This document shows positions 1 through 64,000 of a DNA stretch of 64,000 nt, in pieces. The DNA is taken from assembly GCA_049585595.1 (NCBI GenBank), contig JBAVAG010000013.1, positions 23,643-87,642 on the forward strand, written 5' to 3'. Every line of letters starts with the position of its first letter. The first letter of the stretch is position 1. The stretch comes from Desulfobaccales bacterium (GTDB taxonomy: Bacteria > Desulfobacterota > Desulfobaccia > Desulfobaccales > 0-14-0-80-60-11). Made by a program: the position numbers and the translations under genes. The notes beneath the pieces were generated by a model. It did not search any database, had not been told where the DNA came from, and saw only the letters and a program-made list of their open reading frames with translations.

Positions 1-4
1 GGAC

Positions 5-3000
5 ATGAAGCAGGTCGTAATTGAAAACCCCGTCATCAATTCCCCCTTTGATGAACCCCAGCGCCACTTCCGCTTCACCAATGAAGGCATCACCAATGAG
101 ATCGTCCCCGAGCGCCGGGTAAGCTCCTATTTCATCCCCATCGCCAGACCGAAAAAAAAGGGGAAACAGGCTTACCTCCCGGACACGGAATGGACCCAAG
201 AGCGCATCGAGGAGAACAAGGAAATCAACCGTATCCGCTCCAAGGTAGCCATGTGGCGGCAGGGTGGCTACCTGGGAACCACCAAGACCACCGCCCGCTT
301 GCTAGAATACTGGCAACGCCCCGACCGGGAAAAGAAGCTCTTTTTTTGTCAGATTGAGGCCCTGGAAACGGCCATCTACCTCACCGAGGTGGCGAAAAAA
401 TTTAATGACGCCTGGATTGATAACTTTATCCGTGAAAAAAACGAAAGAGCCAACCCCGGCCTTTTCCGCACGGCCTTCAAGATGGCCACCGGCAGCGGCA
501 AGACCGTGGTCATGGCCATGCTCATCGCCTGGCACACCCTTAACAAGCTGGCCAGCACCCAGGACCCCCGATATACTGACACTTTCCTGGTGGTTACCCC
601 CGGCATCACCATCCGGGACCGGCTCCGGGTGCTCCTTCCCAACCTGCCGGACAACTACTATAATAAATGGGACCTCATCCCCCTGGACCTGCAAGCCGAA
701 TTACTCAAGGCCAAAATCCTCGTAACCAACTTCCATGCCTTTTTACCCAGGGAGAAGGTGGCCGCCGGGAAGCTGACCAAGACCATCCTGGCCCAGGGGG
801 AGGTCAGCCCCTTCACCGAGACCCCCGGCGAGATGGTGCGCCGGGTCTGCCGGGAGTTGGGCACCAAGAAGAATATCATCGTCATCAACGACGAAGCCCA
901 CCACTGTTATCGCCGCAAACCGGACGGCCTGGAAGAAAAACTCACCGGCGACGAGCGCAAAGAAGCCGGAAAGCGGGAAGAAGCCGCCCGTATCTGGATT
1001 TCTGGCTTGGAGGCGGTCCAGGCCAAGCTCGGCGTCAAAGTGATTTTTGATCTTTCCGCCACCCCCTTCTTTTTGAGAGGGTCCGGCTATCCCGAAGGCA
1101 CCCTCTTTCCCTGGGTAGTCTCCGATTTCTCCCTCATAGACGCCATTGAGAGCGGCATCGTCAAGGTGCCCAGGGTGCCCGTGGCGGACGACTCCATGGT
1201 GGGCGACCAACCTACTTACCGGGACCTATGGCTGCGCATCCGGGAGCACCTGCCCAGGAAGGGGCGCAAGACCCAGGACGAGAGCGGTGAGCATAAGCTC
1301 CCCGCTCAATTGGAAACGGCAATCCATAGTCTTTATGGCAATTATGAGGCATATTACCGGCAATGGGAGCAAAACACCGAGGCTCAAGCCAAGGGCCTGA
1401 CTCCGCCGGTCTTCATCGTGGTCTGCAACAACACCAATGTCTCCAAGCTGGTCTTTGATTACATCGCCGGATGGGAAAAATCGCTTCCCGGCGGTGATTC
1501 CGTGCCGGTGCCCGGCGCTTTGGCCATTTTCAGCAATGAAGAAAATGGCGCCTGGCGCATCCAGCCCAATGCCATCTTGATTGATAGCCAGCAGTTGGAT
1601 TCCGGCGAGGCCATGAGCGACGAGTTCAAGAAGTTGGCCGCCCGAGAGATTGAGGAATTTAAAGCCGAATACCGGATGCGCTTCCCCGGTCGCAACGTGG
1701 AGCAGATCACCGATGAAGATCTGCTCCGTGAAGTGATGAACACCATCGGCAAGCCCGGCAAGCTGGGGGAGCAGGTTAAGTGCGTGGTCTCCGTCTCCAT
1801 GCTCACTGAAGGCTGGGACGCCAACACCGTCACCCACATCCTGGGGGTCCGGGCCTTCGGCACCCAACTTTTATGCGAGCAGGTGGTGGGGCGGGGTCTG
1901 CGCCGCATGAGCTATGTCACCGAGGCCCGCTCCCTCACGGTCAACGGCCAGCAGGTCGCCTTTAACGGCTTCCCCGTGGAATATGCCGAAGTTTATGGCG
2001 TGCCCTTCTCCTTTATCCCTTGTGCCGGGACTGGCGATGGGCCCAACCCCGGCCCCATCCCCACCAGGGTGCGGGCGCTCCCGGAGCGCATTGCCTTGGA
2101 AATTACCTTTCCCCGCCTCATCGGCTATCGCTATGATCTGGCCGGAGAGGTGCTCACTGCCAAATTTACCGATGACTCGAAATACATCCTCTCCACTGCC
2201 GACATTCCCATCAAAACGGAAAATGCCCCGATTGTTGGCGAGACCAGCATCCACACCCTGGACGATCTCAAACGCCGCCGGAAGCAGGAGGTGGTCTTTC
2301 TCCTGGCTAAACTGGTATTGGAGAAATATTTCCGGGACGACGAAAACCAGATCAAGCCCTGGCTCTTCCCCCAACTCCTGAACCTGACCCGACGCTGGTT
2401 AGGTGAATGCGTCATCCTCAAGGACAACACCTTTCCGCAACTGCTATTGCTCCTGGAATTCGCCCACAACGCCGCCGAGCTCATCTATCAGTCCATTGTG
2501 ACCTCCACTAGTGGGCAAAAGACCCTCAAGCCCATATTGCGGCCTTACGATACCGTGGGGTCCACCCGCTATGTGGATTTCGACACCACCCGGTCTGTCT
2601 ATGCGACCGATCCGGAAAAGTGCCAACTCAACTATGTGGTGGCTGATACTGAATCCTGGGAGCAGAAAATGGCCCAATCCCTGGAAGATATGGAGGAAGT
2701 CCTCTGCTACGTCAAGAATCAAAACCTGGGATTTGCCATTCCCTACACCATCGACGGCGATGAGAAGAATTACTACCCGGATTTCCTGGTCCGGGTGGAG
2801 CACGGAGAAGAACCTCTTAACCTGATCATCGAAGTCACCGGCGAGAAAATGAAAGAAAAACCCGCCAAGGTGGCCACGGCCAAGACCTTATGGGTGCCCG
2901 CAGTCAACAACCATGGCGGTTATGGCCAATGGGCCTTCCTGGAGATTTCTGACCCCTGGGATGCGAAAAACCTTATTAGGGCCTTCCTATCCAATATCGG

Positions 3001-3019
3001 TTCTAAGGCTAAGTCATGA
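5..3019 (+). CDS. Type III-like restriction enzyme Res subunit (SF2 DEAH helicase with C-terminal PD-(D/E)xK-like nuclease region)
   Basis: 1004-aa ORF. Walker A KMATGSGKT, DEAH box VINDEAHHC, helicase motif VI QVVGRGLRR. C-terminal YYPDF...IIEVTGEK resembles a PD-ExK nuclease core. A DNA methyltransferase gene follows 69 bp downstream. Confidence 0.85.
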   Translation: MKQVVIENPVINSPFDEPQRHFRFTNEGITNEIVPERRVSSYFIPIARPKKKGKQAYLPDTEWTQERIEENKEINRIRSKVAMWRQGGYLGTTKTTARLLEYWQRPDREKKLFFCQIEALETAIYLTEVAKKFNDAWIDNFIREKNERANPGLFRTAFKMATGSGKTVVMAMLIAWHTLNKLASTQDPRYTDTFLVVTPGITIRDRLRVLLPNLPDNYYNKWDLIPLDLQAELLKAKILVTNFHAFLPREKVAAGKLTKTILAQGEVSPFTETPGEMVRRVCRELGTKKNIIVINDEAHHCYRRKPDGLEEKLTGDERKEAGKREEAARIWISGLEAVQAKLGVKVIFDLSATPFFLRGSGYPEGTLFPWVVSDFSLIDAIESGIVKVPRVPVADDSMVGDQPTYRDLWLRIREHLPRKGRKTQDESGEHKLPAQLETAIHSLYGNYEAYYRQWEQNTEAQAKGLTPPVFIVVCNNTNVSKLVFDYIAGWEKSLPGGDSVPVPGALAIFSNEENGAWRIQPNAILIDSQQLDSGEAMSDEFKKLAAREIEEFKAEYRMRFPGRNVEQITDEDLLREVMNTIGKPGKLGEQVKCVVSVSMLTEGWDANTVTHILGVRAFGTQLLCEQVVGRGLRRMSYVTEARSLTVNGQQVAFNGFPVEYAEVYGVPFSFIPCAGTGDGPNPGPIPTRVRALPERIALEITFPRLIGYRYDLAGEVLTAKFTDDSKYILSTADIPIKTENAPIVGETSIHTLDDLKRRRKQEVVFLLAKLVLEKYFRDDENQIKPWLFPQLLNLTRRWLGECVILKDNTFPQLLLLLEFAHNAAELIYQSIVTSTSGQKTLKPILRPYDTVGSTRYVDFDTTRSVYATDPEKCQLNYVVADTESWEQKMAQSLEDMEEVLCYVKNQNLGFAIPYTIDGDEKNYYPDFLVRVEHGEEPLNLIIEVTGEKMKEKPAKVATAKTLWVPAVNNHGGYGQWAFLEISDPWDAKNLIRAFLSNIGSKAKS

Positions 3020-3087
3020 AAGCAAAATTTCCAGTTGGAGATTTAGTGCAATGCCTCAGCGATCCTAAAAAACCATAGGGGAATTCC

Positions 3088-5865
3088 ATGGCCGGGAAAA
3101 AAGGCGACACCCCCACCCCCATCTTCGATTTCAAGTATAAGGACAAGCGCCGCAACATCCCCACCTATGAATTGCGGGATTTTGCCGCCGACCAGGAAAA
3201 AGCCCCCAAGGACATCCTCTATCCCCGAGACCCCTCCTTGGACCCGCAACTGGTCTGGAAGGGCAAGGATGAGCAGGATCGGGAAGACCTGGCTGTGCCC
3301 GCCGTGCCAATTTACATCCAGGAAAAGATTCTCCCCAAGGCCATCATCGAGGAGGTGCGGGCGCAGGCCCGGAAGGATAAGCCCGAACCCCAGGCGTCCC
3401 TCTTTGCCGATTTCAACGGTATCGCCTTTGAAGACCTGGTGGACTTCTACCGCCACGAGCAGAATTGGAGCAACCGCCTGATCCTGGGGGACTCCCTGCT
3501 GGTGATGACTTCCCTGGCCGAAAAGGAGGGCCTTAAAGGCCAGGTGCAGATGATCTACATAGACCCGCCCTACGGCATCAAGTTTGCCTCCAATTGGCAG
3601 GTCTCGACACGCAAGAGGGAGGTGAAGGATGGCAAGCTGGAAGACCTTACCCGCCAGCCTGAGCAAATCCGGGCTTACCGGGACACCTGGAAGCTGGGCA
3701 TCCATTCCTACCTAACCTATCTGCGGGACCGTCTGGTGGTGGGCAGGGAATTGCTCACCGAGACCGGCAGCATCTTTGTGCAGATCGGCGACGAGAATGT
3801 GCATTTGGTGCGATGTTTGATGGATGAAGTTCTTGGAAGTGAAAACTTTATTGCTCTTATAACTTTTGTAAAAACGGCAAGCCAAACAGCAGAGTTACTT
3901 CCAGAAATAAAAGACAATTTACTCTGGTATTCAAAAAACATCGAAAATGTGAAGTTTAATCGCATTTATTTGTCAAAAGAAATGCTTGGAGGAGGTAAGG
4001 AAGCATATCATTTTATTGAGATATCAGAAGGCGTTAGAAGAAATATGACCAAGGATGAGAAAGAAAAAGGAGGATTAGATGAGTCTGTCGTTAAGGTTTT
4101 TAGAGCTGACAATCTTACTTCTCAAAGCGGAGGTGCAACTACAAAGTATGAGGTTTCTTTTGAGGGAAAACCTTATAATTCTGGACCTGGGTTTTGGAAA
4201 ACAAATGATATAGGTATGGGGAGACTTATTTATACAAACCGCTTAATACCGATTGGAAAAACTCTCTCCTATGTCAGATATCTAAATGATTTTTCTGTAT
4301 TTCCAATTTCCAATAGTTGGTCGGATACTGTTATAGCAGGCTATGGAGACCCTAAAATTTATGCAGTTCAAACTAATACGAAAGTAGTTGAGCGCTGCCT
4401 CCTCATGACCACCGACCCCGGCGACCTGGTGCTGGACCCCACCTGTGGCAGCGGCACCACCGCCTATGTGGCGGAGAAGTGGGGGAGGCGCTGGATTACC
4501 ATAGACACCAGCCGGGTAGCTCTGGCCCTGGCCCGCACCCGCCTCATGGCCGCCAAGTATCCTTATTACCTCCTGGCCGACTCCCCGGAAGGCATCAAGA
4601 AGGAAGGGGAACTTACCGGCCAGGTCTCCCCACCCTACCCGACCGAGGGGGAAATTAAAAAAGGGTTCGTTTACAAGCGGGTCCCCCACATCACCCTCAA
4701 GTCCATCGCCAACAACGAGGAAATCGATGCTATCTATGCTAAGTGGCAGGAGAAGCTAGAAGCCCTGCGCCAGGAATTGAACCGAACTCTAAACCACACC
4801 TGGGAAGAGTGGCAAATTCCCCGTGAGCCGGAAGACTCATGGCCCCAGGCGACGAAAGACCTCCTGACCCAATGGTGGAGTTTGCGCCGGGAGCGCCAGC
4901 AGGAGATCGACGCCAGTATCGACCGCCACGCCGACACCGAACTCCTCTATAACCAGCCCTATGAGGATGGCAAACGCCTACGGGTCACGGGTCCCTTCAC
5001 CGTGGAAAGCCTCTCCCCTCACCGCGTCCTGGCCCCGGAGGTGGAACTCCCGGAATCGGAAGCCCAGGCGCAGCGGGAAGCCGACCTGGGCCAGTTTGAG
5101 ACCATGATCCTGGACAACCTGAAGAAGGCCGGGGTGCAGAACACCATCAAGAACGAGCGCCTAAAATTCGACCTCTTGGAGCCTTACGCCGGGGAATGGC
5201 TCCACGCCGCCGGGGAATACACCGAGGACGACGGCACGGTGCGCCGGGTGGCCTTATGTATCGGCCCGGAGCACGGTACTGTCGGCCCGGAACTGGTGAA
5301 GGAGGCGGCCAAGGAAGCGGTCAAGGGCATGGGCTTCGAGCTTCTCATCATCTGCGGCTTCGCCTTTGATCCCCACGTCTCCGAGGAAGCCAAACGCTTC
5401 GGCAAGCTCGCGGTGCTCCCCTGCCGCATGAATCCGGACCTGGCCATGGGCGACGAACTCTTGAAGAAGACCGGGGCGGGCAACCTCTTCATGGTCTTTG
5501 GCGAGCCGGACGTGGAAGTGCGGACACAGAAAGACGGCAAACTGGTGGTGGAGATCAAGGGCCTGGACATCTACGACCCCACCACCGGCCAGATTCGCTC
5601 AAGCTCCACCGACGACCTGGCCTGCTGGTTCATTGACACCAACTACAACGACGAGAGCTTTTTTGTGCGCCACGCCTACTTCACCGGGGCCGATCAACCC
5701 TATGACAAGCTCAAAAGGGCTCTCCGGGCCGACATCGATGAGGCCGCCTGGTCCGCCCTCTACTCCACCGTCAGCCGCCCCTTCCCCAAACCCACCACCG
5801 GTAAAATCGCCATCAAGGTCATCAATCACTACGGCGACGAAGTTCTGAAGGTCTTTGAAACGTAA
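3088..5865 (+). CDS. DNA methyltransferase, beta-class amino-MTase (Mod-like, N6-A or N4-C), with AT-rich central target-recognition segment
   Basis: 925-aa ORF. Motif IV IYIDPPYGIKF lies upstream of motif I LDPTCGSGTT, which is the beta-class order. GGAAT-rich RBS region precedes the ATG. Paired with the upstream Res helicase. Confidence 0.88.
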   Translation: MAGKKGDTPTPIFDFKYKDKRRNIPTYELRDFAADQEKAPKDILYPRDPSLDPQLVWKGKDEQDREDLAVPAVPIYIQEKILPKAIIEEVRAQARKDKPEPQASLFADFNGIAFEDLVDFYRHEQNWSNRLILGDSLLVMTSLAEKEGLKGQVQMIYIDPPYGIKFASNWQVSTRKREVKDGKLEDLTRQPEQIRAYRDTWKLGIHSYLTYLRDRLVVGRELLTETGSIFVQIGDENVHLVRCLMDEVLGSENFIALITFVKTASQTAELLPEIKDNLLWYSKNIENVKFNRIYLSKEMLGGGKEAYHFIEISEGVRRNMTKDEKEKGGLDESVVKVFRADNLTSQSGGATTKYEVSFEGKPYNSGPGFWKTNDIGMGRLIYTNRLIPIGKTLSYVRYLNDFSVFPISNSWSDTVIAGYGDPKIYAVQTNTKVVERCLLMTTDPGDLVLDPTCGSGTTAYVAEKWGRRWITIDTSRVALALARTRLMAAKYPYYLLADSPEGIKKEGELTGQVSPPYPTEGEIKKGFVYKRVPHITLKSIANNEEIDAIYAKWQEKLEALRQELNRTLNHTWEEWQIPREPEDSWPQATKDLLTQWWSLRRERQQEIDASIDRHADTELLYNQPYEDGKRLRVTGPFTVESLSPHRVLAPEVELPESEAQAQREADLGQFETMILDNLKKAGVQNTIKNERLKFDLLEPYAGEWLHAAGEYTEDDGTVRRVALCIGPEHGTVGPELVKEAAKEAVKGMGFELLIICGFAFDPHVSEEAKRFGKLAVLPCRMNPDLAMGDELLKKTGAGNLFMVFGEPDVEVRTQKDGKLVVEIKGLDIYDPTTGQIRSSSTDDLACWFIDTNYNDESFFVRHAYFTGADQPYDKLKRALRADIDEAAWSALYSTVSRPFPKPTTGKIAIKVINHYGDEVLKVFET

Positions 5866-5939
5866 AAACACGTATCAGTCCTGCGGCCGCTGCTGGCCCG
5901 GGGCATCGTGCCTTTTTTCACTAAGGCGGCGCCAGCCCC

Positions 5940-5968
5940 TTGACAGCGATGGGCATAGACAATAAACT
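5940..5968 (+). promoter_or_regulatory. Candidate sigma70-type promoter for the aminotransferase-serA operon
   Basis: TTGACA (5940-5945), 17-nt spacer, TAAACT (5963-5968), about 65 nt upstream of the ATG at 6034. Confidence 0.35.
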
Positions 5969-6033
5969 TAAACATTCTACGTGATTCCCCAAGATTCCCT
6001 GGAAAAATAAACGATTAAGCTAAGGTGATCAAG

Positions 6034-7173
6034 ATGAAAATGTACCTGATGACTCCGGGCCCCACCCCGGTGGCCCCGGAAACCCAACTGGCCATGGCCC
6101 AACCCATCATTCATCATCGCGCCCCCCAGTTCATGGAGATCCTGGGCCAGGTGCGGGAAGATCTGAAATATCTGTTCCAGACGGAACAGGAAGTGCTGAT
6201 CTTTTGCGCCACCGGCACCGGCGCCATGGAGGGGGCGGTGGCCAATACCCTGAGCGCCGGCGACACTGCCCTGGTGGTGGACGGCGGCAAGTTTGGGGAA
6301 CGCTGGACCGAGCTGTGCGGTGTTTACGGGGTCACGGCGGAGCGCCTCGTGGTGGAATGGGGCCATGCGGTGGACCCCCAGAAGGTGGCCAAGATGCTGG
6401 ACGCCAACCCGGCCATCAAGGCGGTCCTGGTCCAGGCCAACGAAACTTCGACCGCGGTGGCCCACCCGGTTAAGGAACTGGCGGCAGTGACCAGGACCCG
6501 GCCGGGAACCATCCTGGTGGTGGACGCCATTTCAGCCCTGGGGGGCTATCCCTTGCCCATGGATGCCTGGGGCATCGACGTGTTGGTGGCCGGTTCGCAA
6601 AAAGCCATGATGTTGCCGCCGGGGTTGGCCTTTGCCGCTCTCAGCCCCAAGGCCTGGGAGTTGGTAAAGACCTCCACTCTCCCCAAATACTACTTCGATT
6701 TTACCAAGCAGCTCAAATCCCAGGCCAAGAACCAGACCCCCTATACCTCGCCGGTGTCTCTGATCATGGGGCTCAAGGAAGTGCTGGGGAAGATTCGCAC
6801 CATGGGGTTGGAGCGCATCTTCACCCACAACCGGCGGCTGTCCCTGGCCACCAAAGCGGCCATGCAGGCCATGGGGCTTAAGCTCTATTCCAAGGATAAC
6901 CCCTCGGACGTCCTCACCGCGGTGGAGTCTCCGGTGGACGGCCAGAAGGTGGTGGCCGAGCTGCGGAAAAAGGGGATTTGGATCGCCGGCGGGCAGGCCC
7001 AAGCCAAAGGCAAGATCTTCCGCATCGCCCACATGGGATATATAGACACGGTGGACCTGCTGGGCACCATCGGCGGCCTGGAGGAGGTCCTCAATGACTT
7101 GGGATTCCGGGTGGAGCCAGGTGTCGGGTTAAAGGCGGCTCAAGAGGTTTTGAGCAAGGAGGGAGCGGTATGA
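6034..7173 (+). CDS. Class V aminotransferase (alanine-glyoxylate/serine-pyruvate family); possibly the phosphoserine aminotransferase partner of serA
   Basis: ORF 6025-7173. N-terminus YLMTPGPTPV plus overall class-V pattern. AAGGTG sits 7 nt before the ATG at 6034 (alternative GTG at 6025). Stop overlaps the serA start (ATGA). Confidence 0.8.
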   Translation: MKMYLMTPGPTPVAPETQLAMAQPIIHHRAPQFMEILGQVREDLKYLFQTEQEVLIFCATGTGAMEGAVANTLSAGDTALVVDGGKFGERWTELCGVYGVTAERLVVEWGHAVDPQKVAKMLDANPAIKAVLVQANETSTAVAHPVKELAAVTRTRPGTILVVDAISALGGYPLPMDAWGIDVLVAGSQKAMMLPPGLAFAALSPKAWELVKTSTLPKYYFDFTKQLKSQAKNQTPYTSPVSLIMGLKEVLGKIRTMGLERIFTHNRRLSLATKAAMQAMGLKLYSKDNPSDVLTAVESPVDGQKVVAELRKKGIWIAGGQAQAKGKIFRIAHMGYIDTVDLLGTIGGLEEVLNDLGFRVEPGVGLKAAQEVLSKEGAV

Positions 7174-8753
7174 AGGTCCTGATCAGCGACAACTTGCATG
7201 CCGCAGGAATTGCGGTCCTTTCAGCCCAGCCCAACATCGAGGTGGTAAACCGGCCGGGCCTGGCGCCCGCGGAACTTAAGGAGGCCATCAAGGATGCCGA
7301 CGCCCTGGTGATCCGCAGCGGCACCAAGGTGACCGCAGAACTCATAGCCGCCGCCCCCCGGCTGAAGGTAGTGGGCCGGGCCGGCACGGGTCTCGACAAC
7401 GTAGACATCCCCGCCGCCAGCAAACGGGGCATCGTGGTGATGAACACCCCCGGGGGCAATACCATCACCACCGCGGAGCACGCCCTGTCGCTGATGATGG
7501 CCTTGGCCCGCAACATCCCCCAGGCGGCAAAATCGATGCGGGACGGCAAATGGGAGAAGAAGAAATTCCAGGGCACCGAACTCCTCAACAAGACCCTGGG
7601 AATTATCGGCTTGGGGCGCATCGGCTCCGTGGTGGCGGACCGGGCCTTGGGGCTGAAGATGCGGGTCCTGGCCTACGACCCCTTCATCACCAAGGAAGTT
7701 GGCGCCAATTTGGGGGTGGAACTGGTGGCCCTGGATGAGTTGATGGCCCGGGCCGACTTCATCACCCTGCATACCCCCAAGACCAAGGACACCGCCAGAC
7801 TCTTAAACCGGCAGGCCTTTAAAAAGATGAAGAACGGGGTGCGCGTCATCAACTGCGCCCGGGGTGGGCTCATTGACGAAGAGGCCTTGCTCGAGGCCCT
7901 GAAGGAAGGCAAGGTGGCTGGCGCGGCCCTGGATGTCTATGAAACGGAACCGCCGCCGCCGGATTTTCCATTGCGGGAAATGCCGCAGGTCATCTGCACT
8001 CCCCACCTGGGGGCCTCCACTGAAGAGGCCCAGGCCAACGTGGCGGTGGCCATCTGCGAACAGATCGTGGAACTGCTCCTGGACGGCACCATCAAAAACG
8101 CGGTGAACGCCCCCTCCGTGACCCAGGAGGCCCTGGTCAAATTGAAACCCTACCTGACCCTGGCCGAGGCCCTGGGCGCCTTCCAGGCGCAGATCAGCGA
8201 GGGGGCCATCTCCTCGGTGGCGGTCTCCTACGTCGGCGAGGTGGCCAAGCTGGAAACCAAGCCCCTGATGCATTCCGTGCTCAAGGGGTTGCTCTCCCCG
8301 GTGATGCACGACGAAGTGAATTACGTCAACGCTCCGGCCCTGGCCGAGGCCCGGGGTATTCACGTCAGCGAGGAGAAGGCGGCCTCCGCCGAAGATTTCT
8401 CCACCCTCATCCGATTGACGGTGCGGGCCAATAACGAAGAGAACACCGTGGCCGGCACTATTTTCGGAAAATATGAACCCCGCTTGGTGCGGATCAACAA
8501 GTTTCGCCTGGAGGCCTCCCCCGAGGGCCACATGCTGTTCATTTACAATACCGACCGCCCGGGGGTCATCGGCGCCATCGGCAGCACCATCGGCAAACAT
8601 AAGATCAATATTGCCCGGATGACCGTGGGCCAGGAGCGGGAGCGGGGCCAGAATATCATTCTGCTCACCACCGACACCCCGGTTACTCCGGAATGTCTTG
8701 AAGACGTGCGGGCCCTGGAGCACGTGGCCCAGGCCTTCCAGTTGGAGTTGTAG
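7170..8753 (+). CDS. serA: D-3-phosphoglycerate dehydrogenase (long form with C-terminal ACT domain)
   Basis: 527 aa. NAD-binding GIIGLGRIGS, catalytic region INCARGGLIDEEAL...TPHLGAST, and a C-terminal ACT-like region. Ends in TAG. Confidence 0.93.
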   Translation: MKVLISDNLHAAGIAVLSAQPNIEVVNRPGLAPAELKEAIKDADALVIRSGTKVTAELIAAAPRLKVVGRAGTGLDNVDIPAASKRGIVVMNTPGGNTITTAEHALSLMMALARNIPQAAKSMRDGKWEKKKFQGTELLNKTLGIIGLGRIGSVVADRALGLKMRVLAYDPFITKEVGANLGVELVALDELMARADFITLHTPKTKDTARLLNRQAFKKMKNGVRVINCARGGLIDEEALLEALKEGKVAGAALDVYETEPPPPDFPLREMPQVICTPHLGASTEEAQANVAVAICEQIVELLLDGTIKNAVNAPSVTQEALVKLKPYLTLAEALGAFQAQISEGAISSVAVSYVGEVAKLETKPLMHSVLKGLLSPVMHDEVNYVNAPALAEARGIHVSEEKAASAEDFSTLIRLTVRANNEENTVAGTIFGKYEPRLVRINKFRLEASPEGHMLFIYNTDRPGVIGAIGSTIGKHKINIARMTVGQERERGQNIILLTTDTPVTPECLEDVRALEHVAQAFQLEL

Positions 8754-8788
8754 CCGATCTTGGACAAGACGCTAGGGTGGAGGTGGCC

Positions 8789-9196
8789 ATGCCTGACTCC
8801 GAAGATAAGTCCGAAGATAAAGGTTATACCGTCAAGGATCGGCGTTTTCACCAGATGAGTGAGGAAGAGAAGGCCAAGGAGCAGGAGGCCAGAGGTTCTC
8901 AGGAGCAAGCCTTTCAAGAGGCGGCCCAAAAGGCTGCCGGCGGGGCCGCCGGGACGGAAGTCACTTTCGCCTCCCTGATCTTCTCTCTCAGTTCCACGGC
9001 CTTCATGCATCTGGGAGCCATTCCCGACCCCAACAGCGGTAAGCAGGAAAAGAACCTGCCCCTGGCCAAACAAGCCATTGACCTTCTGGGGGTGCTCCGG
9101 GAAAAGACCCGGAACAATCTGGACCAGGAGGAGGATAACCTGTTTGAACACCTTCTGTATGACCTGCGCATGGCATATATCAAGGAGGTGGGCTGA
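8789..9196 (+). CDS. DUF1844-like small acidic protein
   Basis: FASLIFSLSSTAFMHLG...LPLAKQAIDLLGVL...LLYDLRMAY matches my recollection of the DUF1844 family. GGAGG sits 5 nt before the ATG at 8789 (the ORF track starts at GTG 8777). Confidence 0.6.
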   Translation: MPDSEDKSEDKGYTVKDRRFHQMSEEEKAKEQEARGSQEQAFQEAAQKAAGGAAGTEVTFASLIFSLSSTAFMHLGAIPDPNSGKQEKNLPLAKQAIDLLGVLREKTRNNLDQEEDNLFEHLLYDLRMAYIKEVG

Positions 9197-9216
9197 TTAG
9201 GGGATCGGGGGGAGGG

Positions 9217-10086
9217 GTGCAACTGCACTGCCCGGCCAAGGTCAACCTCTATCTCCGGGTTTTGGGGCGGCGGACCGACGGCTACCACGAGTTGGTGACC
9301 GTGATGCAGCCGCTGAGTTTGGGGGACCGATTGACGGTCACCCCCGGGGGCGACACGTTGAGCTTCGTTTGTGACCACCCGGAGGTGCCCCAGGGGCCGG
9401 AGAACCTGGTGTGGCGGGCCGCCCAGGGGTTCCAGGAGGAGACCGGGATACGGGTGGCGGCGCACCTTAAGCTGGAAAAAAGGATTCCGGTGGCCGCGGG
9501 TCTGGGGGGCGGCTCCAGTGACGCGGCCGGCGCTTTGCAAGCCCTGAACCTCCTGTACGGCTCCCCCCTTAAAGGGCCGCGGCTGCACTCGCTGGCCTGC
9601 CGCCTGGGGGCTGACGTGCCGTTTTTCCTGGGGCGGGGGCCGGCGGTGGGCCGGGGCATCGGCACCGACCTCAACCCCTTGAGCTTGCCGCCTTATAACT
9701 ATGTGCTGGTCAATCCCGGCGTGGCCCTTTGCACCCGCTGGGTTTATGAAAACCTGGACCCGGCCCGATTGTCCGGGGCGCCGCTGCCCCCGTCCTGGGA
9801 CCCGGAGCATCCGGAGCGCTGGGTCGAGAACGACCTGGGCGAGGTGGCCGTCCGCCGCTTCCCGGAACTGGCCGAACTGCAGGCCCGGCTGAGGGAAGCG
9901 GGAGCTGTCACCCAATCCGTCTCCGGCAGCGGACCCACCGTCTTTGGGATCTTTGCCACCTGGGAGGCGGCCCGGGAAGCGGCCCGGGTCTTGCGCCGGT
10001 CGTTTCCGGCGTGGCTGGCCGCCACCCAGGGTCTCACCGGCCTGGAAACCGATAACGCCAGGGAGCGTCGTCTATGGATGACCTGA
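9217..10086 (+). CDS. ispE: 4-diphosphocytidyl-2-C-methyl-D-erythritol kinase
   Basis: 289 aa. N-terminal [21 protein letters not shown] and GHMP-kinase motif [17 protein letters not shown] start. Confidence 0.9.
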
Positions 10087-11009
10087 AAATTTTCACGGGC
10101 AACGCCAACCGGCCTCTGGCGGAAAAGATCTGCAGCCACCTGGGAATTCCCCTGGGCGAGGCTACGGTGGGACGCTTCTCCGACGGGGAGATCTCGGTGG
10201 AGTTCCAGGAAAACGTCCGCGGCAAGGATGTTTACATCATCCAGCCCACCGCCATGCCCTGCAATGAGAACCTCATGGAATTGCTGGTCATGATGGACGC
10301 CTTAAAGAGGGCCTCGGCCCGCTGCGTCACCGCGGTGGTGACCTATTTCGCCTATGCCCGCCAGGATCGCAAGACCGCGCCCCGGACTCCTATTTCCGCC
10401 AAGCTGGTGGCCGATCTCATTACCACCGCCGGGGCCAACCGGATGCTCACCATGGATCTCCATTCCGGCCAGATCCAGGGATTTTTCGACATCCCCGTGG
10501 ACCATCTGTACGCGGCGCCGGTGACCCTGAAGTATATCCGGGAGAATTTTAGCCCGGACGTGGTGGTGGTCTCCCCGGACTCCGGCGGGGTGGAGCGGGC
10601 CCGGGCCTTCGCCAAACGCCTTAACACCTCCCTGGCCATCATCGACAAACGCCGGGACGCCGCCGCCATCAAGGCCATGACCCTCATCGGCAACGTCTGG
10701 GGCAAGGAGGCCATCATCCTGGACGACATGATCACCAGCGGGGCCACCCTGACCATGGCCGCGGAACTGCTGATACGCCACGGGGTACGCACCGTGCACG
10801 CCTGCGTCACGCACCCGGTCATGTCCCGCCACGCGGTGAGCAACATCCAGGGCTCTCTGGTCCAGTCCCTGGCGGTGACCGACACCATTCCCCTGAGCCC
10901 GGAGGCTGCCGCCCTGGAAAAGATCCGGGTTTTGTCGGTGGCCCCTCTCCTGGGAGAAGCCATCAAGCGCATCCACGACCTTGATTCAGTCAGTTCTCTA
11001 TTTGTGTAA
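10074..11009 (+). CDS. prs: Ribose-phosphate pyrophosphokinase
   Basis: 311 aa. [30 protein letters not shown], and PRPP-binding loop [12 protein letters not shown]. Overlaps ispE by 13 nt. Confidence 0.95.
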
Positions 11010-11011
11010 AG

Positions 11012-11039
11012 AGCTATCAGCTTTCAGCAATCAGCTAAA
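11012..11039. repeat. Heptamer-periodic repeat (AGCNNTC x3 plus AGCTAAA) immediately after the prs stop
   Basis: Reads agctatc agctttc agcaatc agctaaa. Confidence 0.85.
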
Positions 11040-11123
11040 AAGAATCATATTATTGGTTGATATTCTCTCCGCTCCTTAACATGATTTTTCCTAGCCGGTT
11101 ATGGCAGAGATAGGTTGAGTTTG

Positions 11124-11151
11124 TTACTGCTCACTGCTCGCTGCTCACTAT
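11124..11151. repeat. Heptamer-periodic repeat (TNRCTGC-like x4) just upstream of pth
   Basis: Reads ttactgc tcactgc tcgctgc tcactat. Confidence 0.85.
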
Positions 11152-11162
11152 AAAAATCTGCT

Positions 11163-11744
11163 ATGCGCCTCATCGTGGGTTTGGGAAATCCCGGCCGGGA
11201 GTATGCCTGGACCAGGCACAACCTGGGCTGGCAGGTGGTGGCCTACCTGTCGGAATACTGGAAGATTCCCCTGAATAAGAAGAACCTCGATTCGGTTTGG
11301 GGCCAGGGCAGGGTAGGGGAGGAGAGGCTGGTCTTGGCCCAACCCACCACTTACATGAACCTCAGCGGCCAGGCCGTTTCCCTCCTGCTCTCCTACTTCA
11401 AACTCACCCCGGACCGGCTGGTGGTGATTCACGACGACCTGGACCTGCCGCGCTGGCGCCTCAAGATCGTGGAGCGTGGCGGCGCCGGCGGTCACCGGGG
11501 GGTCCTCTCCATCATTGACCGGCTGCACAGCGAGGAATTTCTCCGGGTGAAGATGGGGATCGACCGGCCACCGGTGGCAATGCCCGGGGAGGGCTATGTT
11601 TTGTCCCATTTCCCGGCGGCAGACGCGGAAAACGTGGCCCGTTTCATCGAGCGGGCCGCCCGGGCAGTGGACACCCTGGTCCGGGAAGGGCTGGCCGCAG
11701 CCCAGAACCTTTTTCACGGCGAGCCCACTGATTTGATCGAGTAG
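11163..11744 (+). CDS. pth: Peptidyl-tRNA hydrolase
   Basis: 193 aa. MRLIVGLGNPG..Y..TRHN.G, and HDDLDLP...K..GG.GGH.G. Ends in TAG. Confidence 0.93.
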   Translation: MRLIVGLGNPGREYAWTRHNLGWQVVAYLSEYWKIPLNKKNLDSVWGQGRVGEERLVLAQPTTYMNLSGQAVSLLLSYFKLTPDRLVVIHDDLDLPRWRLKIVERGGAGGHRGVLSIIDRLHSEEFLRVKMGIDRPPVAMPGEGYVLSHFPAADAENVARFIERAARAVDTLVREGLAAAQNLFHGEPTDLIE

Positions 11745-11844
11745 ATTTATTGATGGCGTTTGGCGGCCTTAAGGGCGTAACCAGACTAACAAATGATCTG
11801 GTTACTCAGTGCTTGAATTCTTGAATATGGTAACCTTTCATGTT

Positions 11845-11960
11845 CTCCCCCCCCATCACCCCAACCCTCTCCCCCCGCCGGGGGGAGTGGGAGCTTTCCA
11901 GGCTTTGGCTCTTTATTCCCTCTCCCACAATGGGGGAGAGAGTTACGATGAGGGGGAACT
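11845..11960. repeat. REP-like element with two C/G-run hairpins (CTCCCC..GGGGAG and CTCTCCC..GGGAGAG)
   Basis: ctctccccccgccgggggag and tccctctcccacaatgggggagag. The 73-aa ORF 11809-12030 across it looks spurious. Confidence 0.6.
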
Positions 11961-12050
11961 AGTCATTTGTTTCCGCTGTTACTGGACCTATCCCTATAGA
12001 GGATGCACATGCCGTTCTCTGTTGGCCTGATGAATCATTAAAGGATTGAT

Positions 12051-12075
12051 GCACAGGCGGGACGCCTGTGCCACC
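12051..12075. repeat. Hairpin repeat GCACAGGCG-N3-CGCCTGTGCCACC; second copy at 61055-61079
   Basis: The 25-nt string differs at 2 positions from 61055-61079. It has a perfect 8-bp stem, CACAGGCG/CGCCTGTG. Confidence 0.8.
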
Positions 12076-12088
12076 ATGATTTAGCAGA

Positions 12089-13381
12089 ATGCGCCTCCTA
12101 TTTATTTCCAGCAACCGCTGTCGCCTCGTATTCGTGCCGCTGCCCCTGGGCCTGGCCGCGGTGGTGGCCGCCCTGGGCTCGGAGCATGAAGTCAGGGTTG
12201 TCGATTTCATGTTTGCCAAGGACCCCCTGGCCCAGGTGGACCGGGCAGTGGCGGAGCTCTCCCCGGAACTTATCGGCATCTCGGTCAGAAACATTGACAA
12301 TCAGGACAGCCGCCTGCCGGAAATCTATTTTCCGGAGGTCAAAGAACTGGTGCAGCACTTGCGGGGGATCAGCCCGGCGCCGGTGCTCCTGGGAGGTGCG
12401 GGCTTTTCGGTGGCGCCCCGGGAATTCATGGAGTACACCAATGCCGATTTCGGCATGGTGGGGGAAGGGGAATTCCTGGCAAGTTTCTTGGAGGCCTACC
12501 CTGAAAAGAGATGGGATCAGGTTCCAGGCCTGATCTGGCGTCAGGAGGGCCTCCTCAAACTGAATCGGCGCCAGCCCGTCCGGCGGCTCGATCTGCTGCC
12601 CGCTCCAGCTCTCGAATATTTTACCCCGCGCCGGTATCAGGATACCCGGGGAAGCGCCGGGCTGCCAGGCATGATTCCGGTGCAGAGCCGCCGGGGCTGC
12701 CCCATGAGGTGCATCTACTGCAGCACGCCGCTCCTGGAAGGCGCCCAGACCCGGGCCTGGGCCCCGGAGCAGGTGGCCTCCTGGCTGGCGGCCTGGCACG
12801 GGAAGTGGGGCCTGAACCGTTTCTTTTTCGTGGATAATATCTTTAATTGTCCCGTGGATTACGGGCGGCGCCTCTGCCGGGCCATCGCCGCCTTGCGCCT
12901 TCCCCTGGAATGGGGCTGCCTGATCAATCCGGCCTTTCCGGATCAGGAATTGTTCGAGCTTATCGGGGCGTCGGGCGGCGTCATGGTACAGGTGGGCAAC
13001 GAAAACGGCTCGGAACTGATGTTGAACCGCCTGGGCAAAGGATTCGATTTGAAGCAGGTGGAGCGTACCCTGAAACTGCTTAAAGCAGCGGGCCTCCCCT
13101 TCACCTGCTTCCTGCTGCTGGGCGGCCCCGGCGAAACCCGGGAGACCGTCCAGGAGAGCGTCGCCTTCCTGGAGGCCTTTCAACCCAGGATGGTGAGCGT
13201 GAAGGCCGGCATCCGCATCCACCCGGGGCTCCCCCTGCACCGCCTGGCCCTGGAGGAAGGGGTGGTAAACAGTGAGGATAATTTATTATGGCCCAAGTTT
13301 TACCTGGCCCCGGCCATCCGCGACTGGATCTGGGATTATATTGGGGAAGTGGCCGCCCGGCACCCCAATTGGACCTTCTAA
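12089..13381 (+). CDS. B12-binding-domain radical SAM protein
   Basis: 430 aa. N-terminal Rossmann-like B12-binding region, then radical SAM motif CPMRCIYC (CX3CX2C). Confidence 0.75.
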   Translation: MRLLFISSNRCRLVFVPLPLGLAAVVAALGSEHEVRVVDFMFAKDPLAQVDRAVAELSPELIGISVRNIDNQDSRLPEIYFPEVKELVQHLRGISPAPVLLGGAGFSVAPREFMEYTNADFGMVGEGEFLASFLEAYPEKRWDQVPGLIWRQEGLLKLNRRQPVRRLDLLPAPALEYFTPRRYQDTRGSAGLPGMIPVQSRRGCPMRCIYCSTPLLEGAQTRAWAPEQVASWLAAWHGKWGLNRFFFVDNIFNCPVDYGRRLCRAIAALRLPLEWGCLINPAFPDQELFELIGASGGVMVQVGNENGSELMLNRLGKGFDLKQVERTLKLLKAAGLPFTCFLLLGGPGETRETVQESVAFLEAFQPRMVSVKAGIRIHPGLPLHRLALEEGVVNSEDNLLWPKFYLAPAIRDWIWDYIGEVAARHPNWTF

Positions 13382-13427
13382 AAACGGTTTTCAGTTTTCG
13401 GAGAATCAGCATTGGCAAGATTAAGGA

Positions 13428-13928
13428 GTGACCATGTCTCCTCCATCAGATGACGAGAGGGAACGCCCCAGTTGGAGGGAGATAGACCAGCGCCGGGACC
13501 GGTCGGGCGGAGCGCGGCCCCGCCGGGAGCCCCGTCTCCCGAAGAAGCAGTCGGAAATGATCCGCCTTACGGCATTGGCCCAGGCCGAGGCCCTGTTTCA
13601 AGGCAAGCGGGCCAAGCCGGAGTATCAAAAAGACCTGCGGGAATTGGAATCGAGTCACGGTACCAAGAGATTTGCCACCTGTGCCAAAAGGTTCCTGGAG
13701 GAATACGGCCTGCCGGGGGAGTGGGGGGCGCTGACCCGGCTGTTGGAGTATCCGGACCCCTTGGTGGTGCAGGAGGTCTTAGGCGCCATGGCGTCCCAGG
13801 TGGAGAGCCGGAGCCGGGTGGAGCAGCAGGGTTTCAGGGGCCGGCTGCAGGTCCTGGCCCTCAGCGGCCAGGATGGTGAGGTGCGGCGCACCGCCGAGGA
13901 AATACTGTCAGGAATGGAAAAAAAATAA
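13428..13928 (+). CDS. Hypothetical protein with a highly basic N-terminus and HEAT-like C-terminal helices
   Basis: 166-aa ORF with AAGGAG RBS. Arg-rich N-terminus. No family recognised. Confidence 0.5.
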   Translation: MTMSPPSDDERERPSWREIDQRRDRSGGARPRREPRLPKKQSEMIRLTALAQAEALFQGKRAKPEYQKDLRELESSHGTKRFATCAKRFLEEYGLPGEWGALTRLLEYPDPLVVQEVLGAMASQVESRSRVEQQGFRGRLQVLALSGQDGEVRRTAEEILSGMEKK

Positions 13929-14091
13929 TCTTTTTTTATTGTCATTTAGAAGAAATTATGATATCATAAAAACTGGGTACTTGAAAACGCTTCCCGATTA
14001 CCCTGGGCGGCCGTCCGGATCAAGGGGGGCTCTCCGGCACTTGCAGCAGCCGGAGGTCGCAGCACAAGGAGGTGCTAATTCCGTGAAAAGG

Positions 14092-15123
14092 ATGAATACT
14101 GCCTTGGCTTCCGGCCGGGCAACAAATCCATGGACGGGACCGCCGGAATTATCCGAGATCATCACCCAAGACCCCGCTCTCCTTCTAATCCTTTCGCGTC
14201 TTCCTGCCTGGGCCAAGTCCGATCTCCCCATCCTGCTGACCGGCGAACCCGGGACCGGAAAAGAACTGGTGGCCCGGGCCATCTTCGCTCTGACTCCAAA
14301 GCGGCGGGCTTGCCAGCTAGTCAATTGCGCCGCCCTGACGGAAACGCTGGCGGGCAGTGAACTCTTCGGCCACCTGCGGGGGGCCTTTACCGATGCCCTC
14401 TGCCACAGGATGGGCAAGTTCCGGCTGGCCCATGGCGGCACCCTGTTCTTAGACGAGATCGGGGAGTTGCCGCTGTCGGTGCAATCCAAGTTGCTGCGGG
14501 CGGTGGAGCAAGGGGAGATCGAGCCGGTGGGCGGGGACGCGGCGGTGAAGGTGGACGTGCGCCTGGTGGCCGCCACCAATCAAGATTTGCAGGCAAGGAT
14601 TGCCCAGGGCTATTTCCGCCAGGACCTCTACGACCGCCTGGCGGTGCTGGAGATCCACCTGCCGCCGCTCAGGGAGCGGGGAGAAGATCTTGCCATGCTG
14701 GCCCGGCACTTCGCCCAGGAAGCGGCCCGGCGTCAAGGCCGCACCGAGCCGCCGGAGTTTAACGCCGCCGCCTGGCGCCGCCTGGAAGCGTATAGCTGGC
14801 CCGGCAACGTCCGGGAGCTGAAGAACGTGGTGACCCGGGTGGTCCTGTTGCACAGCGGCCGCTACATCTGTGGCGAGGATATTCATTTGCCCTCACGCGT
14901 CGCTGCGGTGGAGCCGGGCCACAATGTGGCCACCGGGATGAAGCCGGCGGCCATACGCCCCAGCCGGGGACGGCTGGTGGAACTCCTGGATGAGGAGCAG
15001 GGCAATATCTCCGTATTGTCCCGGCGTCTCGGGATCTGCACCAGGACCATGTACCGCTGGCTCAGGTCAGCCAACATTGACCTGGAAAATTTCCGGCGGG
15101 GCGCCCCCTTTGCCCTGGCCTGA
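14092..15123 (+). CDS. Sigma54-interaction-domain transcriptional activator (AAA+ plus C-terminal HTH) with no N-terminal sensor domain and a variant GAFTDA loop
   Basis: Walker A GEPGTGKE, ELFGH.RGAFTDA, Walker B LFLDEIGELP, WPGNVREL, and a C-terminal HTH. The ORF track begins at 13873, but the conserved domain starts right after the ATG at 14092 (GTG 14083 is also possible; AAGGAGG at 14066). Confidence 0.85.
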   Translation: MNTALASGRATNPWTGPPELSEIITQDPALLLILSRLPAWAKSDLPILLTGEPGTGKELVARAIFALTPKRRACQLVNCAALTETLAGSELFGHLRGAFTDALCHRMGKFRLAHGGTLFLDEIGELPLSVQSKLLRAVEQGEIEPVGGDAAVKVDVRLVAATNQDLQARIAQGYFRQDLYDRLAVLEIHLPPLRERGEDLAMLARHFAQEAARRQGRTEPPEFNAAAWRRLEAYSWPGNVRELKNVVTRVVLLHSGRYICGEDIHLPSRVAAVEPGHNVATGMKPAAIRPSRGRLVELLDEEQGNISVLSRRLGICTRTMYRWLRSANIDLENFRRGAPFALA

Positions 15124-15179
15124 GGGTGACGGGTTCCCTGGCCGTGGGCCGGGGCTGATGGTTATCCCCAAAAAGTGAA

Positions 15180-15212
15180 GCCGCCCTTCCTCCGGGAAAG
15201 GCGGCTTTTTTT
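15180..15212 (+). terminator. Rho-independent terminator after the activator gene
   Basis: GCCGCC (15180-85) pairs with GGCGGC (15200-05), followed by T7. Confidence 0.6.
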
Positions 15213-15225
15213 CGCAATCTGAAGA

Positions 15226-15253
15226 TAGGGGCGGACACATGGGTCCGCCCCTA
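15226..15253. repeat. REP-like perfect 11-bp hairpin TAGGGGCGGAC/GTCCGCCCCTA
   Basis: taggggcggac-acatgg-gtccgccccta. Confidence 0.85.
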
Positions 15254-15340
15254 CAATTAACAAAATCCCATTTGAGAGTTTGTAGGGTGCGTCTCACGCA
15301 CCATCAGGAGCGGCACGACCACAGGCTGGAAGGCTGGAGT

Positions 15341-15412
15341 TGTAGGGGCGGCGTCTCAGTGGCACAGGCCTCTGGCCTGTGGGATTGCCCCGGCGGGGAA
15401 ACCCCGCCCCCA
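15341..15412. repeat. Nested REP-like element (TGTAGGGGCGGCGTCTC ... GGCGGGGAAACCCCGCCCC) with inner CACAGGC hairpin
   Basis: The 17-nt tgtaggggcggcgtctc and the ggcggggaaaccccgcccc block recur at 47250-47297. The inner hairpin is cacaggcctctggcctgtg. Confidence 0.8.
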
Positions 15413-15435
15413 CGGAACCGGTGGGCAGTGATTTA

Positions 15436-15516
15436 GGAAAGGCAAAAGTAAAAAGTAAAAAGGCAAAAATTACCAGGCATTAGAGTTTCCTTTTTACTTT
15501 TAACTTTTTCCTTTCC
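15436..15516 (-). repeat. 28-bp A/G-rich inverted repeat (hairpin) 3 nt downstream of the nuoN stop; possible operon terminator or stabiliser
   Basis: Left arm 15436-15463 (ggaaaggcaaaagtaaaaagtaaaaagg) against right arm 15489-15516, with 2 mismatches and a 25-nt loop. The arms contain GTAAAAA heptamers. Confidence 0.7.
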
Positions 15517-15518
15517 TC

Positions 15519-16940
15519 TTAGAGAACCGACCTCACCGCCACTCTGGCCAGTTCCACGATGCGGTCCGGGAAGATGCCGAAGCCGATGATCACCGCGGCC
15601 AGAGAGTAGTTCAGCAAGCGGCTGGGCAGGCTCAGGATTATCGGCGAGAGGCCCGGATCGTCTTTGAAATAGGCGGCGTAGAGCACCCGCAGATAGTAAT
15701 AGAGGGACACGGTGCCGTTCACTGCGCCGATCAACACCAGCCAAAAATAGCCGGAGTTCATGGCGGAGGTGAAGAGCAACAGCTTCCCGGTGAAGCCGAT
15801 GGAGGGGGGCACTCCCGCCAGGGCAAAGATCCCCAGGATCAGGTTCATGCTGAGCAAAGGACTGCGGCGGTAGAGGCCGCCCAACTCCACAATCTTCAAA
15901 TCCCGGCCGTCCGCGGCCACTTCCGAAAGGACCATAAACACCGTAAAGTTCATCACCAGGTAGGCCAGGGCATAGTAAACGGCGGCGGTGTAGCCCGCCT
16001 CCCTCAAGGTCAAGATCCCTATGAGAAAGTAGCCGGCGTGGGCAATGGAGGAGTAGGCCAGCATGCGCTTGAAGTCTTTCTGGATAATGGCCACCAGGTT
16101 GCCCAGGGTCATGGAGGCGATGGAGAGGATCATCAGGGCCTTGGTGAAGCCGTAGCCGTAGCCGGCCCCGAGGGCTGCGAAACGCAGCAGCAGGGCCACC
16201 GCGGCCGCCTTGGAGGCGGTGGCGATGAAGGCGGTAACCTGATTGGCGGCGCCCTGGTAAACGTCCGGGGCCCAGAAGTGGAAGGGAAAGACCGACAGCT
16301 TGAAGAAGAAGCCGGCCATGGCCAGGAGCAGGCCGATGAGACCGATGGGGCTTTGGGTCAATTGGGACAGCTTGGGCGCCAGCTCGGCCAGGTAAGTGGT
16401 GCCGGTGGCCCCAAAGATATAGCTCAGACCGAAGAGCATAAAGCCGGAAGAGACCGCGCCGATGAACAGGTACTTGATGCCCGCCTCCACGTCGATGCCG
16501 TCCCCCCGGCGCAGGGGCACCAGGATGTAGAGGGAATAGGAGGAGAGCTCCAGGGCCACGTAAATGGTGAGGAGTTCCACCGCCGAGACCAGCAGCATCA
16601 TGCCGATAATGGTGGTGGTGAGAAACAGGTAAAATTCGGCCTGCTGGCGCTCCTCGATGTGGGCCAGGTTATGGGAGATGGTGAGCACCAGGAAGAGGCC
16701 CAGGGACAGGGCGAACTTGAAGATCTGGCTGAAAAGGTCGACCCGGTAGGCTTTATAGAAAAGATAACCATGCTGAAAAAGGCAGGAGGCGGTGAGCAGC
16801 ACCCCCACCCCGGCCAGTACCAGGGCGATGCGGTAATCGGTCTTGACCTGGGGCGTTCTCCTGAGGCTAAGGCAGAAAAAGACCAGGGCCAGGCCCAAGT
16901 AATAGAGTTCCGGTCCGAACAGCGTCACATTCATGGTCAC
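15519..16940 (-). CDS. nuoN: NADH-quinone oxidoreductase subunit N
   Basis: 473-aa polytopic antiporter-like protein, last gene of the nuo operon. Start overlaps the nuoM stop. Confidence 0.9.
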   Translation of the reverse strand: MTMNVTLFGPELYYLGLALVFFCLSLRRTPQVKTDYRIALVLAGVGVLLTASCLFQHGYLFYKAYRVDLFSQIFKFALSLGLFLVLTISHNLAHIEERQQAEFYLFLTTTIIGMMLLVSAVELLTIYVALELSSYSLYILVPLRRGDGIDVEAGIKYLFIGAVSSGFMLFGLSYIFGATGTTYLAELAPKLSQLTQSPIGLIGLLLAMAGFFFKLSVFPFHFWAPDVYQGAANQVTAFIATASKAAAVALLLRFAALGAGYGYGFTKALMILSIASMTLGNLVAIIQKDFKRMLAYSSIAHAGYFLIGILTLREAGYTAAVYYALAYLVMNFTVFMVLSEVAADGRDLKIVELGGLYRRSPLLSMNLILGIFALAGVPPSIGFTGKLLLFTSAMNSGYFWLVLIGAVNGTVSLYYYLRVLYAAYFKDDPGLSPIILSLPSRLLNYSLAAVIIGFGIFPDRIVELARVAVRSVL

Positions 16941-18409
16941 ATTCCCTGGAGAAAGGGGATTATCGCGGTTTTAATCGTGCCCACCATCAGTTGCGGGAAA
17001 AACCCGAAGAGAATCAGGACGCTGATGAGGATCATGCGAGGCAAACCCAGGAAGGGGCTGACGTCCTGAAAATGGACGAACTTGGGGTTCGGCTCGTTGA
17101 AAAAGGTATTCTGCACGACTCGCAAGGCGAAGAGGGCGCCCACCACCAGGGCGGCGATGGCCAGCAGCCCCTGCACCGGGTAGACCTTGACGGCGGCGAT
17201 AAAGACCAGCAATTCGGCCCAGAAACTGGCCAGTCCCGGCACCCCGGCGCCGCACAAGGCCGCGGTGATAAAGAAGGCGGAAGCCACCGGCATAATTTTG
17301 GAGAAGCCCCCCAACTCGTGAATGTCACGGGTATGGGTGCGATCGTAGATAAAGCCCACCGAAGAGAAGAAGAGGGCGGTCATGATGCCGTGGGCGAACA
17401 TTTGGAAGACACTGCCGTTGAGGCCGTCCACCGTGCCGGTGGCCAGCCCCAGGCAGACGATGCCCATGTGGGACACCGAGGAATAGCCGATCACGTACTT
17501 CAAGTCGGTCTGGGCCAGGCCTACGAAGACGCCATAGACAATGCCCACGGTGGCCAGCAGGGCCATGAGCTGGGCCCAATAGTGAAAACCTACCGGGCAG
17601 AGATACATGGCGACCCGCAAGATGGCGAAAGAGCCCAGCTTCATGAGCACTCCGGCATGGAGCATACTCACCGCGGTGGGGGCGGCCACGTGGCCCACCG
17701 GCGACCACGTGTGGAACGGCCAGACCGCGGCCAGGACCCCGAAGCCGAAGAACAGCATCACAAAGGCAACCCTCTGGGTCCAGTAGGGGAAGTGGGCGGC
17801 ATGCAGCCGGATCATGTCGAAGGTCTGGAGGCCCGAAGAGGAATAGAGCAGCAGGATGCCGGGAATGATGAGACCGCTGCCGGCCATCAGATACAGGGTG
17901 AGCTTCATGGCGGCGTATTCTTTGCGGGTGGAGCCCCAGACCAGGATGAGGATGTACATGGGCACCACAGCGATCTCATAGAACAGGAAGAACATAAAGA
18001 GATCGTAGGACATGAAGACGCCGAAGACCCCGGTGACCAGGGCCAGCATCCAGATGAAGTATTCCTTGGTGCGCACCTCCAGCTCCCACATGGTGAGGAC
18101 GCCGGTAAAGATGACGATGCCGGTGAGCAGCAGCAGTGGGGCGTTCAGGCCCTCGACCCCTACGTGGTAGGTGATGCCGAAGGTCTTCACCCACTGGTAC
18201 TTCTCCACGAACTGCAAGCCCCCCAGGGTCCGGTCATAGGCCACAAAGGTGTAGATCGCCAGGGCCAGGGAGATGCCCGCAGCCACCAGGGATACGGCCT
18301 TGATGAGGAACTTCTGATCGTCCCGCAGGGTGAGGAGGACCAGCAGTCCCGCCGGCGGGGCCAGCAGCATGCAGGAGAGAATGGGGAATGATGCCATGTG
18401 TTCGGTCAT
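16937..18409 (-). CDS. nuoM: NADH-quinone oxidoreductase subunit M
   Basis: 490-aa antiporter-like subunit, positioned between nuoL and nuoN. Confidence 0.9.
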   Translation of the reverse strand: MTEHMASFPILSCMLLAPPAGLLVLLTLRDDQKFLIKAVSLVAAGISLALAIYTFVAYDRTLGGLQFVEKYQWVKTFGITYHVGVEGLNAPLLLLTGIVIFTGVLTMWELEVRTKEYFIWMLALVTGVFGVFMSYDLFMFFLFYEIAVVPMYILILVWGSTRKEYAAMKLTLYLMAGSGLIIPGILLLYSSSGLQTFDMIRLHAAHFPYWTQRVAFVMLFFGFGVLAAVWPFHTWSPVGHVAAPTAVSMLHAGVLMKLGSFAILRVAMYLCPVGFHYWAQLMALLATVGIVYGVFVGLAQTDLKYVIGYSSVSHMGIVCLGLATGTVDGLNGSVFQMFAHGIMTALFFSSVGFIYDRTHTRDIHELGGFSKIMPVASAFFITAALCGAGVPGLASFWAELLVFIAAVKVYPVQGLLAIAALVVGALFALRVVQNTFFNEPNPKFVHFQDVSPFLGLPRMILISVLILFGFFPQLMVGTIKTAIIPFLQGM

Positions 18410-18411
18410 AA

Positions 18412-20340
18412 TCAGCGACCCATCAAGAGGTAGATCCCGACCCCGGCCACAACTACAACCATGAAGAACAGATTGTATTGCAAAAAGGCGGTCTGGACGA
18501 AAGAGAGCAGCCTGCCGCTGCCGACGGTGGAGAGGGCCACCGCGTCCACCCCGCCGTCCACCACCCGGCGGTCATTGAGGGTAAATATCCGGGAAAAGGT
18601 GCCGTAAATCACGGTGTTGAGGAACCAGCGCCAGAAGTCGTCCATATACCATTTCCGAATGAAGAATTCCTGCAGCCATGGAACTTTTTGGATAAATCCC
18701 TGGCACTTGGCGCCTTGCGCGCCCCAATCGAACCAGGCCACTGCAATGCCGCCCACGCCGCAGCATAAGGCGCCAGCCATCAGGAAATAATTGAGCGCCT
18801 CGGGACCTGCTTCCCCCAACAACAACTTCTGCAGATAGCCCTCGCAGAAACCGAGGGTCAGGGTGAAGAGGGCCAGGACGATGAGGGGAAAAACCATGAC
18901 CCAGGGCACCCTGTGGTGTTCGTCGGTGGCGTCGCCGTGCGCGTGCCCGTGGCCGGGGTGAGCCTCCACGTGGCCGGGGACCTTCCCGTAGGCGCCGGGT
19001 TTGGGAAAGAGCATGACAAAGATCACCCGGAAGGAGTAATAGGCGGTCAGGAAGGCGCCCAAAAGCCCCATGGCCAGCCAGAACTTGTTAGGCAGTTGGT
19101 TTAGGGCCCCCATCACCAGCTCCTTGCTAAAGAAGCCGGACAGGGGAGGGATGCCCGCCAGGGCCAGGGCGGCAATGGTCATACAGACCATGGGAATCGC
19201 CAGCTTCCGCCCCCCGTTGCTGGCCATGGTGAAAAAGTCGTTGGTGCCGAAATGATGAATGAAGACCCCGGAACAGAGGAAGAGCAGGGCCTTGAAGGCG
19301 GCGTGGGTGGTTAGGTGGTAATAGCCTGGGAACAGGGTGCCGGAGGCCAGTCCGGCGGCGGCCAGCCCCATGGCCATGAAGCCCAGTTGGCTGATGGTGG
19401 AATAGGCCCACACCTGTTTGATGTCGGTAGCCACCATCCCGATGGTGGAGGAGATCAACAGGGTTAGGGTGGAAATCGCCAGAATTACAGTCATGGCTGT
19501 GGCCGAAGCCGAGAAAAACGGGAAGATGCGGGTCATGAGATAGATGCCGGCGGCCACCATGGTGGCGGAGTGGAGCAGGGCCGAGACCGGGGTGGGGCCT
19601 TCCATGGCGTCGGGCAGCCAGACGTGCAGGGGGAACTGGGCGCTCTTGCCCATGACTCCGCAAAAGATCAGCAAAGCCGCAGGGGTGAGCAGCCAGGGAG
19701 GCATGGTTTTGGCCACGGCCGCGGCGTTAACCGAGGCGATATCCAGGTTGCCGTAAAATATGGTGAGGAATACCAGCCCCATGAAGAAGCCGATGTCGCC
19801 GAAGCGGGTGACCACAAATGCCTTCTTCCCGGCCTCCGAGGCGGAGAATTTCTCATACCAGAAGCCGATGAGCAGGTAGGAGGCCAGGCCCACCAGCTCC
19901 CAGGCGATGTAAAGCTGCAAGAGGCCGCTGGAGATCACCAGGGTGAGCATGGCCAGGGCGAAGAGGGAGAGGTCGGCATAGTAGCGCCCGAACCCCGGGT
20001 CCCCGTCCATGTAACCGATGGAATAGATCTGCACCAGCCAACTGATGGTGGCCACGATACAGAGCATCACCAGGCTGGTGGGGTCCAGGAGGAAACCGAA
20101 GGGGACCTTGACCACGTCCGAAACCAGCCAGTGGAAGTTATAGATGATGGGCTTTTCCAGGCCCCCCAGCGTGAAGAAAAAGCTCCAGGCAATAATGAGG
20201 GGGATAGTGGAGGCCGTGAGCGAGATGGCCAGCGAGAGGCAGGGCCTGTTTCTGGTGAAGATCATGATCAGACCAAAGGCCGCCAGCGGCAGAAATACCG
20301 TCAGCAGACAGCCCCAAAGGATCGGATCGGACGAGCCCAT
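18412..20340 (-). CDS. nuoL: NADH-quinone oxidoreductase subunit L
   Basis: 642-aa antiporter-like subunit with the long C-terminal extension typical of NuoL. Confidence 0.9.
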   Translation of the reverse strand: MGSSDPILWGCLLTVFLPLAAFGLIMIFTRNRPCLSLAISLTASTIPLIIAWSFFFTLGGLEKPIIYNFHWLVSDVVKVPFGFLLDPTSLVMLCIVATISWLVQIYSIGYMDGDPGFGRYYADLSLFALAMLTLVISSGLLQLYIAWELVGLASYLLIGFWYEKFSASEAGKKAFVVTRFGDIGFFMGLVFLTIFYGNLDIASVNAAAVAKTMPPWLLTPAALLIFCGVMGKSAQFPLHVWLPDAMEGPTPVSALLHSATMVAAGIYLMTRIFPFFSASATAMTVILAISTLTLLISSTIGMVATDIKQVWAYSTISQLGFMAMGLAAAGLASGTLFPGYYHLTTHAAFKALLFLCSGVFIHHFGTNDFFTMASNGGRKLAIPMVCMTIAALALAGIPPLSGFFSKELVMGALNQLPNKFWLAMGLLGAFLTAYYSFRVIFVMLFPKPGAYGKVPGHVEAHPGHGHAHGDATDEHHRVPWVMVFPLIVLALFTLTLGFCEGYLQKLLLGEAGPEALNYFLMAGALCCGVGGIAVAWFDWGAQGAKCQGFIQKVPWLQEFFIRKWYMDDFWRWFLNTVIYGTFSRIFTLNDRRVVDGGVDAVALSTVGSGRLLSFVQTAFLQYNLFFMVVVVAGVGIYLLMGR

Positions 20341-20342
20341 GG

Positions 20343-20660
20343 TTAACCCCTCAGTTCCGTGGCTTGATCGATATTCACGGTTTTAATCCTGCGGTACACC
20401 GCGATAATGATACTCAGGGCGATGGCGGCTTCCGCGGCAGCCACCGCCATGATGAACAGGGTGATGATCTGGCCCACCGCCGGCTGCGGAGCCAGGAAAC
20501 GGTTGAAGGCCATGAAGTTGATGCTGGCGGCGTTGAGGATGAGTTCCACCGAAATGAGCACCGCGATCAGGTTGCGCCGCGCCAGCACTCCATAAAGGCC
20601 GATGGCGAAGAGCACCAGGGCCAGAAAGAGATAGGTCTGCAAATGGTTAAAGAGCAGCAT
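20343..20660 (-). CDS. nuoK: NADH-quinone oxidoreductase subunit K
   Basis: 105 aa with three TM helices. Position and size match NuoK. Confidence 0.9.
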   Translation of the reverse strand: MLLFNHLQTYLFLALVLFAIGLYGVLARRNLIAVLISVELILNAASINFMAFNRFLAPQPAVGQIITLFIMAVAAAEAAIALSIIIAVYRRIKTVNIDQATELRG

Positions 20661-20663
20661 CGA

Positions 20664-21200
20664 TCACCTCTCGGGAGCCCCGCGGCCGCGGCCGCCCCGG
20701 GCCGTGACCATGGCCCCCAGCATGGCCACCAGTAAGAGCAGGGAAACCACTTCAAAGATCAGGGAATAAGTGGTCAGGAGGTAATGCCCCAGGGTGGTTA
20801 CCGACCAATCGGAGGCGCGCACCGGGGCCGGGATCCAGGTAGTCTTTTTCAGCAGCAGCGAAAGGAAGATGAAGACCGCCAGGGCGCCAGCCAGGGCAGC
20901 CGTGATCTTCAAGGGGTTTCGGGGAGGCCGGGGCAGGTATTGGGGTTCTGAAAGCATCACCGCAAAGCAGATGGCGACGCAGATGGCGCCCACGTAGATG
21001 AGGATCTCCATCAGGGCCACAAAGGGGCTGTTTAAATAGACGAAGAGGCCCGCAACCCCGAAGAGCGCCAAAGCCAGCCCCAGGACATTATGAAAGATCT
21101 TGCGGGCCGCCACCGCAATCAAGGCGCCCAGGATGGTCAGGGCCGCTATCAGGATAAAGGCGGCGGCGGCCAGGTTTTCCGGACTTAAGAGGGCGCTCAT
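20664..21200 (-). CDS. nuoJ: NADH-quinone oxidoreductase subunit J
   Basis: 178-aa membrane protein between nuoI and nuoK. Confidence 0.85.
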   Translation of the reverse strand: MSALLSPENLAAAAFILIAALTILGALIAVAARKIFHNVLGLALALFGVAGLFVYLNSPFVALMEILIYVGAICVAICFAVMLSEPQYLPRPPRNPLKITAALAGALAVFIFLSLLLKKTTWIPAPVRASDWSVTTLGHYLLTTYSLIFEVVSLLLLVAMLGAMVTARGGRGRGAPER

Positions 21201-21838
21201 TTTTTGACCTCTTCAGGTTCAGGCTCCGCCTTTGGCGGCTTGTTCTCCTCCGGGGGCTGGGCGGGTTTGGCCGCCTTCGCCTGGGCCGCCTTGGCCGCCG
21301 CCTCTTTTTCCCGGGCTTCCCGGGCGGCCGCCTCAGCCGCCTCGGCCGCGGCTATCTCTGCCGCGGTGGGAATGGGGGTGAGGGGTAAACCGGCGGCCTG
21401 CTGGCGCTCTTGCAAAAGGGTCAGGTGATCGATGACCGCATCCTCGCGGCGAAAACCCGCCAGGCGGTATTCCCGGGAATATTCCAAGGCCGTGGTTGGG
21501 CAGACCTCGAGGCATAGTCCGCAGAGACTGCAGTAGTAGTACTGGTGGACGTAAGTGTAGGGCACCTTCTGCTTGGCCCCCGGCAGCTTGACCCCAGAGA
21601 GCGAGATGAGCTGGGACGGGCAGATGCGGGCGCACATCTCGCAGGCGATGCAGCGATGCGTCTGGGTCTCGGGGTCGAGGATAAAGCGGGGATAGCCGCG
21701 ATAGGCGGGGCTCATCTCGATCTTCTGGCGGGGGTACTGGACGGTGACCACGGGTTTGAAGAAATAACGGATAGTCACCGCCATGCCCGCCAGCAGGCTC
21801 CAGAATCCCGAGGCAATCTCTCTAAAATAGGTCAGCAT
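21197..21838 (-). CDS. nuoI: NADH-quinone oxidoreductase subunit I (2x[4Fe-4S]) with an Ala/Glu/Lys/Pro-rich C-terminal tail of about 70 aa
   Basis: CIACEMCARICP and CSLCGLCLEVCP cluster motifs. Tail reads AAEIAAAEAAEAAAREAREKEAAAKAAQAKAAKPAQPPEENKPPKAEPEPEEVKK. Confidence 0.9.
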   Translation of the reverse strand: MLTYFREIASGFWSLLAGMAVTIRYFFKPVVTVQYPRQKIEMSPAYRGYPRFILDPETQTHRCIACEMCARICPSQLISLSGVKLPGAKQKVPYTYVHQYYYCSLCGLCLEVCPTTALEYSREYRLAGFRREDAVIDHLTLLQERQQAAGLPLTPIPTAAEIAAAEAAEAAAREAREKEAAAKAAQAKAAKPAQPPEENKPPKAEPEPEEVKK

Positions 21839-21864
21839 GGCTCAGTCAACCGTAAGCGGCCCTC

Positions 21865-22839
21865 TCACCTGAGTTTCAATACCAGGGCGGTGACCAGCAG
21901 ATTGGCGAAGGCCAGGGGAATCAAGACCTTCCAGGCCAGGGTGATCAACTGATCGAAGCGTACCCGGGGGAAGGTCCAGCGGAACCACATCATCAGAAAG
22001 ATGAGGGCGTAGACCTTCAGGAGAAACCAGATCACCCCGGGCAGGATGGGGCCTTGCCAGCCCCCCAGGAAAAGGACGGCGGCCACCGCCGAGGTGATGA
22101 ACATATTAGTGTATTCCGCCAGGAAGAACAGGGCGAAGCGCATGCCGGTATATTCCGTGTGGAACCCGGCCACCAATTCTGACTCGGCTTCCGGCAGGTC
22201 GAAGGGGGCGCGGTTGGTTTCGGCAGTGGCGCAAGTAATAAAAAGGATAAAGGCCAGGGGCTGCACCAGGATGAACCAGTGAGAACTCTGGGCCGCCACG
22301 ATGTCCGAGAGCTTGAAGGAGCCCACCATCAGGATCACGCTCATCACCGTGATGAGCAGAGGGATTTCGTAAGCAATATTCTGGGCCACCGAGCGGATGG
22401 CCCCCAAAACCGCGTATTTATTATTGGAAGACCAGCCGGCCATGAGGATGGCCAGGACCGCCAGGGTGGAAAAGGCGAGGATCAGCACGATCCCCACGTT
22501 CAGGTCCCTGATGATCAGGGACCGGGAAAAGGGGATCACCAGAAAGGAGAGCAACGCCGGCAGGAAGATGACGATGGGGGCCAGCCGGTAAATGGGCCGG
22601 TCCACCTCTTCCGGGGTGATGAGCTCCTTGCTGATTAGTTTCAGGGTGTCGGCCACGGTTTGCAAGGCGCCGTGGGGCCCCACTTCCATGGGACCCAGGC
22701 GGAGCTGCATGTGGGCCGAGACCTTGCGCTCCATCCAGATGAGAAACAGGGCGTTCACGACAACCAGGGCAATGACCCCGATGAGGCCGATGATCATCCT
22801 GCCTGCTTCCGTTCCCCAATATTGCGCCAACATTTCCAT
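21865..22839 (-). CDS. nuoH: NADH-quinone oxidoreductase subunit H
   Basis: 324-aa polytopic protein with [21 protein letters not shown], the NuoH/ND1 signature. Confidence 0.93.
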
Positions 22840-22941
22840 AGTCAGTAGTCAGTTGCCAGTAGCCAGTAATCAGTGGTCAGTGGTCAGTGTTAGTTGCCAG
22901 TAAAAACAGAAAACAGAAAACAGAAAACAGAAAACCATCAG
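22840..22941. repeat. Heptamer-periodic tandem array filling the whole nuoD-nuoH spacer: about 8 CAGTNNN units then (CAGAAAA)x4
   Basis: cagtagt cagttgc cagtagc cagtaat cagtggt cagtggt cagtgtt agttgc cagtaaaaa, then cagaaaa x4 (22907-22934). Confidence 0.95.
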
Positions 22942-24072
22942 TTAGCGGTCGATTTCCGGAATCACCAGGTCCACCGAGCCCAGGATAGCCACCAAGTCGG
23001 CCACGAGGGTGTCCACCGCCACCTCGGGAATGATGCTGAGATTGCCGAAGGACGGCACCCGGAGTTTAATGCGGTAGGGTTTGATATCGCCCTGGCTGAC
23101 GATATAACAGCCGAATTCGCCCCGGGCGCTTTCCACCGCCTGATAGACCTCACCCGCGGCAGGTATCAGGCGTTTGGGCACCTTCTCCGCCATGATGGGG
23201 CCGTTGGGGAGCTTGTTGAGGGCCTGCTCGACGATCCGCAGGCTCTGCTCCATTTCCAGCATGCGGACGAGATAGCGGTCGAAGACGTCGCCCCTGCTGC
23301 CGACGGGAATCTGAAAGTCGAAGGCCGGGTAGGCGGAATAGGGCTCGCTCTTGCGGATGTCGTAAGCGATGCCGCTGCCCCGGAGGCTGGGGCCGGTGAT
23401 GCCGTATTGCACCGCCTGGTCTCTGGTGATCACACCGACGTCTCGGGTGCGGTTGATGAAGATGACGTTCTTGGTGACCAGCGACTCGTAATCCCTGAAG
23501 CGGCTGCGCAACCGTTTGATAAAGGCCCGGGCGCCGGTGATGAACTCCTCGTCGAGGTCCCGGGGCGCTCCGCCGAAGCGGAAGAAGCAGTAAGTGAGCC
23601 GGGAACCGGTGATCCGGTCCAGCAGGTCCAGGATATGTTCCCGATCATCGAAGGAATAGAGGATAGGGGTGAAGGCCCCCAGGTCCAGGAGATAGGCGCC
23701 CATCCAAAGGAGGTGGGAGGAGATGCGGTTCAGTTCGCTCAAAATTACCCGGATGAACTCCCCCCGCTCCGGCACCGTGAGTCCGACGAGTTTTTCCACC
23801 GCCATGCAGTAGCCCTGATTGTAGGCCAGGGCGTGCACGTAATCGACCCGGCCCATGTTGGGCAGGAACTGCTGGTAGTTGCGATTCTCGGCCATGTGCT
23901 CGTGGCCCCGGTGGCCGTAGCCAATGACCGGTTCAGCCTTGGTAATATACTCCCCGTCCATCGTCAGGAGCACCCGCAGGACCCCGTGGGTGCTGGGATG
24001 CTGCGGACCCAGGTTGAGGGTATAGTTCTTTTCTTCTATTCCTAACTCAATCATTTTTGGATTCGGCTCCAA
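22942..24072 (-). CDS. nuoD: NADH-quinone oxidoreductase subunit D
   Basis: 376 aa. LNLGPQHPSTHGVLR, with C-terminus ending EIDR. The start may be the ATG at 24054, which overlaps the nuoC stop. Confidence 0.93.
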   Translation of the reverse strand: MEPNPKMIELGIEEKNYTLNLGPQHPSTHGVLRVLLTMDGEYITKAEPVIGYGHRGHEHMAENRNYQQFLPNMGRVDYVHALAYNQGYCMAVEKLVGLTVPERGEFIRVILSELNRISSHLLWMGAYLLDLGAFTPILYSFDDREHILDLLDRITGSRLTYCFFRFGGAPRDLDEEFITGARAFIKRLRSRFRDYESLVTKNVIFINRTRDVGVITRDQAVQYGITGPSLRGSGIAYDIRKSEPYSAYPAFDFQIPVGSRGDVFDRYLVRMLEMEQSLRIVEQALNKLPNGPIMAEKVPKRLIPAAGEVYQAVESARGEFGCYIVSQGDIKPYRIKLRVPSFGNLSIIPEVAVDTLVADLVAILGSVDLVIPEIDR

Positions 24073-24502
24073 AATCTTTCAGCAACGGATGGAAATCGGC
24101 GTCTTCCGGCAGCAGCAGGCGCTTCAGGTTGGGGTGTCCGGCGAACTTGATGCCGAAGAGATCGAAAACCTCCCGTTCGTACCAATCGGCGCCCGGATAT
24201 ACCCGGGAGATGGTGGGCGGCTGGGCCTCCTGCCCTGCTTTCGCCAGGGAGGCGCGCACTACGGTGCGGCACAGTTCATCAAAACTGGCGAAGTGATAGA
24301 CCAGCGTGAAGGATTCCCGCAGGTCCACCGCGGTGAGAGATTCGAGAAAGCAGCGCTGGTCCAGCATGGTCCTTGCCACGGCCGGCATCTGCCCGGGAGC
24401 CGCGGCCACCTCCAGGTGATAACCGGTCTTTGAGTAATCGCCGTCGCTCACCTGGGACAGGTTCAAGGGGGCCAGGGCTGCTTTGATATTATCCTTTAAC
24501 AT
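24047..24502 (-). CDS. nuoC: NADH-quinone oxidoreductase subunit C
   Basis: [31 protein letters not shown]. The ORF track starts at 24607, but that stretch overlaps nuoB. MLKDN at 24502 overlaps the nuoB stop by 14 nt. Confidence 0.88.
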
Positions 24503-24989
24503 TTCTGAACTTCCTGAGGCGGCCCCGTTTGGTGATCTTCTCTTCCAGCATGAGGATCGATTCGATGATGGCCTCGGGCCGGGGCGGGCAGCCGGGTATA
24601 TAGACATCCACCGGGATGATCAGGTCGGCGCCGGGGACGATGGCGTACTGGTTCGGGTAGTAGAAGGGGCCGCCGGAGATGGCGCAGTTGCCCATGGCGA
24701 TCACCCACTTGGGAGCCGGCATCTGCTCATAGAGGCGAACCACGGCCGGGGCCATCTTCTTGGAGATGGTGCCGGCCACGATCATCAAGTCCGATTGCCG
24801 GGGAGAGGGGCGAAAGACCCCGGCCCCGAAGCGGTCCAGGTCGAAACGGGCCATGCCCGCGGCCATCATTTCGATGGCACAGCAGGCCAGCCCGAAGGTC
24901 AGGGGCCACAGGGAGTTGGCCCTGGCCAGGTTCAGGGCTTCTTCCAGGAGGCCCAGGCGGATTAAGGGGTCACCTGTTTTCGTTTCCAA
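24489..24989 (-). CDS. nuoB: NADH-quinone oxidoreductase subunit B
   Basis: [20 protein letters not shown] and PGCPPRPEA (N2 cluster ligands). Confidence 0.95.
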
Positions 24990-25354
24990 CTGAAGACTCC
25001 TCGGCGCCAGGCATAAACCAGGACCAGGGAAAGAATGCCGATGAAGATGGTGATTTCCACAAAGTCGAGCCAGGCGTATCCCTTGCCATAAGCCAGCAGA
25101 ACCGGGAAGAGGAAGAGCACGTCCACGTCAAAGGCCAGGAACAGCAGGGCGAACAGATAATAGATGACCGCCACCTGAATCCAGGCGCTGCCGATGGCGG
25201 GCATCCCGCACTCATAAATGTCGTCCCGGGCGGCCCCATAGCTCCGGGGGGCGATCAGGTGGGCCAGGATGATGGGGCCCAGGGCGAAGAGGGCGGCCCC
25301 CACCAGGAAGACCAGGACAAAGGAGAAATCGTTCAAGGCCTGCGGGAGTTCCAA
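24962..25354 (-). CDS. nuoA: NADH-quinone oxidoreductase subunit A
   Basis: 130 aa with three TM helices and YECGMP. TTG start with AGGAG 7 nt upstream. Confidence 0.88.
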
Positions 25355-25389
25355 GGCCGGCTCCTTGTGCTTTTTGGTACAACTTTACT

Positions 25390-25419
25390 TTTATATCCCA
25401 GATGAAAAATCTTAGTCAA
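25390..25419 (-). promoter_or_regulatory. Candidate sigma70-type promoter of the nuo operon
   Basis: On the minus strand: TTGACT (25419-25414), 18-nt spacer, TATAAA (25395-25390), about 35 nt upstream of the nuoA start. Confidence 0.4.
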
Positions 25420-25463
25420 GGAGTTTGTAACAGGACAGGCTAATTTATTCGCAGGGCGGGCCC

Positions 25464-25492
25464 CCGTAAGGCGGGAAAGCGAAGCGCCTCCC
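25464..25492. repeat. GC-rich palindromic unit (inverted copy of the GGCGGGA..TTCCCGCC repeat)
   Basis: The reverse complement contains gggaggcgcttcgctttcccgcc, identical to 26683-26705. Confidence 0.8.
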
Positions 25493-25600
25493 CCCTTCGG
25501 GTACTGGGGTAATCTTAAATCAGGCCCGAATTCGGTGTTTATGGTTGTGAGTGGGCTGGAGATGAGGACGTTAGGCGTCTGGAGAGGGAAGGGGGCGAAA

Positions 25601-25635
25601 GGCGGGAGACGCGTCGCTTTCCCGCCCTACGGTCC
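25601..25635. repeat. 35-bp repeat, left copy of the direct repeat flanking the riboswitch/PEP-CTERM cassette
   Basis: ggcgggagacgcgtcgctttcccgccctacggtcc matches 26679-26713 at 32 of 35 positions. Confidence 0.85.
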
Positions 25636-25678
25636 TTTTATAATGAGTATAATTTTCTATTAAATTCCTATAGAGACC

Positions 25679-25707
25679 TTGACTGATTTCAAAATAATAC
25701 CTATATG
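25679..25707 (+). promoter_or_regulatory. Candidate sigma70-type promoter driving the riboswitch leader
   Basis: TTGACT (25679-84), 17-nt spacer, TATATG (25702-07). Confidence 0.45.
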
Positions 25708-25715
25708 CATGATAC

Positions 25716-25793
25716 GGAAAAAGCCAAACCCGCCGCGAGGCGGGGACGGAAAGCCACGGGTCCCTGTGGTGAGAGAGATAGCCGGGTTGCCTG
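25716..25793 (+). promoter_or_regulatory. c-di-GMP-I (GEMM-I)-like riboswitch aptamer
   Basis: GCCAAACC-CGCC-GCGA-GGCG-GGGACGGAAAGCC-ACGGG...GAUAGCCGGGUUGCC parallels the V. cholerae Vc2 aptamer as I recall it (GGCAAACC-AUUC-GAAA-GAGU-GGGACGCAAAGCC-UCCGG...GGUAGCGGGGUUACC). GNRA tetraloop present. Confidence 0.6.
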
Positions 25794-25814
25794 GAAGGCA
25801 AACCGTTTTTTTTT
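25785..25814 (+). terminator. Intrinsic terminator forming the riboswitch expression platform
   Basis: GGTTGCC (25785-91), loop TGGAA, GGCAAACC (25797-804, one bulge), then G plus T9. The left arm is shared with the 3' end of the aptamer. Confidence 0.6.
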
Positions 25815-25917
25815 CGTTTGAGCCTGGACAAGAGCGTAGATGCGAGAATCAATATAAATCGATAGTTAAAGAGGTTCACCCAGGCAAGAAACCTTTCTTA
25901 ACGAAGAGGAGGAGGCA

Positions 25918-26448
25918 ATGAGAGCAGTCAGGCGCGCCTTAAAATTCATCGTGGCCAGTGTGGCTAGCGCAACATTGATTATGGCAATTTTCGCCCCGGT
26001 TGCTATGGCGATACCTACTGGTTTGCCGGCGACGCTGACCCCGGGGGCCGAAACTGGACCCACATCCTAGGACTGGAATCTCTTCACGGGTACCGGAGAA
26101 TACCTGGCAACCGGCGACACCTTAACGCTGTCGGGGATAGGGGGTGTCACTGCGGTCAGCGCTCCCAGTTATGGGACGTGGTTAACCTCGTTCACCAGCA
26201 GCACGGTGACGTGGACCTATGAATCGGGAGTAGGGACTCCCGGCATAACGATCTATGGATTTGATGTAACGACGTCGCCGGAAGCTACCGGCACGATAGA
26301 CTGGAGTGCAATGGAGACATCTGAGCTTGGCTCCACTTTCACTGGCACGGCGATTGGGCCCGTTCCGGTGCCAGCCCCGGTGTTCCTGCTGGGAACTGGC
26401 CTCCTGGCGCTGGCGTGGTTCCGCCGGAAAAAGCCTTCGGGGATATAA
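25918..26448 (+). pseudogene. Secreted PEP-CTERM-anchored protein gene interrupted by one in-frame TAG (pseudogene or read-through)
   Basis: GAGGAGGAGG RBS and ATG at 25918. Sec signal MRAVRRALKFIVASVASATLIMAIFAPVAMA. TAG at 26068-26070. The same frame continues for 125 codons (the track ORF 26206-26448 is its tail) and ends VPVPAPVFLLGTGLLALAWFRRKK, a PEP-CTERM-type sorting signal. Confidence 0.7.
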
Positions 26449-26678
26449 CCGCACCGCCAGCGGCAGCTCCTCCTCGGTTCCGGCCTCCTGGTTCTGGGGG
26501 GCTTAAGGATGTGCCAAAAGAGTTAATACACCTCCTCCATCAGAATTACCCGAGGCATGGTCAGTTATGGCCCTGCCTTTTTTATTCCAGACTAAAATAG
26601 GCCCTAATGGGGTATTTATTACCTTGGGTGGGGGGAGCAGTGACGAGGTTAGGGGTCAGGGGATAGAATGATTCGCAA

Positions 26679-26713
26679 GGCGGGAGGCGCTTCGCTTTCC
26701 CGCCCTACGGTCC
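26679..26713. repeat. 35-bp repeat, right copy of the direct repeat flanking the riboswitch/PEP-CTERM cassette
   Basis: ggcgggaggcgcttcgctttcccgccctacggtcc. Confidence 0.85.
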
Positions 26714-26766
26714 CACAGTCATTTGCTTGATCCAATGCGGCCCATTAATGGTTCGCACCTATTAGG

Positions 26767-27219
26767 TTAGGCGATGGGTTTAATATTATTATCCGGGAGG
26801 CGAACTATGGTGAACCAAAAATTCCCGATGGCGTTGACCAACTTAATGAATTCATCGAGCCCTACGGGTTTGGTAATATAACAGTTGGCTCCCAAATGAT
26901 AGCTCTTGATCACATCTTCCTCCGCCTGCGAAGTGGTCAGGACACACACCGGAATCGCCTTGAGGTTATCGTCCATCCTCATTTCGGCCAAAAAGGTGCG
27001 GCCATCCATCCGGGGCATGTTGAGATCCAGGAGAATCAAGTCGGGACGAGGCGCCTGGGCGAACTCCCCCTCTCGCCGCAGAAAATTCAGGGCTTCGACA
27101 CCGTCACCGGCCACGTGCAGATTGACCACCAACTTCGATTTCTTGAGAGTATACTGCGTCATTTCCACGTCGGCAGGGTCGTCTTCCACCAGAAGAATTT
27201 CCGGCAATTCGACTACCAT
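26767..27219 (-). CDS. Single-domain response regulator (CheY-like receiver)
   Basis: 150 aa. [10 protein letters not shown], phospho-acceptor context [13 protein letters not shown], and conserved K in ITKP. Confidence 0.9.
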
Positions 27220-27234
27220 CGAGGCGTCCTCCCA

Positions 27235-29046
27235 TCAGGCTGGAATGGTGAAAAAAAAGGTGGCGCCGCGGCCCGGCTCCGCCTCGGCCCAGATGCGGCC
27301 GCCGTGGCGCTCGACGATCTTTTTGCAAATGGCCAGGCCGATGCCGGTCCCGGGGTACTCTTCCTTTGAGTGCAGCCGCTTGAAGATCTTGAAGATATCG
27401 TCGGCATATTGGGGCTCGAAGCCGATGCCGTAATCCCGGACGGAGATCACCCATTCGCGGTCCTCCTGCCGGGCCGCAAGATGAATTCGCGGCGGCTGGT
27501 CGCCGTGAAACTTGATAGCGTTGGTTAAGAGATTTTGCAACAATTGCCCCATCTGGTGCGGGTTGACTTTTAGGGCCGGCAGCGGTTCGCGGCTGATCTC
27601 GGCGTGGCTGTCCTTAATGAGGGTGTGCAGGTCATTAAGGGTTCCCTTGAGGATATCCTCCAGGGAGGCCGGGATCAAGGGAATTTCGGCCCGGCCCACC
27701 CGGGAATAGTTCAGCAGGTCGTTGATCAGGTCTTGCAGGCGCTTGGCGCCGTCGGTGACATAGCCGAAATAGCGGACCGCCTGCTCATCCAGTTGGCCCT
27801 GATATTGCTTGGTCAGCATCTCGGAGAAGTTGGCGATCTTGCGCAGGGGCTCCTGGAGGTCATGGGAGGAGATGTAGGCGAAATCCTCCAGGTCCCGGTT
27901 GGAGCGCTCCAGGTCCAGCAGGGTCAGTTTCAAGTTCTCTTCCGCCTTCTGCCGCTCGGTGATATCGAAGCAGTAGATCCGTATTACCTGGAAAGGCTCG
28001 ATGAAATAAATGTTCTGGCCAAACACCCTATCCCCAATCATCATCTCACGGTAAAAAAACGTTTGGTGCTTCTCTCTAACGGCGGCGATAATTTCACCAA
28101 GGTCCTCAGGTATTAACCCTCCCAAATCGGACGCCGGCCCTAATTTGTCCACGGCAGCAACGGCAGCCTGGTTATAGAAGGTGATGACGCCATCTAAGTC
28201 TATTTCCAAAATCGGGGTGGGGTTCATTTGAGGAAACGACGCCAGGCGCTTGATTTCTACTTCCGCGTGCTTACGTACTTCAATCTCACGGGCCAGGTCG
28301 TCCCGGGATACGGTGACCTGTTGGAGATTGGCGGTTATGCGGTCGAAGGCCCGGGACAGTTCGCCGATTTCATCCCGGCTGGCGATCTCCACCCTATGAT
28401 CCAGGTTGCCGGCGCCGATGATTTCGGCGCCTTCATGGAGTTGCAGGACGGGTTTCACCACGGAGCGCTGCAGAAAGATCATGGTGGCGGCCAACAACAC
28501 CGCCAGAATCGACAGGGACAGCATATCCAGGAAGGAGGACAGGTGCTGGGTATTGATCAATTTCTGATTAATCTCTTCGGTCAGGCTGAAGAACCGGGTC
28601 GTCAGGTCTTGGGTAGCCAACAGCAATTGAGTGGTCAACCGCCTTTGCAATTCTTCGCCGGTTCCCGTCCCCGGGCCGGCTGGTCCGGGGTTTCCCCGGA
28701 TAGTCAACAGCCTGGAGTAGGTATCTCCCACGCCCCTCAGCTTTTGGGAAGCATCCCCAAGGCCATACTCACCCCGGAGCACCCGGTAATCCGAATTGCG
28801 CAGCAGCCGGAGAAGCTCAGCATAAACTTCCGACCATTGCCTCTGGGCTCGTTCGGTCCGATATAACAGATAGTCCTGGGTCAGGCTGCGAAGAATGTTG
28901 ATTTTATTAACAATTTCATTGGATTCTTTGACTTCCCGGGCCAGACGGGTCATGGCGCGGTTCAGGTGCAGGACCGCGGACCCATAAGCCAGGAGAATGC
29001 AGAAGGTCAGCGCTCCGCCGATCTTGACCCTGGACCTGATTCTCAT
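27235..29046 (-). CDS. Sensor histidine kinase (TM-HAMP-PAS-HisKA-HATPase)
   Basis: 603 aa. H-box SHDLQEPLRKI, N-box LLTNAIKF, G-boxes DYGIGF and GTGIGLAICKKIVERHGG. Confidence 0.9.
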   Translation of the reverse strand: MRIRSRVKIGGALTFCILLAYGSAVLHLNRAMTRLAREVKESNEIVNKINILRSLTQDYLLYRTERAQRQWSEVYAELLRLLRNSDYRVLRGEYGLGDASQKLRGVGDTYSRLLTIRGNPGPAGPGTGTGEELQRRLTTQLLLATQDLTTRFFSLTEEINQKLINTQHLSSFLDMLSLSILAVLLAATMIFLQRSVVKPVLQLHEGAEIIGAGNLDHRVEIASRDEIGELSRAFDRITANLQQVTVSRDDLAREIEVRKHAEVEIKRLASFPQMNPTPILEIDLDGVITFYNQAAVAAVDKLGPASDLGGLIPEDLGEIIAAVREKHQTFFYREMMIGDRVFGQNIYFIEPFQVIRIYCFDITERQKAEENLKLTLLDLERSNRDLEDFAYISSHDLQEPLRKIANFSEMLTKQYQGQLDEQAVRYFGYVTDGAKRLQDLINDLLNYSRVGRAEIPLIPASLEDILKGTLNDLHTLIKDSHAEISREPLPALKVNPHQMGQLLQNLLTNAIKFHGDQPPRIHLAARQEDREWVISVRDYGIGFEPQYADDIFKIFKRLHSKEEYPGTGIGLAICKKIVERHGGRIWAEAEPGRGATFFFTIPA

Positions 29047-30122
29047 CGGCGCTCCTGGCCCGTATCATCTTGCATAGGTAAAACGGCGCCGCCGCCTCCG
29101 GGCATGATCAGGCGCACTGCCTCAGGGTCGGCTCGGGAGAGGGGGCCGGGATCGAAATAGTCAAGGTAATCCGGCACCTCCGCCTGGTCGGTGAGCCGAT
29201 TCCGGATCATCCAACGGGCCTCGTCCTCCATGGCGATGAGCAGCGATTGGTTAAAGGAAAGCTCCAAATCACTGTTTCGCCAATCATCTTGAAAGACTGA
29301 TATATCGACTTTGATCTGTTTAGCGACAATCTCCTGGCTCTCCGCCGGGTTATGCCTGATAAAGTCTTCAGCCTGGGCCAGGGCCCGGAAAAACTTTTCC
29401 AGGGCCTTCGAATTTCTGTGAATGAATTTGTCGGTACTCACTAAAACTTCAAAAAACTTTTGCCCGGTTTGCCCCGGCCAACTGATGAGTTTCTCCCCCA
29501 GTTGTTTTTTTAATTCAAAAGTTACCGGGTTCCAGATCATGACTGCATCCACCTTGTTATTGGCCAGGGCCGCCGCCATTTTTGATGGGTTGAGGTAGGT
29601 GACTTTAACCTCACTCAAGGAAAGGTTGTTGAAGGTCAAAAAACTCCCCAGGAAAAATTCCGCGACAGTGCTGCCGGCAACCCCCACTCGCTTCCCTCGT
29701 AAATCGCCCGGTTGCAGAATCCCCCGGTCTTTAAGGGCCAGGAGATTGACAAATTCGACGGCGGCCGGCGAACCGAGGATACGCAGGGATTTCGACCCCT
29801 TAAAAATCTCGTCAAGGAAAACAAAAGCCGCCATAAAGGCGACATCAGCCCGTCCTGCCTGCAAATTATCGAGGCAGATCCGGCCGGTTTCACACGGTTC
29901 GATAACCACCTCTAAACCATTAATCCGAAAATAACCATCTTCCTGGGCAACCAACAATAAGGCGGCGGGGAAGATCGGCAGGATGCTGATGGTGATTTTC
30001 TCCAGGGGGCCGGGGGGGAGCGCGGCCTTTGGGGTGAGGAACCCGGTTTGCCAAAGGCAGGCGGCGAGGATCAAGAGAAGCAGTAAAGACGTGAGGGCCG
30101 CGATCTTTGCCTTGAACTTCAT
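29043..30122 (-). CDS. Periplasmic substrate-binding protein (NMT1/SsuA-like fold) cotranscribed with the kinase
   Basis: 359 aa with an N-terminal signal/anchor. Resembles ABC-type nitrate/sulfonate/bicarbonate binding proteins. Stop overlaps the kinase start (ATGA). Confidence 0.6.
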   Translation of the reverse strand: MKFKAKIAALTSLLLLLILAACLWQTGFLTPKAALPPGPLEKITISILPIFPAALLLVAQEDGYFRINGLEVVIEPCETGRICLDNLQAGRADVAFMAAFVFLDEIFKGSKSLRILGSPAAVEFVNLLALKDRGILQPGDLRGKRVGVAGSTVAEFFLGSFLTFNNLSLSEVKVTYLNPSKMAAALANNKVDAVMIWNPVTFELKKQLGEKLISWPGQTGQKFFEVLVSTDKFIHRNSKALEKFFRALAQAEDFIRHNPAESQEIVAKQIKVDISVFQDDWRNSDLELSFNQSLLIAMEDEARWMIRNRLTDQAEVPDYLDYFDPGPLSRADPEAVRLIMPGGGGAVLPMQDDTGQERR

Positions 30123-30534
30123 TAATACCGCCGAATCATCGCTGAACAGTTCCAGCCCTTTTCCGGATAGATATTAACATAATTTCGTTAAGGCGCCAAT
30201 TTTTCAGCAAAACCTTAAGCACTCGGGTTTTTCTTCTTAACAATAACGAATACCACAGTTGCTAAACTATTCAAGAAGTCCTTTCAGGGTTTTGCTAGGT
30301 CAGCCAGTGCCAGGTATCCTCTATCCAGGAGCCGTTGGCTGACCGTGAACCCGTCCGCCGGGAGTAAGATTTGGTCAATTATGATATCCTCCTTCAAGTA
30401 ATTTCCGGCATGGGGGAATACAAATCCGGCCAGCCCAAGTGGTCCGCCTGTGGGTGGGATTGGGAGTTCAGTTCACACGGGCCAGAGGCCTATGCTACCG
30501 CTTTTTTAAATAATATCGAATAGTAATCGCCTTG

Positions 30535-31476
30535 ATGTTTAGAACCAGAGATATCGTGCTGTTGCTGGTGGTCTTCAGCAGTATGGTGGCCGGGGTCGCC
30601 TGGCCCGCCTGGACCAGTTTTTTAGGCGCCTACCTGTCGTGGCTCCTGATGGGTTTGCTGTTCCTGGCCTTTCTGAAGGTATCTCCGCCGGCCATTTGGG
30701 AAACCCTGCGGCGCTATCCCATCAAGCTGGCCATGTTAATCCTCGCCAAGTTGATCATCATGCCCTGCCTCATCTACCTGGCTGTGGCCAAACTGATCCC
30801 GGCTTACGCCCTGGCCATGCTCCTGCTGGCCGGGGCCTCCACGGGCCTGTCCGCCTCCTTTCTTGCCGGTTTGATCGGGGCCAGCATTCCGCTGGTGCTG
30901 GCTATGACCGTGGTGACCACGTTGTTGTTGCCCGCAACCCTGCCTCTGGTCGTCAAAGTCCTGATTGGCCGGGAATTGCATTTCAATCTGTTGGGACTGG
31001 CCGGATTATTGGCGGCCATGATCTTCGTGCCTTTTGTGAGCGCCTGGATCTGCCGGCGAGTCTCCTTGAGACTGACGGACTGGGTGGATGCGCACTCCTA
31101 CCCCATCTCCCTGGTCCTGTTCGCCGCCCTTAACCTGGGCGCCTTTGGTCTCTATGCGCCCTTTTTGAGAACCCATCGGGCTGAGGTAGCTTTCGCCGTG
31201 CTGGCTAGTTTCGGTCTGGCGGCTTTCCTGGCGGGCACCGGGATGGTCCTGTTCCGGTCCAGTCCGCCACCGGAAAGGATCGCGGCAGCCGGGGCTCTGG
31301 GCTGGATCAATAACATCCTGGTCCTGGTTATAGGCATTTATTTCAACGATCCCCTGGCGTCGGTGATGGCTGCCCTTTATATGATCCCCTACTATGTCCT
31401 GATAATTCCCCTGAGCCATCTGGTCCGGACCTTAAAGCATCGAGGGGAAATCGGCAATCTGGAGCATCTTTACTAA
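30535..31476 (+). CDS. Polytopic membrane transporter, probably bile acid:Na+ symporter (BASS) family
   Basis: About 313 aa with roughly 9-10 TM segments and BASS-like pattern LLLAGASTGLSASFLAGLIGASIPLVLAMTVVTTLLLPATLP. The track starts at TTG 30532. Confidence 0.5.
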   Translation: MFRTRDIVLLLVVFSSMVAGVAWPAWTSFLGAYLSWLLMGLLFLAFLKVSPPAIWETLRRYPIKLAMLILAKLIIMPCLIYLAVAKLIPAYALAMLLLAGASTGLSASFLAGLIGASIPLVLAMTVVTTLLLPATLPLVVKVLIGRELHFNLLGLAGLLAAMIFVPFVSAWICRRVSLRLTDWVDAHSYPISLVLFAALNLGAFGLYAPFLRTHRAEVAFAVLASFGLAAFLAGTGMVLFRSSPPPERIAAAGALGWINNILVLVIGIYFNDPLASVMAALYMIPYYVLIIPLSHLVRTLKHRGEIGNLEHLY

Positions 31477-31566
31477 TACGGGAGCCCATCCGGCCCCCCC
31501 CTGGAAATGCTTCGGGGCGGTTTTTCATCCCGCCCCGGCGACCCTGCTCACTATTTCCAGGATAGA

Positions 31567-32589
31567 TTACCGCGGGCCATACAGGATGGCCCGGGACACC
31601 GATTTGACATCCGCGGTTCCTGTTAAGAGCATGGCCTGAATCAGCTCGCCTTTCAGTTTATTGAGCAAAAAGGCCACCCCGGCCCGGCCGCCGCCCATAA
31701 CCCCGATGACCAGCGGCCGGCCCACGAGCACGGCATCGGCTCCCAGGGCCAGCAGCTTGAGCACATCACCGCCGGAACGCACCCCACCGTCGGCAAAAAT
31801 CAGCAGCCGGCCTTTGACCCGGGCCGCAATGGCGGGAAGGACCTCAGCTGCCCCGGGGGTGTGATCGAGTACGCGCCCCCCATGGTTGGAAACGACGATG
31901 GCCGCGGCCCCGGCGGCCAGGCCAATCTCGGCTTCCTCAGGAGTCATGATGCCCTTGAGGATAAAGGGAAGCCGGGTCGCTCCGATCAATTCTTTGATTT
32001 CCCCGAAGGTCTTGGGGCTGACGGGTTGGCCTGTGAGGGCCATCATAATCATACCGGCCCCGTCAATATCCATGCCCACCGCCAGGGCGCCCGCGGCTTC
32101 GGCCGCCTGGAGATATTTGCCGGCCTCCTCCTGGGCCCGGGGTTTGGCAACGGGGATGCCTTTGCCGTGATGATCGGCTATGGCCTTGAGACCGGCGGCA
32201 TACATCCGCGGATCGGGTCCGTCCCCGGACATGCCTAGGGTGCCGGCCAGCAGGGACCCGGCTATGATCTCCTGGAGGAAATCCTCTTCCGAAATCTTGC
32301 CGCCCATGCTGTGGGAGACGCCGGTCATGGGCGCGGCCAGGATGGGCATGGAAAGATTTTCCCCCCACAGCTCGAAGGAAGTAGACGGCGCCTTGACATC
32401 GTGCAGGGTGCGCATATTGAAGCGATACCGGCCCAGGGCTTCCAGGTTGGCGGTAAAAGCACTGCCGGTCCCGGTGCCGCCCATGCCCGGAACTTCGCCG
32501 GCGCAAGCCCGGCCGTTGCAAACCGGGCAGACGCGGCAATATCCCTGCAATTTTTCTTTAGCGCCTTCCCGCAATTCCGTGAGGTCCAT
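31567..32589 (-). CDS. FMN-dependent alpha-hydroxy-acid oxidising enzyme family protein
   Basis: 340 aa. PILAAPMTG, ILKGIMTPEEA, VVSNHGGRVLD, ADGGVRSGGDVLKLLALGADAVLVGRP. N-terminal Cys cluster CRVCPVCNGRAC. Confidence 0.75.
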   Translation of the reverse strand: MDLTELREGAKEKLQGYCRVCPVCNGRACAGEVPGMGGTGTGSAFTANLEALGRYRFNMRTLHDVKAPSTSFELWGENLSMPILAAPMTGVSHSMGGKISEEDFLQEIIAGSLLAGTLGMSGDGPDPRMYAAGLKAIADHHGKGIPVAKPRAQEEAGKYLQAAEAAGALAVGMDIDGAGMIMMALTGQPVSPKTFGEIKELIGATRLPFILKGIMTPEEAEIGLAAGAAAIVVSNHGGRVLDHTPGAAEVLPAIAARVKGRLLIFADGGVRSGGDVLKLLALGADAVLVGRPLVIGVMGGGRAGVAFLLNKLKGELIQAMLLTGTADVKSVSRAILYGPR

Positions 32590-32592
32590 CTT

Positions 32593-33735
32593 TCATTCCT
32601 TGGGGTGAGGCTTGGGTTCGCTAATTTTACTGCGCTTTTTAGCCATGGTTACGCAGTAAACGCCCTGGCCGGCGAGTGCGGGGGCGAAACAGGCATTGTC
32701 GGAAACACAGGCCGCCTGGCGGCGGTCACCCTCCCGCCAGCGTTTGACAAGCCCCGGCTCACAAATCAGCGGCCGGCTCATGGCAATATAGTCGGCCGTG
32801 CCATCCCGGACTAACTCCGCGGCCACCCCGAAGGAGCGGATGCCGCCCACCAGGATGAGCGGGATGGCGACTTTCTGCTTATATAGCCTGGCGGCCTTAC
32901 GGTAATAGACCTCTTGCTCGGGGGTCTTGAGCCTGCCCGGACGCACCGGCACCAACTTTTCGGGGGAGTTCGCGGTCCCGCCCGAGAACTCAATTCCATC
33001 GATGGAAGCGTTCTCGAGCATCCCCGATACCTCTACGGACTCTATCTGCGTCAGGCCCTCATCCAGGAAATCCTCGGAGTTGATTTTGATGAGAACCGGA
33101 TATTTTGGCCCCACCGCCTCCCGGATCCTCCGCACTGCTTCGAGAAGAAGCCGCGCCCGGTTTTTGAGTTCGCCCCCATATTCATCTGTTCTTTTATTGA
33201 ATGCGGGCGACAGGAACTGGCTCAAGAAATAGCCATGGGCAGCATGGATCTGAACCGCGTCGAACCCTGCCTGTTGGGCCCGGTGGGCAGCCTGGGCGAA
33301 GGCGGATACGATCTTGGCCAGCTCCTCCCTGGCGGCCTGCCGGCAAATGAGCCGGCCATTTTTCTCGAGTGCGGAGGGCCCGACAGGCTCCAGGCCGCTC
33401 AGCTGGAAATTCGCCTTGCAGCCTGCGTGGGCCAACTGCAGGGTGATCCGTCCTCCGGCTGCATGGACCGCCCCGGCCATTTCCCGAAGACCCGGCAGGA
33501 AACGATCATCGAAGGCAGCCAGCTGTCCAGGACCGGCCTGGCCCTCGGGACTGACGAAGGCGTGGCCGCTGATGATCAATCCAACCTCGCCTTTGACCAG
33601 TTCCACCATCATCTCGATAAGCCTGGGGGTAACGGCGCCATCCTGGTCCGCCAAACCCTCCCACGTCGCAGACCGGACAAAACGGTTGGCCAGCCTCATG
33701 CCGTTGATGGATGTGCCTTCGAACAATTCAGCCAT
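32593..33735 (-). CDS. NADH:flavin oxidoreductase (Old Yellow Enzyme family)
   Basis: INGMRLANRFVRSATWEG and GFDAVQIHAAHGYFLSQFLSP..N.RTDEYGG. AAGGAGGA RBS before the ATG at 33735. The track extension to 33885 has no support. Confidence 0.85.
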   Translation of the reverse strand: MAELFEGTSINGMRLANRFVRSATWEGLADQDGAVTPRLIEMMVELVKGEVGLIISGHAFVSPEGQAGPGQLAAFDDRFLPGLREMAGAVHAAGGRITLQLAHAGCKANFQLSGLEPVGPSALEKNGRLICRQAAREELAKIVSAFAQAAHRAQQAGFDAVQIHAAHGYFLSQFLSPAFNKRTDEYGGELKNRARLLLEAVRRIREAVGPKYPVLIKINSEDFLDEGLTQIESVEVSGMLENASIDGIEFSGGTANSPEKLVPVRPGRLKTPEQEVYYRKAARLYKQKVAIPLILVGGIRSFGVAAELVRDGTADYIAMSRPLICEPGLVKRWREGDRRQAACVSDNACFAPALAGQGVYCVTMAKKRSKISEPKPHPKE

Positions 33736-33908
33736 GGTGATCCTCCTTTCGGGTTGATACCTCCGGCCTTTGCTACGGGCCAAGGCATAACTCGCAGGCC
33801 TGGCCGTTCTTTTCGTCAAAGAAAAAAAAGGATTCCGCAGCCGGGCGCCGCGCCCATCTTTGCGGACAGGAAAACTTTCTGACACGTATTTAGAAAATGA
33901 GATAAAAA

Positions 33909-34469
33909 TTACTGGGTACGGCCGGAATATTTTTTAAGTAACTCAATCAGTTCAGGAGGGGGCTTGGCACCCAAACTTTCCACCTTATGCACATCTTCCC
34001 AGGCCTTGGGGTAATCCTTTTTATTACAATATACCATTCCCCTGAGAGAATAAGCCAAAGGATTTTGTGGGTTAAGTTTTATTGCTTGATCAAAATCGGC
34101 AATAGCTAAATCTAGCTTTCCCTGCCTGGCATAAGCAAGTCCCCGGCCAGTAAAGGCGCTATCTTCCAGAGGATTAATTTTGATGGCGTGATCGAAATCG
34201 GTTATTGCCAGGTTTAAATCCGGATCGGGTTTTACCGCATAGGCATGGCCACGGCTTAAATAAGCATCGGCTAGATTATTATTTAGCTTTATTGCCTTAG
34301 TAAATGATTCAATAGCTTGATCAAAATTGCCATTTATATAATAATCCTTCCCTTCCAGATAATAGTCTTCGGCCTTTTTCTCCCCGTAAACATCGCTTAT
34401 AGAAAATATCATAAGGAATAACAAGAACACCATTACCATACTTGTGGTCTCGAATTTTAATGATTTCAT
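33909..34469 (-). CDS. Secreted TPR-repeat protein encoded by an AT-rich gene
   Basis: 186 aa with a signal peptide and 4-5 TPR units (A..Y..RG.AY...D..AI.DFD.AIK.NP). 18 G+C in the 60 nt 34261-34320 (30%). Confidence 0.8.
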   Translation of the reverse strand: MKSLKFETTSMVMVFLLFLMIFSISDVYGEKKAEDYYLEGKDYYINGNFDQAIESFTKAIKLNNNLADAYLSRGHAYAVKPDPDLNLAITDFDHAIKINPLEDSAFTGRGLAYARQGKLDLAIADFDQAIKLNPQNPLAYSLRGMVYCNKKDYPKAWEDVHKVESLGAKPPPELIELLKKYSGRTQ

Positions 34470-34674
34470 TTACTCCTCCATCTGATAATCAGGAAACAGT
34501 TACGCTTGTGCCGGAGCCTGCCTTGCCGGTGAACACTCCTTTGGGGATTGCAAAAGCAGTCCCCAGGTGGATCTGACGGCCTCGCTATAATAAGGTGATA
34601 TCGGTAAATTTACCACGGCCTGGAGGTTAACTGCGAGATAAATTTGCCAGGAAAATTTATAGGAGAGCGGCCCC

Positions 34675-36063
34675 TTATCGAGGCATACCGATGGGGGCCT
34701 GGTTCCAATAGGTGACAGAGCCATTGTGCCATTTGACGAGGCGGACGTCGCCGTCCTGAGAAATGACGATGGCAAAGGCGTCGTGCAGTTCGTGGCATAG
34801 CCGGTAGGCAGCCCGGTGCCGGGTCCCGACCCACTCGCTAAGCTCCGTCTCGACCTGGTCCCCCTCGGTATCGAGGGCGCGGGCCACCGTCTGCACTTCA
34901 TCGATATCTCCCAGGATAAAGCCGCCGAAGCCGAGAAGGTCGGAGCGCTTGGTCAGGACTACCGCGCCATCGATGGCAGAAAGGCTGGCGATGAAATAGG
35001 CCAGATCGAAAATGGCCTCATCGAGCAGCGCAATCTCCTCTCGCTGGCAGGAGACATAATCTTCCCAGCCGATGACCTTCTCCGGATCATTGGCATCTGC
35101 AAGCAGTTCCGCGGCGGTGTTGATTATACGCAGCATCAGGGTGCGGAAGCGCTGGCGCGGCTCATCCTCGCGGAATTGGTACTTGATGCTGAGGTAGCGG
35201 TTTTGGACCTCGAGCTCAGGGGCCATCTCCGGCGGCAGGTAGACCAGCATGCCGCCGTGGCGGGAATTGCGGATGACGCTGATAATGCGCCTCACCACTT
35301 GTTGGGCGACCATTCTGGCGAACTGCGGGTCTAACCTGGCCCAGGGCCGCTTCGACCTGGCCCGCGCCGCGGCGTGCAGCTCTCTCATCTCGGAACGGAC
35401 GGAGGCAAAACTTTCTGAAAGCCATCGGGCCGCAAAGACATCCTGGGTTGGATAATTCATCGGGCCGCCGGTCAAGGAAGCTATCACCTTGGGACCCAGG
35501 CTAACCGAGATCTGTCCGGGCCCGGTTACGTAGATTAAGGGGCAGGCGGGCAGCGGGGTACAGGTTTTCCGGCCACCCAGCACTTCCTGGAGCCACCGGT
35601 TTCCTGAGTTAATGATTCCCCAAATCTGCGGCCTATTTTTTGAATCGAGATTGATCGCCACCAGCATTCGGGAAAAATCTACAGCCGGAGTGAGGCGCTG
35701 CAGTTCGAATTCATTGAAAGGCCGCGTCCGGGCGAATGTCAGAGGTTGTAAGCCGGTGGGAGGTCCTTCCTGGGCGGGAAGGATTTCCGGATCGCAGATG
35801 ATGAGGCGAAACTCGATGGCCCGTTCTTCTTCCCGCAACAGACTGGCCTGGTAACAGACCGAGATGACCTGCTCGAGAACGGCCCGTTCCGGGAGCGGAG
35901 CCGGGGGCGCGAACCCGTTGGCGCGCAGGCCCTCCATAAACAGAGGGTCTTTCTGAATATCCAGGATAAACGAGACCAATTCCTGGGGGTAGGCATGGAC
36001 TCTCGTTTTCAGGTCCCCGGTGTGGCCAGGCGCCGCGTTTCTCAGGGTCTTTGCTGCCTGCAT
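34675..36063 (-). CDS. DAC (diadenylate cyclase, DisA_N)-like domain protein with an uncharacterised N-terminal domain of about 250 aa
   Basis: 462 aa. C-terminal region has HGGMLVYL, IDGAVVL (DGA motif, nt 34963-34971), GTRHRAA (RHR motif, nt 34813-34821) and IVISQDGDV, parallel to CdaA/DisA DAC domains. Confidence 0.6.
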   Translation of the reverse strand: MQAAKTLRNAAPGHTGDLKTRVHAYPQELVSFILDIQKDPLFMEGLRANGFAPPAPLPERAVLEQVISVCYQASLLREEERAIEFRLIICDPEILPAQEGPPTGLQPLTFARTRPFNEFELQRLTPAVDFSRMLVAINLDSKNRPQIWGIINSGNRWLQEVLGGRKTCTPLPACPLIYVTGPGQISVSLGPKVIASLTGGPMNYPTQDVFAARWLSESFASVRSEMRELHAAARARSKRPWARLDPQFARMVAQQVVRRIISVIRNSRHGGMLVYLPPEMAPELEVQNRYLSIKYQFREDEPRQRFRTLMLRIINTAAELLADANDPEKVIGWEDYVSCQREEIALLDEAIFDLAYFIASLSAIDGAVVLTKRSDLLGFGGFILGDIDEVQTVARALDTEGDQVETELSEWVGTRHRAAYRLCHELHDAFAIVISQDGDVRLVKWHNGSVTYWNQAPIGMPR

Positions 36064-36213
36064 AGGACTTTCTCATCCATTCCTGGAACCAATGATCCCT
36101 GAGACTGGAAAACTACCTTTGCCGTTAAGGATCATCAAGGCCACTGTTTGTTCGGTTCCATTTTGCCAGAGGTTAAGAGTTCATCTCAAGAGTCTTCTTC
36201 GAGAAGGTCGATT

Positions 36214-38913
36214 TTACTTGGGAAGCGGTCCTTGAGAAACCTGCACCAGATCGGCCGGTCTCACCCACTTGGCAAAAGCCGCCTGGACCTGTCCGGCAGT
36301 CATCGCCACATAGCCTTTAGCGGCGGTAATGGGTTCATCAGGCGGCAAGTCAAGAATAGAGCGGCTGATCAACCCCCGGGCAATGCTCCCCAAACTCGAT
36401 TCAGACAGAGGGATTCTCCGCAGCAACATCAATTTTGCCTGTCGTAATTCGTCCGGATTTACCTCTTGGGACTGCATCTCAATTAAATTACGTTCCACAA
36501 TGTCATGGACCTTGGCAACGTTGTCCGGATCGCAGGCATACTCAACGGCATAGAGGGCGCGGGTCTGATTGGCGTCCAATCCCACATCCACAAAATATAC
36601 GAGACCGGTCTTTTCCCGCAACTGCTGGTAAAGCCGGGTAGCATAAAAACCGCCTCCCAGTACATGGTTGCCCAGCACCACGGCGTAATAATCGGGATTG
36701 GACCGTGTCAATCCCACGGTTTCTCCCAGGTTGACCTTAACCTGGACCCGGCTGGCATCGGGTACGGCCACAGTGGCGGCAGTATTGGGCGGCACCGGCG
36801 GCAACAGGATATTGGGTTTGGGGCCAGTTGCCTGCCATTTTCCAAAGTTGCGCTCGATCACCTCTTTGGCGTTCGCAGGGGTAACCTTGCCGATAACGAT
36901 GATAACGGTTTCGTCCGGTCGAAAGACTTTCGAAAAATAGTCTTTGACATTATCCAAGGTCAACCCGGAGACGGCAGCCGGGGTGGGCTGGCGCAAGGTC
37001 GGGTCGTCTTTTGGAAACAGAGCTATTTTGAAGGCCCGGCGCGCCAGATAATCGGGACTTTGGAGCCGGCCGGCAACGGTCGCGGCTACCTGAGAGCGAA
37101 CTATTTTGAAGGCGTCCTCCGGCAAAGCCGGATGGAGTTCATTATCCGCCAGGAGCTGCACCCCACGCTCGAAGTGGGCGGACAAGCCCTCTAGAGAAAA
37201 AGAGGTTCCGGTGGAGACTTGCGCCGCAATATCATCCAGGGCTTTCTGAAAGGCCAACCGGTTCAGGGTGGTGGTGCCGTATGAAAAAAGCTGGTCCAGT
37301 ACCGTGGCAATACCCTCCTGCCCTGGAGGGTCCTGTAAATCCGGCTGATTTTTAATATGGCCGTAAACGCTGATGGTGTTGCTGTTAGACTCGGGCTGAA
37401 CCATTAGCGTAATACCGTTGGGCAAGGTGCTCACCACCGGTTGGACGGTGGAATTTGGAATGGACAACCGCTCCAAATACTTCTTGGCCCAATCGGGCAG
37501 GGTAACGTTTTTGCCGGGCTGCAGATTGAAGGATTCTTTGCCGCCAAAGCCTTTCCCGGATATGGGTTGGCCGGAGGCCTGGGGAGTAAGGATGGCTACC
37601 ACCGCCTGATTGAGATCCAGGTATTGGCGGGCAACGCGATTAACGTCCTTCACCGTAACCGCGCTAATGGCCCGAATGTCGTCCGCGGGAGACTGCCGGC
37701 CTTCTACTGCCAGGGCTTCAGACCACGTATCCGCCAGCCCGGAAACGGAATTTTTTTCTTCCTCCAGTTGGGCCAACTCCAGGTTTTTGGAGGCCTCCAC
37801 CAGATCAGGGGCGATACCCTGGACAACGCTTCTGGTTAAGACGTCTTTGACCTCTTGCAGCAACTTCTGAGGATCTCCACCGTTGGGGAATGCGGCCGTC
37901 GCATAGGCCAGGCCTGCCTCGGGTAGCGTGGTCAATTCAAAGTCGGTACTTAAGGCCTGGCCCGCGGCCGCCAGTCCATAGAGGTCCGCCCGTTGACTTC
38001 CCAAGGCATCGGCCAGCACCTGGGAAGCGGCAAAATCGGGGCTGTTATAGCCGGGCATGCGAAAAGCGACCACAACCATCCCATAAGGCAGATCGGTGTT
38101 CAGCTCGATTGTTTCGGCTGCCACCGGCTGCAGATGAACCTCCGGCCGCGGGGGCAATTTCTTCTGGGGAATATCCCCGAATAAGTTTTTGACGCTGGTC
38201 AGGGTTTTTTCGGGGTCTACATCCCCGGTGATCACCAGGATGGCGTTATTGGGGGCATACCAGGTATTGTGAAACTTCTTGAGCATTTCCCCGGTGGTCA
38301 GGTCGAAGGAGGCCTTGGTGCCCAGGGCGTCGAGGGCATAAGGGGTTCCCTTGAACATGGTCGCCAGGAGTTTGATATAGAAGACATATTCTGGATTGGA
38401 TAGGTCCTGGGATACCTCCTGCTCGATGGCTCCCCGCTCCTGGTTCCAGAGTTCATCGCTGTCGAGAACATCCCGCATGCGAATGGCCTCGATATGCAAG
38501 GGCAGGTCCAGGTCCTCGGACGGGACGGTAAAAACGAACTGGGTGACCACCTGCTGGGTATCGGCTTCGAAATCCCCACCCGTGCCGGCACTGATGGCGG
38601 CCAGCTGGCCGGCTGAAAGCCCGGGACTGCCGCGAAACATCATGTGTTCCTGAGCGTGGGCCATTCCTGGGAAACCTTGCGGAGCTTCGTCTGATCCCAC
38701 CAGATAATTGACCATGGTCGTGGCCACGGGAGCGATGGGATCTTTGATAATGACCACGCGCAGGCCATTGCTCAATGTAGTCCGCAAAACGGCGCTGTGC
38801 TCTTCCCTGGGGCCACAGCCCGCTAAAGCCGCCAGCGAAAGGATCACGATCAATTTCCAGCCGATGTCCGCAAGCCGGCGCAGATCCGGTCGTTTTCCGA
38901 ATAACATGGTCAC
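36214..38913 (-). CDS. Tandem M16 (pitrilysin/insulinase) family zinc peptidase, probable lipoprotein
   Basis: 899 aa. Lipobox LAALAGC, inverted zinc motif HAQEHMMFRG (HxxEH), and two M16 units. Confidence 0.85.
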   Translation of the reverse strand: MTMLFGKRPDLRRLADIGWKLIVILSLAALAGCGPREEHSAVLRTTLSNGLRVVIIKDPIAPVATTMVNYLVGSDEAPQGFPGMAHAQEHMMFRGSPGLSAGQLAAISAGTGGDFEADTQQVVTQFVFTVPSEDLDLPLHIEAIRMRDVLDSDELWNQERGAIEQEVSQDLSNPEYVFYIKLLATMFKGTPYALDALGTKASFDLTTGEMLKKFHNTWYAPNNAILVITGDVDPEKTLTSVKNLFGDIPQKKLPPRPEVHLQPVAAETIELNTDLPYGMVVVAFRMPGYNSPDFAASQVLADALGSQRADLYGLAAAGQALSTDFELTTLPEAGLAYATAAFPNGGDPQKLLQEVKDVLTRSVVQGIAPDLVEASKNLELAQLEEEKNSVSGLADTWSEALAVEGRQSPADDIRAISAVTVKDVNRVARQYLDLNQAVVAILTPQASGQPISGKGFGGKESFNLQPGKNVTLPDWAKKYLERLSIPNSTVQPVVSTLPNGITLMVQPESNSNTISVYGHIKNQPDLQDPPGQEGIATVLDQLFSYGTTTLNRLAFQKALDDIAAQVSTGTSFSLEGLSAHFERGVQLLADNELHPALPEDAFKIVRSQVAATVAGRLQSPDYLARRAFKIALFPKDDPTLRQPTPAAVSGLTLDNVKDYFSKVFRPDETVIIVIGKVTPANAKEVIERNFGKWQATGPKPNILLPPVPPNTAATVAVPDASRVQVKVNLGETVGLTRSNPDYYAVVLGNHVLGGGFYATRLYQQLREKTGLVYFVDVGLDANQTRALYAVEYACDPDNVAKVHDIVERNLIEMQSQEVNPDELRQAKLMLLRRIPLSESSLGSIARGLISRSILDLPPDEPITAAKGYVAMTAGQVQAAFAKWVRPADLVQVSQGPLPK

Positions 38914-39419
38914 CCTATCCTTTTTTGGATGGTTAAATTGCAGGGGTTCCGGGATTGTTCTAATCGATTAGCTTATGAACATAATCACTTAAAAACTTCT
39001 TGTCTGGGGGGCGAAGGGAAAAAAGCCGGAAACTTTGGGTTCTGCCTCCCGTTCAGCGGCCTGGGCTCGGAAGCTAACCGCGCCTTCCCCTGATAAAACC
39101 CCAAACAGCCGAAAAATCGGCGGCAGGCCATAGTGATTTGAACGCCGCGGGGGCCCCCGCGGCAGCCCAGCCTAAGGTCAGGAGGCCATCGCCGCAAGAC
39201 GCCCCCGTTCATGTGAAACATATTGCAAGCATCTTTTTTCATTGCGGAATTTCCACTAAAGATGTATCCGGAAATAACCGGCGTCTGTGGGAAAAATGAA
39301 GCGGAGCGGCGATATCGCAGTTGGTCAGCAGATTTAGATGGTAGTGGTTCCGAGTTTAGTCGTCCTGGACGGCGAGGGTCAGTAACAGAGATCAAACCTA
39401 GGCAAAAAGGAGAAGGGCA

Positions 39420-40631
39420 ATGAAGAAAGGTCTAATGGCAGGGTTCCTGGTTCTGATACTGGCAAGCTCATGCAATCGTGGGGCTGACACCATCAAGATA
39501 GGCGGGATGCTGCCTTTGTCCGGCAGGGCGGCGGACCTGGGCATCACTTGTAAACAGGGTGCGGAACTGGCGGTTAAAGAAATTAACGACAAAGGGGGAG
39601 TGCTGGGCAAGAAGTTTGATCTCATGATGGCGGATAGCAAAGCCAACGTGCAGGAAATTGTTTCCCTTAGCAAGCGCTACGTTGAGAAAGACAATGTCAA
39701 TTTCCTTTTCGGGATAGTCAGTTCAGCGGGGTGTCTGGCCGCGGCCCAGGTCGCCAAACAGGAAAAAGTGATCTTCATGGACACGGTGGCGTCCACGGAT
39801 ACCCTCACCAAGGAAAAGTGGAACCGCTATACCTTCCGTTCCGGAACCTGCAATTCTCAAGAAGCCAATTCCCTGGCCCTTTATGCGGCTCAAGACAAGA
39901 CACTGACAAAATTCTACAACATCGGGCCCGACTATGAATACGGCCGGACGATGTGGGATCTTTTCAAGGCCAAGATTGCCCAGCAGAATCCCCAGGCCCA
40001 ATTCATCGGTGAACAGTGGCCCAAACTTTTTGCCGCCGATTATACGCCTTATATCAATGCCATTCTGGCCGCCAAACCCGAGGTGGTTTTCTGCTCCTTC
40101 TGGGGTGGGGACCTCGTGGCCTTTATCAAACAGGCAAAACCATACGGCCTCTTTGACAAGATGAAATGGGTTATCGCCACCGGAGGCGACATCACGGTGA
40201 CCAAAGCCCTGGGGAAGGATATGCCGCAGGGAATGATCGTGGACCAAAGGTATTATTTCTATTGGCCCGATACCTCGACCAATAAGGATTTTGTAAAGGC
40301 TTACCAGGCCGCCTACGGGGATTATCCCAGCGCCTGGGCGGCGGAAGGATATGACGGCATTTACTTTCTGGCCGAAGCCATCAAGAAGGCGGGCTCTTTG
40401 GATACCGACAAGGTTATCGCTGCCCTGGAAGGGCTGACCAGGGAGGCGCCGCGGGGGAAGGAATCGCTGCGCAAAGAAGATCATCAGCTCTATTGTGATT
40501 TCATGGTGGGCGAGACGACCTTTGTCAAAGAATATCCCTTCGCCATAACGGGAAAACAGCAAGTTTTTCCGGCAGACGAGATCCTGTACTCGATTGCAGA
40601 TTGGCAAAAGGCGCAAAGCGAAAACAAATAG
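39420..40631 (+). CDS. ABC transporter substrate-binding protein (LivK/branched-chain amino acid type, family 4)
   Basis: 403 aa with a lipoprotein-like signal (LASSC) and IKIGGMLPLSGRAADLG...AVKEINDKGGVLGKK. Confidence 0.85.
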   Translation: MKKGLMAGFLVLILASSCNRGADTIKIGGMLPLSGRAADLGITCKQGAELAVKEINDKGGVLGKKFDLMMADSKANVQEIVSLSKRYVEKDNVNFLFGIVSSAGCLAAAQVAKQEKVIFMDTVASTDTLTKEKWNRYTFRSGTCNSQEANSLALYAAQDKTLTKFYNIGPDYEYGRTMWDLFKAKIAQQNPQAQFIGEQWPKLFAADYTPYINAILAAKPEVVFCSFWGGDLVAFIKQAKPYGLFDKMKWVIATGGDITVTKALGKDMPQGMIVDQRYYFYWPDTSTNKDFVKAYQAAYGDYPSAWAAEGYDGIYFLAEAIKKAGSLDTDKVIAALEGLTREAPRGKESLRKEDHQLYCDFMVGETTFVKEYPFAITGKQQVFPADEILYSIADWQKAQSENK

Positions 40632-40684
40632 CCACTAGTGACTGAGCCCCGGTATCCGGGCTGGGCGCCGGAGATGAAGGAAGC

Positions 40685-42595
40685 ATGAGTCTTTCTTTCC
40701 TGACGGTCGAGGTCTTGAGCGCCTTGCGGCAGGCTGCCTTCCTGTTCCTCATATCCTCCGGGCTGACCCTCATCTTCGGGGTGCTCAATATCATCAACTT
40801 CGCCCACGGGGCGCTCTATATGCTGGGGGCCTACCTGGCATACGGCATCACCCTTTACCTGGTAGGCCCATCCGGTTTCTTCCTGGCCCTTTTGATGGCG
40901 CCCCTGGGCGTCGCGGCAGTGGCGGCCTTAATTGAAATAGGACTGCTGCGGCGAATCTATTTCCAGGAAGAGACCTATCAGCTCCTCCTCACCTTTGCCC
41001 TGGTGCTCATCATCGATGACCTGGTGAAGATCATCTTCGGCGGCGAGTATAAATCTATCCCCAAGCCCGATTTTCTTTCGGGGTCCTTCGTCCTCTTCGG
41101 CGGCACGGTCCCAGTCTATACCGCCCTGGTGGTGCTGGTGGCGCCAGTGGTCGCGGCTGGTATGTGGTACCTGCTATACCGGACCAAGACGGGAAAGGTG
41201 GTCCGGGCCACGTCTTCAGACCGGGAGATGGCTGATGCCCTCGGCATCAATATGTCGGCGCTATTCACCCTGGTATTCGCTTTTGGCGCCATGCTGGCAG
41301 GTTTTGCCGGCGCCCTGGCCGGCCCGGTGCGCACCGTCTTCCCGGGTTTAGGCGCCGAAGTTATCATTGAATCTTTTGTGGTAGTGGTGATCGGCGGACT
41401 GGGGAGCCTCTGGGGGGCGCTGGTCGCCTCACTGCTCATCGGCACCCTGGAGACGGTGGGCATCGTCGTCTTCCCGGCGTTCGAGATGGCTTTCATCTAC
41501 CTGCTGATGGTGTTGGTGCTGATAGTGAGGCCCTGGGGACTCTTCGGGAAGCCGGTCAAGATCAAATCCCTGTCCGAGAAGAACCTGAGCCTGGAGGCCC
41601 AGGAAATCTCACCGGTGCATTTTTCCGTCCACTATTTGCTGCGGTTGCTCCCGCTGTTTGTCCTGCTGGTTCTGCCGCTTTTTATCGGGCGCTATTACCA
41701 GTATCTCTTGACGCAGATTTTTGTGGCAGGGCTTATGGCCATTGCCTTCAACCTCCTGCTGGGGACTACCGGATTGCTTTCCTTCGGCCAGGCCGCCTTC
41801 TTCGGCGTCGGGGCCTACACGGTGGGACTGCTACTGACCAAGACAGCAGTAGGCACCCTTGCGACCCTGCCCCTGGCGCTGGTTACGTCCGCAGGGGCGG
41901 CCGCCGTCATCGGTTTTTTCTGCGTCCGCCTTTCCGGGATCCATTTTGCCATGCTCACCCTGGCCTTCGGGCAGCTCATCTATACCGTGGCCTTCAAGTG
42001 GTACAGCGTCACGGGAGGAGACAACGGCATCCAGGGAATCCCGGTGCGGGCCATCTCCCTGGGGAATTTTAGCTTGGACATCTCCTCCACCATGAACATG
42101 TACTATTTTGTCCTCGTGGTGGCGGCCCTGGCTGTGGCCTTTTTGAACAGGGTGCGCTCTTCTCCGTTTGGGGCGACCCTGAAGGCCATCCGGGAGAACG
42201 GCCAGCGGGCTTCCTACCTGGGCATCAACGTCCAACTCTACCAGTGGACGGCCTTTGTTTTGGTTGGGGCCTTCACGGGATTGGCCGGGGCACTCTATGC
42301 CCTCATGGATAAATCGATTTCTCCTGAGATCATCCATTGGACCAAGTCGGCAGAACCGGTATTGATGACCATTATGGGGGGAATTTATTCTTTTGTGGGG
42401 CCGGCCCTAGGAGCGGCTATTTTCATCATTCTGAATTCCTACATTGTGGCCTGGACCGAAAACTGGTCTTTGGTCCTGGGGCTGGTCCTGCTGATCATGG
42501 TGCTCGCCCTGCCTGGCGGGGCGGTTGGCTATTTCAACGAAAAGGCGCGTAATTTGCTGGTGAGGATCGGATGGCTGCGAACCTGGGATTTTTAG
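40685..42595 (+). CDS. Fused LivH-LivM type ABC permease
   Basis: 636 aa. The N-terminal half is LivH-like (INFAHGALYMLGAY) and the C-terminal half is LivM-like (LLSFGQAAFFGVGAY). Confidence 0.85.
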   Translation: MSLSFLTVEVLSALRQAAFLFLISSGLTLIFGVLNIINFAHGALYMLGAYLAYGITLYLVGPSGFFLALLMAPLGVAAVAALIEIGLLRRIYFQEETYQLLLTFALVLIIDDLVKIIFGGEYKSIPKPDFLSGSFVLFGGTVPVYTALVVLVAPVVAAGMWYLLYRTKTGKVVRATSSDREMADALGINMSALFTLVFAFGAMLAGFAGALAGPVRTVFPGLGAEVIIESFVVVVIGGLGSLWGALVASLLIGTLETVGIVVFPAFEMAFIYLLMVLVLIVRPWGLFGKPVKIKSLSEKNLSLEAQEISPVHFSVHYLLRLLPLFVLLVLPLFIGRYYQYLLTQIFVAGLMAIAFNLLLGTTGLLSFGQAAFFGVGAYTVGLLLTKTAVGTLATLPLALVTSAGAAAVIGFFCVRLSGIHFAMLTLAFGQLIYTVAFKWYSVTGGDNGIQGIPVRAISLGNFSLDISSTMNMYYFVLVVAALAVAFLNRVRSSPFGATLKAIRENGQRASYLGINVQLYQWTAFVLVGAFTGLAGALYALMDKSISPEIIHWTKSAEPVLMTIMGGIYSFVGPALGAAIFIILNSYIVAWTENWSLVLGLVLLIMVLALPGGAVGYFNEKARNLLVRIGWLRTWDF

Positions 42596-43338
42596 AGGTC
42601 CAGGGGGTCACGAAGGACTTCGGAGGTCTCAGGGCGCTCCGGGAGGTAAATCTCTCGGTAGCTAAAGGTGAGATTTACGCAGTCATCGGGCCGAATGGGG
42701 CCGGAAAATCGACCCTGTTCAATGTGATGACCGGGCTGCTGCAACCGGACGCAGGGGAAGTGCTCTTCGACGGTGAACGGATTTCGGGGCTGCCTCCCTA
42801 CCGGATCATCCGCAAGGGGGTCGGCCGTTCCTTTCAAATCACCAATATCTTCCCCCGCATGTCCGTGTTTGAAAATCTGCAAGTGGCCTTATTTGCTCAT
42901 TATGGAAAATCTTCCCGGCATTTCGCTTTGGCCCGGAAATTTCCGGCCATCGCGGAGGAAGCGCTGGAAATAATCGAGCAGGTGGGGCTCAGAGAAAAAC
43001 GGGCCTCGTCAGCCTCGGTCCTTTCCCACGGCGATCAAAAGCGGCTGGAGATAGCCATATCCATAGCCTCCCGCCCGCGGCTCCTGTTGCTGGATGAGCC
43101 CACCGCCGGGATGTCGAGATATGAAAGCCGCGAGACGGTGGGCCTTCTCAAAAAGATCTCCATTGAACAGGGGTTGACTTTGGTTTTCACCGAACATGAT
43201 ATGGACATCGTCTTCGGCATCTCTGAAGAGATCACCGTGCTGCATCAAGGAACAGTGATAGCCGCCGGCACTGCTCTCGAAATCAAGGCAAACAGCGAAG
43301 TGCGTAAGGCATACCTGGGCGACGAGCTGATGAGATAG
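42571..43338 (+). CDS. ABC transporter ATP-binding protein (LivG-like)
   Basis: Walker A GPNGAGKST, signature LSHGDQKRLE, Walker B LLLLDEP. Confidence 0.9.
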   Translation: MAANLGFLEVQGVTKDFGGLRALREVNLSVAKGEIYAVIGPNGAGKSTLFNVMTGLLQPDAGEVLFDGERISGLPPYRIIRKGVGRSFQITNIFPRMSVFENLQVALFAHYGKSSRHFALARKFPAIAEEALEIIEQVGLREKRASSASVLSHGDQKRLEIAISIASRPRLLLLDEPTAGMSRYESRETVGLLKKISIEQGLTLVFTEHDMDIVFGISEEITVLHQGTVIAAGTALEIKANSEVRKAYLGDELMR

Positions 43339-43357
43339 CTGCCTGGGAGGAGATGTC

Positions 43358-44065
43358 GTGGCCTTTTTGGAATTACACTCTATCAACACCTACTATGGGC
43401 GTAGCCACATCTTGTTCGATGTGTCGCTCTCCATCGAGAAAGGGGAGGTGGCCAGCTTGATCGGGCGCAACGGGGCTGGGAAAAGCACCACTTTCCGATC
43501 GATCATCGGGCTGACCCCTCCTCAGACAGGTGAAATCATTTTTAACGGGGTCCGGGTAAACGGATTGAGGGCCTACCAGATCTGCCGGAGGGGGATTGGC
43601 TTTGTCCCCGAAGACCGGCGCGTCTTCCCTGATTTAACCGTGCGGGAAAACCTGGAAGTGGCGGCCAGACGGGAGCAGGAAGCCCCCTCGCCCTGGACTG
43701 TGCAGAAGGTTTACTCCTTTTTCCCGCGTCTTAAGGAACGGGAAAAAAATCTGGGTTCCCAGCTCTCGGGAGGTGAGCAACAAATGCTCACCATCGCCCG
43801 GACCCTCATGACCAATCCGGAACTCCTTTTACTGGACGAGCCTTCGGAGGGGCTGGCGCCTCTGATCGTTAGCCTGCTGGCCGACATGATCCTCGAAATC
43901 CGCAAAGAAGGGGTTACCGTCGTTTTGGCGGAACAGAATCTCCACTTTTGCGCCAAGGTATCTCAACGGGTTTATGTGATAGATAAAGGCTCACTGAAGT
44001 TTGAAGGGGAGATGGCGGATCTGTTGGCCAACGAGGAGATCAAGGGAAAATACCTGGCCGTCTGA
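43358..44065 (+). CDS. ABC transporter ATP-binding protein (LivF-like)
   Basis: Walker A GRNGAGKST, signature LSGGEQQML, Walker B LLLLDEP. Confidence 0.9.
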   Translation: MAFLELHSINTYYGRSHILFDVSLSIEKGEVASLIGRNGAGKSTTFRSIIGLTPPQTGEIIFNGVRVNGLRAYQICRRGIGFVPEDRRVFPDLTVRENLEVAARREQEAPSPWTVQKVYSFFPRLKEREKNLGSQLSGGEQQMLTIARTLMTNPELLLLDEPSEGLAPLIVSLLADMILEIRKEGVTVVLAEQNLHFCAKVSQRVYVIDKGSLKFEGEMADLLANEEIKGKYLAV

Positions 44066-44081
44066 AAAGAGGACGATCTAG

Positions 44082-45419
44082 ATGGAAGATCAAAGCTATC
44101 TCGAATGGACCAATGAATTGTTCTCGGTGAGTAAGATTTTCGGCAAACCGGAAGCGTTGAAAGGCGTGCGAGTCCTGGAATTATGCACCCGGGTGTTTGG
44201 GCCGGTGACCACGGATCTGTTGGCCGACTTTGGGGCGGAGGTCATCAAGATCGAGCTGCCGGGGATGGGTGACCTCATGCGCTACGTGGCGCCGAGAGGC
44301 TTTTACTGGCAAAATATCTCTCCGGCTTTCACCCATATGAACCACAATAAGTATCACGTGGCCATCGATATCCGGACCTCCGATGGGAGCGATTTGCTCC
44401 GGGCCATGGTGGCCAAATCCGATGTCCTGGTGGAAAATTTCCGCGCCGGCTCCATGGACCGCTGGGGAGTCGGTTACCGGCAACTCAGCCAAGTCAACCC
44501 GGCTCTCATTTACCAGGCCAACAGTGGTTTTGGCCAGTGGAGCAGGTTCAAGGACCGACCCTCCTATGACGCCACCTCCCAGGCCATGAGCGGCTTTTCG
44601 GCCATCACCGGGTTTCCGGGCAGAACTCCCCTCAAAACCGGTATCTGGATCGGCGATTGCACCGGGGCTCTCTTTGCCGCCATTGGCATCCTGGCCGCGC
44701 TCCACCATCGCCAGAAGACCGGCCGGGGACAAATCCTGGACGTTTCCCAGGCTGAGGGGTTGATCCGCATTCTCGACTGGACCTGGCTATATCAAACCCA
44801 AACCCAAAAAGAGCGCGGCCTTTATGGCAATCGCGATATTTCCTGTTCTCCCTCAGGTATTTTTCGCTGCCAGGATGGCTTTGTCGCCATCGCCGCCCTT
44901 GATGATGAGCAGTTTACAGGGCTTTGCCGTGCGGTGGACCGGATGGAACTGGCGGCGGACCCGCGGTTCCATACGGTAGCTGCCCGCCTCGTGGAAGAAA
45001 ATAATGCAGCCCTCTATAAGACGGTGGCAGATTGGGCTGTATTATAGAAGGGCGGGGAGATCGAACATTTGGCAGGAATCCATGGGTTCGCGGCTCACCG
45101 GGTGGTCAATGCCCGGGATCACTACCATGACGAACACCTACGCCAGCGGGGAGCGGTTTGCGAGTTTGAAGATCCCCTCTATGGCAAGGTGGTGGAATAT
45201 GGCCCGGGCCCAAAACTCTCGGAAAGCCCGGGACGCATGAGATGGATTGCCAAACCGGTAGGGTTTCACAATTCCCATGTCTTTCGCACCCTGCTCAATC
45301 TCACCGAAGAACGGATGAAGCAACTGCTGGAAAAACGGGTTATCGGCGCCTGGGCGGATCGCACCGGCGCCAAGCCCCCGGACCATTGGAATGGCCGGGA
45401 TGGGGTCATCGACTCCTGA
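44082..45419 (+). pseudogene. Family III CoA-transferase (CaiB/BaiF-like) interrupted by one in-frame TAG
   Basis: Track ORFs 44082-45047 (321 aa) and 45069-45419 (116 aa) share a frame, separated only by the TAG at 45045-45047 (..ADWAVL*KGGEIEHLAGIHGF..). Together they align end to end with the intact paralog at 45611-46945. Confidence 0.75.
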
Positions 45420-45442
45420 GGCCCGAACAGAAAATTGAGATA

Positions 45443-45530
45443 CCCCCCCTACCTGAGAGGGGAGGGGTTGGGGGGATTTAATATAACATCTTGAAATCCC
45501 CCTAAATCCCCCTTTTTCAAAGGGGGACTT
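45443..45530. repeat. REP-like element with C-run/G-run hairpins (TCCCCCTTT-ttc-AAAGGGGGA)
   Basis: cccccctacctgagaggggaggggttgggggg ... atccccctttttcaaagggggac, lying between the two CoA-transferase genes. Confidence 0.7.
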
Positions 45531-45610
45531 AACCATGCAAAATCTAGCGTTCTAGTCCTGATATTAAGTTCAGATAGATATAGAACGCTCCGATAGGAAG
45601 GGACGCCGCT

Positions 45611-46945
45611 ATGAGCCATGGCAAAGACAGCAGAAATTCCTATTATGACTGGGCCAGGGAACGGACCGATCCCGCCCATGCCTCCCAGAAACCGGAGGCC
45701 TTGGCTGATCTTCTGGTCCTGGATGTGAGTGCCGGGAATATGGGAGGGCCGGTATGCTCCTCCATGCTCGCCGAACTGGGGGCATTGGTGATCCGCATCG
45801 AACCTCCCGGCGGCGATGTAACCAGGAAATTCAGCCCCTTCGGCGTCATGCATCAAGATACCGGCCTTGGGTATCTCGTGGAAGGCAGAAACAAATACCA
45901 TATCACCCTGGATCTGGAGAAGGCGGAATCCCCGGAGATTTTCACTACCCTGGCGAAGCACGCGGACGTAGTTATCGAAACCCGCCGGCCCGGGGTCATG
46001 GATGGCTGGGGGATAGGATACCGGCAACTGCGGGAAGTCAATCCTCGCCTGATTTATGCCGCCTTAGGCGCTTATGGACAATTCGGGCCGGGGGCCGGCA
46101 GCGGCCGCCCGAGTTCTGAAATAACCAACCAGGCTTACTCGGGCCTGGTTCAGATCAATGGCGAACCTGACCATGGCGAGCCCACGGAATATGGCGTCCC
46201 CACCAAGGTGGGCAGTTGGTACGGCTGGTATGCCGAGGGCCTGTTCGCCGCCTACGGCATCCTGCTCGCCCTCAACTTCCGCAGCGATACGGGCCAAGGC
46301 CAGATGGTCGACGTCTCCGGCGCCGAATGCATGATGAAATTTATCGATTACAATCTCAGTTGGTTCCATATGGATGGCAAGGTCAAAGAGAGGCTGGGGA
46401 ATTACGATATCGCGGTCTTCCCTTATACCTTTGTCCGCTGCCGTGAGGGCTATACCTTCCTGGCGGCCTATAACGATGAAGCCTTCGAAACCCTGATGGA
46501 AATCATTGAACGCCCCGAAATGGCCAAGGATCCGAGATTTTCCTCCTTCCTGAATCGTACCTCGGTGGAGAATGAGGAGGCGCTGCAAAATCTCCTGGAG
46601 GAATGGACCGGGCGCTATCCGGTGGATGAGGTGATTCAGCGGGTTCAGGACGCCATTTCCAAGAAGAAGGGTAGGGCTGCGGCGGTGGTCACCGGCAAGG
46701 TCAGCCAACCGCGGGAAGTGTTAGAGGAGCGGAACTGGTGGGACCGGGGCGTGTTTCAAGAAATTGACGACCCTCACTACGGCAAGCTCACGGTCCAGGG
46801 GCCTGCCTGGAAGATGAGCGAAACCCCGCCGCGCCTCAAATGGTTATGCCGCCCGGTCGGCGCCGACAATGAGTTCATCTACTTAAAATACCTGGGAATG
46901 GGCAGGTCGCAACTGGCCGCCCTGGAAAGGGCAGGGGTTATTTAG
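45611..46945 (+). CDS. Family III CoA-transferase (CaiB/BaiF-like), intact
   Basis: 444 aa. LLVLDVS....GPVCSSMLAELGALVIRIEPPGGD and overall family III pattern. Ends in TAG. Confidence 0.85.
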   Translation: MSHGKDSRNSYYDWARERTDPAHASQKPEALADLLVLDVSAGNMGGPVCSSMLAELGALVIRIEPPGGDVTRKFSPFGVMHQDTGLGYLVEGRNKYHITLDLEKAESPEIFTTLAKHADVVIETRRPGVMDGWGIGYRQLREVNPRLIYAALGAYGQFGPGAGSGRPSSEITNQAYSGLVQINGEPDHGEPTEYGVPTKVGSWYGWYAEGLFAAYGILLALNFRSDTGQGQMVDVSGAECMMKFIDYNLSWFHMDGKVKERLGNYDIAVFPYTFVRCREGYTFLAAYNDEAFETLMEIIERPEMAKDPRFSSFLNRTSVENEEALQNLLEEWTGRYPVDEVIQRVQDAISKKKGRAAAVVTGKVSQPREVLEERNWWDRGVFQEIDDPHYGKLTVQGPAWKMSETPPRLKWLCRPVGADNEFIYLKYLGMGRSQLAALERAGVI

Positions 46946-47095
46946 GTTTTAACTGGTAGCCGCAGGCTTTGGCCTGCGCTCATCCTTAATAAAACAAGCG
47001 TGCAGCCAAGGACAGCGGCTGCCAGAACATGCAGATATTTTTAAACATATTCGATCTAGATGAACAGGTGGCGCCGGCGCCCTCGCCAGCCGCGG

Positions 47096-47134
47096 GAACC
47101 GCCGAGGGCGGCGGTTCTACATTTTCATTTTACT
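47096..47134 (+). terminator. Candidate terminator of the liv/CoA-transferase operon
   Basis: GAACCGCCG (47096-104), loop AGGG, CGGCGGTTC (47109-117), followed by a T-rich tract tacattttcatttt. Confidence 0.45.
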
Positions 47135-47249
47135 TTGTGTCCAATAGGTCATAATGGTTCGCTCTGAATAAAACTTTTGGGCAGACCGGGGTTTGGCAAT
47201 AACCTAGAGAGAGCAAACTTAAGACTGGGAAAATCCTGAAACGCAGGCC

Positions 47250-47297
47250 TGTAGGGGCGGCGTCTCGCCGCCCAGGGCGGGGAAACCCCGCCCCTAC
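47250..47297. repeat. REP-like element, short form of the 15341-15412 element
   Basis: tgtaggggcggcgtctc...ggcggggaaaccccgcccctac, embedded in a longer hairpin gcaggc...gcctgc abutting the AAA+ gene stop. Confidence 0.8.
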
Positions 47298-47309
47298 GCC
47301 TGCGGCTAC

Positions 47310-48392
47310 CTAGTAGCGGGAATAAGTAATGGTGTCTTTTTCGAACTCGACACTGACATCTTCGGTGAGAGAGGGCCGGATTTTGGGCAGGATTTCGAAG
47401 ATGGTGTCAGTGGTAACGCGATAATCGTGCTTGACGAGCAGTTCCTGTTCAAAGGCGAACTGGGCCACTTGCTGGTAGAGATATTCGATATCCGCGGGGG
47501 TAAAGCGCGCCGTCATCTTGACGATCCGCTTTAGATCGATTTCGCCGGTATTAAGCATGGAGAGATAGTGTTTCAGGATAGTGGCTCTCTCGCCTTCGTC
47601 GAGCCCTCCCACGGGGATGACGCAATCAAACCTTCCCGGACGCAGCAAGGCGGGGTCCAATTGCCGGATGTAATTGGTGGCGCAAATCAGGAGGATATGG
47701 TTCCCCTGGTTTTTGAGCAAGGGCACCTGTTTGAGAAATTCGTTGGTGATGGACTTGTCCACCCGGCTGGCCTCGTCCCGATTTCCCGCCAGCTCTTCAA
47801 ATTCATCGATAAAAACGACGGTTTCCTTAAGGGTGCGAGCCTTTTCCATGACCTGGCGCAGATTGGCCCCCACCTTGTCGACGCCGTCAACCATAAGCAT
47901 GCTGGGGGCAATTTCGATGAACCACCAGGAAAGCGCCCCGGCGATGGCTTTGGCAAAATGAGTCTTGCCGGTGCCGGGAGGTCCGAAAAAAATGATGGCT
48001 TTGGGAGGGACGACGCCGTGTTTTTTGGATAGATCTTCCTGGGTCAAGGGCAGAATGATCCTTTTCTGGACGATCTGCTTGGGCGGTTGGGACTCCGCAA
48101 TGGTGTCCCAGATCTCTTTGCCGATGGTGAGAGCACCCATTTCCTTCAAAAGGTCTTGTTGTTGATAGGCGAGGTATTCCTCCCGGGCTTGCTCCATATT
48201 TTCCAGGAAGTCGATGCAGGCGACCCGCAGGCCGACATCGCGGGCCAGTTTTTCGGACATGAGCCATTTATGCTGCAAAATCTTGGGCCACACATCCGCG
48301 GCAGCCTCCGGCTCCAACCTGGCGCCGCTGCACTCAAATATTTTAGCGGACGATACTTCCGGCGCTAAGAGATCGGTCAATTCTTCGTTCAT
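47310..48392 (-). CDS. AAA+ ATPase (classic-clade single AAA module) with an uncharacterised N-terminal domain of about 120 aa
   Basis: 360 aa. Walker A GPPGTGKTH, Walker B VVFIDEFEEL, second region of homology ATNYIRQLDPALLRPGRFD. Confidence 0.85.
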   Translation of the reverse strand: MNEELTDLLAPEVSSAKIFECSGARLEPEAAADVWPKILQHKWLMSEKLARDVGLRVACIDFLENMEQAREEYLAYQQQDLLKEMGALTIGKEIWDTIAESQPPKQIVQKRIILPLTQEDLSKKHGVVPPKAIIFFGPPGTGKTHFAKAIAGALSWWFIEIAPSMLMVDGVDKVGANLRQVMEKARTLKETVVFIDEFEELAGNRDEASRVDKSITNEFLKQVPLLKNQGNHILLICATNYIRQLDPALLRPGRFDCVIPVGGLDEGERATILKHYLSMLNTGEIDLKRIVKMTARFTPADIEYLYQQVAQFAFEQELLVKHDYRVTTDTIFEILPKIRPSLTEDVSVEFEKDTITYSRY

Positions 48393-48695
48393 GATCTAAA
48401 GCCTCGTATAAGGCCCTGCCCCCCGCCGTCTCTTTGCCGAGGGAGCCTCACCAGAGGGGTCTCTCATAAATCCTGAAGTGCCGGAAAGTTAAGGCGATGA
48501 GACAGGAATATGCCCAAGGTCAGGGTTTGCAGATATTAGCTGGCTTATTTGGATGTTTTTAAAATATCTCATTTCCTCTCAGGCTTCAAGTTATAATTTG
48601 ATGAAAGCCATTCTCGATGGCCGTAGGCAGGGGCCAGGGGCGAGGGCCCGGCATCGCCGCCCCTGGCGGCTGGTTCGAGAGACTGGAGGCTCGAT

Positions 48696-49760
48696 ATGAC
48701 TGAGGCCCCGGAAAGGCCCGAACAGCTTGAACTCCCAAGGCGCCGCAGCAGCCCCTGGCCCTATCTCGTGACCGGGGCGCTCCTGGGCGCCGCCTTTGAA
48801 ATGCTGGTTAGTGTGCCCATGGATGCGGTCTTCCGGAACCTGTTTGGGTACCTTTTTGCAGGAAACCCCATCAGGTTGTCCAGTGCTCTGTCCCATCTGG
48901 CCCAACCGGGGGAGATGCCGGCGATCAGCCTGACCGGCTTTATTTTAGGGGCCGTTCTGGGGTTGGTTTACTATCGCCTTAGGGAGAACCAGAAACGCCT
49001 TCATGATTTGCACCAGGAATTCGAAATGCAAGTGGCGACCCTGCGGCACCATTACAAAAACCTGGCCATAGGGATAAACGGGTTTTCGGGGCGAGCCAGA
49101 AGAAAACTGGAAAAATTGCGGCCCCAGCTCCATGATTACGTATTGCCAGATGCCGATCTCGGGCTCGAGATCGATTCCCTGGAGCAAAGCCTGACTATTC
49201 TGACAGAGGCCTCGCAACGCCTTTCCCATACCTTGGAAGATGAGTTGAGGTTTTTAAAGGCTCTGCAAAGCGGCCCCTTGACCCAGGCGTCCCAGGAGTT
49301 TTTCCCGATCTTGCGGCATGCCATCCAGGACCTCCTGGATTTGCGTTTCCGGGACAAGGAGATTCGAGTGGAAATCAACGGTGCCGCGCCGAATGAATGC
49401 TGCGGCGCCCCCCTGGTATTTCCCTTTGATCCGATCACCATGGAGATCATTTTACAGAACATTTTGAGCAACGCCATGCACTACGGCGACTTCATCCAAA
49501 TAAAGGCGGCGGCAGAGGATGGCATGGTAAGGGTGGAAATCAGGGACAATGGGCCGGGGATCGAGATGGAGGCGATTAAACGCAGTCTGGTTAGCCAGGG
49601 TGCCCGCCAGGGAGCGGAGAGCAGCCAATTGGGCCTCCGGGTGACTCTGCACTTGCTGGAGAAATGCGGCGGCCACCTGTCAGCCATGAGCAAACCAGGG
49701 ATCGGGACCAGCTTCATCCTGGAATTTCCCGCTGTTTCGACGAAAAGTGCAGCTAGTTAA
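48696..49760 (+). CDS. Membrane histidine kinase with no adjacent response regulator
   Basis: 354 aa with 2 N-terminal TM segments. H-box region LRHHYKNLAIGINGF, N-box ILSNAMHYG, G-box DNGPGI. GGAGG RBS. Confidence 0.75.
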   Translation: MTEAPERPEQLELPRRRSSPWPYLVTGALLGAAFEMLVSVPMDAVFRNLFGYLFAGNPIRLSSALSHLAQPGEMPAISLTGFILGAVLGLVYYRLRENQKRLHDLHQEFEMQVATLRHHYKNLAIGINGFSGRARRKLEKLRPQLHDYVLPDADLGLEIDSLEQSLTILTEASQRLSHTLEDELRFLKALQSGPLTQASQEFFPILRHAIQDLLDLRFRDKEIRVEINGAAPNECCGAPLVFPFDPITMEIILQNILSNAMHYGDFIQIKAAAEDGMVRVEIRDNGPGIEMEAIKRSLVSQGARQGAESSQLGLRVTLHLLEKCGGHLSAMSKPGIGTSFILEFPAVSTKSAAS

Positions 49761-49842
49761 GGCAGCCTCTCTCCTCCGGGCGTAATCTGCCTTTAAAATA
49801 CCAAAGGCTCGATAAAGAATGTCTAGTCTGTCCTTCTTCCAC

Positions 49843-49902
49843 CAGTCCTTAATATGGACTGAGCCTTATAGCCTCTAGAAGCGACTATGGATGTGGTATA
49901 AT
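49843..49902 (+). promoter_or_regulatory. Candidate qNOR promoter region: 6-7-6 palindrome plus extended -10
   Basis: CAGTCC-ttaatat-GGACTG (49843-49861), then TGGTATAAT (49894-49902), about 24 nt upstream of the ATG. Confidence 0.35.
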
Positions 49903-49925
49903 CTCGGTTAAGGAGGGCGTTCCCG

Positions 49926-52226
49926 ATGGCGACAGCGCAGCAGACCGGCCAAGAACTCTCACCTTGGTGGAAAATAGGGGTCATTTTCACCCTGTTCGCC
50001 GGGTTTTCTGTTCTGATCTTCATCGCGGTAAAGGCCTACAACTACGCCCCGCCCATACCTCTCAAAGTGGTCAATGCCGGGGGTGAAACCGTTTTCACCC
50101 GGGAAGATATCCTGGCGGGCCAGCAAGTTTTTCTTAAATATGCCCTCATGGAAAACGGCACTATTTGGGGGCACGGGGGCTATCTGGGGCCGGATTTTTC
50201 CGCCGCCTACCTCCACAACCTGGCGCTGGAGGCCGGGGACATGGAGGCCCGGCAAGGTTACGGCCATTCCCTGGCGGAGATCGACCGCGCCCAGCGGGAT
50301 GTGGTGGCGGGCGCGGTGCAGCGCCTGCTCAAAGAGAATCGCTACAACCCCCAAACCCAGACCTTGGTGTTCTCGGAACCGGAAGCCGCGTCCTTCCGGC
50401 GGCAGATCGGCCAATGGACCGACTATTTCGCCTACCCCCAAAAAAACGGCGGTTTGAAAGCTAAATATATCGACAACCCCCGGGAACTACGCCAGCTCAC
50501 TGCCTTTTTTGCCTGGACCGCCTGGGCCTCAGTGGCTGATCGCCCGGGTCGGGACTACTCTTACACCAGCAATTTCCCTTACGATCCCCTGGTTGGCAAC
50601 ACGCCTCCGGCCGCGGTCTACCTGTGGAGCGCCCTGAGCCTCATCACCTTGCTGGCCGGGATCGCGGTCATCCTGTTCGCCTTCGGCAAGTTCGATTACC
50701 TGGGCTGGCGGGGGACCGGCACTCCGGCACATCCCCTGATGCTCCCGGGCCGGGCCAGCGTCATGCAAAAAGCCACCATCAAATTTTTTCTGGTAGTCAC
50801 CCTGCTATTTTTGGCCCAGGTGCTGGTGGGTGCGGCCACGGCCCACAACCGGGCGGAGCCGGGCAGTTTTTACGGGCTGAATCTCTACTATTGGTTCCCC
50901 AGCAACATCCTGCGCACCTGGCACCTGCAATTGGCGATTTTCTGGATTGTCACTGCCTACGTCGCCGGCGGGCTGGTCCTGGCCTCATCCCTGGGAGAGA
51001 AAGAGACCCGCGGGCAGGTGCGGGGCGTTCACCTGCTCTTCTGGGCCCTGGTGGTGGTGGTAGCTGGCAGCCTCCTGGGGGAGATTCTGGGTATCAACCA
51101 ACTGATGGGCCGCCTCTGGTTCTGGTTCGGGGACCAGGGCTGGGAATACCTGGACCTGGGACGCGCCTGGCAATTCTTGCTGGCCCTAGGGCTGGGTTTA
51201 TGGGTGCTGCTTCTCTACCGGACCCTGGCTCCAGCCTTCCAGAACCCGGCGCGCCGGGAAATCTCCGGCCTCTTCATGCTGGTTGCCTTGGCCATTCCGG
51301 TTTTCTACCTGCCCGCCTTTTTCTTCGGCAGCACCACCAATTTCACCATAGTGGACAACTGGCGGTTCTGGATCGTTCACCTGTGGGTGGAAGGCTTTTT
51401 GGAACTCCTGGTGACCGCCATGGTGGCCGTCACTTTCTTCTTAATGGGAGTGGTCTCGCGTCAGACCGCAGCCCGGGTGGTTTATCTGGATGCCATCCTT
51501 TTTTTGGGGAGCGGCATTGTGGGCACCGGCCACCACTGGTATTGGACCGGCCAGACCCAACTCAACATGGCCCTGTCCGCCCTGTTTTCCTCCATGGAGG
51601 TGGTGCCTTTGACCCTCTTGACCCTGGATGCCTGGGATTTCGTCAAGCTGACCAAGGGTGAGTGCGAAGTCTGCGGGGTCAATCTCTCCATGCCCCATAA
51701 ATGGACCTTTTATTTTTTGATGGCCGTGGGGTTTTGGAATTTCGTGGGAGCCGGCATCTTCGGATTTCTTATCAATCTGCCCATTGTCAGTTACTTTGAG
51801 GTGGGCACCCTCCTGACCCTCAACCACGCCCACGCCGCCCTGATGGGAGCCTTCGGCATGGAGGCCATGGCCTTGACCGTCATGGCCCTGCGCCAGGTCC
51901 TGCCGGACGAGCAGTGGGCCAGTCCGGAAAAATATATCCGGGTGTCCTTCTGGGGGTTGAATATCGGCCTGGCCCTGATGGTGGTGGGCAACCTCTTCCC
52001 CGGGGGGGTTTTGCAGTTTTACGACGTCCTGATTAATGGTTATTGGCACGCCCGCAGCCTGGCTTACACGGGACGGAGCTACGTACGTTTCATCGAATGG
52101 TGCAGGATGCCCGGCGATCTGGTTTTCATTTTCCTGGGGGTGGTCCCCATGGTAATGGCCGCAACCTTAACCTATTGGACCATCACCCGGGGAGCAAGCC
52201 CTTCCTCCCCGGGGCCCAAAGGTTAA
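49926..52226 (+). CDS. norZ: Quinol-dependent nitric oxide reductase (qNOR, single-subunit NorB with fused N-terminal domain)
   Basis: 766 aa. N-terminal TM plus periplasmic domain without CxxCH. Catalytic HLWVEG, GHHWYW, LNHAHAA. AHNRAE at the position I recall for the quinol-site His/Glu. Confidence 0.88.
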   Translation: MATAQQTGQELSPWWKIGVIFTLFAGFSVLIFIAVKAYNYAPPIPLKVVNAGGETVFTREDILAGQQVFLKYALMENGTIWGHGGYLGPDFSAAYLHNLALEAGDMEARQGYGHSLAEIDRAQRDVVAGAVQRLLKENRYNPQTQTLVFSEPEAASFRRQIGQWTDYFAYPQKNGGLKAKYIDNPRELRQLTAFFAWTAWASVADRPGRDYSYTSNFPYDPLVGNTPPAAVYLWSALSLITLLAGIAVILFAFGKFDYLGWRGTGTPAHPLMLPGRASVMQKATIKFFLVVTLLFLAQVLVGAATAHNRAEPGSFYGLNLYYWFPSNILRTWHLQLAIFWIVTAYVAGGLVLASSLGEKETRGQVRGVHLLFWALVVVVAGSLLGEILGINQLMGRLWFWFGDQGWEYLDLGRAWQFLLALGLGLWVLLLYRTLAPAFQNPARREISGLFMLVALAIPVFYLPAFFFGSTTNFTIVDNWRFWIVHLWVEGFLELLVTAMVAVTFFLMGVVSRQTAARVVYLDAILFLGSGIVGTGHHWYWTGQTQLNMALSALFSSMEVVPLTLLTLDAWDFVKLTKGECEVCGVNLSMPHKWTFYFLMAVGFWNFVGAGIFGFLINLPIVSYFEVGTLLTLNHAHAALMGAFGMEAMALTVMALRQVLPDEQWASPEKYIRVSFWGLNIGLALMVVGNLFPGGVLQFYDVLINGYWHARSLAYTGRSYVRFIEWCRMPGDLVFIFLGVVPMVMAATLTYWTITRGASPSSPGPKG

Positions 52227-52393
52227 TAGGTTTTTTTAAAAGCCCGAAGCTGAAGAAATCGGCGCAGGGGGGCACGAGCAGCACCACCAGCTCGCCCATG
52301 AGCTGGCAGAGGATTGATTTGGCAGTTGAGCATCTGCCCGTGTCAAGGCGGCCTAGTATATTCAAGCAAAAACTTTTCCAGAGGAGAAGAACT

Positions 52394-52711
52394 ATGAAAA
52401 AGATCAATATCTTCGAGGCCAACGATTTCAACGAAAAGAGTATGAAAAAGCTTCTGGTGCATGACTCCCCTTATTTCAAAATCATTAACTTCAATTTCAA
52501 AGCTGGACAGGAACTCCCGGTGCATGCCCACGACATCGAGGGGCAGGTAAGTTTGGTGGTCTTAGAGGGTGAGGGGGAATTTCTCGGAAAAGACGGGGCC
52601 ACGCTGGCCGCCGCCCGGGGGGACGTGCTGATTTGCGAGATCGCCGAACCCCACGGCATCAGGGCCAAGACCGAATTGCGACTTCTGGTCACCATTGCCC
52701 CGCCCATTTGA
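52394..52711 (+). CDS. Small cupin-domain protein
   Basis: 105 aa. G.ELPVHAHD..GQ....EGEG.....G...........I....PHG (two cupin motifs). GAGGAG RBS. The track ORF from 52043 overlaps qNOR and is not supported. Confidence 0.75.
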   Translation: MKKINIFEANDFNEKSMKKLLVHDSPYFKIINFNFKAGQELPVHAHDIEGQVSLVVLEGEGEFLGKDGATLAAARGDVLICEIAEPHGIRAKTELRLLVTIAPPI

Positions 52712-52746
52712 TAATGGAATAAATATTTGGAGACGAGGAAACGATT

Positions 52747-52941
52747 ATGACTAAGGCGGTTTACATCGATGAAGAAGAATGCATCGGCTGCGGATCTTGC
52801 CTGGAGATCTGTCCCGAGGTCTTCCAGATGAAGGAAGGCGAGGAAAAGGCAGAAGTTATAAAACCGGAGGGAGGCCCCGAAGAACTGATCCAGGAAGCCA
52901 TGGACACCTGCCCGGTGTCATGTATTCACTGGGAAGATTAA
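52747..52941 (+). CDS. Small single-cluster ferredoxin
   Basis: 64 aa. CIGCGSCLEICP ... CP. Confidence 0.85.
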   Translation: MTKAVYIDEEECIGCGSCLEICPEVFQMKEGEEKAEVIKPEGGPEELIQEAMDTCPVSCIHWED

Positions 52942-52968
52942 GGGCCATCCTAACAATGAGGTCTAAAG

Positions 52969-53178
52969 ATGGTTCGGCGCAATCCCATGATAGAAATCGA
53001 AGAGTGCATTGCCTGCGGCAATTGCGAGCAAGTCTGTCCCGAAGTCTTCCGCCTCAATGAAGTCCTGGGACATTCAGAGGTCATCAACGCCTTTGGCGCC
53101 CCGGAGGACCAGGTCCAGCAGGCCATGGACCAGTGTCCGGCGCAATGTATTCATTGGCAAGAAGAAGAAGAAGCCTGA
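52969..53178 (+). CDS. Small single-cluster ferredoxin (paralog)
   Basis: 69 aa. CIACGNCEQVCP ... CP. The start could be the internal ATG (MIEIEE). Confidence 0.8.
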   Translation: MVRRNPMIEIEECIACGNCEQVCPEVFRLNEVLGHSEVINAFGAPEDQVQQAMDQCPAQCIHWQEEEEA

Positions 53179-53313
53179 GGGTATTTCTCTCATCTCGCCC
53201 AAAAGTAGGCTCAGATGGCCATTCAACTAAAGTGGGTATAGTTGATTCAGCTTTCCAAAAAAGCCCAGATCGCCCCGGGTGGAGCGATCTGGGATCTGGC
53301 AGCGGCAGGAGAA

Positions 53314-54090
53314 TTACGGCTGATGATGTTCCTCATGAGGAGGAGGCGTCCCGGGTTTAGCAGCGCCGGGAGTGGCAGGCTTATATTTAGGAGATGTGCC
53401 TCCCTGAGGATGATATCCCGGAGTGCCACCCGCCTGGGGATGATACCCGGGAGTGCCACCTCCCTGGGGACGATATCCAGGATTAGTGCCTCCCTGGGGA
53501 CGATACCCCGGAACGGTACCGGTACCCCCTTGAGGACGATACCCGGGAGCTCCTTGGGGATGATACCCCGGAGTGGTGCCCTGAGGATGATAGCCCGGGG
53601 TAGTGCCTCCTTGGGGATGATACCCGGGGCCACCGGTTCCTGCGCTCTGGACTCCTCGATTCCAACCTCCCCCCTGGCCGTGATTGTAGCGGTTATAAAA
53701 ATTCTGGTCATAGTGCTGGCCAACCGCGTGATCGCGCCATTGAGGATACTGGTGCTCAAAATTAGACCAGTATTGCGGATGGCCCCGATACCACTGATCC
53801 CACCCCGGCGCATACCAGTTTCCGGGTCTCACAATATAGGTTTGAGGGTATGCGTAATACGGGGCAAATCCAATTTTAGGGCCGAAAAAGTAATACAGGA
53901 TCCCATTCAAGAACCAATCGCCTTTAAAAAAGGTCCAGGGCGTATTGGTCCCAACATACGGCTGGACGACAACCGGTTGGACCGGGTGGGCATAGTAATA
54001 GCCCTGGGCGGAACAAGGTCCCGACGTCACGCCGATGGCGCCTCCAGCCAGCACGACTGCCAGCAGCAAAAAAATAATTGACCTTTTCAT
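53314..54090 (-). CDS. Secreted aromatic/His-rich protein with about 9 tandem PGY(H/R)PQGG(T) nonapeptide repeats
   Basis: 258 aa with a signal peptide (MKRSIIFLLLAVVLAGGAIG). Y/W/H/Q-rich N-domain, then repeats encoded around 53370-53645. Confidence 0.7.
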   Translation of the reverse strand: MKRSIIFLLLAVVLAGGAIGVTSGPCSAQGYYYAHPVQPVVVQPYVGTNTPWTFFKGDWFLNGILYYFFGPKIGFAPYYAYPQTYIVRPGNWYAPGWDQWYRGHPQYWSNFEHQYPQWRDHAVGQHYDQNFYNRYNHGQGGGWNRGVQSAGTGGPGYHPQGGTTPGYHPQGTTPGYHPQGAPGYRPQGGTGTVPGYRPQGGTNPGYRPQGGGTPGYHPQAGGTPGYHPQGGTSPKYKPATPGAAKPGTPPPHEEHHQP

Positions 54091-54381
54091 ACGTACCCCC
54101 GCAAGTTGTCTTTAAGTTGGCGGAATGCCTTTTCTGATAGGTTAGATGACCATGATCCTGAATAAGTTAACTTGCTTTTTTCCTCTGCCGGCGCTTCTCC
54201 AGAAAGGCCACTAAACCCCGGACGAAATCCGGACCCGCCCATAAACGGGCGTGGCCTTAAGGGCCCAGCCCTGTCCCGGGTTAGGCAGTCTGCTGCCCAA
54301 CGCCGTCTTTTGTCTAAGGTGGAACTGAGTGCCAGTCGCGGCTCGGAAGCTGAGAGGGTGGCCGATCTCTTTAAATACGCC

Positions 54382-55044
54382 TCACTTTTCCTTAACCGGT
54401 GGCCTCTTGCGGCAGGCCTGGTAAATATCCTCGATGACCTGGGCCGATATGCTCTTCATGGCCTGGCTCATCCCCTGGGCCAGGCCCTGGGGGCTCTTCG
54501 TGGGCATTGGCTCCACGGCCTTATAACTTCTCTGGAAAACCACCCTTTGCGGCAAAAGCTCCTGCTGCGTATCGATGAGAGTGACGTTAATGGCCAGGGA
54601 GGCCTTCCAGCCATCGGGGTCATCGACTTCCTCGAAATCTTCCACCGCCCCTTCCAACCGATAGCGGCTGTTCCCGGAGTTGGGGGCCAGAAAGACCCCC
54701 CGGAACAGCCGGGAGTTGCGCAGGTCTCTGACGAGGTAGTCGGTTACCAGGTACCCGGGGTTGACCCGCCAGCGGTGGTAGCGGTAAACCTCACTTTGAT
54801 AGGGGCTGGGCCGATATACCATATCGCTGGTGTTAAACGCCTGCGCCACTGCGAACTGCTCCACCGTGAGGCCCTGGTCGAGCTGGGGGCGGGCCCCAAT
54901 CTCTGGGGAGGAGTATTCCAGGATATATTTCTCCACCGGCAGGGGCGGTTTTCCACATCCCGACAACAGGAAAATCAGGGACAACCAGAACATCAGGGTT
55001 GCCACCGATTGGAGCGGCACCGGCCAGGGTTCCAGTTTTCTCAT
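54382..55044 (-). CDS. ABC-type transport auxiliary lipoprotein (DUF330/PqiC-like)
   Basis: 220 aa, lipobox LLSGC. Lies immediately downstream of the MCE gene. Confidence 0.7.
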   Translation of the reverse strand: MRKLEPWPVPLQSVATLMFWLSLIFLLSGCGKPPLPVEKYILEYSSPEIGARPQLDQGLTVEQFAVAQAFNTSDMVYRPSPYQSEVYRYHRWRVNPGYLVTDYLVRDLRNSRLFRGVFLAPNSGNSRYRLEGAVEDFEEVDDPDGWKASLAINVTLIDTQQELLPQRVVFQRSYKAVEPMPTKSPQGLAQGMSQAMKSISAQVIEDIYQACRKRPPVKEK

Positions 55045-55058
55045 CCGTTCACCTTGGG

Positions 55059-55955
55059 TTATTCATTCCATCTCTTTTGAGGCGGTTTGCCGAATAAAAG
55101 ATCGGGCGGCCGCTCCTTGACCCGTTCCAGGAATTGGTCCAGGGAGGCCGAGGCGCGCTGGAGACTGTCGGTGAGTGACGCCGCGTCCTGGGCGACGGTG
55201 CGGTATCGGGACAGCGTTTCCGAAAGCTTCATGGCCTGCACCTCTTTCTCGACACTGGCTGCTAGGGCGTGGACTTCCTTGATGGAATCCCGGGTTTCCG
55301 TCAGAATCTCATCCAGCTTTTTGGCGCTGACCGTATCGTTGACCCGTCCGGTGAACTTATCCAGGTTGGTCGCAGTGCCATGCAGTCTCGCCAGGATTCC
55401 GGTCATCTCCTTGCCCTGCAGGAAGTCTTGCATAGCCCTGGTCGTGAGGATGACCTGGTCGGAAATGCGTTTCGTGTCAACCTGTTGGAACTTTTCCATA
55501 ATGAGGTTGGCGGAGTTAATGAGGCGCTGGATCTCGGAAGGCTGGGTGGGGATTATGGGATATTCGGAAGGGAAGTCAATCTTGGGTGACAAGGCCTGCT
55601 TCCCGGGTGAGGGCCGGTCAAGCCCGATGAATTTTACCCCGGTGATGCCGGCCGACCTCAGTTGAGCTATGGTGGTCTTGGATAAATTACCCCGCAGGTT
55701 GATCTTCATGACCACCCCGACCAGTTTACCATCGGGCGCCACCTCAATCTCCTGCACCCGGCCCACATCTACGCCCCGGTATTTGACGCTGGAATCTGCC
55801 TGCAGGCCCTCCACCGATTCGTCGAAGTACGAGACGTAGTCCTTCCCTTTTTGAAAGAAGCTGCTGGCTCCCACCCAGATGATACCGGCCACCGCCAAAA
55901 AGAATCCCAGGATCACAAAGAGCCCCAGAATGAAGTCGGTAGATTTTTTAGCCAT
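55059..55955 (-). CDS. mlaD: MCE/MlaD-family substrate-binding protein
   Basis: 298 aa. N-terminal TM, MCE domain (V.Y.GV.VG.V..I), and a long helical C-terminus. Confidence 0.8.
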   Translation of the reverse strand: MAKKSTDFILGLFVILGFFLAVAGIIWVGASSFFQKGKDYVSYFDESVEGLQADSSVKYRGVDVGRVQEIEVAPDGKLVGVVMKINLRGNLSKTTIAQLRSAGITGVKFIGLDRPSPGKQALSPKIDFPSEYPIIPTQPSEIQRLINSANLIMEKFQQVDTKRISDQVILTTRAMQDFLQGKEMTGILARLHGTATNLDKFTGRVNDTVSAKKLDEILTETRDSIKEVHALAASVEKEVQAMKLSETLSRYRTVAQDAASLTDSLQRASASLDQFLERVKERPPDLLFGKPPQKRWNE

Positions 55956-55957
55956 AT

Positions 55958-56743
55958 CTATGATCCCTTAAGCTGATCGCTGCCGGCAGGCTTTCGGTTA
56001 AAGAAGTTTAGCACCCGGGGGTCCGGGGAATGCTCCTTGAGGTCGCGGGGATCGCCTTCAGCGATGATTCCCCTGGCGCTCTTATCCAACATTATCACCC
56101 GGTGGGCAATGGCAAAGATTGACTCCAGTTCATGGGTGACCACCACCATGGTCGTGCCCATCCCGGCATTGAGGCTTTTGATCAAGTTGTCCAGTTCCAC
56201 TGCGGTTATGGGATCCAATCCCGCCGAGGGTTCATCGAAGAAGAGGATTGCAGGGTCCAGCGCCATGGCCCGGGCCAGTCCCGCTCGTTTCGCCATCCCC
56301 CCGGAGATCTCTTCGGGGAGGTGGTTTTCATACCCGGCCAGATTAACCAGGGCCAGTTTCATCCTCACAATGAGTTCGATGGTCTCCTCATTCAGGTCGG
56401 TAAATTCCTGGAGGGTTAAGCCCACGTTTTGAGCCAGGGTCATGGACCCGAAGAGGGCGCCGGACTGAAAGAGCACCCCGATCCCGGTTTTGAAGGAATG
56501 GAGCAGTCCTTCGTCTTCCGTCATAATATCGATGCCATTGACCAGCACTCTCCCCGCCGCGGGCCGATAAAGGCCAATCAGATGTTTGAGCAGGGTCGAT
56601 TTGCCGCAGCCGCTTCCCCCAAGAATCACCAGGATTTCACCGCGGTTAACCTGGAAGCTGATCCGTTCGAAGACGGTATTCTCCCCAAAGCGGGCGGTGA
56701 GTCCGTCCACCACGATGATGGGGTCTTGACTGGCCTTTTCCAA
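55958..56743 (-). CDS. mlaF: Mla-type ABC transporter ATP-binding protein
   Basis: Walker A GGSGCGKST, signature ISGGMAKRAGLARA, Walker B ILFFDEP. Confidence 0.88.
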   Translation of the reverse strand: MEKASQDPIIVVDGLTARFGENTVFERISFQVNRGEILVILGGSGCGKSTLLKHLIGLYRPAAGRVLVNGIDIMTEDEGLLHSFKTGIGVLFQSGALFGSMTLAQNVGLTLQEFTDLNEETIELIVRMKLALVNLAGYENHLPEEISGGMAKRAGLARAMALDPAILFFDEPSAGLDPITAVELDNLIKSLNAGMGTTMVVVTHELESIFAIAHRVIMLDKSARGIIAEGDPRDLKEHSPDPRVLNFFNRKPAGSDQLKGS

Positions 56744-56821
56744 GGGGTTTCCTTTGGCTGGTCCCTAATCAGGGATACGAAAATTAGCCCATATAGCCAA
56801 AACGATTTGCTGACTCTTCGG

Positions 56822-57973
56822 TTAAATCCCTAAATATTGAAAAGCCAGGGCAAAGGCTGAATCGGTGACAATTATAAGAAAAAGGGCGGCCACCACCGCC
56901 GAAGTTGTGGCCGAACCCACCGCCGCGGCCCCCCCGCGCACCTGAAAACCCCGCTGGCAGCCGATGCCCGCAATGAGCACTGCAAAGACTCCGGCCTTCA
57001 GGAGGCTGAGCAGAATATCCAACAAGGCCAGGCTGGTCTGGGTCTCCTTCAGGTAAGCGTAAGGTGTCAGGTCCAGGCCCAAGACCCCCACCACCAGGCC
57101 GCCGGCGATCCCGAAGATATCGGCGTAAATGGTGAGGAGGGGAACCACGATGATGGCTGCCAGGACCTTGGGGGTCGCCAGAAACCTGATGGGGTCGAAA
57201 CCCATGGTGACCAGGGCGTCCACCTCTTCATTGACCTTCATGGTGCCGATTTCTGCGGCAAAGGCAGAACCCGACCTCCCGGCTACCAGAATGGCGGTCA
57301 TGATGGGGCCCAGTTCCTTGACCATGCCAATGGCCAGCAGAGAGGCCACAAAGATATTGGCCCCGAATTGTTTGAGCTGCAGCGAAGACATGAAGGCGAT
57401 AATGAGTCCCAGGAGGAAGCTGAGGAGCCCGACGATGGGCAGTCCGTCCGCGCCCGCTCTTTTCATATAATAGGTTACGTCCGGCCAGCGGACCGAACGA
57501 GGATGAAGCAATGCTTGCACCAGGCTGATGAGGAGGGCTCCCAGAAAAACGGTCACCTCCACCAGATCATTGACGAAATGGCGGCTGCCCTCACCCAGTT
57601 GCTCAACCAAACTGGCGCTCCCCCGCTCTTTGATCAAAGGAGGGATCTTCAGGGCTTCGGGGTCGATGAGGCCCATGATACCCTTAGCCTTCTGGCTTAG
57701 ATTGACAAACTGCAGGGGCACGGACCTGGCTTTGGACTCGCTCTCAAGCTGCAGGAGCCCCAGGGCCCCGGCACTGTCCAGATATTCCACTCCGGCCAGA
57801 TCCACGGTCAGTTTGACGGGGGTCTTTCTCGTCAGCAGGGCCGAGACTTCCTCGTTAAAGAGGCTCAAATTTTCCAGGGCGATGCGGCCGGAGATGGCGA
57901 GATTGAGTTCCCGGCCTTTCTGGCCGGCCACCTTTAAAGTGAAGTTGCTACTCGGGTGGGGGGGGTGCGGCAT
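56822..57973 (-). CDS. mlaE: MlaE-type permease fused to an N-terminal STAS (MlaB-like) domain
   Basis: 383 aa. The first ~115 aa are STAS-like (LDLAGVEYLDSAGALGLL). The remainder is an MlaE permease (GFDPIRFLATPKVLA). Confidence 0.8.
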   Translation of the reverse strand: MPHPPHPSSNFTLKVAGQKGRELNLAISGRIALENLSLFNEEVSALLTRKTPVKLTVDLAGVEYLDSAGALGLLQLESESKARSVPLQFVNLSQKAKGIMGLIDPEALKIPPLIKERGSASLVEQLGEGSRHFVNDLVEVTVFLGALLISLVQALLHPRSVRWPDVTYYMKRAGADGLPIVGLLSFLLGLIIAFMSSLQLKQFGANIFVASLLAIGMVKELGPIMTAILVAGRSGSAFAAEIGTMKVNEEVDALVTMGFDPIRFLATPKVLAAIIVVPLLTIYADIFGIAGGLVVGVLGLDLTPYAYLKETQTSLALLDILLSLLKAGVFAVLIAGIGCQRGFQVRGGAAAVGSATTSAVVAALFLIIVTDSAFALAFQYLGI

Positions 57974-58040
57974 AATATCCCGGAAATCGCCGGACCCGCC
58001 ATTTGGCTCTTCCGGGCCTGCGAATCTCGTAAGGGGTGAG

Positions 58041-58601
58041 CTATTTATTAAAATCGAGAGCCAGGAACTCTTTATCGGTCAGATCCCACCTGTGGGACGC
58101 TTCCGTGGCGTCGAAGCTGAAGCCCACTATCCCAACCAACCGGTCCTCATGGAGGAGTGGGACAGCAATGATATAAATCTTAGAGCCATCCTGTAAAAAG
58201 AAGCGTTGTTGGGAGATCTTACGGGTTTTCACGACCTGATCAAAAAAACCGTAGCCGGAGAAATTGAGCAGCCCTTTTTTCTCGGGATACCTTGCGAGGA
58301 TTTCTCCGTCCGGGTCCACGACGCCGATCTGGAAAGGGCACATGCGGCAGAGTTTAATACCCGTTTCGGCCGTTGCCAGGTCCTTATTGATGGCTGCCGG
58401 GTCCCGTTGGGCCACCGCTTCCGCCAGCGACGCCGTCAGCCGCTGGATGCAGTCCTTGGCCTCATGCTTGAAAGAGGCGGCGCCGGGACTCAAGGGTGGT
58501 TCTTTGGAGGAACAGGCGCAGAGAGTCAAAAGGATTATTAGAAAAGGGAGATTAAGAAGACGACCGGGGCTAAATTTTTCGGGAAGATTATTGTGTGCCA
58601 T
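58041..58601 (-). CDS. Lipoprotein with a Cache/PDC-like fold (tentative)
   Basis: 186 aa, lipobox-like LTLCAC. The C-terminal beta-rich segment resembles single-Cache sensors. No family firmly recognised. Confidence 0.45.
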   Translation of the reverse strand: MAHNNLPEKFSPGRLLNLPFLIILLTLCACSSKEPPLSPGAASFKHEAKDCIQRLTASLAEAVAQRDPAAINKDLATAETGIKLCRMCPFQIGVVDPDGEILARYPEKKGLLNFSGYGFFDQVVKTRKISQQRFFLQDGSKIYIIAVPLLHEDRLVGIVGFSFDATEASHRWDLTDKEFLALDFNK

Positions 58602-58756
58602 TTGCCTCCACCCATCCCAATCTTAATTTAACTGAGGCTCCACTCCTAGAAAATATTTTAGCATTTCTTCAGCCTGGCCGCGAATCGGCGACGCGCCAGG
58701 TAATGGCTGCGGCTGCGTCACCGCATCTGCCCCGGGCCGGGGCCGCTTAAATCCTA

Positions 58757-60058
58757 CTATTCACTTCCCCCAAACACCCGGGCAAAAATGGCATCGACGT
58801 GGCGCAGGTAGCGGCTCAGGTCGAAGATAGGGGCCAGTTCCTCGGGGGTCAGACACCGGGCGATCTCGGCATCCGCCTGGACCAACGCCGCAAACTCGCC
58901 TCCCTGCTCCCAGACCTGCATGGCCGGGCGCTGCACCAACCGGTAAGCCGTGTCCCGGCTCAGGCCTTTGCCAATCAGCGCCAGCAGCAGGCCCTGGGAG
59001 AAGATCAGGCCGTGGGTGAGGTTGAGGTTCTTCAACATATTATTCGGATAAACTGTAAGATTCTTGAGCAAGCGGGTCAGGCGAGCCAGCATGAAGTCCA
59101 GGAGCACGGTGCTGTCCGGGGCGATGAGCCGTTCCACCGAGGAATGGCTGATGTCCCGCTCGTGCCACAGGGGCACGTTTTCCAGGGCCGCCAGGGCATT
59201 GGCCCGGAGCAGCCGGGCCAGGCCGCAGAGGTTCTCGGACAGAACCGGGTTGCGCTTGTGGGGCATGGCGGAAGAGCCCTTCTGGCCGGCGGCGAAGGCC
59301 TCCTCGGCCTCCCGCACCTCGGTGCGCTGCAGGTGGCGGATCTCCAGGGCCACCTTCTCGATGCTGGCGCCGATCAAGGCCAGGGTGAGAAAGTACTCGG
59401 CGTGCCGGTCCCGCTGAATCACCTGGGTGGAGATGGTGGCCGGGGCAAGTCCCAGGCGGGCGCAAGTCTTGGCCTCGACCTCCGGGGGCAGGTGGGCAAA
59501 GGTACCCACCGCGCCGGAGAGCTTGCCCACCGCGATGGTTTGGCGGGCGGCCGCCAGACGGGCGCGTTGCCGCTCAAACTCTGCAAACCACAAGGCGAAT
59601 TTCAATCCCAGGGTAGTCGGTTCGGCGTGCACCCCATGGGTGCGGCCCACCATGGGCAGGTCCTTAAATTCATAGGCCCTCTCTTTCAGGACCTTGAGCA
59701 GCTCATCGAGGTCGGTTTGCAAGAGGTCGGCGGCTTCCATCAGGCGCAGGGCCAGGGCGGTATCCAGTACGTCCGAGGAAGTGAGCCCGAAGTGGAAATA
59801 GCGGCCGTCCTCCCCCAAACAGGCGGCTACCTGGTCCACAAAGGCGGCCACGTCATGATGGGTCTTTTCTTCCAGGGCCAGAATCTGATCCACGTCGCAG
59901 GCGGCCTTGGCGGCGGCCCGGGCCGGTGTCTCCCGGGGGATGAGGCCGCACTCGGCCATGGCCGTAAGGGCCGCCAGCTCCACCTGGAGCCAACTGGCAT
60001 ATTTGTTCTCTTCGCCCCAGATGCGGGCCATTTCCTTGCGGCTATATCGGGGAATCAT
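58757..60058 (-). CDS. purB: Adenylosuccinate lyase
   Basis: 433 aa. MIPRYSRKEM..IW, and the fumarate-lyase signature GSSAMPHKRNP. Confidence 0.95.
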   Translation of the reverse strand: MIPRYSRKEMARIWGEENKYASWLQVELAALTAMAECGLIPRETPARAAAKAACDVDQILALEEKTHHDVAAFVDQVAACLGEDGRYFHFGLTSSDVLDTALALRLMEAADLLQTDLDELLKVLKERAYEFKDLPMVGRTHGVHAEPTTLGLKFALWFAEFERQRARLAAARQTIAVGKLSGAVGTFAHLPPEVEAKTCARLGLAPATISTQVIQRDRHAEYFLTLALIGASIEKVALEIRHLQRTEVREAEEAFAAGQKGSSAMPHKRNPVLSENLCGLARLLRANALAALENVPLWHERDISHSSVERLIAPDSTVLLDFMLARLTRLLKNLTVYPNNMLKNLNLTHGLIFSQGLLLALIGKGLSRDTAYRLVQRPAMQVWEQGGEFAALVQADAEIARCLTPEELAPIFDLSRYLRHVDAIFARVFGGSE

Positions 60059-60205
60059 GTCTTCACCTCAGAGAAGCTATCCGCTTTTTACAAGTAGGCG
60101 CCCCGTAATTATAAACGGAAGCCCCGGACAAGAAAAGAAGATTGACGGGGCGACTTTGAATAGATAACTTTCTGGACATGCAGAATCTGTGCCTAGGAGA
60201 CTGAT

Positions 60206-60856
60206 ATGGCCGATTGGGGGGAAATTTTCGCAGCTCCCAGGATGCAAGAGCTGCAGCCCAACCCGGAGTTACTGGCCTTGGTGCCGGCTCTGAGACTGGC
60301 AGGCTGCCAGCGGGTCCTGGATGCGGGCTGCGGGGTGGGCCGCCATCTCCTACCCATGGCGCAGGATGGCTTTCAGGTGGTGGGGGTGGATCGGGAGGCC
60401 TCGGTGCTCCGGGTGCTCAAGGGCCGTCTCCAAGCCGCCGCCTTATCGGCTCCTTTGCTCTTAGCCGATCTACGCCGTCTGCCCGTAGCAACTCGTCGCT
60501 TCGATCTGGGAGTCAGCATCAACGTAATCAGTCACGGTGACGCGGCCGCTTTTCGGGAATGTTGCCGGGAGTTGGACCGGGTATTGAAGGTCGGCGCCCA
60601 TCTGTTCATTTATGTTTCACCCCTTATCTTCGCCGCCAGTGTGATGCTGCCCGGTACCAGGGAACTGGAGCCCGGCACCCTGGTGGACATCGCTACTCCG
60701 GACGGCAAATTGGTACACCATTTCCCCACTCCCCAAGAATTAAAAGGGCAATTTCCGGGCTATGAGCTCTCTCGCCTGGAGACCATCCAGGCAGCCATCC
60801 CCTTCATGGGCAACGTGGAAATGCCTCAACTCATCTTTTATGGACGGAAAAGATAG
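60206..60856 (+). CDS. Class I SAM-dependent methyltransferase
   Basis: 216 aa. Motif I VLDAGCGVGRH. Ends in TAG. Confidence 0.75.
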   Translation: MADWGEIFAAPRMQELQPNPELLALVPALRLAGCQRVLDAGCGVGRHLLPMAQDGFQVVGVDREASVLRVLKGRLQAAALSAPLLLADLRRLPVATRRFDLGVSINVISHGDAAAFRECCRELDRVLKVGAHLFIYVSPLIFAASVMLPGTRELEPGTLVDIATPDGKLVHHFPTPQELKGQFPGYELSRLETIQAAIPFMGNVEMPQLIFYGRKR

Positions 60857-60882
60857 CCGCCCGGAGCGGATTGCAGCCGGCA

Positions 60883-61004
60883 AAATTCGGCGGGCCCAGC
60901 CCGCCGTCTAAGGTCAGGCACAGGCCGGAAGCCTGGGGCGCCAGGTTGTAGTGAGTCCGGATGCCTAAGTGACAGAAAACAGAAAACAGAAAACAGTCTT
61001 CTAA
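60883..61004. repeat. Copy 1 of the duplicated intergenic element, ending in (CAGAAAA)x3
   Basis: aaattcggcgggcccagcc (60883-60901), then a 78-nt block (60927-61004) identical to 61157-61227 except for one extra CAGAAAA. Confidence 0.9.
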
Positions 61005-61054
61005 AATCCTGCGTCGACCTTAAAGCCATCTCATCGAAAGCTTTAGACTACTCC

Positions 61055-61079
61055 GCACAGGCGAGACGCCTATGCCACC
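61055..61079. repeat. Second copy of the GCACAGGCG..CGCCTRTGCCACC hairpin repeat
   Basis: gcacaggcgagacgcctatgccacc versus 12051-12075. Confidence 0.8.
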
Positions 61080-61113
61080 GGGTTTTGGAGGATAGGGCGG
61101 CCTAGGGCCGCCG

Positions 61114-61227
61114 AAATTCGGCGGGCCCAGCCGCCCTATACGTCCGGACAGAAGCTGGAAGCCTGGGGCGCCAGGTTGTAGTGAGTCCGGATGCCTAAGT
61201 GACAGAAAACAGAAAACAGTCTTCTAA
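61114..61227. repeat. Copy 2 of the duplicated intergenic element, ending in (CAGAAAA)x2
   Basis: aaattcggcgggcccagcc (61114-61132), then a 71-nt block (61157-61227). Confidence 0.9.
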
Positions 61228-61298
61228 GGTCCGCCCCGGCGGAGGCCGGGGCCGCAACTTGCGTCTGCGAACCGGTTCCGCTAAAATCTAGGAAATAT

Positions 61299-62399
61299 AT
61301 GACTCAGAAAGATAAAACCTTGCGGATAAAACGCAAACCTACCCGGGCCATCCGGATCGGGGGTGTGCAGATCGGCGGCGGCGCCCCGGTGGTGGTGCAG
61401 TCCATGACCAACACCGACACCAGGAAGGTGGGAGCTACCCTGGCCCAGATCCAGAGATTGGCTGCGGCCGGCTGCGAGGTGGCCCGGCTGGCGGTGCCGG
61501 ATCAGAAGGCGGCCCAGGCGCTGGGGGAAATCAAGAAAGAGAGCCCGCTGCCCCTGATTGCCGACATCCATTTCAATCATCGTCTGGCTTTGGCCGCCCT
61601 GGAGCAAGGGGCTGACGCCATCCGCATCAACCCCGGCAACCTGGGAGGGGAGAAGAAGACCCGCCAGGTGCTGGAGGCCTGCCGGCAACGAGGCGTGCCG
61701 CTGCGACTGGGGGTAAATGCCGGCTCCCTGGAGCCGGACCTGCTTGAAAAGTACGGGGCCCCCACCGCCGCGGCCCTGGCGGCCAGCGCCCTCCGCTGGG
61801 TCAAGAAATTTGAGGACTGGGGCTTTTTTGACTTCAAGATTTCTTTGAAATCTTCCGATGTCTTGGTAACAGTGGCGGCCTACCGGAAGGTGTCGCGCCG
61901 GACGGATTATCCTTTGCACCTGGGGGTGACCGAAGCCGGGGGCCTGATCGCCGGAACGGTGAAGTCTGCCCTGGGGATCGGCATGCTGCTGGCCCAGGGC
62001 ATCGGCGACACCATCCGGGTCTCACTCACCCGGGACCCGGTGGAGGAGGTGCGGGCGGCCTATGAGATTCTCCGGGCCCTGCATCTCAGGGAGCGGGGGG
62101 TGGAACTGATTTCCTGCCCCACCTGCGGCCGCTGCCGCCTGGACCTCTTCTCCCTGGCCGAGGAGGCGGAGCGCCGCCTGCTGGCGGTGACCACGCCGCT
62201 GAAGGTGGCCATCATGGGCTGCGTGGTGAACGGCCCGGGGGAGGCCCGGGAGGCGGACGTCGGCGTGGCTGGAGGCGCCGGGGTGGGGGTCCTGTTCAAA
62301 AAGGGGCGCAAACTGCGCCAGGTGCCAGAGGCAGAGTTGCTGCGCGCCCTGCTTGCGGAAGTGGCGGCCTTAACCGGTGAGGCGGTAGATTTGTCGTAA
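61299..62399 (+). CDS. ispG: 4-hydroxy-3-methylbut-2-en-1-yl diphosphate synthase
   Basis: 366 aa. PVVVQSMTNTDT, ADIHF, RINPGN, and Cys ligands CPTCGRC. Confidence 0.95.
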   Translation: MTQKDKTLRIKRKPTRAIRIGGVQIGGGAPVVVQSMTNTDTRKVGATLAQIQRLAAAGCEVARLAVPDQKAAQALGEIKKESPLPLIADIHFNHRLALAALEQGADAIRINPGNLGGEKKTRQVLEACRQRGVPLRLGVNAGSLEPDLLEKYGAPTAAALAASALRWVKKFEDWGFFDFKISLKSSDVLVTVAAYRKVSRRTDYPLHLGVTEAGGLIAGTVKSALGIGMLLAQGIGDTIRVSLTRDPVEEVRAAYEILRALHLRERGVELISCPTCGRCRLDLFSLAEEAERRLLAVTTPLKVAIMGCVVNGPGEAREADVGVAGGAGVGVLFKKGRKLRQVPEAELLRALLAEVAALTGEAVDLS

Positions 62400-62651
62400 G
62401 GTGGAGAGCTGTGGCCCTGAGCCGCGGCAGGCCGGGTCAAAAACCGGCATTATTTGAGCCGGCTTGAAAAGACTAGGGAAAAAGGGCCTTACGAAATCTA
62501 CATCAATCCCGCTGGCGGTTTTTCTAAGGGTTTTATTCCTCCTGCTTCCCAGACGTTTCAGACGCGGCGAGTTATCAAGCCGTTGAACTTCGCAACAGCC
62601 CCTTCCCCTGAACCGAAGGAACCTAATTCTCTTCAAAACTAGTACCATTAA

Positions 62652-62799
62652 AAAATCGGGGATTTGTCCTTTCAAAATCAGGGATTGCCTTATTGGCTTC
62701 TTTTATGGATGTATTAAAGTGCAATCAGCCTGTACTATGTAAAAAATTGTAGATTTTCACAATAAATCCCTTGACAAATGGCTAAAAGGTTTTTAATGA
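62652..62799 (+). promoter_or_regulatory. AT-rich control region: two direct AAAATCRGGGATT boxes 22 bp apart, an inverted AAATCCCT box abutting the -35, and a sigma70-like promoter
   Basis: Boxes at 62652-62664 and 62674-62686. Inverted box at 62764-62771. TTGACA (62771-76), 17-nt spacer, TAATGA (62794-99). Confidence 0.4.
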
Positions 62800-62899
62800 T
62801 TGATTGACTCTAATAGTTTGGTTATAAGGGAAGGTTCGTTCCCTTATTACCGAAGATGGTGGTTTATCGAAACCAATTGGACACCAGCCAATCCAATAA

Positions 62900-63448
62900 A
62901 TGGTGGATAACTCTATGGACAAAAAGATAATTTTTCTTATCTTGGCCATGTTCTGGTTAGTGGTGGGTTTCCCCACCGATCATGTGCAACGCGCCTATGC
63001 CTATCCCGTCGGTGAATCTGCGGACTGCAATGCGTGCATGGGTTTCGAACCCGTGAAGGGGGATTCGGGGGCGTTGCCGAATGTGCAGTATCCTTTTACC
63101 CCGGAGGCTGCGGGGCAATATGAACGGCCCCGCGAGTACACGGGGATCATCAAGAATAAGAGCAATTGCGACGTTTCGCTCTATTCGCGCAATAGCGACG
63201 CCACCTTGATCATTCCGGCCCATAGCTGGATCGAATACTCTGCCTGGGTGCGCCATTTCCCGGTGACGGCCTATTGTGAAGGCAAGCCTTTTTACTGCTT
63301 GAATATCTGTGCCAATCCCAACTCCTACCCCTTCATGTGCAAGAACTATGATTTCATGGTGGAAATCCCCGGCGGAAGGGAAGGAAGGCAGGGGTACCCC
63401 GGGAAGAAGCTCAAGAGAAGGGTAAGAAAATTGAGGGCGGTGGGATAG
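62900..63448 (+). CDS. Hypothetical secreted Cys-rich protein with a basic C-terminal tail
   Basis: 182-aa ORF (alternative ATG at 62915) with an N-terminal hydrophobic signal, 8 Cys and tail KKLKRRVRKLRAVG. No family recognised. Confidence 0.5.
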   Translation: MVDNSMDKKIIFLILAMFWLVVGFPTDHVQRAYAYPVGESADCNACMGFEPVKGDSGALPNVQYPFTPEAAGQYERPREYTGIIKNKSNCDVSLYSRNSDATLIIPAHSWIEYSAWVRHFPVTAYCEGKPFYCLNICANPNSYPFMCKNYDFMVEIPGGREGRQGYPGKKLKRRVRKLRAVG

Positions 63449-63488
63449 GGAAGGCTCAAGCAAACAGGTCCGCTAGATATGAATTTGC

Positions 63489-63525
63489 GGGGGAAGCCCA
63501 GAAGGGTGTTCCCCCGATTTTTTTT
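63489..63525 (+). terminator. Rho-independent terminator
   Basis: GGGGGAA (63489-95) pairs with TTCCCCC (63509-15), followed by GA plus T8. Confidence 0.6.
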
Positions 63526-63544
63526 CGGGTTGCCTGAACTTGAG

Positions 63545-63596
63545 TAGGGGCGCACCCAAACACAGGCTGGAAGCCTGTGCCACTGTCCGCCCCTAC
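63545..63596. repeat. Nested REP-like element GTAGGGGCG...CACAGGC-TGGAA-GCCTGTG...CGCCCCTAC
   Basis: Outer gtaggggcg/cgcccctac arms enclose a perfect 7-bp hairpin (63561-63579). Confidence 0.8.
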
Positions 63597-63627
63597 GCCG
63601 CAAGAACCTTTTGCAGGGAAGCTGTGA

Positions 63628-64000
63628 TTACAGCGGCCGGGCAACGGGGCGACAGAGATTTTGGCGGATATCCAGGTAGACTTCGCCGTAATCAGGAGAG
63701 CCCTGCCGCAGGCTATAGAAGGCGTTGAGCATCAGGCTGGCCACCATGAGGTTGGTGAACAGAAGCTGGGGGGCGCCGGCGGCCATGAGCTCTTCACAGG
63801 AGAGTTCGGCTGGGTTTCGGTCCCCGGGCTGGGCGATCTCGGGGTGATAGCGTCCCAGGGAGGGAGTCAAATCCCGGCCGGCCCGCCGCAGGTAAATCTG
63901 AACGTTGCCGTCTTCGTAATCGTTGCCCCCGGAAATCAGGGTGAGGTCTTGGAGGGCAGCGGCGTAGCCGTCCACCAGGTGGCGGGAGGCGTAGTTATCC
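63628..64000 (-). CDS. C-terminal part of a ThiF/E1-like adenylyltransferase-fold protein (tentative; gene continues beyond the window)
   Basis: The frame is open to the window edge (..DNYASRHLVDGYAA..). The DN..(S/T)R..(V/L)(D/N) pattern, a later Cys-containing loop and hydrophobic helix APQLLFTNLMVASLMLNAF resemble the ThiF/MoeB layout. Confidence 0.3.
   Translation of the reverse strand, partial: DNYASRHLVDGYAAALQDLTLISGGNDYEDGNVQIYLRRAGRDLTPSLGRYHPEIAQPGDRNPAELSCEELMAAGAPQLLFTNLMVASLMLNAFYSLRQGSPDYGEVYLDIRQNLCRPVARPL

Follow-up and report, generated by a model that had tools for sequence, protein, structure and literature searches.

A predicted c-di-GMP-I riboswitch whose terminator overlaps its aptamer, upstream of a PEP-CTERM gene in a Desulfobaccales bacterium

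In the Vc2 aptamer of Vibrio cholerae, G20 and C92 recognise the two guanines of the ligand, C92 by a Watson-Crick pair (PMC6140456), and the conserved A47 is stacked between two ligand bases (PMC9049102). Wild-type Vc2 binds c-di-GMP with picomolar affinity, against about 10 uM for cGAMP, and a G20A change moves binding towards cGAMP (PMC6140456). Bc2 of Bacillus thuringiensis has been proven to be an ON switch of the c-di-GMP-I class, controlling the collagen adhesin gene cap through anti-termination (PMC4933901); the c-di-GMP-I aptamers of Desulfobacca acetoxidans, whose binding of c-di-GMP is seen by in-line probing, are predicted ON switches (Sherlock et al. 2022, PMC9481103). The GEMM-Ib riboswitches of Geobacter respond to cGAMP (Kellenberger 2015 and Nelson 2015, as described in PMC6140456 and PMC9481103), and c-di-GMP riboswitches have been annotated 5' of PEP-CTERM / VPLPA-CTERM genes in Methylophaga nitratireducenticrescens GP59 (PMC12530212).

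The locus described here occupies the leader of a PEP-CTERM gene within the window, by which we mean the whole 64-kb stretch of DNA that was analysed, part of a Desulfobaccales MAG. We consider it quite probable that this locus is a canonical class-I c-di-GMP riboswitch acting as a transcriptional ON switch for that gene, as the original prediction had proposed, and those parts of the proposal that can be tested computationally hold. It would be a routine addition to a well-known regulator, built on the common design in which the aptamer hides the terminator, and not a new kind of switch; such switches have already been published in this order, and the PEP-CTERM gene class has already been linked to c-di-GMP.

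The aptamer and the layout of its leader

The features of the leader are given below, and every sequence element named in the original prediction is present where it had been placed.

25679 to 25684, + strand: candidate -35 box TTGACT (read from the sequence)
25702 to 25707, + strand: candidate -10 box TATATG, after a 17-nt spacer from the -35 box (read from the sequence)
25714 to 25795, + strand: c-di-GMP-I (GEMM-I) aptamer (RF03167 at 72 bits; RF01051 on a trimmed stretch)
25723, + strand: G equivalent to Vc2 G20 (model alignments)
25723 to 25730, + strand: GCCAAACC (read from the sequence)
25729 to 25744, + strand: first hairpin, CCCGCC-GCGA-GGCGGG (Rfam alignment, folding)
25743 to 25755, + strand: GGGACGGAAAGCC (read from the sequence)
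25750, + strand: A equivalent to Vc2 A47 (aligns with the A in the RF01051 consensus CGCAAAgCc)
25752 to 25788, + strand: second long helix, P2 in the Rfam drawing (Rfam alignment, folding, RNAalifold)
25784 to 25791, + strand: GGGUUGCC (read from the sequence)
25790, + strand: C equivalent to Vc2 C92, also inside the terminator stem (model alignment)
25797 to 25804, + strand: GGCAAACC (read from the sequence)
25906 to 25915, + strand: ribosome-binding site GAGGAGGAGG (read from the sequence)
25918 to 26448, + strand: predicted regulated gene, encoding a 176-codon secreted protein with a putative PEP-CTERM sorting signal (translation)

The match of the aptamer to its Rfam clan is far beyond chance. 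The top model, RF03167 of clan CL00126, scores 72 bits (E = 4.3e-15) and is covered over model positions 1-80 of 80; the aptamer is the sole gathering-level Rfam match in the 64-kb window, and one further model of the same clan exceeds its own threshold there. With P1 trimmed off, RF01051 reaches 49.6 bits on 25722-25790 against a threshold of 35. The identification as a GEMM-I aptamer is borne out by these scores, and the significant RF01051 match that had been suggested as a check was obtained; the best model, however, is nominally RF03167 and not RF01051, a label that is misleading for reasons set out below.

The junction with two hairpins and a closing helix P1 that characterises c-di-GMP-I is present. 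The first hairpin carries the expected GNRA cap (loop GCGA), is closed below by C25724-G25749 and C25725-G25748, and has columns, 19-22 and 27-30, that covary strongly among relatives. P2 comprises seven outer pairs (25752-25759 with 25782-25788) and a set of inner pairs (25760-25762 and 25764 with 25775 and 25777-25779), with a C-A mismatch at 25763/25776; the window is the only one of 65 aligned sequences with C-A there. RNAalifold on 65 relatives recovered both hairpins, with seven covarying pairs, and left P1, which has only two to three pairs, unrecovered. The three ligand-contact positions, G25723, A25750 and C25790, are the canonical G, A and C.

A sigma70-like promoter, TTGACT-17-TATATG, had been placed ahead of the aptamer. 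Both boxes are there and resemble the consensus, the -10 box TATATG being without the final consensus T; because that T is missing, TATATG was absent from the list of a promoter scan, which preferred TAGAGA-16-AATAAT (25671-25698). The window and the relatives L193, L130, L172, L178, L224 and L187 all have a TTGAC(A/T) box 38-44 nt 5' of the G20 position; its distance to the aptamer is the same in at least six independent relatives. Either promoter would put the transcript start no more than about 10 nt from the aptamer. The aptamer occupies a 5' leader position on the strand of the gene, its end lying 123 nt short of the ATG at 25918. The ribosome-binding site lies about 100 nt 3' of the terminator and its U-tract and, because of that distance, is not part of the switch.

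The overlapping terminator and the proposed switch

Three further features bear on the fate of the transcript:

25753 to 25770, + strand: alternative hairpin GCCACGG/CUGUGGU (minimum-energy fold)
25783 to 25805, + strand: terminator hairpin (terminator scan, folding, growing-transcript folds)
25806 to 25814, + strand: terminator U9 tract (read from the sequence)

The terminator hairpin has eight pairs, one G-A mismatch (25786/25802) and the loop UGGAA, and is weak, with a free energy of -10.7 to -11.7 kcal/mol. The hairpin followed by U9 was found both by the terminator scan and by folding, and the sharing of the 3' aptamer strand with the terminator is likewise confirmed, nucleotides 25783-25791 being common to the two structures: the 5' arm of the terminator consists of the 3' strand of P2 together with G25789, C25790 and C25791, the last a base of P1. 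Taken alone the hairpin would be weak evidence, as the scan returned four terminator-like sites in the region against 1.5 +/- 1.1 in shuffles. No second terminator is present, the sole hairpin with a U-tract being the one that uses the aptamer 3' strand.

Among 128 evaluable aptamers from metagenomes that belong to this subclade, at least 36 show the same overlap between terminator 5' arm and aptamer 3' strand, a count that is a lower bound because the terminator finder misses short T-runs (e.g. L174, L178). The terminator of the window is the fourth weakest among these 36. Many overlap-type relatives have the same ...GCCGGGTTGCC-TGGAA... layout, and their GGCAACCCGG-type 3' arms plainly complement GCCGGGTTGCC; the 3' arm in the window is such an arm with one mismatch. 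We therefore rejected the idea that GGCAAACC functionally mimics the 5' GCCAAACC. The original prediction had described the one as a near copy of the other, a likeness that is incidental, GGCAAACC being an imperfect complement of GGGUUGCC. Small PEP-CTERM proteins are encoded 3' of five related aptamers (L140, L150, L162, L193, L224); four of these aptamers scored as overlap type, and the scored terminator of L140 is further downstream. L193 matches the window at 87% identity across the aptamer and shares its TTGACT-17 promoter spacing.

Folding of the growing transcript has the alternative hairpin forming once position 25772 is transcribed. This hairpin, not seen as a conserved feature among relatives, would sequester the P2 5' strand in the ligand-free fold. 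Only transcripts ending near 25793 have an aptamer-like P2 as their minimum-energy fold. Nearest-neighbour energies favour the terminator state (-35.3 kcal/mol) over the secondary structure of the bare aptamer (-20.2 kcal/mol) by about 15 kcal/mol, and the default state is therefore predicted to be OFF.

Because the terminator hairpin reuses the 3' strand of the aptamer, including C25790, aptamer and terminator would be mutually exclusive in these folds, which is an ON-switch design. Transcription probably starts a few nt 5' of 25714 and would yield a leader with two alternative folds. When no ligand is bound, the P2 5' strand could pair locally (25753-25770), and 25783-25791 would pair with 25797-25805 ahead of U9, so that transcription would end at around 25810-25815, some 100 nt short of the gene. 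When c-di-GMP is present, the three-helix aptamer (25714-25795) would be locked, with G25723 and C25790 each reading one guanine and A25750 stacking between them; 25782-25792 would then be held in P2, the junction and P1, the terminator could not form, and RNA polymerase would read through into the PEP-CTERM gene (25918-26448). The family, the canonical contact nucleotides and the nucleotides shared by aptamer and terminator are established here, whereas the identity of the ligand, its effect on read-through and the start of the transcript are inferred. The weak terminator, the C-A mismatch in P2, the short P1 and the -10 box that departs from consensus count against a working switch.

The interrupted gene, the ligand and competing readings

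The downstream gene probably belongs to the class that had been named for it: its product passes the NCBIfam cut-off of TIGR02595 (17.9 bits against 16) and falls just below those of PF07589 (18.6 against 20.7) and TIGR03370 (VPLPA-CTERM; 23.7 against 25.35), and the PEP-CTERM sorting motif VPVPAPVFLLGTGLLALAWFRRKK is visible in its sequence. The original prediction needs correcting in that an in-frame TAG at 26068-26070 interrupts the gene here (W51*, TGG-to-TAG). In the window strain the switch would thus control a broken gene and, since that gene is a pseudogene, may not be under selection there. A sequencing error is an unlikely source of the TAG, which four assemblies carry, these coming from different sources and being identical over the stretch. 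Pyrrolysine or programmed read-through was rejected because the intact allele, P0001 on the 97%-identical contig L125, has Trp (TGG) at codon 51. A search of 5.8 billion proteins returned no homologue of the PEP-CTERM protein other than this intact allele, and no exosortase was found among the 20 large ORFs of the window scanned against Pfam.

Such an interruption raises the question of whether the whole locus is a decaying relic, its aptamer and terminator no longer a working switch and the gene under their control inactivated. The TAG at codon 51 in four assemblies would suit this reading, as would a terminator among the weakest of its class and a C-A mismatch in P2 that is absent from the other 64 aligned relatives. 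Even so we consider decay improbable, for the ligand-contact and core positions are all intact, the model score is high, and the stop codon arose by one recent G-to-A transition. Moreover, the intact-gene strain represented by L125 has the same leader except for T10 in place of the T9 of the U9 tract, and the weak terminator and the C-A mismatch therefore predate the nonsense change.

For the working switch that we favour, the contact nucleotides point to c-di-GMP as the probable ligand. A sensor of 3'3'-cGAMP like the GEMM-Ib variants of Geobacter, or a binder of both dinucleotides, is a decidedly improbable alternative: cGAMP-sensing GEMM-I variants do occur in the same phylum, one of them in Desulfobacca acetoxidans (PMC9481103), and a few subclade members (L190, L207, L211, L245) have A at position 20, but the window has G there (25723) and not the A at the G20 equivalent that marks the cGAMP class, a rule we took from PMC6140456 and PMC9481103. 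In Vc2, G at position 20 accompanies c-di-GMP selectivity (PMC6140456), and the two Desulfobacca aptamers with G favour c-di-GMP (PMC9481103). In this subclade the G21-C46 pair, which adjoins the binding pocket, has been flipped and reads C-G, a compensatory change; in the literature we found no biochemically tested aptamer with this flip.

A different doubt about the pocket arises from the Rfam label itself. The top rank of RF03167 among the models (72 bits; gathering score 59) would suit a member of the c-di-GMP-I-GGC variant class, with an altered pocket and maybe a different ligand. This class was reportedly defined by Weinberg et al. in 2017 by G replacing A at the Vc2 A47 equivalent, a meaning of 'GGC' that agrees with the RF03167 model consensus. 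We regard membership as very unlikely. At the diagnostic model position, 37, the RF03167 consensus has G, whereas the window has A25750, as in the RF01051 consensus, and A stands at position 47 in 120 of 120 genome aptamers with the same first hairpin. The RF03167 score does not discriminate, because 15 of 17 scanned aptamers with A at 47 also have a variant model as their best match, at 63-79 bits (RF03167), and inside one tandem array the best-match label switches among RF01051, RF03167 and RF03168. Because aptamers with A at 47, and members of a single array, receive variant labels, the RF03167 label reflects competition between related models and not the binding pocket, and on these grounds, together with A25750, we rejected it as a sign of a variant pocket. 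Best-match labels within CL00126 (RF01051, RF03167, RF03168) are accordingly unusable as statements about binding pockets: canonical-pocket aptamers of GC-rich hosts routinely get the 'GGC' label, and annotation pipelines will over-count variant classes.

An OFF switch, or translational rather than transcriptional control, is the reading that we find hardest to credit, for although 33 of 128 subclade aptamers have a separate terminator further downstream, many with a 5' arm that by inspection is complementary to the P2 5' strand in an OFF-type layout, and 59 of 128 have no terminator detectable with the finder used here, in the window the folded aptamer would block the only hairpin with a U-tract, there is no second terminator, and the ribosome-binding site lies about 100 nt past the U-tract and is without an evident pairing partner in the aptamer.

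A repeat-bounded unit and its closest known counterparts

Promoter, riboswitch and gene (25637-26642) lie exactly between two direct copies of a repeat that has a 34-nt core:

25563 to 25635, + strand: left copy of a ~73-nt REP-like repeat (cassette boundary)
26641 to 26713, + strand: right copy of the ~73-nt REP-like repeat (cassette boundary)

Homology with the sister contig L246 stops exactly at the left repeat, and in the sister species the genes that these two repeats enclose are unrelated. The repeat also flanks a homologous riboswitch and PEP-CTERM module in L193. In a strain with many substitutions in the neighbouring kinase gene, on a contig 97% identical to the window overall, the cassette has hardly changed. 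Integron attC sites were considered and rejected for the repeats, which have GTTAGGC in one copy and GTTAGGG in the other and are dispersed in L193; the ORFs scanned included no integrase, and we call the repeats REP-like as the safer term. The switch and gene behave as a repeat-bounded unit, which may be how surface-protein genes join c-di-GMP control in these uncultured sulfate reducers. A more specific proposal, which we put forward tentatively and think rather doubtful, is that a self-contained, c-di-GMP-responsive cassette of promoter, riboswitch and PEP-CTERM gene has been moved or swapped between REP-like repeats, the regulon growing by the acquisition of ready-regulated surface-protein modules.

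Set beside the described systems, the locus shares with the c-di-GMP-I-GGC class (RF03167) its best model match, at 72 bits, the CGCC-GNRA-GGCG hairpin and helix sequences of the kind found in GC-rich hosts, but the model consensus has G at 47 where the window has A, and we do not assign it there. The Geobacter GEMM-Ib riboswitches have the same fold, come from the same phylum and are terminator-based ON switches; they differ in having A at position 20, where the window has G. Methylophaga GP59, a Gammaproteobacterium, likewise combines this riboswitch class with this gene class, as known from annotation and transcript levels only and with expression platforms undescribed. Bc2 is likewise a class-I aptamer ahead of a gene for a cell-surface protein, in which ligand favours an anti-terminator and so read-through; its host is a Firmicute, its platform sequence is different, its product is anchored to the cell wall whereas the window encodes a PEP-CTERM protein, and it has been proven experimentally whereas the switch in the window is predicted.

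The riboswitches of Desulfobacca acetoxidans, which we compared by description, come from the same bacterial order, belong to the same riboswitch class, use intrinsic terminators, are predicted to be ON and, with G at position 20, bind c-di-GMP; unlike the single, stand-alone switch of the window, they stand in tandem with AdoCbl riboswitches as logic gates. Against Vc2, the RF01051 type, the window differs in the flip of G21-C46 to C-G, in a short second helix with a different loop, and in an expression platform that is a terminator overlapping the aptamer. It nevertheless passes the RF01051 threshold and has in common with Vc2 the three-helix junction, the GNRA-capped first hairpin, the GGGACG-N-AAAGCC core, the equivalents of G20, A47 and C92, and the 5' leader position.

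Identity of the aptamer

Only one stretch of the window matches Rfam at gathering thresholds, 25714-25795 on the forward strand (72 bits, E 4.3e-15, full model), and we regard the element as very probably a c-di-GMP-sensing class-I aptamer. A sequence check found every string quoted in the original prediction at its stated position, and the interpretation given there is supported. The elements are as follows.

Sequence elements of the leader, read from the sequence
25679-25684, forward strand: candidate -35 box, TTGACT
25702-25707, forward strand: candidate -10 box, TATATG, 17 nt after TTGACT
25723-25730, forward strand: GCCAAACC
25729-25744, forward strand: first hairpin, CCCGCC-GCGA-GGCGGG
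25743-25755, forward strand: GGGACGGAAAGCC
25784-25791, forward strand: GGGUUGCC
25797-25804, forward strand: GGCAAACC
25806-25814, forward strand: U9 tract
ahead of the ATG at 25918, forward strand: GAGGAGGAGG

The proposed -35 box gains support from its recurrence in relatives: a TTGAC(A/T) box lies 38-44 nt upstream of G20 (Vc2 numbering of ligand-contact nucleotides) on metagenome contigs L130, L172, L178, L187 and L224, and L193, a contig with a homologous riboswitch and PEP-CTERM module, carries TTGACT-17-TATTCT, spaced from its aptamer as in the window. The window's -10 box, TATATG, lacks the final T, and the transcription start site is a predicted position.

The model named for the match is RF03167, "c-di-GMP-I-GGC", with a second, lower-scoring match of the same clan behind it. 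Weinberg et al. are said to have defined the GGC variant, in 2017, by a changed ligand pocket. Where the RF03167 consensus reads GACGC-G-AAgCc, the aligned window reads GACGG-A-AAGCC: the A47-equivalent position is G in the variant consensus and A (25750) in the window, and the pair beside it is flipped from G-C to C25724-G25749, a compensatory change. At the two remaining contact positions the window has G25723 (G20) and C25790 (C92). When 185,579 species genomes were scanned, the first-hairpin sequence turned up at 120 loci in many phyla, all with A at position 47; RF03167 was the best match for 15 of the 17 aptamers scanned from 16 of these loci (63-79 bits), and the best-match label of near-identical aptamers within single tandem arrays alternates between RF01051, RF03167 and RF03168. 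When the window sequence is trimmed to 25722-25790, RF03167 falls below threshold and RF01051 is reported instead (49.6 bits against a threshold of 35, E 1e-9), with the window A opposite the A of the consensus CGCAAAgCc. The A at 25750, the 15/17 labelling, the array alternation and the trimmed match together argue against the RF03167 variant pocket and identify the window RNA as a canonical class-I aptamer, whose RF03167 label is a product of competition between related models. Canonical-pocket aptamers (A47) at loci from the species-genome scan (L007-L124) and on metagenome contigs (L152-L242) are routinely labelled RF03167 or RF03168 as best match, and automated counts of "GGC" and "UAU" variants in clan CL00126 are probably inflated.

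G20 and C92 each read one ligand guanine, and a G20A change shifts preference towards cGAMP (PMC6140456); A47 is conserved and stacked between both ligand bases (PMC9049102). Given the G at position 20, c-di-GMP rather than cGAMP is the expected ligand, and we infer that the window RNA binds it.

The flipped-pair core, CCAAACC...GGGACGGAAAGCCACGG, was found in a contig scan on 120 metagenome contigs holding 133 aptamers. Sixty-five non-redundant members, including the window, were aligned with MAFFT, and RNAalifold, run without reference to Rfam, recovered the closing pairs, the first hairpin and the second helix, with changes on both sides in seven pairs and four or five pair types each in columns 19-22/27-30. 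Within the second helix, one of the inner pairs (25763/25776) is a C-A mismatch in the window and in no other aligned sequence, and P1 is short (G25717-C25791, G25716-U25792 and possibly C25715-G25793).

Proposed terminator platform and its relatives

The minimum free energy fold of 25708-25816 (-42.5 kcal/mol, z = -2.5) contains the first hairpin, a local hairpin at 25753-25770 (GCCACGG/CUGUGGU) and a hairpin at 25783-25805 followed by the U-tract; this terminator hairpin alone has -10.7 to -11.7 kcal/mol and one G-A mismatch. The proposal that the terminator shares the aptamer's 3' strand holds: its 5' arm (25783-25791) is built from aptamer nucleotides, namely G25789, C25790 (a ligand-contact base), C25791 of P1, and the 3' partners in six of the outer seven P2 pairs. 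The two structures are mutually exclusive. On the transcript 25714-25805 the Rfam aptamer secondary structure has -20.2 kcal/mol against -35.3 kcal/mol for the terminator with the local hairpin, which makes termination the default without ligand. In folds of the growing transcript, the local hairpin is present once 25772 is reached, P2 in an aptamer-like form is favoured only near 25793, and the terminator state dominates from 25797 onwards. The ligand would thus have to capture the aptamer in a brief interval before the terminator 3' arm is transcribed, and this modelled sequence would be the usual one for a kinetically controlled ON switch. The terminator scan of the region is not significant alone (4 sites versus 1.5 +/- 1.1 in shuffles), and the weight of the terminator argument is borne by comparative data.

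We scored platforms in 128 evaluable aptamers of the subclade that shares the flipped G21-C46 pair (C-G). A hairpin and T-run whose 5' arm has an overlap of 4 nt or more with the aptamer 3' strand is present in at least 36 of the 128, including the window, a lower bound because the strict finder misses short T-runs; 33 have a separate terminator further downstream, and 59 have none by this finder. On inspection, many separate terminators have a 5' arm that could pair with the P2 5' strand, an OFF-type layout (L129, L132, L137, L144, L169, L238 and others, with 5' arms such as GCCCGTGG or CCGGATTACCGTGGCTT, complementary to GCCACGG). With ON and OFF layouts both within the subclade, a single aptamer lineage has thus acquired platforms of either kind. 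The platform of L172, L178, L187, L193, L221 and L224, GCCGGGTTGCC-TGGxA...-GGYARCNCGG(C)-T-run, resembles the window's, whose terminator 3' arm GGCAAACCG is a GGYARCNCGG(C)-type arm with one mismatch. The likeness of GGCAAACCG to GCCAAACC, which had been described as a near copy, is therefore a coincidence. Taken with the folds, these relatives make a terminator-based ON switch the likely reading of the window element, and ligand-dependent read-through is predicted for its leader.

Small PEP-CTERM proteins (185-289 aa) are encoded downstream of aptamers in L140, L150, L162, L193 and L224, and four of these five loci have the overlap-type terminator; L140 was scored as having a terminator further downstream, and the same GCCGGGTTGCCTGGA stretch is also present after its aptamer. 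L193 and the window are 87% identical over the aptamer and 72% at the gene's sorting-signal end.

Two further features were seen. Read in the antisense direction, the first aptamer hairpin and the A-run form a terminator-like site (25744-25729, minus strand, CCCGCCTCGCGGCGGG then TTTGGCTTTT), which could halt antisense transcription from the response-regulator side. Metagenome contigs L152, L199, L201 and L242 carry tandem class-I arrays directly upstream of small secreted proteins (~157-166 aa), with four aptamers each by pattern (three or four per array at Rfam gathering scores), a spacing of ~75-165 nt and no terminator detected between the aptamers. A triple tandem has been published for B. 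thuringiensis.

The downstream gene and its repeat-bounded cassette

The frame from 25918 encodes a signal peptide and a C-terminal VPVPAPVFLLGTGLLALAWFRRKK, ending at a stop at 26446-26448, and is interrupted by an in-frame TAG at 26068-26070 (codon 51). Over 25400-26800, TAG included, four assemblies (NCBI, ENA, Logan) match the window at 100% identity. A protein search returned a single relative, of 176 aa, with Trp at the TAG codon. Its contig shares 97% overall identity with the window; on it TGG replaces TAG and the leader differs only in having T10 for T9. Recoding of the TAG is ruled out by the TGG of this intact allele, which marks the TAG as a recent nonsense mutation (W51*), a strain-level polymorphism; the weak terminator and the P2 mismatch are older than this change. 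The intact protein passes TIGR02595 (PEP-CTERM; 17.9 bits, cut-off 16) and falls just below TIGR03370 (VPLPA-CTERM; 23.7 versus 25.35) and Pfam PF07589 (18.6 versus 20.7). Past the stop, the frame runs on at 26449-26526 as PHRQRQLLLGSGLLVLGGLRMCQKS*, a degenerate second sorting-signal tail, and a DNA repeat (26384-26420 versus 26468-26504) is 73% identical; the tail looks like a remnant of 3'-end replacement or duplication.

Two direct copies of a ~73-nt REP-like repeat (25563-25635 and 26641-26713; core AAGGCGGGAGRCGCNTCGCTTTCCCGCCCTACGG) exactly bound the segment with promoter, riboswitch and gene (25637-26642); an inverted copy of the repeat's 34-nt core lies at 25464-25497, and no further copies were found elsewhere in the 64 kb window. 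On a sister-species contig (L246), the response regulator is 92% and flanking DNA 90-93% identical to the window, and homology ends exactly at both repeats (~5506-5531 and ~7066-7091 on L246); between them lie a flavodoxin-like protein and a membrane protein, unrelated to the window's cassette genes, and the GEMM motif is absent from that segment. The same repeat flanks the L193 module, with further copies scattered on that contig (74-150, 1165-1213, 1385-1418, 13178-13212 and 13412-13510 in all). The segment may thus be exchanged as one unit, promoter, riboswitch and gene together, between REP-like elements, whether by simple homologous recombination or by a more specific route.

Elsewhere in the window (5-5865; 34675-36063; 49926-52226; 15519-25354) we noted genes for a type III restriction-modification pair, for a protein that combines a diadenylate cyclase domain with a DACNV sensor domain, and for a NorB-like nitric oxide reductase to which a cytochrome c-like domain is fused, as well as a nuo operon that diverges from the riboswitch cassette. 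Exosortase and GGDEF/EAL genes were not found among 20 large window ORFs scanned against Pfam.

Comparison with known systems

By exact look-up the source of the window is a MAG of Desulfobaccales, phylum Thermodesulfobacteriota. Published riboswitches of Desulfobacca acetoxidans comprise three of the c-di-GMP-I class and one for cGAMP; in-line probing covered three of these four aptamers, c-di-GMP was favoured by the two that have G at the key position, and the riboswitches are ON switches by the authors' prediction (PMC9481103). For an adhesin gene of B. thuringiensis, the class-I riboswitch Bc2 is proven to be an ON switch working through anti-termination (PMC4933901), and in Methylophaga GP59 c-di-GMP riboswitches are listed ahead of PEP-CTERM and VPLPA-CTERM genes (PMC12530212). 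There is therefore published precedent for every element of the original interpretation.
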